Assembly: GCA_016207475.1 (NCBI GenBank) | Contig: JACQPM010000136.1 | Span: 1 to 30,077, forward strand | From: Methanobacteriota archaeon | Lineage (GTDB): Archaea > Hydrothermarchaeota > Hydrothermarchaeia > Hydrothermarchaeales > JACQPM01 | Length of the DNA: 30,077 nt | Direction of reading: 5' to 3' | Shown here: in pieces, positions 1 to 30,077 of the stretch | Numbering within the stretch: the stretch's first letter is position 1 | How the letters are laid out: the number at the start of each line of letters is the position of its first letter | Translations under genes and position numbers: made by a program | Notes under the pieces: generated by a model | Databases searched by the model: none | Seen by the model: only the letters and a program-made list of their open reading frames with translations | Told to the model about the DNA's origin: nothing

Positions 1-36
1 AAAAAAAGAAAGATTTTTATATTAGTCTGCCCGGAT

Positions 37-255
37 ATGGTAGGCATGGCTAAGAGCGACTACCTCCTGATGGTCTTCGTGAGCCTGCCCCTGATCCTCA
101 TGGGCCTTTTCTTCATCGGGGTGGGCGTCCAGACCTTCTTCCAGTGGCTCGGCGTGAACATCCTCAAGACCTTCGGGAGCATCCTGGTAGCCCTCCTCGG
201 GCTTGTCATCTTGCGGTTCGTGTACCCCCTCCTGGGCGGTGAGAGGGCTTACTAG
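37..255 (+). CDS. Small membrane protein (72 aa, two hydrophobic helices), function unknown
   Basis: Two long hydrophobic stretches; TATA-like TTTTATA about 15-20 nt upstream suggests a leaderless transcript. Confidence 0.6.
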   Translation: MVGMAKSDYLLMVFVSLPLILMGLFFIGVGVQTFFQWLGVNILKTFGSILVALLGLVILRFVYPLLGGERAY

Positions 256-297
256 GCTTTTATAACGTTAGGCCTTCCCGCCCTTTTGAGGTAGAGC

Positions 298-522
298 ATG
301 CGCGAGAAGGTCAGAAAGATCATCGAGAAGATCAGGCCTGGGCTGCAGGCCGACGGCGGGGATATAGAGCTGGTGGATGTGGACGAGGCCCAGGGGCTCG
401 TGAAGCTGAAGCTCAAGGGTGCCTGCGTCTCCTGCCCCATGTCCCAGATGACCTCCTACTTTGTGGTGGAGAGGCTCCTCAAGAAGGAGGCTCCTGAGGT
501 CAAGGCCGTGGAGATGGTCTAG
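298..522 (+). CDS. NifU/Nfu-family Fe-S cluster carrier (stand-alone NifU C-terminal domain)
   Basis: IRPGLQADGGDIELV and GACVSCPMS (CxxC) match the NifU-like domain pattern; SD-like GAGGT upstream. Confidence 0.85.
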   Translation: MREKVRKIIEKIRPGLQADGGDIELVDVDEAQGLVKLKLKGACVSCPMSQMTSYFVVERLLKKEAPEVKAVEMV

Positions 523-531
523 CGCGGGAAG

Positions 532-1476
532 ATGATAGGCATAACGGCTCTGGTACCACCGGAGGTCCTCTACGCCTCCGGGAAGAGGCCCCTGGACCTG
601 AACAACTTGGTCCCGGAATCTAAGATCAATCCCCGGGAGAAGCTCTGTGCCTGGACCGCCATATGGAGGGAGCTGGTCATCCATGGTGGGCTGGACCTGG
701 AGGGGCTCGTGGTGGTGGCGGGCGGGGACTGCCACAACGCCATCGTGGACGGGGAGAAGGTGGAGCTCTCGGGTCTACCGACATGCTACTTCCTCTACCC
801 CTTCGACGGCTCCCCCCAGCTCCTGGAGGCCCAGCTGGAGGACCTGGTGGAGTTCCTGGGAGGTATCAAGGAGCGGAGCAGATTCGAGATTGTAAGGGCT
901 CTTAAGAAAAGAGCTTTAGCTCTGGACAAGCGGAGGGTCAGAGGGGAGGTGGCCGCCAGCGATGGCTTCCTCCTCCAGGTCTCGACGAGCGACATGCTGG
1001 GGTCCCTCGAGGCCTATGAGGAGAGACTGGGGAGGATGGAGGCTTCGGACGAGACGGTGGAGTTCAAGCACCGCATAGCCCTCCTGGGGGTGCCGCCCAT
1101 CTACCCTGACCTCCATGCCTTCCTCCAGTCCCTCGGGCTCCATGTGGTCTACGATGAGATGCCCTACGAGTTCATCAGGCTCACCGGCTCCAGTCTGAGC
1201 GGGATATCCAGAAGTTACGCCGGCTACACCTTCGCCGGGAAGATCCAGCGCAGGCTGGGCTTTATAGAGAAGGAGCTCAAGAGGCGCCGGGTGGACGCCG
1301 TGATCCACTTCCAGCAGTTCGCCTGCCACCACAGGCTCGAGGACCCCATCATGCGGGAGCGGTTGAATAGAGGCCTCGGCTACCCATACCTGGGTATAGA
1401 GGGGGATATGCCATCAAAATTGCCGGAGCAGGTGAAGCTGAGGCTGGAGGCCTTTGCCGAGAGGCTGGGTGATTGA
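532..1476 (+). CDS. 2-hydroxyacyl-CoA dehydratase subunit family (HgdB/FldB-like) Fe-S protein
   Basis: KLCAW, GGDCHN, ALLGVPPI, FACHH and C-terminal IEGD...QVKLRLEAFAE, typical of the family; directly followed by an activase. Confidence 0.8.
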   Translation: MIGITALVPPEVLYASGKRPLDLNNLVPESKINPREKLCAWTAIWRELVIHGGLDLEGLVVVAGGDCHNAIVDGEKVELSGLPTCYFLYPFDGSPQLLEAQLEDLVEFLGGIKERSRFEIVRALKKRALALDKRRVRGEVAASDGFLLQVSTSDMLGSLEAYEERLGRMEASDETVEFKHRIALLGVPPIYPDLHAFLQSLGLHVVYDEMPYEFIRLTGSSLSGISRSYAGYTFAGKIQRRLGFIEKELKRRRVDAVIHFQQFACHHRLEDPIMRERLNRGLGYPYLGIEGDMPSKLPEQVKLRLEAFAERLGD

Positions 1477-2190
1477 ATGGAGATCATGGGCTTAGATGTG
1501 GGGTCCAGGGCGGCGAAGAGCGCCCTCCTCGTAGGCCGCAAGTGGAGCTGGGGCGTCGCCGACATCATGGCCTGGAGGGACCTCCTGAGCTCCGGGGCCG
1601 AGGTCGTTGCCACGGGCTACTTCCGGAAGAAGGTCCCCCACACTCTGGTGGTCACTGAGATAACTGCCGCCATCCACGGGGTGAGGCACTTTATAAGGGG
1701 CGACGTGGATGCCATCGTGGATATCGGAGCCCAGGACACGAAGGTCATCGACCTGGCCACGGGGGAGTTCATGATGAACGACAAGTGCTCTGCCGGTACC
1801 GGGGCCTTCCTGGAGTTCCTGGCAGGCTACTTCGGCCTGGGGATGGAGGAGCTCCAGGAGTACCACTTCCGGGCCGGGAGGACGGCAGAGATAAACAACA
1901 CCTGCGCCGTCTTCGCCCAGTCGGAGGTGGTCTCGCGGCTGGTGGAAGGGTACACGCGAGAGGAGGTAATAAAAGGGATACACCACGCCTTCGCCCGGCG
2001 GATAGGGCAGCTCATCCCCCAGGATGCGGATAGGGTGGCCTTCATAGGAGGGGTGGTGAAGAATAGGGGCGTCATAGACGCCTTCGAGAAGGAGCTTGGC
2101 ATCAGGGCCCTGGTCCCCAGGGAACCCCAGGTGGTCAATGCCGTGGGCGCCTTGGAGTACTACATGGCCCGTCGTGGCGGGCCTCCATAG
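1477..2190 (+). CDS. Acyl-CoA dehydratase activase (ASKHA ATPase, BadF/BadG/BcrA/BcrD family, [4Fe-4S])
   Basis: GLDVGS, VDIGAQDTK, MNDKCSAGTGAFLE, NTCAVFAQSE (two cluster Cys) and GGVVKN motifs. Confidence 0.9.
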   Translation: MEIMGLDVGSRAAKSALLVGRKWSWGVADIMAWRDLLSSGAEVVATGYFRKKVPHTLVVTEITAAIHGVRHFIRGDVDAIVDIGAQDTKVIDLATGEFMMNDKCSAGTGAFLEFLAGYFGLGMEELQEYHFRAGRTAEINNTCAVFAQSEVVSRLVEGYTREEVIKGIHHAFARRIGQLIPQDADRVAFIGGVVKNRGVIDAFEKELGIRALVPREPQVVNAVGALEYYMARRGGPP

Positions 2191-2194
2191 CAAC

Positions 2195-2371
2195 CTAAGT
2201 CTTGAGGGCCAGAGTCGTGGTGAGCACCTCGATGGGCCTCACCGTCGCTGGCACCGGCTTCATGGATACCGCCAGGAAGGCCAGCGCCACCAATGCCACG
2301 AAGGCCAGGAAGACAAGGTCTATGGCGTCCAGGCATGCCCGCCTATCCCCGTACACGAAACACCTCTCCAT
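2195..2371 (-). CDS. Small single-helix membrane protein (58 aa, MERCFVYGDRRACLDAIDLVFLAFVALVALAFLAVSMKP...)
   Basis: ATG at 2371 preceded by GGGGAG; one clear TM helix; the longer track ORF (to 2527) runs through tRNA-Pro, so the internal start is preferred. Confidence 0.45.
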   Translation of the reverse strand: MERCFVYGDRRACLDAIDLVFLAFVALVALAFLAVSMKPVPATVRPIEVLTTTLALKT

Positions 2372-2409
2372 CTGCTGCTCCCCTAACAATACCTGGAAGC
2401 TTAGCGATG

Positions 2410-2423
2410 GAAAGGTATTTATT
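2410..2423 (+). promoter_or_regulatory. BRE + TATA box of tRNA-Pro
   Basis: GAAAGG-TATTTATT ending 22 nt before the mature tRNA 5' end. Confidence 0.65.
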
Positions 2424-2445
2424 TCAAGCCCCGGAGTCTCCCATG

Positions 2446-2542
2446 GGGGCCATAGGGTAGCCTGGTCCATCCTTCGAGCTTTGGGACAGCCCGGAAGGGT
2501 GCGGAAGAGCTTGAGACCCCGGTTCAAATCCGGGTGGCCCCA
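2446..2542 (+). tRNA. tRNA-Pro(TGG) with 22-nt intron at position 37/38 (2486-2507)
   Basis: Acceptor GGGGCCA/TGGCCCC, anticodon stem CGAGC/GCTTG, anticodon TGG at 2482-2484, T arm CCCGG-TTCAAAT-CCGGG; the intron forms a bulge-helix-bulge (TTTG pairs with CGGA) capped by a CCC-GGAA-GGG hairpin. Confidence 0.95.
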
Positions 2543-2544
2543 TT

Positions 2545-2606
2545 TGTCAGCACTTCGCAGCCAAGCCCTTCACGGTGGATGGCTCGAATGGCTGCTCGTG
2601 CCGACA
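2545..2606. repeat. Structured imperfect hairpin, copy 1 of a two-copy motif
   Basis: TGTCAGCAC..GTGCCGACA outer stem, GCAGCCA..TGGCTGC middle stem, AGCC..GGCT inner stem; starts 2 nt after the tRNA-Pro end. Confidence 0.75.
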
Positions 2607-2672
2607 CGCCTCCCAGCACGGTCTAGTGCCCGAGAGAGATAATTTTAAGTGTTTACACGTGAAGCAGATTAA

Positions 2673-3023
2673 ATGAAAATGGGCTTTAGAAGGAAAACTG
2701 CTTGCGAATCATTTGGGAAATTTTTAAAGGGCGATAGAGGCCAGGGGTTGGTTGATGTTTTAGTTCTGGTGGGGGGTGCCATCCTAGTAGGGGTGGTAGT
2801 CTTCACTCTATATGGGAGCATGGTCAAAACGACGGCCAAGGGTCTGAACGCTAGCGTAGCGGAGGTGACGAGTGCCATCGACAACGCCGCCTCGCTCACC
2901 GACAGTGTGACTTTATGCCATATACCGCCTGGCAATCCCGGTAACGCTCGCACAACGACGGTGGAGCAGAGCGAGGTTTCCGCCCATTTGGGGCACGGGG
3001 ACTATCTTGGTCCCTGTACGTAG
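2673..3023 (+). CDS. Archaeal type IV pilin-like protein with class III signal peptide and C-terminal Cys/His mini-domain
   Basis: Basic leader, then RG/QGLVD cleavage-type motif and a hydrophobic helix; C-terminus TLCHIPPGNPGN...AHLGHGDYLGPC. Confidence 0.7.
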   Translation: MKMGFRRKTACESFGKFLKGDRGQGLVDVLVLVGGAILVGVVVFTLYGSMVKTTAKGLNASVAEVTSAIDNAASLTDSVTLCHIPPGNPGNARTTTVEQSEVSAHLGHGDYLGPCT

Positions 3024-3027
3024 GCAG

Positions 3028-3073
3028 CTCAGCGCTTCGCAGGACCCCCACAGGTCGTCCTGCTTGCGCCGAG
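3028..3073. repeat. Structured imperfect hairpin, copy 2 of the motif at 2545-2606
   Basis: CTCAGCGC..GCGCCGAG outer stem, GCAGGAC..GTCCTGC inner stem; left arm 13/14 and right arm 11/13 identical to copy 1; starts 4 nt after the pilin stop. Confidence 0.75.
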
Positions 3074-3140
3074 ACCCTTCTGAACCGCTCCTCAGGCTTC
3101 GGCTCATGCTCGCCTTCGTCGCGGCTCGACCCCTTCTCCC

Positions 3141-3153
3141 GATAGGTATTTAA
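3141..3153 (+). promoter_or_regulatory. BRE + TATA upstream of the eL41-like gene and tRNA-Leu
   Basis: GATAGG-TATTTAAA, followed by SD AGGAGG at 3185-3190. Confidence 0.6.
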
Positions 3154-3197
3154 ACAGGCGCCATCCCATCCTATCCTACACACCAGGAGGCATCGTA

Positions 3198-3311
3198 TTG
3201 GCTGGTAAACATTCATCCAGGAAATGGAAGAAGGCTGGCAAGTGCCGGTGGAAGACCAGGAAGAAGAAGCTGAAGGAGAGGAGGAGGAAGGCCAAGATCA
3301 GGACCAGGTAG
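3198..3311 (+). CDS. Ribosomal protein eL41 (eS32)-like, 37 aa: MAGKHSSRKWKKAGKCRWKTRKKKLKERRRKAKIRTR
   Basis: TTG start 7 nt after AGGAGG; very Lys/Arg-rich, with SSRKWKK-G--RWK-RKK pattern as in archaeal eL41 homologues; too short for the ORF track. Confidence 0.75.
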   Translation: MAGKHSSRKWKKAGKCRWKTRKKKLKERRRKAKIRTR

Positions 3312-3326
3312 CCCTCACTCACGGTT

Positions 3327-3441
3327 GCGGGGGTGCCCGAGATTGGCCAAAGGGGACAGGCTTAGGATGCCCGGGCGAGAACCCGGGCAGGGGAGACCTG
3401 TTAGCTCAGTGCTTGCGAGGGTTCGAATCCCTTCCCCCGCA
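3327..3441 (+). tRNA. tRNA-Leu(TAG) with 29-nt intron at position 37/38 (3367-3395)
   Basis: Acceptor GCGGGGG/CCCCCGC, anticodon stem ACAGG/CCTGT, TAG at 3363-3365, long variable arm, T loop TTCGAAT; intron contains the 8-bp stem TGCCCGGG/CCCGGGCA. Confidence 0.95.
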
Positions 3442-3498
3442 CTTGCCCATATCCCCTGATGGAACGACAATTATAAATGGAATAGTGACGGAGGTTAG

Positions 3499-3843
3499 AT
3501 GGGTGGTTTGTTGAGGCATTATATAATAGTAGCCCTGATGGCCTTTGCCCTCCTCGTACCCGCGGCCCATGCCTACTACAAGAACTCCCTCGCATCGGAT
3601 ACGGCTGGGGTGCTCTATAGCGCAGAGGCCCGCTACCACGCCCCCCTCATCTTCATCCCAGGGATAATGGGCTCCGTCCTGGTGGACCAGACGGGGGATG
3701 AGCTGTGGCCAGGAGGGCTCCAGGAGGGCCGTTCCTGGCTTGAGCTCCAGGAGGACGGTAAGACCCCCGTGGTGGAGGGGGCGACGATCTCTTCGAGGAG
3801 ATCAACCACGACAAACGGGACGAGGGGCGTCTTACATCGATAA
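3499..3843 (+). pseudogene. N-terminal fragment of a secreted LCAT/PGAP1-like alpha/beta hydrolase
   Basis: Signal peptide (..VPAAHA), then PLIFIPGIMGSVL, the first motif of this family; no GxSxG nucleophile motif follows and the frame stops at 3843. Confidence 0.55.
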
Positions 3844-3890
3844 ACAAGACGGCAGAGCGCGAGCTGAAAAAACTGAGGGACAAGGAGCGG

Positions 3891-4373
3891 ATGGAGGAGG
3901 AGGCGAAGGCCTACGCTGAGAAGGTCAAGGGGATGGAAGGGCTGCAGAAAGCCGGGAGGGAGATCGACGAGAGCTTCCTCAACCGCCTGAGGGGGGACCT
4001 GGAAGGGCGGGCAAGGTCCATCGTCTTCGGTGAGTTGGGCGAGGGCAAGACCTACCGCATCAATATAATAGTCCCGGGGGCTGGCCAGTACGACGAGAAG
4101 AATCCCGATTTCAAGGCCTTCGTGGTAGTCCATGAGGGGAGGCTGGTGGACTCCGGCATCGGGACGGTGAGGCCGGAGGATGCTAAGGTGACGGTGAGAG
4201 ACATGGATACCTTTGCGAAGGTCGCCATCGGACCAGGATATGCCTATTTGGGTGAGCGGGGAATCTCCCTGGGCGAGGCCTACAGGGAGGGATTGATAGA
4301 GGTGGACAGCGGAATCGTGAAGAACGCCCTCTTCAAGGCAGCTGAGCTGGTCAGGAAGTATCTGGAGAAGTGA
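3891..4373 (+). CDS. Hypothetical protein, possibly an SCP2-like lipid-binding fold; may be the 3' part of the broken gene upstream
   Basis: Frame is open from 3762 with no earlier ATG; the C-terminal pattern (DAKVTV..TF..V..LGEAYREGLIEV) resembles SCP2-like domains by eye only. Confidence 0.5.
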   Translation: MEEEAKAYAEKVKGMEGLQKAGREIDESFLNRLRGDLEGRARSIVFGELGEGKTYRINIIVPGAGQYDEKNPDFKAFVVVHEGRLVDSGIGTVRPEDAKVTVRDMDTFAKVAIGPGYAYLGERGISLGEAYREGLIEVDSGIVKNALFKAAELVRKYLEK

Positions 4374-4374
4374 G

Positions 4375-4962
4375 ATGAAACGCCTAGCCATCGTCCTGGT
4401 CGCCCTTCTCCTCCTTCCCTCCGTCTCGGCCTACCAGCAGTCCCACCTGGTCTTCGACCTGGAAAAGTCCTGGAATGTGGTGGAGCAGAGACACGCCGCC
4501 CAGACCTTCGAGAAGCAGGGGATGCTCCTGGAGGTCCGCTCCTTCACCAGCAGGGTCCAGCTGCTCTCGCCAGGGGACTTTGCCGCCGCCCGTGGTGGAG
4601 AGGTAGTGAGCGAGGCCGAATACGGGAAGCTTAAAGTCAAGGAAGCGGTCGTGACCGATGCGGAGCTTGTCTACATCCTCTCCCAGCTCTCCCAGGGGGA
4701 CGAAGTCTACACCCTCGCCCTGGTGGCCCCCAAAGGGCTGAGCGGGCAGGCCAGGCTGGAGATGCAGAAGCTTTACCAATCCCTCCAGATATCCGAGGCC
4801 CAGCGGTTCGCCGACGCCCCTTACGAAGTACCGCTGGAGTACCCAGGCGATGTTACTCTCCCCATCCGGGATCGGATACCCCTGGGGAAGCTCGTCCTGG
4901 CAGGGGTCGTAATTCTGATAATGGCGGTAATCTTGAAGAGAAGGCGTGGGAAAAAGGGTTAA
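4375..4962 (+). CDS. Secreted, C-terminally membrane-anchored protein
   Basis: N-terminal signal peptide (..PSVSA); C-terminal TM helix followed by KRRRGKKG. Confidence 0.7.
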   Translation: MKRLAIVLVALLLLPSVSAYQQSHLVFDLEKSWNVVEQRHAAQTFEKQGMLLEVRSFTSRVQLLSPGDFAAARGGEVVSEAEYGKLKVKEAVVTDAELVYILSQLSQGDEVYTLALVAPKGLSGQARLEMQKLYQSLQISEAQRFADAPYEVPLEYPGDVTLPIRDRIPLGKLVLAGVVILIMAVILKRRRGKKG

Positions 4963-5091
4963 TCGACATCGTTGGCGCAAATTATACTATTCCGAATCGT
5001 TATACGCGTATCTGGGCCCTTAACATTCCTGTATATGCCACGGTTTCGTGGACAAAATATATCACCCCTAAAAGAGGTGTATGAGAGCAAC

Positions 5092-5598
5092 ATGAAACCG
5101 AGGGGACTGAAGAGGGAGAGAGATAGGAAGGACGAGAAGCAAGATAATCCGGCAAGAGGGAAGATCGTCACCTTCCTCGCCATTGGGCTGCTCATGATCG
5201 GAGGGGCGGGTGCATACAGCATGATGAAGGGCGGCTCTGAAGCCCCTGAGGATGGGAAAGAGCTCAACCTCCCGAGCTATGCGTACACGAGCGCCGAGAG
5301 CCTGAGGGGCTATCGCATAGCCCTCCAGATCCCGGATATCATGGAAAAGATCCCCTGCTACTGCGGGTGCGGGGAGATGGAGCACCTGAGCGTGAAGCAC
5401 AAGAACCTGAGGGACTGTTTCATCTTCGACGACGGGACCTTCGACGACCACGCCTCCTACTGCGACGTCTGCCTCTACATAGCCCTGGACGTGGACAAGT
5501 GGCAGGGGCTCCCAGTGAAGGAGATAAGGGCCAAGGTGGATGCCAAGTACGGGGACGGTCGCTTCGGGCCAGCCACCAAGACGCCGCCCATCGTATAG
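5092..5598 (+). CDS. PCYCGC-motif-containing membrane-anchored protein
   Basis: IPCYCGC, NLRDCF, HASYCDVC motifs after one TM helix; ATG 5092 chosen over 4972 because GAGGTG and a TATA-like element lie just upstream. Confidence 0.8.
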   Translation: MKPRGLKRERDRKDEKQDNPARGKIVTFLAIGLLMIGGAGAYSMMKGGSEAPEDGKELNLPSYAYTSAESLRGYRIALQIPDIMEKIPCYCGCGEMEHLSVKHKNLRDCFIFDDGTFDDHASYCDVCLYIALDVDKWQGLPVKEIRAKVDAKYGDGRFGPATKTPPIV

Positions 5599-5916
5599 AT
5601 GAGATGCCGTCGCGTCTTCAGTGCCCTGGTGGTAGTCCTCCTGGCCCTCTTCGCCTACGAGAGCTACATCTACAGCGCGGGGCCGGTATACGCCCATACG
5701 AGAATGATGCAGGAGATGATGGGCCTCCCGACACCTTTCCTGGGGCTCAGCCTGCGGTCCTGGACTCTCTTGGTCCTCTTGTCGATCTTTGCCTTCTCCC
5801 TCTCCACGGGCAAGAGGGAGGAGTCCTTAGAAATCCTGGCGGCCAGGTATGCCAGGGGCGAGATCTCAAGGGAGGAGTACCTCCAGGGGCTGAGGGACCT
5901 GAAGGAGGGGCGGTGA
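5599..5916 (+). CDS. SHOCT domain-containing membrane protein
   Basis: C-terminal LEILAARYARGEISREEY; Met-rich HTRMMQEMMG linker between TM segments. Confidence 0.8.
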   Translation: MRCRRVFSALVVVLLALFAYESYIYSAGPVYAHTRMMQEMMGLPTPFLGLSLRSWTLLVLLSIFAFSLSTGKREESLEILAARYARGEISREEYLQGLRDLKEGR

Positions 5917-6063
5917 TGCTATGTACCTTCCACTCGCGATGAAGAGTTTAAACCATTATAACTGATATTTTGCCCATTGGAGCCCATAAACGTCCTTTTA
6001 TACAAAGGGTTGTCTGGGCAATTTTTATCCCCTCTTGAGCCCATTGGGGGGTGAGGTGATCAG

Positions 6064-6369
6064 ATGGAGAAGAAGTTCGTCCTGCTGGGTGTCGCCCTGG
6101 CCTTGGTATTGGCTGGCAGCGTCTATGCGATGGGACCGCAGGGGCCGATCTGGAGTACCGGAGCAGACTCCGACTACATGGCTGGTATGGGCAGCGAGGA
6201 TATGGCGGCCCATATGAAGGACCCCGCTATGCAGAAGCATATGGGGGAGATGGGCCTGACCGAGGAGCAGGTGGAGGAGATGGTCGAGGGCTGCACCAGC
6301 ATGATGGAGGGGATGATGGGGAGCACGAAGAAGGCTGCCTATGGGATGATGGGCAGCGGGATGATGTAG
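6064..6369 (+). CDS. Secreted Met-rich small protein (candidate Cu(I)/Ag(I) binder)
   Basis: SD GAGGTGA; signal peptide (..SVYA); 18 Met in 101 aa, plus His and Cys. Confidence 0.7.
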   Translation: MEKKFVLLGVALALVLAGSVYAMGPQGPIWSTGADSDYMAGMGSEDMAAHMKDPAMQKHMGEMGLTEEQVEEMVEGCTSMMEGMMGSTKKAAYGMMGSGMM

Positions 6370-6376
6370 GCGAGAG

Positions 6377-6856
6377 ATGAGACCGGCCCTGTTCCTAGTC
6401 CTCTTGGCGGTCCTTGGTATAGGGATAGGGTTTTTGGCCCTCACCCTATCCAGAGGCCCTGAGCCCCAGCCCATCCAGGATATCGCCAGCGCCCTCACGC
6501 AGAGGGATGCGGGGCAGGGTGGGGTGACCATTTCTGTCGTTTACGCCACTCCCGAGTACTTCAACGCCAGGGGGGAGGCCGAGAAGGCGCAGGAGTACGA
6601 GCTCGACAAGTACCTCGTCTTCACCGTCGCCATGGACACCCATTCGGTAGATCTATCGCCGTACAAGATGGAGGCGATTACCTTCCTCAGGGACGGGAAT
6701 GGGAAGGAGTACCCTGCCAAGGACTGGAGGGCCCTGAGCGACTCCTCCCACCACAGGTCCGGGGTGGTGAGATTCCAGAAGATCGAAGGGAAGGCCCTGG
6801 AGGTCGTGATAAAGGGCGTCGCTGGCGAGGAGGAGAGGGTCTTCAGGTGGCCCTGA
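6377..6856 (+). CDS. Membrane-anchored exported protein with DTHSVDL and SHHRSG motifs
   Basis: N-terminal TM anchor; His motifs suggest metal binding; tightly spaced with its neighbours. Confidence 0.7.
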   Translation: MRPALFLVLLAVLGIGIGFLALTLSRGPEPQPIQDIASALTQRDAGQGGVTISVVYATPEYFNARGEAEKAQEYELDKYLVFTVAMDTHSVDLSPYKMEAITFLRDGNGKEYPAKDWRALSDSSHHRSGVVRFQKIEGKALEVVIKGVAGEEERVFRWP

Positions 6857-6872
6857 TTCTGGAGGTGATATC

Positions 6873-7085
6873 ATGAGCAGCTGTTGCGGTGGGGGTTCGC
6901 CCAAGGGGAAGAGAGGAGAAGAGGAGAAAGCCCAGGCGATACGAAATCCTGAAAGCACGCCAGAGCACGAGGGACATGACCATGCCGGATGCGGGATGGA
7001 AGGCGGCCTCATGAAGTGGCTCCTCCTGGGCCTCTTGATATACCTGGCCGTATCCTACGTTAGATCTACTGGGCCGTCCCTGTGA
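6873..7085 (+). CDS. Small Cys/His-rich membrane protein
   Basis: SD GGAGGTGA; MSSCCGGG start, HEGHDHAGCG and a C-terminal TM helix. Confidence 0.65.
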   Translation: MSSCCGGGSPKGKRGEEEKAQAIRNPESTPEHEGHDHAGCGMEGGLMKWLLLGLLIYLAVSYVRSTGPSL

Positions 7086-7206
7086 GACCCTTCAGAAAGG
7101 ATAGTGATCTAGTTTGTAGGAGGAAAAGCGCTATATCCCAACTGCTCGATCTGCCCTCCACAAAAGCAAGAGCTATTAGCAGGACTGTGTAAGAAGGAAG
7201 CGAGCC

Positions 7207-8793
7207 ATGGTTAGAGTGATCAAAAAAGATCGGGAGTATTACCAATGCGAAGCGTGCGGCCTCCAGTTCATCGAGATGGAGTGGGCAGAAAAATGCGAGG
7301 CCTGGTGCAGGGAACACCAGAATTGCAATATTGATATTACGGCGCATGCGGCCAAATCCGAAAATGGATCAGAAGAAAAATCAACTGTTAAGAAAAGTGC
7401 AGGGGTTCTCACAGCGCTGTTTTATGGGTCCATCGGCCTAGCCGCCTCCCTCGGTCTGGCCCTGGCTTTTTACTGGAGCCTCCGCCTGAACACTGGCATC
7501 ATCGGTCTCGTCACGATGACGAGGGGCGTCCCGCTATATTTCTGGCCCTACGTCCTACTCACCCTCGGCACCGTCGCCCTCTTTGGCGTGAATTTATCCC
7601 TTATCGCATACCGCTGGAGGAGGTTCGGCCCACCCACATTGGTTAGACAGGGCGGAGTCGGAGCAGGAGCCATAGTGGGGACATTCGCCTCCGCCTGCCC
7701 TGTCTGCGGTGCCACATTCCTCTCGGCCATCGGTTTAGCCGGAGGGCTGGCCGCCTTCCCGCTCTACGGACTGGAGTTGAAGGCCCTCTCCTTCGGGCTG
7801 ATGGTGCTGGCGTTGTGGCTCAGCACAAGGGATACCAAGGAAGCAGGGTGCAGCGGGGGCGCATGCCCCTCCCCCCGTGACGCCTCCTTCCGGAGAAACG
7901 AGCTACCATGGTTCCTCGCCGTCCTTGCCCTCATCGCCGCCCTCGCGTTCGTAGGTTGGGGGATGCTGAAGCCCGACCTCGTAGCCGCAGGGGCTCTGCA
8001 CGACGAGGGCGTGAGCAGAGGATTCTTTGAGGAGGCTGTGGCCGCGGTCCAGCCGGAGGGGGGCTTCAGGAGCAGGATTGTGCTGGGAGATAGCGTCGTG
8101 AGGCTGGCCGAGCTCGGCGTGATCGACCGCGGGAAGTTCGAGGCCCTCTACGGGGAAGAGGGACTTCCGGATGGGTTGAAAGATGTGCTCACGAAGCCGT
8201 CCAGCGAACCAATACTCCTAACTGAAGAGAACGCGAACGTGTACCTGAACCTCCTCTGGCCCCTGGGGCTCGCGAACTACATGCCTTCCAATGAGGAGAG
8301 CCCGATGAACGGGAGTAGACTCTTCGACTTCGCCTCCACCGGTGGCTGGACGTTGGGCCGGGAGGAGAATGGGGGGGCGTACTTCAACAGAATCAGGATA
8401 GTAGAGCTCACGCCGGAAGAGGAGGCCCTGGTGGTGAAGATAGCTCAGCGTACCTATCGTCCGTGCTGCAACAACCCCACCCTCTTCCAGGACTGTAACC
8501 ACGGCTCTGCCCTCCTGGGATTACTGGAGCTGGGCGCCTCCCAGGGGTTGACAGAGGAGGAGCTCTATAGGGAGGCGCTGGCCTTCAACTCCTTCTGGTT
8601 CCCCCGCAACTACGTCGCCACCGCCGTCTATTTCAAGGCTGTGAAGAACACCGACTGGGAGGATGCGGACCCAAGGCTCGTGATGAGCGAGTATTACTCC
8701 AGCGTCAGTGGGTGGTATACGAACGTCTACAGGCCGTTGAGCGAGCTGGACCTCCTCCCCCAGGCCCGGAGCGGGGCTGGATGTGGAGTATAG
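7207..8793 (+). CDS. Multidomain Cys-rich membrane protein (Zn-finger-like N-terminus, membrane domain with CPVC, exported CC/CNH domain)
   Basis: YQCEACG..KCEAWC..NC N-terminus; several TM helices with ASACPVCG; CSGGAC linker; RPCCNN..QDCNHG; C-terminal GCGV. Confidence 0.75.
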   Translation: MVRVIKKDREYYQCEACGLQFIEMEWAEKCEAWCREHQNCNIDITAHAAKSENGSEEKSTVKKSAGVLTALFYGSIGLAASLGLALAFYWSLRLNTGIIGLVTMTRGVPLYFWPYVLLTLGTVALFGVNLSLIAYRWRRFGPPTLVRQGGVGAGAIVGTFASACPVCGATFLSAIGLAGGLAAFPLYGLELKALSFGLMVLALWLSTRDTKEAGCSGGACPSPRDASFRRNELPWFLAVLALIAALAFVGWGMLKPDLVAAGALHDEGVSRGFFEEAVAAVQPEGGFRSRIVLGDSVVRLAELGVIDRGKFEALYGEEGLPDGLKDVLTKPSSEPILLTEENANVYLNLLWPLGLANYMPSNEESPMNGSRLFDFASTGGWTLGREENGGAYFNRIRIVELTPEEEALVVKIAQRTYRPCCNNPTLFQDCNHGSALLGLLELGASQGLTEEELYREALAFNSFWFPRNYVATAVYFKAVKNTDWEDADPRLVMSEYYSSVSGWYTNVYRPLSELDLLPQARSGAGCGV

Positions 8794-8957
8794 GTAAGCA
8801 TGGATGATGGAGCTACTGCTCAAGGACGCCCTCAGGCGCTCCGCCGGGGAGGCCCATATGCCCGTGTGAAGTGCCGCGGGGGCTGATGAGATCAGAATGG
8901 GATAGTGAGGGAAGAAAACCTCTTCTCTGAGCGGTAAAATGCCCAAGACAGACCTTC

Positions 8958-9422
8958 TCAGGCCATAGGACGCTCCATCCCCCTCTCATGGCGGCCCAGG
9001 GGGACGATCATATCTTCCGTGAACTCTTCCTGGGTGGCCGGGCTATGCAAGAAGGCTACTAGGTCTCGCAGGTCATGCTCCCCCATCTCCGGGAAGGGGA
9101 CCCCCTCCTCCTCCATCATGGGCACCATACGGGGGGCGTGGTTCCACATCACCCGCGCCATGTCCATGGGGTCCATCCTGGCGTGGTCCACCATCGACAG
9201 GTCGGCCGCATCCTTCCCTCCGATCCCTCTGATGGAGTGACAGACGGCGCACCCCTTCTCCCCGAAGACCCTCATCCCGGCCTCCGGGTCTCCCCTTATG
9301 ATCTCCACCCTGCCTGCGGTGATCTTGGCGACCGTGGGCGGGGAGACTATACCTACCGCAGTCATCAGGACCACGGTAAGGAATACGGATGCGAGTGCCA
9401 CCCAAAGGACCTTCCTCTCCAT
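8958..9422 (-). CDS. Membrane-anchored monoheme cytochrome c
   Basis: N-terminal TM anchor, CAVCH heme motif, WNHAPRM with candidate axial Met; SD GGAGGT. Confidence 0.85.
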   Translation of the reverse strand: MERKVLWVALASVFLTVVLMTAVGIVSPPTVAKITAGRVEIIRGDPEAGMRVFGEKGCAVCHSIRGIGGKDAADLSMVDHARMDPMDMARVMWNHAPRMVPMMEEEGVPFPEMGEHDLRDLVAFLHSPATQEEFTEDMIVPLGRHERGMERPMA

Positions 9423-9488
9423 ATCTGCTATACCTCCCTTCCTCCCTTGAAGTTTTTATCTTATGATCCAGAGCCGAGGCAGCATGCC

Positions 9489-9611
9489 TCAAGGCTTGAT
9501 CCCAGCCTTCCTCTCCAGCTCTTCCACCCGCTTCATTATCTTGTAGTCCATGTAAGAGTGCCCTATCGCCCAGATCACTATGAGCCCTATGACATACTTC
9601 TCCCAGGCCAT
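9489..9611 (-). CDS. 40-aa single-TM protein MAWEKYVIGLIVIWAIGHSYMDYKIMKRVEELERKAGIKP
   Basis: Strong SD GGAGGTG 5 nt upstream, own BRE/TATA (GAAAAATCTATATA, 9661-9645), and a TM helix followed by a charged tail; below the ORF track cut-off. Confidence 0.7.
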   Translation of the reverse strand: MAWEKYVIGLIVIWAIGHSYMDYKIMKRVEELERKAGIKP

Positions 9612-9694
9612 TGCCCCACCTCCGATGAGTTCTGTTCACTACCCGTATATAGATTTTTCTTTTTGATTTCTGGAAATGGAGACTGTCCATCGGG

Positions 9695-10216
9695 TCACTT
9701 CTGGTACATGGGCAGTGACGCCACGTAATCAGGGTCATTCCAGTCCACGGCCACTATCCTCCCGCCCCTCTCCTCCAGGGCTATCTCCGGTATGGGGCTG
9801 GGCGGAGGGCCTGCCAGGACGGCGCCGGTCCTGTGGTCGAAGACGCCGTCGTGGCAGGGGCAGAAGAGGACGGGCTCCGTGACGCCGATCTTCCTCCAGC
9901 CCTCGACCCTCCAGGAGGCGGTGCACCCGAGGTGGGTGCACTTGACGGCAAAGGCCTTGTATCCCTCGGGGTGGCGCATCAGGATGGCCGGGAAGCCCTT
10001 GAAGGACCAGCGCTCCTTGAAGCCCCCCACCGGGATCTCCCCCAACCTCGCCACCTCGACGACTTCCATCCTCTCGGCCTCGCTTACGGGCCAGAGGTAC
10101 CTCAGGACCGTGGCGAGGGCGCTAGTGGAGAAGAGCGCCACGGCTGCGCCCAAGAGGTACTTCAGGAGGCCCCTCCTCTTGAGCTCTATACGTCTTTTCC
10201 TGGCATAGTCTACCAT
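9695..10216 (-). CDS. Rieske [2Fe-2S] protein (QcrA/PetC type)
   Basis: CTHLGC and CPCHDG boxes; Tat-like RRGLLK followed by a TM helix; GPPP motif. Confidence 0.92.
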   Translation of the reverse strand: MVDYARKRRIELKRRGLLKYLLGAAVALFSTSALATVLRYLWPVSEAERMEVVEVARLGEIPVGGFKERWSFKGFPAILMRHPEGYKAFAVKCTHLGCTASWRVEGWRKIGVTEPVLFCPCHDGVFDHRTGAVLAGPPPSPIPEIALEERGGRIVAVDWNDPDYVASLPMYQK

Positions 10217-10308
10217 GATATTATATTAGTTAGTCCAGGGGAGAAATAGATTTTCGATTCAGAAATGAAGATTTAATCTAGAAAACTTGACATAATGTGC
10301 TGAATCTC

Positions 10309-11163
10309 TCACAGCCCCAAAAATAGCTGCAAGGAGTCGTGGAGCCCCATGGGGAGGGCGAGGACCAGGAGGAGGAGCTTCGTCAGCCAGTGGGTCTCTT
10401 CCTCCACAGGGACCTCTTTCTCCAGGTAGTACAGGACCCCCATGGCAAGGCCCAGTTTCAGGGCCACGTAGAGGAGGGGGCTGGAGCCGACGATGAACTG
10501 GGTCATGGGCTGCTCCGCGCTGTACCCCAGAGTCGAGACGGCCAGGGCCACGGCGGTGCTCTCGTAGGCGAAGCCCCAGAGGATGAGGCCGTTCTCCCTC
10601 GTCGCCGCGCCGTACCGTTGGAGGGCTAGGTACCCAAGGACGGCCAAGCCCAGCGAGACCACCAGGATCCTGAGGAAGAGGGATGGGCGGAGTCTCAGGG
10701 ATTCGCCCGAGATGGAGGTGATGTTACCCGAGGCCACTGCAACGGCATCCAAGGCGAGGAGCAGGAAGGCACCGATGGAGAGGAGGAATCCCACCCCGGT
10801 CATGGTCGCCCTATAGTCTTTCCCTAGATAGTAACCGACCAGCAGGGAAGCTAGTGCGAGAGAAGCGACCAGGAGGTAGATCCCCGGCGTGAGGAAGAGA
10901 GGGCTCGAGGGGAGAGGCCCCGCGCCCGTCAGCCTGGCGAACTCCTCCAGGGCACGCAGGAACCCTGCAAAGAAGAGGAACGGGACGGCAGCGGTGAAGA
11001 GCCCCCTGTCCATCCGCACCCCGAGGCGCCTAAGGATACGGAGAATCCCGAAGGCACCGGCTATGAGGAGGACGCCATAGGCGATGGTGTTGTAGAGGTT
11101 GTAGCCCTCATCGGTCTGGATGGGCCCGATGAAGTACCTCTGGAGGAAGTCGTAGATGCCCAT
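10309..11163 (-). CDS. DUF63 family archaeal multi-pass membrane protein
   Basis: F..YFIGPI...GYNLYNTIAYG N-terminus and PLFLTPGIY motif; many TM helices. Confidence 0.75.
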   Translation of the reverse strand: MGIYDFLQRYFIGPIQTDEGYNLYNTIAYGVLLIAGAFGILRILRRLGVRMDRGLFTAAVPFLFFAGFLRALEEFARLTGAGPLPSSPLFLTPGIYLLVASLALASLLVGYYLGKDYRATMTGVGFLLSIGAFLLLALDAVAVASGNITSISGESLRLRPSLFLRILVVSLGLAVLGYLALQRYGAATRENGLILWGFAYESTAVALAVSTLGYSAEQPMTQFIVGSSPLLYVALKLGLAMGVLYYLEKEVPVEEETHWLTKLLLLVLALPMGLHDSLQLFLGL

Positions 11164-11235
11164 CTCCTGCTCAGGTGGAGGTCCTGGAACTATAAACCTT
11201 TTTGTTCACTTTTTGCAATCGATAGGATGTTCACT

Positions 11236-11610
11236 CTAGGAGTACCCAGCTCTCCTCCAGGCCACGGCGCCGCCCTCCAGGGTATAGACGTCCCTGTAGC
11301 CCATCCCCACGAGCTTTTCGGCTGCGGCCTCGCTCATCCCTCCGCCCATGCAGTAGACGAGGATGGTCTGGCTCGTGTCTCTAGGTAGCTTATCCCTGTG
11401 CAGCTCCAGCTCGTCGTAAGGGATGAAGGCGTCGGTGCCGTCTATATGGGCCTGCTCCGGCACATGGACATCCAGGAGGAAGACATCTCTTGTCTCGAGC
11501 ATCCTGGCTGCCTCCTGGGACGGTACGCTCTTGTAGCTTACCCCCGGGCCTGCCAAACACCCGACCAACGCTAAGGCGAGGATTAAAAAAGCCTTGGTAA
11601 TGCTCTCCAC
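11236..11610 (-). CDS. Rhodanese-like domain lipoprotein
   Basis: Lipobox-like LVGC; FLLDVH..EQAHIDGT, VYCMGGGMS active loop, LEGG..AW. Confidence 0.85.
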   Translation of the reverse strand: MESITKAFLILALALVGCLAGPGVSYKSVPSQEAARMLETRDVFLLDVHVPEQAHIDGTDAFIPYDELELHRDKLPRDTSQTILVYCMGGGMSEAAAEKLVGMGYRDVYTLEGGAVAWRRAGYS

Positions 11611-11656
11611 CTAAAGTCGATAGAGCACATAGCCTATAAAAGTTTAAGCTATTGTA

Positions 11657-11686
11657 TTTTACATAGTGGTAGGAAAAGATACATAT
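11657..11686 (+). promoter_or_regulatory. Conserved promoter element, copy A (candidate CopR site + BRE/TATA)
   Basis: TTTTACATAGTGGTAGGAAAAGATACATAT, nearly identical to 11986-12016 and at the same distance from its start codon. Confidence 0.7.
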
Positions 11687-11711
11687 GCGGTCTTGAACGC
11701 AGCAGCTTATT

Positions 11712-11939
11712 ATGGGCTATATGATGTCGTATTATGGGTATGGATGGATGCTCCTCGGGTTAGTGTTCATGGTCCTCTTCTGGGCCGCCGTCATCCTCCT
11801 CATCCTCTGGCTTTACAAGCAGCTCAAGGGCGGGGCCCCGGCTACCAGTGAGTCTGCCTTGGATATCCTCAAGAAGCGGTATGCAAAGGGTGAAATAACC
11901 AGGGAAGAATTCGAGCTGATGAGAAAGGACTTTGGGTGA
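11712..11939 (+). CDS. SHOCT domain-containing membrane protein
   Basis: MGYMMSYYGYGWM N-terminus, one TM helix, ALDILKKRYAKGEITREEF. Confidence 0.85.
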   Translation: MGYMMSYYGYGWMLLGLVFMVLFWAAVILLILWLYKQLKGGAPATSESALDILKKRYAKGEITREEFELMRKDFG

Positions 11940-11985
11940 CCCTACCACGATTTATCTTTCTCCTTGATAATTTCTCTTTGCAAAA

Positions 11986-12016
11986 TTTTACATAATGGTG
12001 TGGAAAAGATACATAT
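11986..12016 (+). promoter_or_regulatory. Conserved promoter element, copy B, upstream of copA
   Basis: TTTTACATAATGGTGTGGAAAAGATACATAT; the final 15 nt are identical to copy A. Confidence 0.7.
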
Positions 12017-12042
12017 TCTCGCACGGAAAGTCTATGAGCAGG

Positions 12043-14652
12043 ATGGAAGGGCGGAAAACAACACATATAGTCAAAGTAGGAGGCATGACCTGCGCCTCCT
12101 GCGCCCAGAGCATCGAGAAGGCCCTTGGCAACTTGGAGGGGGTGGCAAGAGCCACAGTGAACTTCGCCGCCGAGACCGCCACCGTGGAGTACGATCCAGG
12201 GAAGGTCGGGCCCGGGGAGATAGAGAAGACGATAATAGATGTTGGGTATAAGGTGATCAAAGAGAGTATTACCCTCAAAGTCTCAGGCATGACCTGCGCC
12301 TCCTGCGCCCAGAGCATCGAGAAGGCCCTTGGCAACTTGGAGGGGGTCTCCAGCGCCAGCGTTAACTTCGCCATGGGGCGGGCGACGGTCCACTACGACC
12401 CAGAGCTGGTGGGCGTGGCCGGAATCAAGAGGGCCGTCAAGGACATTGGGTACGAGGCCTCGGATATAGAGGAGGTGACGGTAGAGGACAGGGAGAGGGC
12501 TGCCAGGAAACGGGAGATCATGGTCCAGGGGATCAATACCCTCGTCTCCTGGGTCCTAGCGATACCCATCATGCTGGGCACCTTCAGGGAGTACTGGATC
12601 CTGAGCTCCTTCGTGCCCGGGGTCCTGGCGGACCCCTACACCCTCTGGCTCCTCACCACCCCCATCATGCTGGGGCCCGGGCGCCAGTTCTTCGTGGGCA
12701 CTTACAAGGGGCTGAAGCACGGCTACACCGACATGAACCTCCTCATAGCCACCGGTACAGGTGCCGCCTACACCCTGGGCGTCATCAACACCCTCTTCCC
12801 TGATGCGGGCTTCGGGGGGCCCGAGATGGCCTTCTTCGAGACCGCCGCTCTCCTTACGGCCTTCCTGGTCCTGGGTCGTTTCCTGGAGGCCCTGACGAAG
12901 GGGCGCACCTCGGAGGCCATAAGGAGGCTGATGGGCCTCAGGGCCAAGACGGCCCTGGTGGTAAGGGACGGGAAGGAGATAGAGGCCCCCATAGAGGACG
13001 TCCGGGTCGGGGACCTGGTCATCGTGAAGCCTGGGGAGAAGATCCCGGTGGACGGGATGGTGAGGGAGGGCTATTCGGCCGTGGACGAGTCCATGATCAC
13101 TGGGGAGAGCATCCCGGTGGAGAAAAAGGCCGGGGACGAGGTCATAGGCGCCACCATAAACCAGACGGGGCTGCTGAGGTTCGAGGCGACGAAAGTGGGG
13201 AAGGACACGGCCCTGGCGCAGATCATAAGGTTCATAGAGGAGGCCCAGGCCTCCAAGCCGAAGATCCAGAAGCTGGCCGATGTCGTGGCCGGGCACTTCA
13301 TCCTGGCGGTCCACGCCCTGGCCCTCATCGTCTTCTTCTTCTGGTTCTTCGTGGGCTACGACAGGTTCTTCACCCCAGGCGGGAAGTTCCTCCTCTCCTC
13401 CATAACGATATCGGCAGTCTCGGCCTTCGTCTTCGCGATGCTCCTGAGCATAACGGTCCTGGTAATTTCCTGCCCCTGTGCCGTGGGCCTCGCCACCCCC
13501 AGCGCCATAATGGCCGGCACCGGGAAGGGGGCGGAGTACGGGATATTGATAAAAGGCGGGGACGCCCTGGAAAGGGCCCACAAGATCAATACCATCGTCC
13601 TGGACAAGACAGGTACCCTTACGAAGGGCAGGCCGTCCCTCACGGATGTGGTCGTGGCGAGAGGGTACAAAGAGGAAGAGGTCCTGAGGCTGGCTGCGGT
13701 GGCAGAGAAGGGCTCCGAGCACCCCCTGGGGGAAGCGATCGTGAGAGGGGCCGAAGGGAGGGGCATAGGCTTGGAGAGGGCCGAGGCCTTTGAGGCCATC
13801 CCGGGCCAGGGTATCGAGGCCAAGTACAGAGGGAAGAAGATCCTGCTGGGCAACCGGAGGCTGATGAAAGACCGCGGTGTGAAGGGAGTGGAGCCCCTCT
13901 TGGGAGAGATGGAGCGGCTGGAGAACGACGGGAAGACGGCGATGCTCGTGGCTCTGGAGGACGAGGCCATCGGGATAATCGCCGTGGCTGATACCTTGAA
14001 GGAGTATTCCAAGGATGCGGTGAGGGAGCTCCAGCGCATGGGCCTGGAGACGATCATGCTCACGGGCGATAACGCCCGTACGGCCGATGCCATAGCCAGG
14101 CAGATAGGCGTCGATCGCGTACTGGCGGAGGTCCTGCCCGAGGAGAAGGCGGACGTCATAAAGGGGCTCCAGGCCGAGGGCAAGGTCGTGGCCATGGTGG
14201 GCGATGGCATAAACGACGCCCCGGCCCTCACGCAGGCCGATGTGGGCATAGCCATAGGGAGCGGGACCGATATAGCGAAGGAGGCGGGGCACATAGTCCT
14301 GATAAAGGAGGACCTGAGGGACATCATAACAGCCTTAGAGCTGAGCAAGAGAACGATGAGGATGATAAAGGAGAACCTCTTCTGGGCCTTCGCCTACAAC
14401 ACCGTGGGCATACCCATCGCTGCTGGGGTCCTGTACCCGTCCTTCGGCCTCCTGGTGAGCCCTGAGCTGGCGGCCCTCTTCATGGCCACCAGCTCCGTCT
14501 CCGTCACCATGAACACCCTCCTCCTGAAGAGGTTCAGGCCCAGGGGCTTTGGGGTTGGTGGAGTCGGTGGAGAGATGGAAGGAGGAATAGGCCTTCCCAC
14601 CGGTGGGGCTGGAACGGGCAGTTCCCTAGGGATATACGGAGGCAAGAGATGA
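12043..14652 (+). CDS. copA: Cu(I)-translocating P1B-1 ATPase with two N-terminal HMA domains
   Basis: 2x [31 protein letters not shown] and MATSS (MxxSS). ATG 12043 chosen from promoter spacing (alternatives 12034 or 11995). Confidence 0.95.
12081..12347 (+). repeat. 63-nt perfect direct repeat (12081-12143 and 12285-12347) in the two HMA domains
   Basis: AGGCATGACC...TTGGAGGGGGT is identical at an offset of 204 nt. Confidence 0.9.
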
Positions 14653-14888
14653 GAGGCCCCTCGCGTCTGCCTATATGGTCAGTAATAGCACTCTCCTACC
14701 TGGCCGTCTCCATCTCCGTGACCCTCCTTTTTTACCTCCTGGCGACGAGGCAGGGGAAGCCCCACACCCCCGCTGAGGTGGCCCTGGGGTCCATCTGGAC
14801 CTTCATCCTCTCCATGATCATCTCTGCCTCCATCCTGCCGCCCATCCTAAAGAAGAGGCTGGGCGTGGGCGATGCAAGGGGGGGCTGA
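14649..14888 (+). CDS. Small membrane protein (two TM helices)
   Basis: ATGA overlap with the copA stop; two hydrophobic helices. Confidence 0.65.
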
Positions 14889-14910
14889 AGAGTTGGATAG
14901 GAGGTAAAAA

Positions 14911-15213
14911 ATGGAAGAAGGAACACCACACTATGCGCATCCAACTGGCATTGCGCTCGGGCTGACAGCCGGCATCGTGTATACGATCTGTGCCCTGTTT
15001 GTGACGGTATGGCCAGCCCAGGCCCTGGGGTTCTTCAAAGATTGGTTCCACGGGATCGACATAGGGCGGATCTTCGCGCCGCCGCAGCTGACCATCTGGG
15101 CCTTCCTCCGGGGCCTCGTGGAGATAGTCCTGGTCTTTTACCTGGTGGGGCTGGTCTACGGGTGGCTCTACAACAAGTGCGTGGCCCACTGCAAGAGGAT
15201 GGGCTGGATCTGA
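14911..15213 (+). CDS. DUF5676 family membrane protein
   Basis: SD GGAGGT; GIALGLT..VYTICAL..WP...WFHGID..GLV..F..G.VYGWLYN pattern. Confidence 0.75.
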   Translation: MEEGTPHYAHPTGIALGLTAGIVYTICALFVTVWPAQALGFFKDWFHGIDIGRIFAPPQLTIWAFLRGLVEIVLVFYLVGLVYGWLYNKCVAHCKRMGWI

Positions 15214-15219
15214 CCGAGG

Positions 15220-15819
15220 CTACTTGCCGGCCTTGGCCGCCAGCTCCAGCCTCCTCCTGAAGCCCTTGAGGCATGTGTTACAGCAGAAGTAGTGCTCCTG
15301 GTTGTGGAGGGTGAACTTCACGGGGTCCCCGTGGATCCTCTTCCCGCAGTACTCGCAGTCCATGCTGATCCCTATCTCAGGCCCGATCCTCGTCTCGTAC
15401 TCCTCCTTGTAAGTCCGAAGGACGATGCTTGACTCCAGGTCACGGACAGGCAGCCTCCCGATCCTCTCCATGAGGACCTTCACCTCCCCCATGTTCCTCA
15501 CAGCCGCCTTGCATGCGAGGTTCCTCTCCCCCATGATCTCGTAGACCTCCAGGACCTCCTCCATCCTCCTCAAGGCCGAGGCCACCTCCTCCAGGTCCTC
15601 GGCCTTCATCCGCACGATGAGGAGGATATTCTCCAGGATGGCGTCCCTGTCGATCGCAACGGTGAACTTCTTCACGACCCCGGCCTGCTTCAGCCTCTCG
15701 ATCCGGGCCTTGACGGTGGGCCTGCTCACCCCCGTGGCCTTGGCTATGTCCAGGATGGAACTCCTACTGTCCTCTTGGAGGATCCTGAGGATGGCCAGGT
15801 CCACGGTGTCGAGCTTCAT
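15220..15819 (-). CDS. copR: Lrp/AsnC-family regulator with C-terminal TRASH domain (archaeal CopR/CopT-like)
   Basis: N-terminal HTH (LDTVDLAILRILQEDSR..IAKATGVSRPTV); C-terminal CEYCG..YFCCNTC. ATG 15819 fits the TATA at 15852-15845 better than 15846. Confidence 0.85.
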   Translation of the reverse strand: MKLDTVDLAILRILQEDSRSSILDIAKATGVSRPTVKARIERLKQAGVVKKFTVAIDRDAILENILLIVRMKAEDLEEVASALRRMEEVLEVYEIMGERNLACKAAVRNMGEVKVLMERIGRLPVRDLESSIVLRTYKEEYETRIGPEIGISMDCEYCGKRIHGDPVKFTLHNQEHYFCCNTCLKGFRRRLELAAKAGK

Positions 15820-16020
15820 CCATCCATTTTTAGAAATTCTAGCCATATATAAGTATCTGGAGATGCGTCAGAGTGGCAAAAACCTTCAGTAAAAGTTTCG
15901 ATTTTGATGGTTCTCCTTGGATTACCGCGGCCTAGTGAATAGAATAATGGAATAAAACGGCACTTTTCAATAAAAAAGGTACTTATAGCCATCTATCAGA
16001 ATTTGAACTGGGTGGTAGAG

Positions 16021-16278
16021 ATGCAGGAAAAATTGAGCATGAAGGTCCTGGGCATGTCCCTGGGGGCCCTCTCTTCCATAACGTACGTCCTCTGCGTCCT
16101 TTGGGACATCGCGTTCCCCAGGTACGCGATGAAGGGCGTCTGGTTGAAGCTCCTGCCGGGCTTCACTTGGCTGACCCCGGGGAGCTTCGTCCTCGGGCTG
16201 GTGGAGACCTTCCTTGCAGGGGTCTATGTGGCGGTGGTCTTCGTACCCATATACAACTACCTGCTGGAGAGAGGGTGA
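16021..16278 (+). CDS. DUF5676 family membrane protein (second paralog)
   Basis: LGMSLG..YVLCVLW..FP..W..LLPGFTWLTPGSFVLGLVE..F.P.YN pattern; ATG 16021 after GGTGGT. Confidence 0.75.
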   Translation: MQEKLSMKVLGMSLGALSSITYVLCVLWDIAFPRYAMKGVWLKLLPGFTWLTPGSFVLGLVETFLAGVYVAVVFVPIYNYLLERG

Positions 16279-17501
16279 TGGAAGAATACGATGCAGTGAT
16301 AGTGGGTGGGTCCTTCGCGGGGCTGGCGACCGCTTCCTTCATCCGCTCCGGGAAGGTGCTCCTCCTAGAGAAGAAGAGGGAGATAGGGGCCAGGCAGAGG
16401 TCCACCTGCTGTACCACCGTCGAGGGCATGAAGAGGTTGGGGTGCGAGGGCAGCATCTTGAAGACCTTCGATACCATCACCTTCCACTCCGGCCTGGGAG
16501 CCAGCGCCTCCATTGGGCTGCCCATCCCATTCTGCACCATCGACTACAGGGAGTTCTGCAGGTCCATGGCGGGCAGGCTGGATAGGGCCGAGATAGTGAC
16601 AGACACCACGGTCCTCAGGGTGGAAGGCCCTGGCCTGAAGCTGGTCGTCTGCAAGAATGGTATCTATAGTGGGAAGGTCATAGTAGATTGCAGTGGATGG
16701 AGGGCGGTGACAACGAACCCTCCCGGCAGTCATAAAAAGGTGCAGCTCGCTGGAGCCATAGAGACCGAGACTGAGTACAGCGGTGATACAGATTCCATTC
16801 ACCTCTACTTGGGGAAGAAGTTCGTGGATGGGGGCTATGGCTGGGTCTTCCCCACAGGCGAGGGCAGGGCGCGGATAGGGGTGGGGGGCCTCCACAGATT
16901 CAGCATGCGGAAGACCCTCGATAAGTTCCTCCGTGTCCTGGGCTTGGAGCCCAACGGCTCCAATATCCATTGCGGATACATCCCATGTTTCGGGCTGAGG
17001 GAGCCCGTCGTAGAGGGGATATTCCGTGTTGGAGACGCGGGAGGCCAGGTCCTACCCCTCTCGGCCGAGGGGATAAGGAAGTGCATCCATTATGCCGAAA
17101 TATGCGGTAGCTTGATCACCAACGTCTTGGACGGGGAGATGGACCTACGTACCGCCCAGGAGATATACGAGGTGCAGGTCCATAAGAGCAGAGAGTTCTA
17201 CGAAAATCTCGTCTTCGTCCAGGAGATAGCCTACAGGGCCCCCGACTGGGCGTGGGACTATACAATAAGGGAGCTCTCGGTGGCAGAGGAGAGGGTCCCG
17301 AAGGAGCTCCTGGGCCTCTATTTGGGGGAGGGCCTCACGACCTCCAAGTACGTACTGGCGAAGAAGCTCCTCAGTATTTTGCTCCGCTCCGGCATCAGAA
17401 ATTGGAGACTGGATCTCCCTTCCGGACAGGTTGACCGGTCCCCCTCTAGGGTATGGTCAGAAGATGGTAGATCGAAATGTGGCGTGATCCTGAGAAGATA
17501 A
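16278..17501 (+). CDS. FAD-dependent oxidoreductase, geranylgeranyl reductase family
   Basis: YDAVIVGGSFAG Rossmann start, GGYGWVFP, RVGDAGGQVLPLSAEGI; ATG 16278 overlaps the upstream stop (TGATG), so the track start at 16101 is an over-extension. Confidence 0.85.
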   Translation: MEEYDAVIVGGSFAGLATASFIRSGKVLLLEKKREIGARQRSTCCTTVEGMKRLGCEGSILKTFDTITFHSGLGASASIGLPIPFCTIDYREFCRSMAGRLDRAEIVTDTTVLRVEGPGLKLVVCKNGIYSGKVIVDCSGWRAVTTNPPGSHKKVQLAGAIETETEYSGDTDSIHLYLGKKFVDGGYGWVFPTGEGRARIGVGGLHRFSMRKTLDKFLRVLGLEPNGSNIHCGYIPCFGLREPVVEGIFRVGDAGGQVLPLSAEGIRKCIHYAEICGSLITNVLDGEMDLRTAQEIYEVQVHKSREFYENLVFVQEIAYRAPDWAWDYTIRELSVAEERVPKELLGLYLGEGLTTSKYVLAKKLLSILLRSGIRNWRLDLPSGQVDRSPSRVWSEDGRSKCGVILRR

Positions 17502-17710
17502 GAGGCCTTGTGGAGGAGCTCCTTACAAAAGTCGCAAGAAGGATGGGAGAGGCGCTATCGGTGGCCAATATGGTGCTGGTCATCGATTACAGTTCCAGCT
17601 TTATTGGAGATTCCTTCGCTAAGAGATTGGCTGGCCTGAGGGTAGAAGCCTACTCCATAGACCCTAGGTTCCATCTCTTACCTCTCGTTGCCCCTGGGGA
17701 TATCCTCTGA
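17477..17710 (+). pseudogene. Possible remnant of a uroporphyrinogen decarboxylase/MtaA-family gene
   Basis: MWRDPEKIRGLVEE..ANMVLVIDYSSSFIG resembles an internal segment of that family by eye; short, lower GC, in-frame stop just upstream. Confidence 0.3.
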
Positions 17711-17793
17711 TAGAACCCATCAAGGGCGACCCGACACGGCTGACCCTCGGAAGGGTATCGTTATCCCCCCAGTCATTAGAGAGATAGATGGAA

Positions 17794-17818
17794 GAGGAGG
17801 AGCCTGAAGCTCCTTCTC
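17794..17818 (-). terminator. Stem-loop just after the micro-ORF string
   Basis: GGAGC-CTGAA-GCTCC core extendable to about 10 bp, 11 nt past the SEC-C stop, followed by a pyrimidine-rich run on the minus strand. Confidence 0.3.
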
Positions 17819-17829
17819 CGGTCCCATCA

Positions 17830-17919
17830 TTACATCCCATGCTTCATGCAGCAGTCCTTGTAACTCTTCCCGGAGCCGCATGGGCAGGGGTCATTGGCCC
17901 TTGGCTTGTCTTTTCCCAT
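17830..17919 (-). CDS. Stand-alone SEC-C motif micro-protein, 29 aa: MGKDKPRANDPCPCGSGKSYKDCCMKHGM
   Basis: Textbook SEC-C pattern NDPCPCGSGKxYKxCC; ATG preceded by GAGGGGGG. Confidence 0.75.
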   Translation of the reverse strand: MGKDKPRANDPCPCGSGKSYKDCCMKHGM

Positions 17920-18040
17920 ATCCCCCCCTCATCTCTATGTACCGTTCGTGGAGCGCTGGCACGTACCAGCCCCTCTCCCTCACGAACCTCTCCTTTGACT
18001 CTTCGTAGCTCTCTTCGACCTCAGGTCGGTTTTTGCCCAT
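17891..18040 (-). CDS. 49-aa charged micro-protein MGKNRPEVEESYEESKERFVRERGWY...
   Basis: ATG 18040 after GAGGAGGGGG; overlaps the SEC-C ORF by 29 nt. Confidence 0.45.
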   Translation of the reverse strand: MGKNRPEVEESYEESKERFVRERGWYVPALHERYIEMRGGYGKRQAKGQ

Positions 18041-18054
18041 AGGCCCCCTCCTCT

Positions 18055-18222
18055 TCATAGCCCCGTCTCGTATCTGGGAGAAATCTTCCAATTCCCCGCC
18101 CTCAGCGCCTCTCGGATCTTCTTGAGGGTCTTTCTATCTATCGAACTCTGCTTACCCTTGTTGCCGCCCACGACCGCCATTACGGCGTCGTGGATGTTGA
18201 CCCTCACCTTCCTTCTTTCCAT
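18055..18222 (-). CDS. 55-aa basic micro-protein MERRKVRVNIHDAVMAVVGGNKGKQSSIDRKTLKKIREALRAGNWKISPRYETGL
   Basis: ATG after GAGGGAG; open frame with AGG/AAG/GAG-rich codons like the neighbouring genes. Confidence 0.5.
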   Translation of the reverse strand: MERRKVRVNIHDAVMAVVGGNKGKQSSIDRKTLKKIREALRAGNWKISPRYETGL

Positions 18223-18243
18223 CGATCCGCTCCCTCAATTGAT

Positions 18244-18279
18244 AAAAGAAAAAGCCGGCTGGCAGTGCTGCCAGACGGC
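18244..18279 (-). terminator. GC-rich hairpin followed by a U-tract (intrinsic-terminator-like) within a 17-codon leader ORF (18288-18235)
   Basis: Minus strand GCCG-T-CTGGCA-GCAC-TGCCAG-C-CGGC followed by TTTTTCTTTT. Confidence 0.55.
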
Positions 18280-18523
18280 ATTCTCCATAGGCCTCCTCCC
18301 GCTGTTCAACTTTCGCCCGAGGGAAGTATATACGTTTTTATTTCAAAAGAAGAGCTGGCTATGTTCGAATCTTCCAACATAAACATCCCATGGAGGGCAT
18401 GATTAGAAAATTTAAAAGTTATAGTAGATTTTTTGACAAAGTGAACGCTGAAGCTGTCTCGCCGCTCTCACGATCCCCCGGCTTGCCAAAAAGGATTAAT
18501 ATCTTCACCTCCGATCCTGTAAT

Positions 18524-18817
18524 GTGCTGGGCGAAGGGTCCTGCAAGGTCCCGGGCGGGAAGCTGGTGAGGGTGAGGGTGGAGTACGGCACGACCATCGA
18601 GGGGGTTACCATCACCGGGGACTTCTTCCTCCATCCCGAGGAGGGGATAGGCGCCCTCGAAGAGAGCCTGCAGGGGATGGGGGTTGGGGCAGGCGAAGAG
18701 GCCATGGCCGAGGCCTTGAGGAGGGCCGCCGAAGCCGGGGGCCTGGTGATGGTGGGCATCACCCCCGAGGGGATCGCCAAAGCAGTGAGGGGGGCCCTGC
18801 GGTGCGCTGGCGGGTGA
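18524..18817 (+). CDS. lplB: Lipoate-protein ligase accessory (C-terminal) domain protein, LplB-type
   Basis: KVPGGKLVRV..ITGDFFLHPEE motif; overlaps lplA. Confidence 0.85.
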   Translation: MLGEGSCKVPGGKLVRVRVEYGTTIEGVTITGDFFLHPEEGIGALEESLQGMGVGAGEEAMAEALRRAAEAGGLVMVGITPEGIAKAVRGALRCAGG

Positions 18818-19542
18818 TAGGCCCCGAGACCCGGGACGCCTACTGGAATATGGCGCTCGACGAGGCCGCCTCCGAGGCTCTGGCATCAGGGCTGGTTGGC
18901 CCCACCATCCGCCTCTACCTCTGGCGCCCTGGGGCGGTCTCCATAGGCTACTTCCAGTCCCTGGCCCAGGAGGTGGACAGGGACAGGTGCGGGGCCCTCG
19001 GGATCGACGTGGTGAGGAGGAGGACCGGAGGGGGAGCGGTCTACCACGCCGAGGGGGGCGAAGTGACCTACAGCGTTATCGCCCCCGAAGGGCTCTTCCC
19101 TGGTATAACCGAGTCCTACCGCCTCATCTGCGGCTGGGTCGTGGAGGGGCTGGCCCGCCTGGGGATCAAAGGTGAATTCAGGCCCGTGAACGATATATTG
19201 GTGAGGGGCAGGAAGATCTCCGGAAGCGCCCAGACGAGGCGGGGCGGGATCCTCCACCAGCATGGGACCATCCTCTACAGGTTGGATAAAGGAACTATGT
19301 TCTCCATCCTCAGGGTGGGGAAGGAGAAGCTGGCCGGGAAGGGGATAGAGCGGGCCGAGGCGGGGGTCACATCCGTCTCGGAGCACTCCAAAGCTACCCT
19401 GGAGGAGCTCTGCGCCGCCCTCCAAGCGGGCCTCACGGAGGGGAAGGAGTGGGTCCCCGGTGCCTGGACAGACGGGGAGTTGGAGAGGGCGGAGGAGCTG
19501 GTCCAGAAGTACAGGGATATAGGGTGGAACGGAAGGAGATAG
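18802..19542 (+). CDS. lplA: Lipoate-protein ligase catalytic domain, LplA-type
   Basis: NMALDEA, RRRTGGGAVYH, KISGSAQ, LHQHGTI motifs. Confidence 0.9.
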   Translation: MRWRVIGPETRDAYWNMALDEAASEALASGLVGPTIRLYLWRPGAVSIGYFQSLAQEVDRDRCGALGIDVVRRRTGGGAVYHAEGGEVTYSVIAPEGLFPGITESYRLICGWVVEGLARLGIKGEFRPVNDILVRGRKISGSAQTRRGGILHQHGTILYRLDKGTMFSILRVGKEKLAGKGIERAEAGVTSVSEHSKATLEELCAALQAGLTEGKEWVPGAWTDGELERAEELVQKYRDIGWNGRR

Positions 19543-20769
19543 TTATTTCTCCAGGAAGAGGAGCCCCGGGTTCTCCAGGTGCTCGATGAGCCTGGTGACG
19601 AACCTGGCGGCGTAGGCCCCGTCCGCCACGCGGTGGTCGAAGGATAGGGAGAGGGGTAGGACCTTCCTCACCTCTATCTTCCCGTCCCGGGCCACGGGCC
19701 TCTCGTGGATCTTACCCGTCGCCAGGATGGCGACCTCTGGGTAGTTGACGATGGGGGTGGCGTATGTGCCGCCTATGACCCCGATGTTGGTGATTGTGAA
19801 GGTCCCCCCCTTCAGGTCCGCCAGGTCTATGGTCCTGGCCTGGGCCGCCTTGGCCAGGGCCTCGATCTCCTGGGCGATCTGGAAGATGGACTTCTGGTCC
19901 GCCCCCTTGACGACCGGGACCATGAGCCCCTCGCCCGTGTCCGTGGCGATGCCTATATTATAATATTTCTTCAGGACGATCTCCTCCCCTTCCAGGGTGG
20001 CGTTGAGGTACGGATACTCCTTCAGGGCGGCTATGCAGGCCTTGATTAGGAAGGGGAGGTAGGTCAGCTTGACGCCCTTCCCCTCGGCCTCTTTCTTGGC
20101 CTTCTCCCTGAGCCTGACGAGGGTCGTAACGTCGGCCTCGTCCATGTGGGTCACCCTGGGGACCTTCTCCCAGGACTCGGCCATCCTCCTGGCAGTGGCC
20201 TTCCTTATACCCTTGAGAGGTATCCGCTCGATATAGCCGTACATGTCGTACTTCTTCGTCACCTTGACCGCGGGCTTCTTCTCGGCCGCAGCCCTGACGT
20301 CCCCCTCCGTAACAGCGCCCTCAGGCGCCGTCCCTTGGACCTGCGCCAGGGCTATCCCCAGCTCCGTGGCGAGGCGGCGGGCGGCGGGCGTCGCCTGGAC
20401 GGGACGCTCCTCCGCCTCCTTCTTCTCTACCGCTGCCTTCTCCTCCGGCTTCGCTACCTCTTCCTCCTCGGCCTCCTCCAGGACCCCCACCACGGTGGTG
20501 GAAGGGCGCCGGGCCTCTTCCACCTTGGGCGCCGCGCCCTCCTCCCCCAGGGTCACCAGGACGGAGCCCACCTTGACCGTCTCCCCCTCTCCGTAGTGGA
20601 GCTTGAGGATGGTCCCTGCCTGCGGCACCGGTATCTCCACGATGGCCTTGTCGGTCTCGATCTCCACGAGTGGTTGGTCCTCCTTGACCTTCTCACCTTC
20701 TTTGACCAACCACTTGACTATCTCGCCCTCGGTTATGCCCTCGCCCACGTCAGGGAAGCGGAACTCCAT
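19543..20769 (-). CDS. pdhC: 2-oxoacid dehydrogenase E2 (dihydrolipoamide acyltransferase)
   Basis: Lipoyl domain EIETDKA, E3-binding ATPAARRLA, catalytic FDHRVADG. Confidence 0.95.
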   Translation of the reverse strand: MEFRFPDVGEGITEGEIVKWLVKEGEKVKEDQPLVEIETDKAIVEIPVPQAGTILKLHYGEGETVKVGSVLVTLGEEGAAPKVEEARRPSTTVVGVLEEAEEEEVAKPEEKAAVEKKEAEERPVQATPAARRLATELGIALAQVQGTAPEGAVTEGDVRAAAEKKPAVKVTKKYDMYGYIERIPLKGIRKATARRMAESWEKVPRVTHMDEADVTTLVRLREKAKKEAEGKGVKLTYLPFLIKACIAALKEYPYLNATLEGEEIVLKKYYNIGIATDTGEGLMVPVVKGADQKSIFQIAQEIEALAKAAQARTIDLADLKGGTFTITNIGVIGGTYATPIVNYPEVAILATGKIHERPVARDGKIEVRKVLPLSLSFDHRVADGAYAARFVTRLIEHLENPGLLFLEK

Positions 20770-20778
20770 GGACCCACC

Positions 20779-21756
20779 TCAGTATCGCATCACCCTATCC
20801 ACGGCCCTCATCACCCGGGCCGCGTCCGGTAGATAATACTTCTCCAGCCTGTAGAGTGGGAAGGGGGTGTCGAAACCCGCCACCCGTTCTATGGGCGCCT
20901 TCAGGTAGAGGAGGCTCTTCTCGCCGATGAGGGCGGCCACTTCGGCCCCCAGGCCGCAGGACCGGGGGGCCTCCTGGACTATGACGGCGCGCCCGGTCTT
21001 CTCCACGGAAGCCTTTATGGATTTCGTGTCCAGAGGGGATAAAGTTCGGAGGTCTATGACCTCCGCATCTATCCCCTTGCCCTTCGCCTCCTCTGCCACG
21101 GTTTTGCATAGGGGGACCATGGCACCCCAGGTTATGATGGAGAGGGCGGAGCCCTCTCTCACGACCTTCGCCTCCCCGAGGGGTATCGTATAGTCCCCTT
21201 CGGGGACCTCCTCCTTGAAGGCCCTGTAGATCTTCTTGGGCTCCAGGAAGATCACGGGGTCCGGGTCCCGAATGGCCGCTGCCAGGAGCCCTTTGGTATC
21301 GTAGGGGGTGGAGGGCATCACCACCTTGACCCCCGGGGTGTGTGCGAAGTAGGCCTCGGGTGACTCGGAGTGGTGCTCGGGGGCGTGGATCCCGCCGGAG
21401 CAAGGGGCGCGGACGACCAGCGGGACGCGATAGCGTCCCCTGGAGCGGGTCCTTATCCGCCCGGCGTGGGAGATAATCTGGTCCAGGGCAGGGTAGAGGA
21501 AGCCGTCGAACTGTATTTCGGCAACGGGCCTCATCCCGCAGACCGCCATCCCTATGGAGATGCCCACGATCCCGGACTCGGCCAGGGGGGTGTCTATGAC
21601 CCTCTCCTCCCCGAACTCCTGGAGGAGGCCCTCCGTAGCCCTGAAGACCCCCCCGTTCCTCCCCACGTCCTCCCCCAGGACGACCACCGATTTATCCCTG
21701 GCCATCTCCTCCCGCAGGGCCATGTTCACGGCCTGGACGATGTTTATCTTGGTCAC
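20779..21756 (-). CDS. pdhB: 2-oxoacid dehydrogenase E1 beta subunit
   Basis: GEDVGRNGGVFRAT, DTPLAESG, EIQF, HHSESPE, VIDLRTL. Confidence 0.95.
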   Translation of the reverse strand: MTKINIVQAVNMALREEMARDKSVVVLGEDVGRNGGVFRATEGLLQEFGEERVIDTPLAESGIVGISIGMAVCGMRPVAEIQFDGFLYPALDQIISHAGRIRTRSRGRYRVPLVVRAPCSGGIHAPEHHSESPEAYFAHTPGVKVVMPSTPYDTKGLLAAAIRDPDPVIFLEPKKIYRAFKEEVPEGDYTIPLGEAKVVREGSALSIITWGAMVPLCKTVAEEAKGKGIDAEVIDLRTLSPLDTKSIKASVEKTGRAVIVQEAPRSCGLGAEVAALIGEKSLLYLKAPIERVAGFDTPFPLYRLEKYYLPDAARVMRAVDRVMRY

Positions 21757-22835
21757 TTCCGCCCCTCCGTGAGGGCCTCCCGCAGTTCCTGGAGCTCCTC
21801 CTCCAGATTCTGCGGCATCTCCTCGAAGGTGTACCTGAAGATGTCCTCCACCTCGGGCTCCGGGGTGGCCTCCATCTCCTCCACGGCCTTCCTCACCCTC
21901 TCTTCGGCCTCCTCCTGGACCTTCGCACCGTAATCCTTCGACCAGAGCCCCTTCCCCTCCATGTACTTCCTCAGCCGCTCTATCGGATCTTTCACCCGCC
22001 AGGCCTCCACCTCCTCTTGGCTCCGATACCGAGAGGCGTCGTCGGCGGTGGTGTGGTCCCCCATCCTATAGGTGAGGCACTCGATGAAGGTGGGGCCACC
22101 GCCAGCGCGGGCCTTCTCCAAGGCGTCCAGCGTGGACTTATAGACGGCAAAGACGTCGTTACCGTCCACGCGGACGCCTTCGAAGCCGTAGGCTATCGCC
22201 TTCTGGGCCAGGGTCTCCGCCGCCGTCTGCCTCGTTATGGGGACGCTTATGGCCCACTGGTTGTTCTGGCAGAGGAAGACCACCGGTATTTGAAAAACAC
22301 CGGCGAAGTTCATCCCCTCATGGAAGTCCCCCTTGGAGGTGGCACCGTCACCGAAGTAGACCATGGCCACCCTCTTCTCCTTCCGCATCTTGAAGGCCCA
22401 GGCGGCGCCCACGGCGTGGAGGACCTGGGTCCCTACGGGGATGGCGACGGTGAAGTTGTTCATCCCCTCGGGCATCTGGCACCCCCTCTCGTCCCCTGCC
22501 CAGTACCTGAGGACCATGGCCATGGGGACGCCCCGGACTATGTAGGAGCCGTTCTCCCGGTAGGAGGGGAACATCCAGTCCTCGTCCTCCATGGCGTAGG
22601 CCGAGCCTATCTGGGAGGCCTCCTGCCCCAGGACCGGGGCGTAGGTCCCTATCCTCCCCATCCTCTGGAGCTTGACCGCCTTCTCGTCGAAGGTCCTCAC
22701 CAGGACCATGAACTCGTAGAGCTCCTTTATCTCCTCCCCGGTGAGGTCAGGCATCAGTCCCTCGTCGCACCGCCCCTCCTCGTCCAGGACCTGGAGGTAG
22801 GGGACCTCGAATTTCCTGATTATCTCCTTAGGCAT
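21753..22835 (-). CDS. pdhA: 2-oxoacid dehydrogenase E1 alpha subunit (pyruvate or branched-chain specificity unresolved)
   Basis: TPP motif GDGATSKGDFHEGMNF..QNN, YRMGDHTTADD, DPI. Confidence 0.93.
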   Translation of the reverse strand: MPKEIIRKFEVPYLQVLDEEGRCDEGLMPDLTGEEIKELYEFMVLVRTFDEKAVKLQRMGRIGTYAPVLGQEASQIGSAYAMEDEDWMFPSYRENGSYIVRGVPMAMVLRYWAGDERGCQMPEGMNNFTVAIPVGTQVLHAVGAAWAFKMRKEKRVAMVYFGDGATSKGDFHEGMNFAGVFQIPVVFLCQNNQWAISVPITRQTAAETLAQKAIAYGFEGVRVDGNDVFAVYKSTLDALEKARAGGGPTFIECLTYRMGDHTTADDASRYRSQEEVEAWRVKDPIERLRKYMEGKGLWSKDYGAKVQEEAEERVRKAVEEMEATPEPEVEDIFRYTFEEMPQNLEEELQELREALTEGRK

Positions 22836-23685
22836 CCTGACCCTCCAGGAGGAGCGCAGCCTTGTAGGAGGACCTTACGAGAGGGCCCGCGGATATCCTC
22901 AGGCCCATCCTCCGCCCTTCCTTCCCCAGCTCCTGGAACTCCTCCGGCGACCAGTATCGCACGACCTCCCTCTGCCAAGGGCCGGGGCGGAGGTACTGCC
23001 CCAGGGTGACTATGTAGACCCCAGCCGCCCTCATGTCGGCCATGGCCTGGATGATCTCTTCTCTGGCTTCCCCCAGGCCGAGCATCAGGGAGGATTTTGT
23101 GTATATCCCTGGGTCGAGGGCCTGGGCGTCCCTGAGGACCTGGAGGGAGCGCCTGTAGCCGGCCCTCCGATCCCTCACTTCCTCCTGCAGCCTCTCCACC
23201 ACCTCTATGTTGTGGGCCAGGACCTTCGGTCCCGCTTCTACGACCTTCCGCAGGGCCTGCCTCTCCCCCTGGAAGTCAGGGACGAGGGCCTCCACCTCTG
23301 CACCGATGGCTTTCACCGCCCTCACGCACTCTGCGATATGCCCGGCCCCGCCGTCGGGGAGGTCGTCCCTGGTGACGGAGGTTATTACCACGTAGCGGAG
23401 GGCTAGGGCCTCAACGCACCTAGCAAGCCTCTCTGGCTCCGTCGGATCGGGCGCCTCCGGCGCTCCCTTCTCCACGGCACAGAACCGGCAGCCCCTGGTG
23501 CATACGCGCCCCAGTACCATGAAGGTGGCCTCCCCGGCCCCCCAGCACTCCCCCGCGTTGGGGCACCGGGCCGAGGCGCAGACCGTCTCCAGGTTATGGG
23601 CCCGCAGCATCTCCCGGGTCCTGTGATACTCCACCGGCGGGGGCCTGATCCTGAGCCAGGTTGGCTTCCGCAAAGTCCCCTCCAT
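22828..23685 (-). CDS. lipA: Lipoyl synthase (radical SAM)
   Basis: CX4CX5C (CASARCPNAGEC), CX3CX2C (CTRGCRFC) and C-terminal RSSY; the start at 23685 avoids overlap with the dehydrogenase gene upstream. Confidence 0.93.
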   Translation of the reverse strand: MEGTLRKPTWLRIRPPPVEYHRTREMLRAHNLETVCASARCPNAGECWGAGEATFMVLGRVCTRGCRFCAVEKGAPEAPDPTEPERLARCVEALALRYVVITSVTRDDLPDGGAGHIAECVRAVKAIGAEVEALVPDFQGERQALRKVVEAGPKVLAHNIEVVERLQEEVRDRRAGYRRSLQVLRDAQALDPGIYTKSSLMLGLGEAREEIIQAMADMRAAGVYIVTLGQYLRPGPWQREVVRYWSPEEFQELGKEGRRMGLRISAGPLVRSSYKAALLLEGQDA

Positions 23686-23720
23686 AGCAGGTAATTGGCG
23701 ATAAGGGATAAAAAAGTTTC

Positions 23721-24890
23721 CTACTTCCGCACCCTCTTCAGCGCGAACTTGGCTATGAGTCTGCGCATTATTTCGGAGGTGCCCTCGCCGATGGTCATGA
23801 GCTTGGCGTCCCTCCAGTGGCGATGGACATCCCACTGGTCCGCGTAGCCCCGGGCCCCGTGAATCTGGATCGCCTCGTCGCAGACGTAGAGGGCCGCCTC
23901 GGAGGCCAGGAGCTTGGCCTGGGAGGCCTCGGGCGCAAAGAACTCGCCGCGGTCCTTGAGGTTTGCGGCGTGGTAGGCCATGAGACGGGAAGCTGTTATG
24001 CGGGTCTGCATATCCGCAAGCTTCCCCTGTATGAGCTGGAACTCCGCTATGGGCCTCTTGAACTGGACCCGCTCCGCGGCGAACCGGAGGCTCTTCTCGT
24101 AGGCCGCCGAGGCTATCCCCACGGCCATGGCCGCTATGGTGATCCGCCCGCTGTTGAGCATCAGCTTGGCGTAGGTGAAGCCCTTCCCCTCCCCCCCCAC
24201 CAGGTTCTCCCTGGGGACCCGGCAGTCCTTGAAGACTATCCCGCCCAGCTCCGAGCCCCGGAAGCCCAGCTTCTCGAAGGGCTTGACGTGGCTCATGCCG
24301 GTGGCCCCCTTCTCCACCAAGAAGGCGGAGTGCTTTTTGCCGGTCCTGGCGAAGACGAAGGCCACGTCCGCCTTGGAGGCGTTGGTGATGAAGAGCTTGG
24401 AGCCGTTCAGGACGTACTCGTCTCCCTCCAGGACGGCCTCGGTCCGCATGGCCCCCGCATCGGAGCCGGAGCCGCTCTCCGTTAAGGCGAAGCAGCCGAG
24501 CCTCTCACCCTTCACCAAGGATGGGAGGAAGCGCTCCTTGAGATCGGTGCTCCCGAAGGTGTGGATCCCGTTGCAGACGGTGTTGTGTATCGCAATGGAG
24601 ACGGAGGTGGAGGCGCAGGCCTTGGAGACCAGCTCCACGGCGGCGGTGTAGACCAAGAAGGGGAGCTCCTCCCCCCCGTACTCCTTGGGGAAGGAGAGGC
24701 CGATCACCCCTTCTCTTGCCAGGAGGGCTATGGCCTCTCGGGGGAAGATGGCCCCCTGGTCCACTTCCTTTGCCTTGGGGGCCACCTCTCGTTCCAGGAG
24801 CGCGCCTATCTCCTCCAGCCTGGCGTTGTACCTATCGCCCACGAAGGCCTCCAAGGCCCTCCTCTGGTCGGTGCTGTAGAAAGGCATCAC
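23721..24890 (-). CDS. Acyl-CoA dehydrogenase (short/branched-chain type)
   Basis: FALTESGSGSDA, NGSKLFITN, IQIHGARGY, and IGEGTSEI carrying the catalytic Glu. Confidence 0.93.
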   Translation of the reverse strand: MMPFYSTDQRRALEAFVGDRYNARLEEIGALLEREVAPKAKEVDQGAIFPREAIALLAREGVIGLSFPKEYGGEELPFLVYTAAVELVSKACASTSVSIAIHNTVCNGIHTFGSTDLKERFLPSLVKGERLGCFALTESGSGSDAGAMRTEAVLEGDEYVLNGSKLFITNASKADVAFVFARTGKKHSAFLVEKGATGMSHVKPFEKLGFRGSELGGIVFKDCRVPRENLVGGEGKGFTYAKLMLNSGRITIAAMAVGIASAAYEKSLRFAAERVQFKRPIAEFQLIQGKLADMQTRITASRLMAYHAANLKDRGEFFAPEASQAKLLASEAALYVCDEAIQIHGARGYADQWDVHRHWRDAKLMTIGEGTSEIMRRLIAKFALKRVRK

Positions 24891-25321
24891 CCCTCCGGCA
24901 CGAAGTAGACGTCCGTGGCCCTGAACTTGGGTTTCTTCAGGAACTGGGCTCTGACCCGCATCCCGACCTTGACCTCCCCCTCACCGGCACCCACGAGCCT
25001 GGAGAGGAAGAGGGTGTCGACTCCCCTGAACTCCACCAGGACGAGGTGGAACGGCTCCTCCAGGTAGCAGGTGGTCCAGGTATGGACCCTCCCCGCCAGC
25101 GGGAGGTCGAACCAGGCCGTCTCCTTGCCGCACTCCATGCAGTGCCGCCTGGGCGTTGCATACCTTATCCCACACCCCTTGCACTCGGTCCCCAGGAGCC
25201 TCCCCTGGGAGAGGCCCGCGAAGAAGGGCGAGTCCTGGGCGTAGCTGTGGAGGTAGTCGATCTCGTGATGATCTTTTATGATGATGGGGTCGATGCCGGA
25301 GGGAGGCTGCGCCTTCTTCAT
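24887..25321 (-). CDS. DUF35 (Zn-ribbon + OB-fold) thiolase partner protein
   Basis: CKGC..PRRHCMEC zinc ribbon, then GRVHTWT..VKVGMRV OB fold; ATG overlaps the thiolase-like stop. Confidence 0.88.
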   Translation of the reverse strand: MKKAQPPSGIDPIIIKDHHEIDYLHSYAQDSPFFAGLSQGRLLGTECKGCGIRYATPRRHCMECGKETAWFDLPLAGRVHTWTTCYLEEPFHLVLVEFRGVDTLFLSRLVGAGEGEVKVGMRVRAQFLKKPKFRATDVYFVPEG

Positions 25322-26571
25322 CCCGCCCTCTCCAGTACCGTCACGGTGGAGTAGGTGCCGGTGCCCCCGTGGCTGTGGACCAGCCCCCGCCTTGCTCCCC
25401 TCACCTGGAGCCTCCGGGAGCCGAGGTGCTCCTTCATCTTCCCCTGGAGCTGCCATAATGCGAATACGGCCTGCATGAGCCCGGTGGCGCCTATGGGGTG
25501 GCCGCACCCCAGGAGCCCCCCCGAAGGGTTGACGGGGAGATCGCCTCCCAGGGCAGAGCGGCCCTCCTCCACGAAGGACCCGCCCTCGCCGTACCGGCAG
25601 AGCCCCAGGTCCTCGTAGGCCTGGATCTCCGCTGAGGTGTAGGCGTCGTAGAGCTCCGCGAAGTCCAGCTCCTCCCGCGGGTCCCTTATCCCGGCCTGGG
25701 CGTAGGCGGCCTTGGCAGCCATCCGATCCGCCCGGCAGGAGTGGACCCCAGGGTACCGGAGCCCTCGATAATCCCCAGCCCTCTCGTGGGGGAGGGGGAT
25801 CACCCGGCCGCGGGGCCGGTCCGCCATCCGCATGGTGTCGGTGCCGGCGCCCACGCCCTTGACCAGGACCGGATGGTCGGTTATCGAGAAGGTGGTCTCC
25901 CTGTCGCAGAGGATAGCCACCGCAGCGCCGTCGGACATGAGGGAGCAGTCGAGCCTCGTCAGGGGCCATGCGATAAGGCCCGAGGCGCGTACGTCCTCGA
26001 CGGTGAGCCTGGCCGGGGCCTGGGCGAATGGATTATGAACGGCGTTCCCGTGGTTCTTGACCGAGACCAGGGCCATCTGGTCCGCCGTCGTCCCGAACTC
26101 GTGCATGCGGCGGACTGCCATCATGGCGTAGTAGGCGGTGTAGAAGCCGCCGAGGGGGTAGTCGAAGTTCGTGTCGGAGGCGAGGGCTATGATCTCGTTC
26201 CCCTTCCGGGTGCTGACCCTGGACATCGTCTCGAAGCCGCAGGCCAGGCAGACGTCGGCACGCCCCGAGGCCACGGCCTCGTAGGCCGAGTGGATGGCCA
26301 GCCCCCCCGTGGCCCCGCCACCCTCGACCCTCCGGCTCGGCTTCGGGCAGAGGCCGAGGTAGTCCTGGACCATCGCCCCGGCCATGAGCTGCCTGGTGAA
26401 GTGGTCCGAGAAGTAGGAGCAGACCGTCATGCCGATGTCCTTGGGCTTTAGCTCCGGTACGTCGCCCATGGCCAGGTCGTAGGCCTCCTTTACCATCGTC
26501 CTGAAGTCCATCCTGGGCTGGGCCCTGGCGAAACGTGTCACCCCGCCGGCCACGAGATATACGTCCCTCAT
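25318..26571 (-). CDS. Thiolase-like (SCP-x type) protein lacking the N-terminal catalytic Cys
   Basis: Thiolase-fold motifs DCSLMSDGAA, NPSGGLLGCGHPIGATG, HSHGG; RVEGGGATGG in place of ExxCASG, and ELYDAY in place of ELHDAF. Confidence 0.85.
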   Translation of the reverse strand: MRDVYLVAGGVTRFARAQPRMDFRTMVKEAYDLAMGDVPELKPKDIGMTVCSYFSDHFTRQLMAGAMVQDYLGLCPKPSRRVEGGGATGGLAIHSAYEAVASGRADVCLACGFETMSRVSTRKGNEIIALASDTNFDYPLGGFYTAYYAMMAVRRMHEFGTTADQMALVSVKNHGNAVHNPFAQAPARLTVEDVRASGLIAWPLTRLDCSLMSDGAAVAILCDRETTFSITDHPVLVKGVGAGTDTMRMADRPRGRVIPLPHERAGDYRGLRYPGVHSCRADRMAAKAAYAQAGIRDPREELDFAELYDAYTSAEIQAYEDLGLCRYGEGGSFVEEGRSALGGDLPVNPSGGLLGCGHPIGATGLMQAVFALWQLQGKMKEHLGSRRLQVRGARRGLVHSHGGTGTYSTVTVLERAG

Positions 26572-27074
26572 CCCCTGTACTCCCGCACCAGCCGGACGTA
26601 CTCCTCCCAGTTATAGGCGATCTGCTTTATGTTATCCTCATCGGCCCCCTTCACCACCCGCCCCGGGACCCCCGCCACCACGGACCTGGGCGGTATCTTG
26701 GTGCCTATGGTCAGGACCGTCCCAGCGGCCACGATGGACCACTCCCCCACCTCCACCCTGTCCATGAGGATGGCCCCCATCCCTACGATGCAGTTCTCCC
26801 CCACCGTGCAGCCGTGGAGGATGGCGTTGTGCCCCACCGAGACCCTCCTCCCCAGGACGGTCTCCGATACCCCCCTGGTGGTGTGCACTATGCACCCGTC
26901 CTGGATGTTGCTCTCCTCCCCCACCCTTATGGGCCCCATGTCCCCCCTCAGGACGGCGTTGAACCAGACGCTGGACCTCTCCCCCAGGACCACGTCCCCT
27001 ATCACCCTGGCGCTCTCCTCCACGAAGGCCGTGGGGTGGACCTCAGGGGTCTTCCCTCGATAGGGGAGTATCAT
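26568..27074 (-). CDS. Gamma-class carbonic anhydrase family (CaiE/PaaY/YrdA-like)
   Basis: VWFNAVLRGD, NIQDGCIVH, VGHNAILHGC hexapeptide repeats with three His. Confidence 0.9.
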   Translation of the reverse strand: MILPYRGKTPEVHPTAFVEESARVIGDVVLGERSSVWFNAVLRGDMGPIRVGEESNIQDGCIVHTTRGVSETVLGRRVSVGHNAILHGCTVGENCIVGMGAILMDRVEVGEWSIVAAGTVLTIGTKIPPRSVVAGVPGRVVKGADEDNIKQIAYNWEEYVRLVREYRG

Positions 27075-28237
27075 AGCATCCTGACCGCCATGGAGACGGA
27101 GCCCCCGCCTCCCAGGCAGAGGCTGGCGAGGCCCAGCTCCTTCCTCCGGTCCTTGAGCGCGTGGAGGAGCGTAACGAGGATTCGCGCGCCGCTGGCCCCT
27201 ATGGGGTGCCCCAGCGCTATCGCCCCTCCGTGGACGTTCACCCTCTCAGGATCCATCCCCAGGTCCCTCATCACGGCTATGGCCTGGGATGCAAAGGCTT
27301 CGTTCTCCTCGATGAGGTCGAAATCCTCGATCCGGAGGCCCGTCTTGGCCAATAGCGCTCTCACAGAGACCGTGGGGGCGATGGGGAACCACTCCGGGGC
27401 CACATGCCCCGATGCATATCCCTCGATCCTGGCCATGGGCCTGAGCCCCAGCTCCTCGGCCCTGGACCTGGAGGCCACCAGGAGGGCTGCTGCGGCGTCG
27501 TTCAGCCCAGGCGCATTACCTGCGGTTATCGTCCCGTCGGGCTTGAAGGCCGGCTTGAGCCTGGCGAGCTTCTCCATGCTGGTGTCCCTCCTGGGCGGCT
27601 CGTCGGTATCGACCAGCCCGGTCTTCACCTTGACAGGGACTATCTCCTCCCGGAACTTCCCGGCATCCATGGCCGCCACGGCCCTCTGGTGGGACCTCAG
27701 GGCGAAGGCGTCCTGCTCCTCCCTCGGTATCTTGTAGCGCTCGGCCGTCAGCTCGCAGAGGGCCCCCATGGTGGCCCCCTTGTAGCAGTCCCAGAGGCCG
27801 TCGTGGATCATGGAGTCGACGAGGATGGCGTCGCCGTGCCTCTTCCCGAAGCGGAGGTCCGGGGACAGGTAGGGAGCCCTGGACATGGACTCCAGCCCCC
27901 CCGCCACTATGAGGTGGGCGTCCCCCGCCTTTATGGCCTGGGCAGCCAGCGCCACTGCCTTCAAGGCAGAGGCACAGACCTTGTTCACCGTGAGGGCCGC
28001 CACGCTGCTGGAGATCCCTGCATAGATGGCCGCCTGCCTGGCCGGGTTCTGGCCGAGGCCCGCCGGGAGGCAGTTCCCCATGATCACCTCGTCCAGGTCC
28101 CTGGGCTCGACGCCCGCCCTCTCCACGGCCGCCCTCACCGCCACGGCTCCCAGCTCCGTGGCTGGGACGGCGGAGAGGGCCCCCATGAGCTTCCCCACAG
28201 GGGTCCTGGCCGCCGATACGATGACCACTTCCTCCAT
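27071..28237 (-). CDS. Acetyl-CoA C-acyltransferase (canonical thiolase)
   Basis: All catalytic motifs are intact: NKVCAS, EENEAF, GHPIGASG, CLGGG. Confidence 0.95.
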   Translation of the reverse strand: MEEVVIVSAARTPVGKLMGALSAVPATELGAVAVRAAVERAGVEPRDLDEVIMGNCLPAGLGQNPARQAAIYAGISSSVAALTVNKVCASALKAVALAAQAIKAGDAHLIVAGGLESMSRAPYLSPDLRFGKRHGDAILVDSMIHDGLWDCYKGATMGALCELTAERYKIPREEQDAFALRSHQRAVAAMDAGKFREEIVPVKVKTGLVDTDEPPRRDTSMEKLARLKPAFKPDGTITAGNAPGLNDAAAALLVASRSRAEELGLRPMARIEGYASGHVAPEWFPIAPTVSVRALLAKTGLRIEDFDLIEENEAFASQAIAVMRDLGMDPERVNVHGGAIALGHPIGASGARILVTLLHALKDRRKELGLASLCLGGGGSVSMAVRML

Positions 28238-28241
28238 CCCG

Positions 28242-28970
28242 TCACCTCTCCAAGAATCGCTTCATCAGGGCCCTCTGCTCCTCGGTCCCGAAGAGCCTTG
28301 AGAAGGACTCCGCCTCCTTCCGATAGGAGCCCGAGTCTATGAGGGCCTTTGCTGCCTTGAGAGCCTTAGGAGGGTTGGAGGCCAGGGTCTTTGCCAGGGC
28401 CATTGCTTCTTCCATGAGCCGCTCTCTGGGGACCACCCTGTTGACCAGCCCCATGGAGAGGGCCTCGGCGGCCGTTATCTTCCTGCCTGTGAGGATCAGC
28501 TCTTTCGCCCTGAGCCTTCCCACGCGCTGGGGGAGCCTCTGGGTGCCGCCGGCCCCTGGGACGATCCCCAGGAGGACCTCCGGCTGGCCGAAGACCGCAT
28601 CCTCGGAGGCGATGGCCAGGTCGCAGGCCAGGACCAGCTCGCACCCCCCGCCCAGGGCATGGCCGTTCACCGCCGCCGCCACAGGTTTTGGCAGTCCCTC
28701 CAGGCCTGCCAAAACCTTCTGGAAGAGGAGGGAGAACCTCTTGGCCTCCCTCGTGGTGAAGTCTGCCATCTCCTTTATATCGGCCCCGGCAACGAAGGTC
28801 TTTCCCTCCCCGGTGATGAGGAGCACCCGGGAGTCGTCCCTGGCCAGGCCACGAAGGGCCTTCGAGAGGTCCCTCAGCACTGGGGTGGAGAAGAGGTTGA
28901 CCTTCGGCTGGTTGAAGGTCAGGAGGGCGATGGTACCCTTCCTCTCCAGACGGAAGCCCGTGTATTCTAT
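28242..28970 (-). CDS. Enoyl-CoA hydratase (crotonase family), apparently with a non-canonical ATA start
   Basis: FVAGADIKE, GGGCELVLACD and FGQPE (both catalytic Glu). Family N-terminus (IALLTFNQPKVN) lies upstream of the track GTG at 28880; GGAGG sits 7 nt before ATA 28970. Confidence 0.88.
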   Translation of the reverse strand: MEYTGFRLERKGTIALLTFNQPKVNLFSTPVLRDLSKALRGLARDDSRVLLITGEGKTFVAGADIKEMADFTTREAKRFSLLFQKVLAGLEGLPKPVAAAVNGHALGGGCELVLACDLAIASEDAVFGQPEVLLGIVPGAGGTQRLPQRVGRLRAKELILTGRKITAAEALSMGLVNRVVPRERLMEEAMALAKTLASNPPKALKAAKALIDSGSYRKEAESFSRLFGTEEQRALMKRFLER

Positions 28971-28987
28971 GGCGATGCCTCCCTACC

Positions 28988-29257
28988 TCACTTACCCTGG
29001 GCCCACCGCCGCAAGGTCTCGTAATCGACGGACCCGCAGAGCCACTTCCCGGTCCTCTTGTTGTAGAAGAAAGGGACCCCGCCGCAGTAACCCTTGTCCA
29101 GCTGGCGCATGAGGGCTGCGTTCTTCTCGTTGTGCCAGACCTCCAGCCTCTGTATCTCTATCCGCTCCTCTGCCCTGAGCCTCTCTATGAGGGGCTCCAC
29201 GGCCTTGCAGTGGACGCACTCGGTACCGTAGAACTCCAGGAGATCCTCCTCCGGCAT
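28988..29257 (-). CDS. Thioredoxin-fold protein
   Basis: ECVHC CxxC and GGVPFF cis-Pro motif. Confidence 0.8.
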   Translation of the reverse strand: MPEEDLLEFYGTECVHCKAVEPLIERLRAEERIEIQRLEVWHNEKNAALMRQLDKGYCGGVPFFYNKRTGKWLCGSVDYETLRRWAQGK

Positions 29258-29366
29258 GCCTCACCCCACTAATACCTTCCTCCTTCCCCTCTTCATATAT
29301 TTTTAGCCTGCTATGGGCAAGCACTCCCTCTACCCTTAAATAATCAGAGGCCTCATATAAAGTCCC

Positions 29367-30077
29367 ATGTCCGAGGCCTCCAAGGTCATCGAGAGGGACA
29401 GGAAGGTGATCCCAAACCTCACCAGGGCCCCCTATCCGCTGGTGGTGGAGAGGGCCGAGGGTTCCTACATCTGGGACAGGGACGGCAAGAAGTACCTGGA
29501 TTTTGCCTCGGGGATAGCGGTGGCTGCTGTTGGGCACAGCCACCCCCGGGTGAAGGAAGCCGTGAAAAGCCAGCTGGAGAAGGCCTCCCACGCGGCCTTC
29601 GCCGATTTTTATGCCGAGGTCCCGGTGGCACTGGCGGAGAGGCTCTGCCACATCACCGGCTACGGGAAGGTCTTCTTCTCCAACTCCGGGACCGAGGCCG
29701 TGGAGGCTGCCATCAAGCTGGCCCGGTTCCGCACCAAGAGGGGGAAGCTGGTGGCCTTCTACGGCGCCTTCCACGGACGGACCTACGGCTCCCTCTCCCT
29801 GACATCCTCCAAGCTCATCCACAAGACCCATCTGGGCCCCTTCCTCCCTGAGGTATACCATACGCCCTACGCCGACTGCTACCGCTGCCCCTTCGGGCGG
29901 GAGGAGCCCTGCGATACGGAGTGCGTAGCCTTTATGGAGGAGGTCCTCTTCAGGAGGGAGTGCAACCCCGAGGAGGTGGCCGCGGTGGTTACGGAGCCCA
30001 TCCAGGGAGAAGGCGGGATTATCGTTCCACCTCCTGAGTTCCATAAGAAGGTGAAGAGGCTCTGCAAGGTCCACGGG
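29367..30077 (+). CDS. Class III PLP-dependent aminotransferase (ornithine/GABA type), truncated by the window end
   Basis: Translated by hand from ATG 29367: YLDFASGIAV..VGHSHP, FFSNSGTEAVEAAIK, AFHGRT, EPIQGEGG; no stop in the window, so absent from the ORF track. Confidence 0.92.
   Translation, partial: MSEASKVIERDRKVIPNLTRAPYPLVVERAEGSYIWDRDGKKYLDFASGIAVAAVGHSHPRVKEAVKSQLEKASHAAFADFYAEVPVALAERLCHITGYGKVFFSNSGTEAVEAAIKLARFRTKRGKLVAFYGAFHGRTYGSLSLTSSKLIHKTHLGPFLPEVYHTPYADCYRCPFGREEPCDTECVAFMEEVLFRRECNPEEVAAVVTEPIQGEGGIIVPPPEFHKKVKRLCKVHG

Follow-up and report, generated by a model that had tools for sequence, protein, structure and literature searches.

REPs, BIMEs and REPINs are repetitive extragenic palindromes that owe their mobility to RAYT Y1 transposases, and the RAYT gene itself is usually flanked by REPs. 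Integrons carry co-oriented arrays of attC sites with promoterless ORFs between them, next to intI and attI. PATEs, MITEs derived from IS200/IS605 elements, insert 3' of a fixed tetra- or pentanucleotide and have left-end and right-end hairpins that differ. REP-type repeats, together with the nucleases associated with them, are regarded as a speciality of bacteria; hairpins are not known to serve in archaeal termination, and the archaeal signals for termination and tRNA 3' maturation beyond oligo-U are poorly known. Tandems, doublets, mosaics and in-frame copies have been described for bacterial REPs (PMC3733652). Among Archaea only Y1 proteins of the IS200 type are known and the RAYT classes are not (PMC6006769). 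At Escherichia coli leuX a Rho-independent terminator hairpin abuts the tRNA and is later removed by RNase P or PNPase (cited in PMC12439589).

The window analysed here, a stretch of 30,077 nt from an archaeal contig, contains two hairpins that we assign, with a probability of about 0.6, to a previously undescribed REP-like repeat family: lineage-specific, modular imperfect palindromes, REP/BIME-like in behaviour and found in a few uncultivated Hydrothermarchaeota. Like REPs, BIMEs and REPINs (PMC3733652), the units are imperfect palindromes rich in GC and scattered over the genome, in tens of copies each (19-38 here), and they conserve both a mismatch and a tail on one side only. They form lineage-specific families, occur as singletons, tandems and head-to-head doublets in mosaics with occasional in-frame copies, and favour positions immediately downstream of ORFs, in many cases in contact with the stop codon, where the flanking genes are unidirectional or convergent. 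They differ from REPs and BIMEs in their archaeal host, in that no RAYT or Y1 gene accompanies the copies, in the absence of GTAG/CGTC, the tail being C-N-C on the top strand and thus G-N-G on the bottom strand, in their greater length (44-112 nt), two-storey stem and exchangeable tops, and in their ties to tRNA 3' ends with a 2-nt spacing and strict sense orientation. The basal stem, unpaired central spacer, second stem, terminal structure of variable length and strand asymmetry are shared with attC sites, whereas RYYYAAC/GTTRRRY cores, a cassette array, attI and intI are not. Unlike PATEs, the units have variable 5' flanks and a single hairpin each. As with bacterial tRNA-abutting terminators, a stable sense hairpin stands within a few nucleotides of the tRNA 3' end; here, however, ACCC follows rather than a U-tract, and sequence, not structure alone, is conserved at many loci.

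Structure of the hairpins and their surroundings

The earlier note had reported two structured hairpins on either side of a single pilin gene, and imperfect hairpins sharing a common foot were found at 2545-2606 and 3027-3074 (Table 1). The stem of copy 1 runs from T2545 to A2606, with arms TCAGCACTTCGCAG (2547-2560) and CTGCTCGTGCCGA (2592-2604). Its foot (2545-2553 / 2598-2606) includes the mismatch A2549.C2602 and is followed by an internal loop of TTC (2554-2556) opposite TC (2596-2597), a middle stem (2557-2563 / 2589-2595) and an apical loop of approximately 25 nt with the conserved ends AAGCC..TTC and CGAAT; the 3' tail is CGCC (2607-2610). The arms of copy 2 lie at 3029-3042 and 3060-3072 above a basal pair C3028-G3073, and its foot (3028-3035 / 3066-3073, mismatch A3031.C3070) leads to a loop of TTC (3036-3038) opposite TT (3064-3065), a middle stem GCAGGAC / GTCCTGC and a 3' tail CCCT. 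Within the 30-kb window neither arm has an exact match outside the two hairpin sites, and matches occur at chance level only once three mismatches are allowed.

Table 1. Features in and around the two hairpins of the window.
Feature	Position	Strand	Basis
tRNA-Pro(GGG), 97 nt	2446..2542	+	ARAGORN; Rfam RF00005, 44.8 bits
Hairpin copy 1, long type	2545..2610	+	64.4 bits (covariance model), fold, long-type alignment and alifold
116-aa ORF, pilin-like	2673..3023	+	ORF; N-terminus only: basic start, then hydrophobic helix
Hairpin copy 2, short type	3027..3078	+	60.1 bits (covariance model), fold
Third hairpin ('C module')	3080..3133	+	Flank comparison, fold, comparison with G001
37-aa Lys/Arg-rich ORF	3198..3311	+	eL41-like by composition
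tRNA-Leu(TAG), 29-nt intron	3327..3442	+	ARAGORN, introns allowed

Both copies folded much more stably than shuffled sequences on both strands (z -3.1 to -4.4). As had been claimed, the minus strand folds better (-34.3 vs -29.9 kcal/mol for copy 1 and -32.0 vs -24.3 kcal/mol for copy 2), because the plus-strand A.C there turns into G.U. The two compensatory differences described between the copies are likewise real: an A-T to G-C exchange (2552/2599 vs 3034/3067) and a basal G-C to C-G exchange (2546/2605 vs 3028/3073). The statement that only the terminal loop varies was imprecise: copy 1 belongs to a long (58 nt) and copy 2 to a short (44 nt) subfamily, and their tops differ. As for the position close behind the preceding gene, the stem of copy 1 starts 2 nt past the tRNA-Pro(GGG) discriminator (base 2542), and in copy 2 TCAGC begins 5 nt past the stop codon (3021-3023).

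Known RNA motifs were also compared by eye. A K-turn, the motif bound by L7Ae, requires a 3-nt bulge and then sheared G.A pairs in tandem, with a canonical stem on one side and a non-canonical stem on the other; the minus-strand loop, read from the sequence, sets GA opposite GAA (2x3) without a 3-nt bulge. Nor does the sequence of the loop and flanks fit BHB, H/ACA or C/D readings.

Given its length above that of a standard tRNA, the tRNA-Pro(GGG) gene probably contains an intron. The gene between the hairpins, described earlier as a pilin gene, has a pilin-like N-terminus by eye but no significant match in Pfam or NCBIfam: the best, to DUF7266, covers residues 35-78 at E = 0.029, and none falls below E = 0.01. 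Its codon usage is atypical (score 5.7). Homologues, aligned over residues 12-80, occur in 29 of 41 related genomes, and a sister species carries a 94%-identical gene behind tRNA-Arg(TCG) and two hairpins. The pilin-like gene is an ordinary resident gene that lies outside the repeat. The foot of the third hairpin, CTGAACCGC / GCGGCTCGA, has the geometry of the main foot in another sequence, its fifth pair being A.C and its tail CCCC; the fold of this hairpin is weak on the plus strand and reaches z -2.6 on the minus strand. The same module stands behind a main hairpin at five further loci of this genome (C23, C120, C135, C144 and C41), with its loop inverted at one of the five. These counts rest on the six copies adjoining main hairpins, a loose regular expression (547 matches, mostly spurious) having been discarded. 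Further downstream, a TATA-like box, GATAGGTATTTA (3141-3152), precedes the 37-aa ORF, which found no family match in Pfam/NCBIfam searches, leaving the eL41 identity without model support. The tRNA-Leu(TAG) gene, missed by the default ARAGORN scan and by Rfam, has no foot hairpin behind it.

Distribution and covariation of the family

A covariance model, which had been suggested as a check on the two copies, recovered 19 copies in the window's own genome (G000, a 58%-complete MAG), dispersed over at least 13 contigs and mostly behind tRNA genes. A further 22-38 copies each were found in G001, G004 and G012 and 3-4 in G021, while the remaining 30 genomes of the order yielded no copies or single weak matches. 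Carriers are patchily distributed even within one genus, in which G021 has copies and G006 has none. Searches of Rfam 15 on both strands, at gathering and permissive thresholds, identified no family, the best non-tRNA match scoring 15.7 bits against a cut-off of 73.5 bits. Eleven pattern matches on viral contigs were not upheld by the covariance model (0 of 11), and no viral or plasmid copies were found; bacterial contigs gave single matches, to the sequence pattern only, at about chance expectation. The suggestion of a new repeat or RNA family is thus borne out, in that the hairpins belong to a dispersed, structured and covarying family that has no Rfam match.

Every unit is built on a foot that comprises a stem of 9-10 bp, T(G/C)TCAGCAC / GTGCCGA(C/G)A, with A.C at the fifth pair, a TTC/TC internal loop and a C-rich 3' tail. 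Beyond the foot lie a covarying middle stem of 6-8 bp and an exchangeable top, and these modular tops set element lengths of 44, 58, 68, 93 or 112 nt. The foot is nearly invariant across three families; together with its A.C mismatch it is kept in 85 of the 87 scorable copies (89 distinct). On the 89 distinct copies 87% of cells pair vs 78.7% in shuffles, none of 500 shuffles reaching 87%, and double-sided changes were observed in 65 cells where 14 were expected. At the six middle-stem pairs, 487 of 534 cases (91%) are Watson-Crick, and the stem occurs in over 14 variants. Non-Watson-Crick pairs of this variable stem include 8 G.U and 6 A.C. Since G.U is no commoner than A.C, the variable stem provides no RNA-strand signal, a result that suits constraint at the DNA level. 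The alifold energy of the long-type alignment is better on the minus strand.

Placement and turnover

In G000 every one of the 19 copies is sense and follows a gene or tRNA that runs in the same direction. Fifteen lie in tRNA trailers, 11 of them beginning 3-8 nt past the tRNA end and 4 further along; the other four stand 2, 5 and 21 nt behind the stops of three protein genes, or in tandem with such a copy. Copies accompany 12-13 of the 33 tRNAs detected in this genome, and tRNA-Ser(GGA) has a long-type copy in four of four genomes. Across five genomes and three families, the tRNA-adjacent copies are sense without exception (36/36), with a fixed 2-nt spacing from the discriminator. The hairpin is followed on its 3' side by (C/G)ACCC(A/C/T), with no U-tract, while 5' flanks vary (ATT, ATC, ATA, stop codons and others). 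Neighbouring genes are ordinary, among them those for eS28, eL24, eL39, a YidC-like protein and DeoC.

In G004 and G012, where as in the other relatives genes were called by a crude codon-usage ORF caller, 33 of 51 copies lie behind a co-directional gene or tRNA, and unidirectional contexts contain 29 forward vs 9 inverted copies (p = 0.0017). A start at most 15 nt from the upstream 3' end was found for 17 of 33 forward vs 0 of 9 inverted copies, and the 9-10 inverted copies are as intact as the forward ones. Tandems and head-to-head doublets occur in these genomes, and one in-frame copy lies between CbiX and CbiC domains; in tandems, the following copy begins a constant 4-5 nt behind the previous stem. 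The almost invariable sense orientation at the start of the region behind a transcription unit implies transcription with the tRNA trailer or 3' UTR, and the copies are probably transcribed 3'-end hairpins of this kind. A metatranscriptome-library contig from a relative, which may be carried-over DNA, joins the 3' half of tRNA-Pro to two successive hairpins.

At orthologous loci of G000 and G001, and of G004 and G012, a hairpin with the same foot is always kept. Between such copies tops have been swapped, nested inserts gained or the loop inverted, within flanks that are 81-100% identical. Comparison of orthologous loci within genera revealed no empty site, nor was any target-site duplication observed. 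The tRNA 3' end is not duplicated behind the hairpins either: the final 30 nt of a tRNA share words of at most 5-7 nt with the 260 nt that follow, whether or not a hairpin is present.

Nature and possible role of the repeats

The mobile-element enzymes that the earlier note had proposed to look for showed no association with the repeats. Occurrence of Y1_Tnp (PF01797) in 41 genomes does not correlate with them; the domain was not found in G000, G001 (96% complete), G012 or G021, all of these being MAGs and G000 only 58% complete, and the single Y1 gene of G004 has no model hairpin match within 1.5 kb on either side. No tyrosine recombinase (Phage_integrase, PF00589) lies near any copy in the five carriers: G000 and G012 yielded no match, and in G004 the distance to the nearest copy exceeds 13 kb.

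These results bear directly on the interpretation originally offered, that the hairpins, as attC-like or HUH-type recombination sites, mark the borders of a cassette that carries one pilin gene and was inserted beside a tRNA. The foot, internal loop, second stem and variable terminal structure do recall attC, and both the codon usage of the pilin-like gene and the fact that another tRNA precedes it in the sister species would suit a cassette. Nevertheless, R'/R'' core sites are missing (no AAC/GTT pair exists in the foot of any of 89 copies, in agreement with the absence of canonical attC ends already remarked upon), and the copies form no arrays, being dispersed behind tRNAs and housekeeping genes. 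No integrase or Y1/HUH nuclease attends them, the gene has homologues in 29 of 41 genomes while hairpins occur in about 5, and the tRNA alone accounts for copy 1. We consider this the least credible of the explanations weighed. An antisense small RNA from the minus strand, with its stabler hairpin (by 4-8 kcal/mol), better alifold energy and purine-rich loop, had been offered as the alternative and is also highly improbable: such a transcript would run into the tRNA antisense 2 nt away at 36 loci, all of them sense at fixed spacing, no conserved promoter-like box is present on that side, neither strand has an Rfam match, and the 2x3 loop is not that of a K-turn.

Two further explanations deserve more weight. 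The hairpins might be an RNA signal in their own right and not mobile at all: a protein or RNP would recognise them on pre-tRNAs and some mRNAs as marks for processing or termination, perhaps as a minihelix-like substrate that is cleaved to fix the 3' trailer of the tRNA. Their repetitive appearance would then reflect shared function and gene conversion only. The fixed spacing at 36 sense-oriented tRNA copies in three families, an invariant foot beneath a covarying middle stem, the retention of hairpins at orthologous loci despite swapped tops and a promoter-like box after each block of the window all argue for such a signal, and bacteria offer a precedent in tRNA-abutting terminator hairpins removed by RNase P or PNPase (cited in PMC12439589). 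Patchiness within a genus (G021 and G006), the intact inverted copies and the in-frame copy of G004/G012, the lack of a G.U excess and the restriction to 12-13 of 33 detected tRNAs make this an unlikely account overall. Selfish ssDNA-hairpin DNA, of REP/REPIN type or an IS200/IS605-type MITE, moved in trans by an HUH or other nuclease, is doubtful to a somewhat greater degree. Recognition would be of the bottom strand, with its GGGT tag, G.T wobble and purine-rich GA/GAA loop, and the position behind genes would reflect tolerated or targeted insertion, such as immediately 3' of a stem-loop already in place. The conserved asymmetries (mismatch, internal loop and one-sided tail) are typical of strand-specific ssDNA sites; variable-stem mismatches lack strand bias, G.T being about equally rare on top and bottom (8 vs 6); and loop inversions, nested inserts, head-to-head doublets, the in-frame copy, the patchy phyletic distribution and constant tandem spacing point the same way. 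Set against these are the absence of PF01797 from four carriers (G000, G001, G012 and G021) and of hairpins flanking the G004 copy, RAYT classes that are not known in Archaea (PMC6006769), the lack of empty sites at the orthologous loci compared, the uniform sense orientation of the 36 tRNA-adjacent copies, and the failure to find viral or plasmid copies.

The preferred explanation is a REP/BIME-like family of modular palindromes. As RNA, the hairpin would form a 3'-end structure that could block 3'-5' exonucleases or mark a site of processing or termination, its foot being read by a conserved protein. Spread and reshuffling may proceed by recombination or gene conversion between identical feet, or by means of some trans-acting enzyme; no known transposase of the family's own would be involved. 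In the window, copy 1 is then the trailer hairpin of tRNA-Pro(GGG), copy 2 with the third hairpin makes up the 3' block of the pilin-like gene, and no cassette is formed. Several observations count against this explanation: no enzyme is tied to the repeats, the U-tract, the GTAG or CGTC tag and target-site duplications are missing, G.U shows no excess over A.C in the variable stem, inverted copies of G004/G012 are no less intact than forward ones, and the destabilising A.C sits in the sense RNA, so that the antisense strand folds better.

A more specific proposal, which we put forward tentatively and regard as rather improbable, is that the foot hairpin is the recognition site of an enzyme unrelated to Y1 transposases. 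If it acted on RNA, as a form of 'punctuation', an endonuclease or an activity of RNase P or tRNase Z type would define tRNA and mRNA 3' ends in a lineage without oligo-U terminators; if on DNA, the enzyme would place new copies 2-5 nt 3' of a stem-loop, either a tRNA acceptor arm or an earlier copy. Either version, if true, would be the first such system in Archaea. More generally, REP-like habits in an archaeal phylum without RAYT imply another mechanism of mobilisation or maintenance, or a host function that retains the repeats, and the strict tRNA-trailer position, invariant foot and retention between orthologs make the hairpin a concrete candidate for a signal of 3'-end formation or processing.

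The repeats also have practical consequences, as they deceptively resemble cassette boundaries, fragment MAG assemblies and can either introduce or conceal rearrangements. The tRNA-Pro/pilin junction is a case in point: Logan contigs break inside the repeat, at 2574/2576 and 2607/2616, and therefore leave the join of tRNA-Pro(GGG), hairpin and pilin-like gene in the assembly unproven either way; it may be a repeat-mediated assembly chimera. In G012 an ORF lies between two inverted copies, and the start of its translation, judged by eye, resembles DUF59/MIP18-type proteins and is unlike a transposase.

Anatomy and structural constraint of the hairpins

The two hairpins in the window lie in direct orientation, as the earlier note had described, and have the arms TCAGC(A/G)CTTCGCAG and CTGCT(C/T)G(T/C)GCCGA in common. 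No further exact copy of either arm was present in the window, where matches with three mismatches occurred at the frequency of chance. Folding of both copies far exceeded that of dinucleotide shuffles on both strands (z -3.1 to -4.4). Of the two strands the minus is the more stably folded, because the A.C of the plus strand becomes G.U; this property and both compensatory stem differences had been recognised correctly from the sequence. No Rfam family matched the hairpins on either strand.

The two hairpins proved to be members of a genome-wide family, which was also scanned for with a covariance model, as had been proposed. The genome of origin (G000; assembly of 1.04 Mb in 147 contigs, 58% complete, 61% GC) yielded 10 copies by a strict pattern, 18 by fuzzy search and 19 by the covariance model R1, which was built from those 18; more were found in relatives. 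Two forms predominate and have a common foot: the short form, 44-46 nt, to which copy 2 belongs, and the long form, 58 nt, to which copy 1 belongs. The foot is a stem of 9-10 bp, T(G/C)TCAGCAC / GTGCCGA(C/G)A, whose fifth pair is an A.C mismatch; it has a TTC/TC internal loop and a conserved C-N-C tail on its 3' side only. In the long form the middle stem measures 7 bp and the apical loop about 25 nt; this loop is conserved at its ends (AAGCYTTTC ... CGAAT) and free at its centre. Relatives also have classes of 68, 93 and 112 nt, of which the 93-nt one is a long form with a small hairpin nested inside its loop. A third module, the C module, has a foot of nine pairs, the fifth of them A.C, and a CCC tail, and comes behind the main hairpin at five other loci. 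A recurrent small module was also seen behind the main hairpin, in the tRNA-Thr(CGT) and tRNA-Ser(GGA) trailers of G000, and a variant with the same foot and another top stands behind tRNA-Ala(GGC), tRNA-Arg(CCG) and other tRNAs.

Hairpins, modules and variants located in the window, elsewhere in its genome and in related genomes
Feature	Location	Description
Hairpin copy 1	window 2545-2606	direct orientation with respect to copy 2; long form
Hairpin copy 2	window 3027-3074	direct orientation with respect to copy 1; short form
C module	window 3080-3133	foot sequence differs from main foot, same geometry
Small module (G/A)TCCCGCTCRCTNCGYTNGCGG	G000 C41:~4050-4112, C131:~770-826, C64:2792-2830	
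TCGGTCTCGGTGCGCTTCGCTACCTCGACC-top variant	G000 C144:1-25; G001 L082:147-199; G021 L221, L228	
T-rich tRNA-Leu trailer hairpin	G000 C19:4942-, C64:2971-, C94:8006-, C132:3043-	
In-frame copy	L259:1033-1092 (G004:C64)	CbiX-CbiC linker

Among 89 distinct copies, the paired share of cells is 87%, a level that none of 500 shuffles reached (78.7% for shuffles), double-sided changes were observed in 65 cells where 14 were expected, and in slid controls the paired share dropped to 20-41%. Watson-Crick pairing accounts for 91% of the six middle-stem pairs over at least 14 stem variants, including GCAGCC, GTAGGC, GCAATC, GCCAGC, ACCAGC, GGCATC and GGAAGA. The foot is nearly constant, with the A.C mismatch present in 85 of 87 scorable copies. 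Within the variable stem G.T and A.C are equally rare (8 vs 6); there is therefore no wobble signal for a transcribed strand.

Genomic placement and distribution

The stem of copy 1 begins 2 nt past the discriminator of tRNA-Pro(GGG) (2446-2542) and copy 2 begins 5 nt past the stop codon of a 116-aa, pilin-like ORF; the hairpin blocks of the window occupy the interval from gene end to the next TATA-like box (2638-2648; 3141-3152). All 19 copies in G000 are oriented like the upstream gene. Eleven begin 3-8 nt past a tRNA gene, one follows a tRNA with another module in between, three are downstream members of tandems in tRNA trailers, and the remaining four follow three protein genes, 2, 5 and 21 nt past the stop codon, one in tandem. 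The foot hairpin is found behind 12-13 of the 33 detected tRNA genes. Four tRNA-Leu genes carry another trailer hairpin, T-rich AAGCCTTTTTATGTAAAAAGGCTT followed by GAGCCAAAAACCCGCA, which constitutes a second trailer-hairpin family, of terminator-like appearance. No foot hairpin stands behind the tRNA-Leu(TAG) gene at window 3327-3442 (plus strand), which contains a 29-nt intron and was missed by the default tRNA scan and by Rfam at the gathering score. Upstream of tRNA-Pro, and divergent from it, is a possible small membrane-protein ORF (2195-2380, minus strand); as called, this ORF (2195-2527) overlaps the tRNA, and translation probably begins instead at the ATG near 2371.

Two genomes of another family (f4), G004 and G012, were analysed with gene calls from a self-trained, crude ORF caller, by which 33 of 51 copies follow a gene or tRNA of the same direction, 17 of the 33 within 15 nt of its end. 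Unidirectional contexts held 29 forward and 9 inverted copies (p = 0.0017), and none of the nine inverted copies lay within 15 nt of a gene 3' end. Over five genomes, all 36 tRNA-adjacent copies are in sense orientation. No duplication of the tRNA 3' end was present behind the hairpins. Among the upstream genes, which are of ordinary kinds, are those for eS28, eL24, eL39, a YidC-like insertase, a PilB-like ATPase, DeoC and an HdrA-like protein. A 393-aa ORF joining CbiX and CbiC domains contains one copy in frame in its linker, with no stop between. Many unrelated loci of G004 and G012 (L251-L290) have a common mosaic: a forward hairpin, an optional mini-hairpin CACTTGC..GCAAGTG, GGGTCAAGACACGACGA, which resembles a decayed inverted foot, and the SD-like GAGGTGGATTGAAA immediately ahead of the following gene's ATG. 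Inverted copies are located precisely between GGGTCAAGACACGACGA and GAGGTGGATTGAAA; they therefore form a head-to-head doublet arrangement, as in REPINs and BIMEs. Exact GGATTGAAA sites number 46 in 172 kb, 36 of them within 200 nt of a hairpin.

Distribution was scored across 35 genomes of the order, the relatives being groundwater and other MAGs. The sister species G001 has 22-23 copies, G004 25-34 and G012 34-38; G021, which belongs to a third family (f6), has 3-4 in addition to variant feet. G006, of the same genus as G021 and 96% complete, has none, and T-run trailers stand behind its orthologous tRNAs. The remaining 29 genomes gave no copies or single weak matches. Bacterial matches to the repeat pattern were single and about as numerous as by chance, no viral-contig match passed the covariance model, and JGI metagenome contigs with true copies added no gene context beyond those already known.

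Orthologous loci and the proposed cassette

At loci with flanks 94-100% identical between G000 and G001 the hairpin modules differ. Behind tRNA-Pro(CGG) long plus short in one species corresponds to short plus C module in the other; behind tRNA-Val(GAC) it is short plus C module, with the C-module loop of G000 inverted relative to its sister, against long plus C module. The foot variant remains constant where the top changes, a pattern indicative of exchange inside the foot. Between G004 and G012, whose flanks are 81-88% identical, a hairpin is retained at all five comparable loci, with identical feet, diverged loops and tops sometimes swapped or bearing a nested insert. A copy of the long type follows tRNA-Ser(GGA) in each of the four genomes. 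No empty site was seen at within-genus orthologous loci except in the distant pair G021/G006.

The earlier note had read the two hairpins as attC-like or HUH-type sites delimiting a one-gene pilin cassette, a proposal that did not hold. The enclosed ORF (2673-3023) has no significant family match, and its codon-usage score (5.7) is lower than that of any other gene called in the first 6 kb of the window; of 41 relatives 29 have homologues, most of these 29 being without the hairpins. A 94%-identical gene in G001 stands behind tRNA-Arg(TCG) and a long and a short hairpin (at locus L204 the contig ends within the pilin-like gene, at residue 73), and the tRNA-Pro(GGG) of G001 with its hairpin is located in a different context. 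Since the upstream tRNA differs between the two species, the hairpins are points either of rearrangement or of assembly error. One Logan DNA contig covers 2616-3441 exactly; independent Logan contigs break inside the repeat, and the join at 2607-2616 is neither proved nor disproved by them. No tyrosine recombinase or HUH nuclease was found near other copies by PF00589 and PF01797. PF01797 (Y1 HUH) was absent from G000, G001, G012 and G021, and the single such gene of G004 had no hairpin nearby; PF00589 was absent from G000 and G012 and far from copies elsewhere. The Y1 proteins seen in Archaea are all of the IS200 type, RAYT classes not being among them (PMC6006769).

Proposed RNA-level role and DNA-level dynamics

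As to function, we infer that the hairpin is transcribed as a 3'-end structure and recognised by way of its foot, a reading favoured by sense orientation, by the constant spacing and by its being kept at orthologous loci. In a sediment metatranscriptome library, a 209-nt contig runs from the 3' half of a tRNA-Pro(CGG) through a long to a short hairpin, which fits co-transcription; however, the contig is from a relative, of low depth and possibly carried-over DNA. The way of spreading is likewise an inference: dynamics at the DNA level are favoured by the lack of a wobble signal, by inverted copies that are intact, by inverted loops and by a patchy distribution. Both could be true together, as for REPs. 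Bacterial REPs and BIMEs lie behind ORFs, often at the stop codon, form tandems and doublets, have occasional in-frame copies and belong to lineage-specific families (PMC3733652). The archaeal hairpins are likewise placed behind ORFs, often at the stop codon, in tandems and doublets with an occasional in-frame copy, and are lineage-specific. They differ in that their host is an archaeon, in having neither RAYT nor GTAG/CGTC tag, and in their two-storey stem with exchangeable tops and their fixed tRNA-trailer position.

Follow-up and report, generated by a model that had tools for sequence, protein, structure and literature searches.

A cysteine-less thiolase-like protein and its DUF35 neighbour in a predicted short- or branched-chain acyl-CoA catabolic cluster of a Hydrothermarchaeota-like archaeon

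Thiolase-fold proteins with DUF35 partners

The steroid side-chain aldolase Ltp2-ChsH2 of Thermomonospora curvata (6OK1) and the bile-acid aldolase Sal-Shy of Comamonas testosteroni (9MYR) both combine a thiolase-fold subunit carrying glycine at the nucleophile position and a Tyr-led Y-D-x-[FY] motif with a DUF35 partner (PMC12329534). The protein described here, encoded within a window of 30,077 nucleotides (the whole stretch of DNA analysed), shares with both aldolases the thiolase fold, the glycine and a DUF35 neighbour. Within the motif it has the leading Tyr of Ltp2 but differs overall (YDAY here and HDAY in its family, YDHF in Ltp2); unlike Ltp2 it keeps the GHP motif, and the two proteins match at just 87 bits, with 24% identity and a Foldseek rank of 46. 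With Sal it shares Tyr-Asp-x-Tyr at 70 bits and 22% identity, but the essential Cys304 of Sal (YDCY) is Ala in the window protein. The DUF35 protein is free-standing here rather than fused to a MaoC hydratase as in the Ltp2-ChsH2 system, the surrounding genes concern short-chain acyl-CoAs rather than steroids, and the steroid-shaped binding cleft of Sal-Shy has no counterpart in this context.

The closest solved relatives are the acetoacetyl-CoA thiolase of M. thermolithotrophicus (6ESQ/6ET9, 182 bits) and a thiolase of P. furiosus (7YVY, 174 bits), which share about 30% identity with the window protein and are its top Foldseek matches. The former belongs to a thiolase/HMG-CoA synthase/DUF35 complex and so has the DUF35 partnership in common with the window pair, but these enzymes have the nucleophilic Cys (with HDCF in 6ESQ) where the window protein has Gly and YDAY. 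ST0096 of Sulfolobus tokodaii (4YZO, 172 bits), for which we found no function in the literature searched, likewise lacks the nucleophilic Cys in the alignment, but it is shorter (373 aa), has the motif HDMA and falls outside the family described below. Thiolase-fold subunits also work with DUF35 subunits in benzoylsuccinyl-CoA thiolase BbsAB and the acyltransferase PhlABC, which act on aromatic substrates. BbsB uses a catalytic Cys, as does PhlC. For PhlC this was established in work on its Friedel-Crafts acylation (PMC6392133).

The conversion of leucine to acetone by Vibrio has the overall chemistry of a route considered below, the leucine carbon leaving as acetone with no carboxylase step. 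It reportedly runs via 3-hydroxyisovaleryl-CoA, and to our knowledge no gene has been assigned to it. Acetone formation from leucine in Vibrio is attributed in PMC13677872 to Nemecek-Marshall 1999.

Layout of the eleven-gene cluster

A first-pass annotation had described eleven co-oriented genes with overlaps or gaps of at most 35 nt. All eleven are encoded by the minus strand and follow the order it gave, and the Pfam and NCBIfam profiles by which we assigned identities agree with its names:

28988..29257, minus strand: small thioredoxin-fold protein, cluster gene 1, 89 aa, CVHC motif (CxxC at residue 14)
28242..28970, minus strand: crotonase, a short-chain enoyl-CoA hydratase (ECH_1 188 bits; NF004475 233 bits)
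27071..28237, minus strand: bacterial-type thiolase II, acetoacetyl-CoA thiolase type, 388 aa (TIGR01930 460 bits, above cut-off)
26568..27074, minus strand: left-handed beta-helix protein of the gamma-CA/PaaY/CaiE type, 168 aa (NF050158 166, PaaY 140 and CaiE 124 bits, each under its own cut-off)
25318..26571, minus strand: Cys-less thiolase-fold protein of the PRK06365-type family, 417 aa (NF004982 680 bits against a cut-off of 695)
24887..25321, minus strand: DUF35 zinc-ribbon/OB-fold partner, 144 aa (OB_ChsH2_C 36.8 bits, zf-ChsH2 28.5 bits)
23721..24890, minus strand: acyl-CoA dehydrogenase (ACAD), 389 aa, ‘IGEGTSE’ subtype (four ACAD Pfam domains)
23686..23720, minus strand: spacer, 35 nt, with a T-run/TATA-like stretch (letters read directly)
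22828..23685, minus strand: LipA lipoyl synthase (TIGR00510 341 bits, above cut-off; both Fe-S cysteine motifs)
21753..22835, minus strand: 2-oxoacid dehydrogenase E1 alpha (TIGR03181, PDH E1 alpha, 511 bits against a cut-off of 411)
20779..21756, minus strand: 2-oxoacid dehydrogenase E1 beta (NF006667 320.9 bits against a cut-off of 321)
19543..20769, minus strand: E2 acyltransferase with lipoyl, E3-binding and catalytic domains (2-oxoacid_dh 303, Biotin_lipoyl 86, E3_binding 48 bits)
18802..19542, plus strand: LplA-like lipoate-protein ligase, convergent on E2 (LplA-B_cat 160 bits)
29367..30077, plus strand: class-III aminotransferase, divergent from the cluster and truncated by the window end (Aminotran_3 221 bits; PRK05769-type 318 bits)

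From the thioredoxin-fold gene, whose product falls just short of the Pfam Thioredoxin cut-off (22.9 against 23.5 bits), to E2, the junctions measure 17, 4, −4, −4, −4, −4, 35, −8, −4 and 9 nt, within the spacing claimed, where the 17-nt and 35-nt values rest on the starts chosen for the crotonase (ATA 28970) and lipA (ATG 23685). No ATG, GTG or TTG yields a full N-terminus for the crotonase; the in-frame ATA, 7 nt past a GGAGG, gives a protein of 242 aa, and beginning instead at GTG 28880, the earliest canonical codon, would widen the gap to 107 nt and cost about 30 residues. For LipA, ATG 23685 is most likely the start rather than the upstream GTG 23835. The T-tract/TATA-like stretch invoked to make lipA-E1-E2 a separate transcript is present, as GAAACTTTTTTATCCC between the ACAD stop and the lipA ATG, about 27 nt 5′ of the latter, and judging from these letters a transcript of their own is plausible for these genes; a sigma-70/terminator scan of the spacer is uninformative for an archaeon. 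Every testable catalytic motif in the cluster is intact, including both catalytic Glu of the crotonase (GGGCE, GQPE), the VCAS, NEAF, GHP and CLGGG motifs of thiolase II, and the TDKA lipoyl-lysine and DHRVADG motifs of E2.

The thiolase-like family and its neighbourhoods

In the thiolase-like protein the nucleophilic Cys is replaced by Gly86 and HDCF by YDAY, with GHP retained. It is Cys-less as had been noted, and because both catalytic cysteines are gone, this thiolase-fold protein is incapable of covalent thiolase action. The DUF35 gene with which it had been paired adjoins it, its start overlapping the stop of the upstream gene (ATGA), and its product carries CKGC...CMEC motifs. Both cysteines are lost throughout the PRK06365-type family, which shares an invariant E-G-G-G-A-T-G-G, keeps GHPxGATG, has the consensus HDAY where the window protein has YDAY, and carries a conserved insert, some 25 residues long, relative to solved archaeal thiolases. 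Members occur in at least 502 species genomes, with carriers in Bacillota, Chloroflexota, Nitrospirota, Nitrospinota, Brocadiales, Geobacteraceae, Thermoplasmata and Undinarchaeales, and the window protein is 65–72% identical to its relatives across bacteria and archaea, a level of identity over many phyla which argues that the PRK06365-type protein is an enzyme. Our literature searches found no paper on the family and no activity data for any member, and we regard it as a very widespread, unstudied family that has the shape of a thiolase and has lost the catalytic cysteines. The window protein is an outlier within it, with 21 changes at 196 near-invariant positions, and may differ in function from the family or be decaying; its dN/dS of 0.26 against a contig of 97% identity indicates that the gene is under constraint.

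Most members carry extra conserved cysteines at positions 92, 210 and 356, both oxyanion-hole His are present in the family consensus (HDAY, GHP) and the nearest relatives are true thiolases, all of which would suit a pair that still acts as a thiolase or Claisen enzyme through a relocated cysteine or a non-covalent mechanism. We consider this highly unlikely, as the window protein lacks Cys92 and Cys210, 21 of 121 members have Ser or Ala in place of Cys356, a normal thiolase gene lies two genes away, and we know of no cysteine-free thiolase mechanism. The analogy to Ltp2-ChsH2 drawn in the first-pass annotation holds for the glycine, the Tyr of YDAY and the DUF35 gene; it fails for the aldolases' acid residue, which is absent, and for overall similarity. 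An aldolase function for the pair is plausible on these motifs. Counting against it, the base position carries a consensus His rather than the aldolase Tyr, and the protein scores far higher against true thiolases of archaea (182 bits) than against Ltp2 (87) or Sal (70). The third motif residue is Ala in the family, as opposed to His in Ltp2 and the essential Cys in Sal.

Among 80 surveyed loci of the family, a DUF35 gene lies directly downstream of the thiolase-like gene in 69 and an ACAD nearby in 29, with the ‘IGEGTSE’ subtype travelling with the pair (18 of 27 ACADs in related loci). An ICM-type B12 mutase is also found near the pair, mostly directly upstream (large subunit 14/80, small subunit 16/80), as are thiolase (12/80), crotonase (8/80), E1/E2 (4–5/80), aldehyde dehydrogenase (3/80) and divergent ACS-like short-chain ligases. 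Hydrolase-type neighbours comprise MBL-fold proteins at 10 loci, 4HBT thioesterases at 5 and the PaaY-like protein here; none of the 80 other loci has a gamma-CA/PaaY/CaiE-like gene beside the pair. In two bacterial loci a block of ACAD, mutase and pair abuts plsX-fabHDG-fabF, which, with the PDH-like E1 and the known DUF35-mediated fatty-acid synthase complex of the archaeon Sulfolobus, might speak for a biosynthetic direction, leading from PDH-derived acetyl-CoA to reverse beta-oxidation or archaeal fatty-acid/primer synthesis in a DUF35-organised complex. This direction is barely credible for a cluster that holds no ketoacyl reductase, MaoC dehydratase or enoyl reductase, in which the condensing cysteine is absent and the ACAD points to oxidation.

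Acyl-CoA catabolism and the candidate substrates of the pair

We tentatively read the cluster, possibly acquired horizontally, as a short- or branched-chain acyl-CoA catabolic set carrying an interesting enzyme of an unstudied family, the Cys-less pair, that would make or break C–C bonds. LipA, E1 alpha, E1 beta and E2, with lplA nearby, would form a lipoate-dependent 2-oxoacid dehydrogenase module yielding a short acyl-CoA, and the ACAD, crotonase and thiolase II would oxidise C4–C5 acyl-CoA. As had been remarked of the cluster, no 3-hydroxyacyl-CoA dehydrogenase is encoded in the window, and retro-aldol cleavage had been proposed in place of beta-oxidation. The genome does encode this dehydrogenase, beside a second, BktB-like thiolase on another contig (C30), and the two would complete an ordinary beta-oxidation turn. 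In at least seven other genomes the dehydrogenase shares an operon with the pair, four of which have dehydrogenase, thiolase and crotonase all in that operon; because of these shared operons, the pair is to be seen as an addition to beta-oxidation and not a substitute for a missing dehydrogenase. Nor is it the mevalonate-pathway pair, since contig C105 separately encodes a canonical HMG-CoA synthase/thiolase/DUF35 trio. The earlier interpretation is thus partly supported overall. The thiolase-fold protein, in a predicted complex with DUF35, is a conserved extra in which no acyl-enzyme can form and which retains enolate-stabilising residues (the GHP His, the His/Tyr of H/Y-D-A-Y and the Gly at the old nucleophile position). 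It most likely makes or breaks a C–C bond with no covalent intermediate, we infer, and the reaction would be a retro-aldol one, splitting a 3-hydroxyacyl-CoA that is short, probably branched and intractable for the dehydrogenase/thiolase route.

3-Hydroxyisovaleryl-CoA is a tertiary 3-hydroxyacyl-CoA, formed in leucine breakdown when crotonase hydrates 3-methylcrotonyl-CoA. Its tertiary alcohol is not oxidisable by 3-hydroxyacyl-CoA dehydrogenase, which counts for the route put forward in the first-pass annotation, from a branched-chain 2-oxoacid to isovaleryl-CoA and through these two intermediates to acetone plus acetyl-CoA by the pair, bypassing methylcrotonyl-CoA carboxylase. As that route would have it, no biotin carboxyltransferase was found in the MAG, in a congeneric genome of 96% completeness, in four more genomes from the order or in 11 Thermoplasmata that carry the family, and hence no methylcrotonyl-CoA carboxylase in the genus or these Thermoplasmata, an absence that leans partly on an incomplete MAG (58% complete). 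In related clusters, the ICM route for valine and ordinary beta-oxidation for isoleucine would leave leucine without an enzyme; the 11 pair-bearing Thermoplasmata all have E1, with 3–8 ACAD matches each, and in one Thermoplasmata locus (L053) the pair is followed directly by an ACAD of the isovaleryl-CoA dehydrogenase type together with an ACS-like ligase. The Vibrio report, as cited, also fits.

This leucine route is nevertheless unlikely. The isovaleryl-CoA step sits poorly with the window ACAD, which among solved structures matches C. difficile butyryl-CoA dehydrogenase best (323 bits), then SCAD (291 bits), above isovaleryl-CoA dehydrogenases (235–262 bits), and whose catalytic Glu occupies the SCAD/MCAD position (IGEGTSE), not the isovaleryl-CoA dehydrogenase one; by sequence it is of the SCAD/butyryl-CoA and not the isovaleryl-CoA type, and most pair-linked ACADs likewise have the Glu at that position and are nearer to butyryl-CoA dehydrogenases. 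The E1 alpha, taken earlier as acting on a branched-chain oxo-acid, passes the curated pyruvate-dehydrogenase E1 model, with G. stearothermophilus PDH E1 alpha as nearest solved relative (336 bits, against 252–261 for branched-chain E1 alpha) and only 42% identity to a Thermoplasma sp. counterpart; it falls in the curated pyruvate-dehydrogenase clade, from which its substrate is not readable. The dehydrogenase elsewhere in this genome and in the pair's operon in others, the lack of a linked acetone-handling gene and the missing aldolase acid residue weigh against the route as well.

Somewhat unlikely, too, is an ordinary short-chain beta-oxidation that degrades butyryl- or 2-methylbutyryl-CoA as far as acetyl-CoA, with the dehydrogenase acting in trans and a pair that does not cleave aldols. 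The set is complete once the C30 genes are included, the ACAD is butyryl-CoA-dehydrogenase-like, and the close linkage to an ICM-type mutase suggests traffic in C4 acyl-CoA. The pair might then decarboxylate alkylmalonyl-CoA, isomerise double bonds or stereocentres, hydrolyse thioesters or serve as a non-catalytic scaffold. Hydrolase-type genes recur beside it, but we know of no precedent for a thiolase-fold isomerase or hydrolase. TbSLP, a thiolase-like relative, slowly decarboxylates malonyl-CoA (PMC12329534), and archaeal DUF35 scaffolds multi-enzyme complexes (bioRxiv 10.1101/2024.07.05.601840); against these options, no alkylmalonyl-CoA-making carboxylase was found in the genus, and 65–72% identity with invariant active-site loops across domains is unexpected for a pure scaffold.

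The 2-oxoacid dehydrogenase shares E1 alpha, E1 beta and a three-domain E2 with the G. stearothermophilus PDH and the Thermoplasma branched-chain complex. Unlike these heterotetrameric-E1 complexes, it has no E3 gene in the eleven-gene cluster, and none was found in the 96%-complete congeneric genome or in this MAG (58% complete), where ETF was likewise not found. The order E1-E2-LplA also adjoins the thiolase-like/DUF35 pair on a Geobacter contig.

Organization, host and origin of the acyl-CoA cluster

The eleven-gene cluster is best read as a set of enzymes for converting 2-oxoacids to acyl-CoA and oxidizing short-chain acyl-CoA, and within it a cysteine-less thiolase-like protein and the adjoining DUF35 protein (hereafter the pair) are the conserved component of no known function. 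The remaining genes are ordinary, save for a missing E3.

19543-29257, minus strand: eleven-gene cluster
25318-26571, minus strand: cysteine-less thiolase-like gene
24887-25321, minus strand: DUF35 gene
23686-23720: spacer between the acyl-CoA dehydrogenase (ACAD) gene and lipA

Pfam and NCBIfam assignments agree with the first-pass annotation on gene order and orientation. A CxxC thioredoxin-fold gene forms the head of the cluster and is followed by a short-chain enoyl-CoA hydratase (crotonase), a bacterial-type thiolase II, a beta-helix protein resembling gamma-carbonic anhydrase, PaaY and CaiE, the thiolase-fold protein, DUF35, ACAD, LipA, E1 alpha, E1 beta and E2, with successive junctions of 17, 4, -4, -4, -4, -4, 35, -8, -4 and 9 nt. 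A class-III aminotransferase gene diverges from the cluster head, and an LplA-like ligase gene is convergent with E2. Characteristic residues are intact in the thiolase II (VCAS, NEAF, GHP and CLGGG), the crotonase (both catalytic Glu), LipA (two Fe-S cysteine motifs), E2 (TDKA and DHRVADG) and the DUF35 protein (CxxC...CxxC). The full-length N-terminus of the crotonase requires an in-frame ATA start at 28970, 7 nt 3′ of a GGAGG; no ATG, GTG or TTG yielding the full-length protein was found at window positions 28880-28990, and the first canonical start gives an N-terminus shorter by about 30 residues. The ATA may reflect either a non-standard start codon or a wrongly assembled base. For LipA the most probable start is ATG 23685, and the spacer contains GAAACTTTTTTATCCC... 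about 27 nt 5′ of this ATG; the earlier idea that lipA, E1 and E2 may be transcribed on their own is a fair suggestion for an archaeon, and such a message might be leaderless.

The window is archaeal; it encodes a TRASH-domain regulator, a DUF63 protein and a geranylgeranyl-reductase-like (GGR-like) gene whose best named relatives come from Hydrothermarchaeales and Pyrohabitans (46-49% identity). Its genome, G000, is a metagenome-assembled genome of 1.04 Mb that is 58% complete. Sequence composition and distribution suggest that the cluster was likely acquired by transfer. Its GC content is 65.0%, compared with 61.5% for the genome, and exceeds that of all 44 other 10-kb windows; a search of 30 relatives within the same order recovered no copy of the thiolase-like gene, whose nearest relatives, 70-72% identical, lie in bacterial-looking neighborhoods, with the exception of one metagenome contig at 97% identity. 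A same-genus genome that is 96% complete, G001, matches the window on both flanks at 91-92%, the thiolase, crotonase and thioredoxin genes included, which rules out a chimeric contig. Since G001 contigs C195 and C164 end at points matching window positions 15851 and 26910, the 11 kb between them (GGR-like, lplA, E2, E1, lipA, ACAD, DUF35 and thiolase-like genes) are unassembled or absent in that genome, and no E1 was found in it.

Two other gene groups lie in the window. Positions 532-2190 encode a 314-aa protein of the HGD-D family, similar to 2-hydroxyacyl-CoA dehydratases, and after it a 237-aa activator ATPase of the BcrAD/BadFG type; on another metagenome contig (L102) an activase-type gene set lies 5-7 kb from the pair. 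Positions 11995-15846 encode a copper-type P1B ATPase of 885 aa with two HMA domains, adjoining an Lrp/AsnC regulator that carries a metal-binding TRASH domain of archaeal type; these genes look like a metal-resistance unit with no relation to the acyl-CoA cluster.

A thiolase-like family with glycine in place of the nucleophile

Alignment to the Methanothermococcus thermolithotrophicus thiolase (6ESQ) bears out the earlier claim that the thiolase-like protein has no catalytic cysteine: Gly86 occupies the nucleophile position, in a loop reading RVEGGGATGG opposite RVEAACASGS of 6ESQ, and HDCF is replaced by YDAY. Of the residues expected in a competent thiolase (EC 2.3.1.9 or 2.3.1.16), the protein thus lacks both the nucleophilic Cys of the N-beta3/N-alpha3 loop and the acid/base Cys, which lies in HDCF in SCP2/archaeal-type enzymes and in CxG in bacterial-type ones. 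The protein keeps GHPIGATG, including the GHP histidine, and has Thiolase_N and Thiolase_C_1 domains. An AlphaFold model built from a 15-sequence alignment, with a pLDDT of only 67 and active-site loops below 50, was used for coarse Foldseek ranking alone, and its top matches are thiolases. A thiolase-fold protein that binds its adjacent DUF35 protein is a textbook pairing, and the DUF35 gene here, ATGA-coupled to the thiolase-like gene, encodes a candidate partner of the zinc-ribbon and OB-fold kind.

The protein groups with a PRK06365-type family that corresponds to NCBIfam NF004982. Members occur in bacteria and archaea alike, in no fewer than 502 species genomes, and above-cut-off matches to the model were found in none of 14 model organisms. 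About two thirds of residues are identical across the family, with identities of 65-72% across Bacillota, Chloroflexota, Nitrospirota, Nitrospinota, Brocadiales, Tectomicrobia, Geobacteraceae, Thermoplasmata and Undinarchaeales. Among 121 members the glycine at the nucleophile position is invariant and the stretch E-G-G-G-A-T-G-G essentially so; 118 of them carry HDAY as the second motif and three carry YDAY, placing Ala at the acid/base Cys position in all. Literature searches on the family found no paper and no functional data, and those on PDB entry 4YZO no functional data. A search for longer family proteins returned only two, of 750 aa and 41-42% identity, and thus no domain fusion hints at function. 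The interest of these findings rests on the family rather than on the window cluster.

Within this family the window protein is atypical. Of the 196 positions conserved in at least 95% of other members, it departs from the consensus at 21 (median member 2, maximum 9), with changes that include Q94H, C210S, F279C, S314A, A355G and H308Y, the last of which gives it its aldolase-like motif. All family hallmark motifs and the conserved insert (residues 252-283) are present, and the NF004982 score over the full length is 680.2-680.7 bits, 15 bits under the cut-off of 695. The gene is still constrained, as dN/dS is 0.26 against the 97% identical contig (record name beginning Hain_PNK108_H32).

We tentatively read the pair as an enolate-based, non-covalent C-C lyase (retro-aldolase), the most likely of the readings weighed here. 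In the steroid aldolases Ltp2 and Sal, too, glycine occupies the nucleophile position and a DUF35 protein serves as partner (PMC12329534); the window protein resembles them in the glycine (Gly86), the leading Tyr and the DUF35 gene alongside. It differs from them in having Ala for their His or Cys, and their Tyr is matched by His in the family consensus. Specifically, Ltp2 carries YDHF, with a Tyr base and a His oxyanion hole, together with Tyr344 as general acid, whereas the third residue of the window motif is Ala and the region corresponding by spacing to Tyr344 holds the thiolase-type GHP; Sal carries YDCY with an essential Cys304, where the window protein has Ala310, invariant in the family. 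The pair may instead do other chemistry or serve as a scaffold, which we consider possible but less probable. The window protein lies outside the Ltp2 clade (Foldseek rank 46). In sequence, archaeal thiolases (182 bits) are far nearer to it than are Ltp2 (87 bits to 6OK1) and Sal (70 bits), and the coarse fold search agrees, so any aldolase function of the family would be an independent invention. Should the pair prove to be an aldolase, retro-aldol chemistry on the thiolase fold would reach beyond steroid side chains into central short-chain metabolism. A role as the mevalonate-pathway pair was rejected, as a canonical trio of HMG-CoA synthase, Cys-thiolase and DUF35 is encoded on another contig of the window genome (C105, L107).

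Candidate route from leucine to acetone

The first-pass annotation suggested that a branched-chain oxo-acid could pass by way of isovaleryl-CoA and 3-hydroxyisovaleryl-CoA to acetone and acetyl-CoA, with the pair bypassing the carboxylase, and we regard this leucine-to-acetone route as one live candidate, though a doubtful one. Its expectation that methylcrotonyl-CoA carboxylase, an enzyme of the canonical leucine (Liu) pathway, is dispensed with fits the genomes searched: no carboxyltransferase (PF01039) was matched in G000, G001 or four more high-quality genomes of the order, and hence neither a methylcrotonyl- nor a propionyl-CoA carboxylase was found in them. The carboxyltransferase was likewise not found in 11 pair-bearing Thermoplasmata, all of which have E1 and 3-8 ACAD matches each, and at a single Thermoplasmata locus the pair is followed by an ACAD of the isovaleryl-CoA-dehydrogenase type. 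Acetone production from leucine also has a precedent in Vibrio (Nemecek-Marshall 1999, as cited in PMC13677872); literature searches on 3-hydroxyisovaleryl-CoA/acetone chemistry found no functional data.

Other genes in the window genome argue against the route. The 3-hydroxyacyl-CoA dehydrogenase that the first-pass annotation found lacking from the cluster is encoded elsewhere in G000, as a 280-aa protein following a BktB-like thiolase on contig C30 (L108). The window ACAD is more like butyryl-CoA (323 bits) and short-chain (291 bits) dehydrogenases than isovaleryl-CoA dehydrogenase structures (235-262 bits). Isovaleryl-CoA dehydrogenases are distinguished by a catalytic Glu at the Glu254 position and G-A/G-G-T replacing Y/G-E-G-T, whereas the window ACAD reads IGEGTSEI and has its catalytic Glu at the SCAD/MCAD position; the IGAGT type occurs in only three of 27 ACADs from related loci. 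With 511 bits against a cut-off of 411, E1 alpha passes TIGR03181, the curated pyruvate dehydrogenase (PDH) model, and its closest match is Geobacillus stearothermophilus PDH, ahead of branched-chain E1; identities of the E1 with a Thermoplasma sp. operon are 42/58/39%. Two of these points, both resting on homology only, had been named at the outset as grounds for abandoning the route.

It seems to us improbable that PRK06365-type pairs in general are short-chain 3-hydroxyacyl-CoA retro-aldolases giving a carboxylase-independent exit for leucine and isovalerate (3-hydroxyisovaleryl-CoA to acetone and acetyl-CoA). If they were, they would supply the missing enzyme for ‘acetone from leucine’ chemistry and a widespread branched-chain catabolic step in anammox bacteria, nitrite oxidizers, Geobacteraceae, Firmicutes and Thermoplasmata. 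An aldolase function of the pair could explain the disposal of leucine carbon in organisms without biotin carboxylases.

G000 encodes E1 alpha and beta, E2, LipA and LplA, and the cluster has no E3 gene. The E3 domain PF02852 was detected in neither G000 (58% complete) nor G001 (96% complete), and the same search recovered it in all 14 model genomes used as a control.

Gene neighborhoods of the family

Across 80 surveyed loci, DUF35 directly follows the thiolase-like gene in 69, and an ACAD lies within 10 kb of the pair in 29, mostly of the IGEGTSE subtype to which the window ACAD belongs. In several phyla the pair is flanked by E1/E2 sets like that of the window, which likewise have no adjacent E3. 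ACS-like short-chain ligases in divergent orientation are frequent neighbors of the pair, as are MBL-fold hydrolases, 4HBT thioesterases, PrpD-family proteins and ETF; aldehyde dehydrogenases occur in three loci, and these and the single one of G000 are generic by NCBIfam and uninformative on substrate. A 3-hydroxyacyl-CoA dehydrogenase shares an operon with the pair in at least seven loci, four of which (L011, L013, L016 and L083) also contain crotonase and thiolase. Gene orders seen include crotonase-thiolase-IcmA-IcmB-pair-dehydrogenase in anammox bacteria and thiolase-dehydrogenase-ACAD-pair in Geobacteraceae. Because the pair stands alongside the dehydrogenase in these neighborhoods, it is a regular extra in short- and branched-chain acyl-CoA clusters and no stand-in for that enzyme. 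The family's place in operons that serve the metabolism of short and branched acyl-CoAs thus marks a gap in that metabolism for environmentally important groups (anammox bacteria, Nitrospira/Nitrospina and Thermoplasmata).

A split B12 mutase is found in 14-16 of the 80 loci, usually directly upstream of the pair; none was found in G000. At its signature positions the mutase has the Phe and Gln of isobutyryl-CoA mutase (ICM), with Ala where 2-hydroxyisobutyryl-CoA mutase has Asp. Identity as the latter enzyme was rejected, as Phe, Gln and Ala stand at the signature positions rather than Ile and Asp, and a literature search for a pivalyl-CoA mutase signature yielded nothing usable. Loci with the pair directly 3′ of an ICM-signature split mutase include L011, L013, L016, L022, L067, L070, L072 and L083, among others, from Brocadiales, Nitrospirota, Aminicenantes and Chloroflexota, and in several mutase-pair loci an MBL-fold hydrolase adjoins the mutase genes or the pair. 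In L067 and L072 (approximately 6300-18500), an ACAD-IcmA-IcmB-thiolase-like-DUF35 block lies directly 5′ of yceD-plsX-fabH-fabD-fabG-fabF, an arrangement suggesting that in those bacteria the block may be connected with providing branched-chain primers for fatty-acid synthesis.
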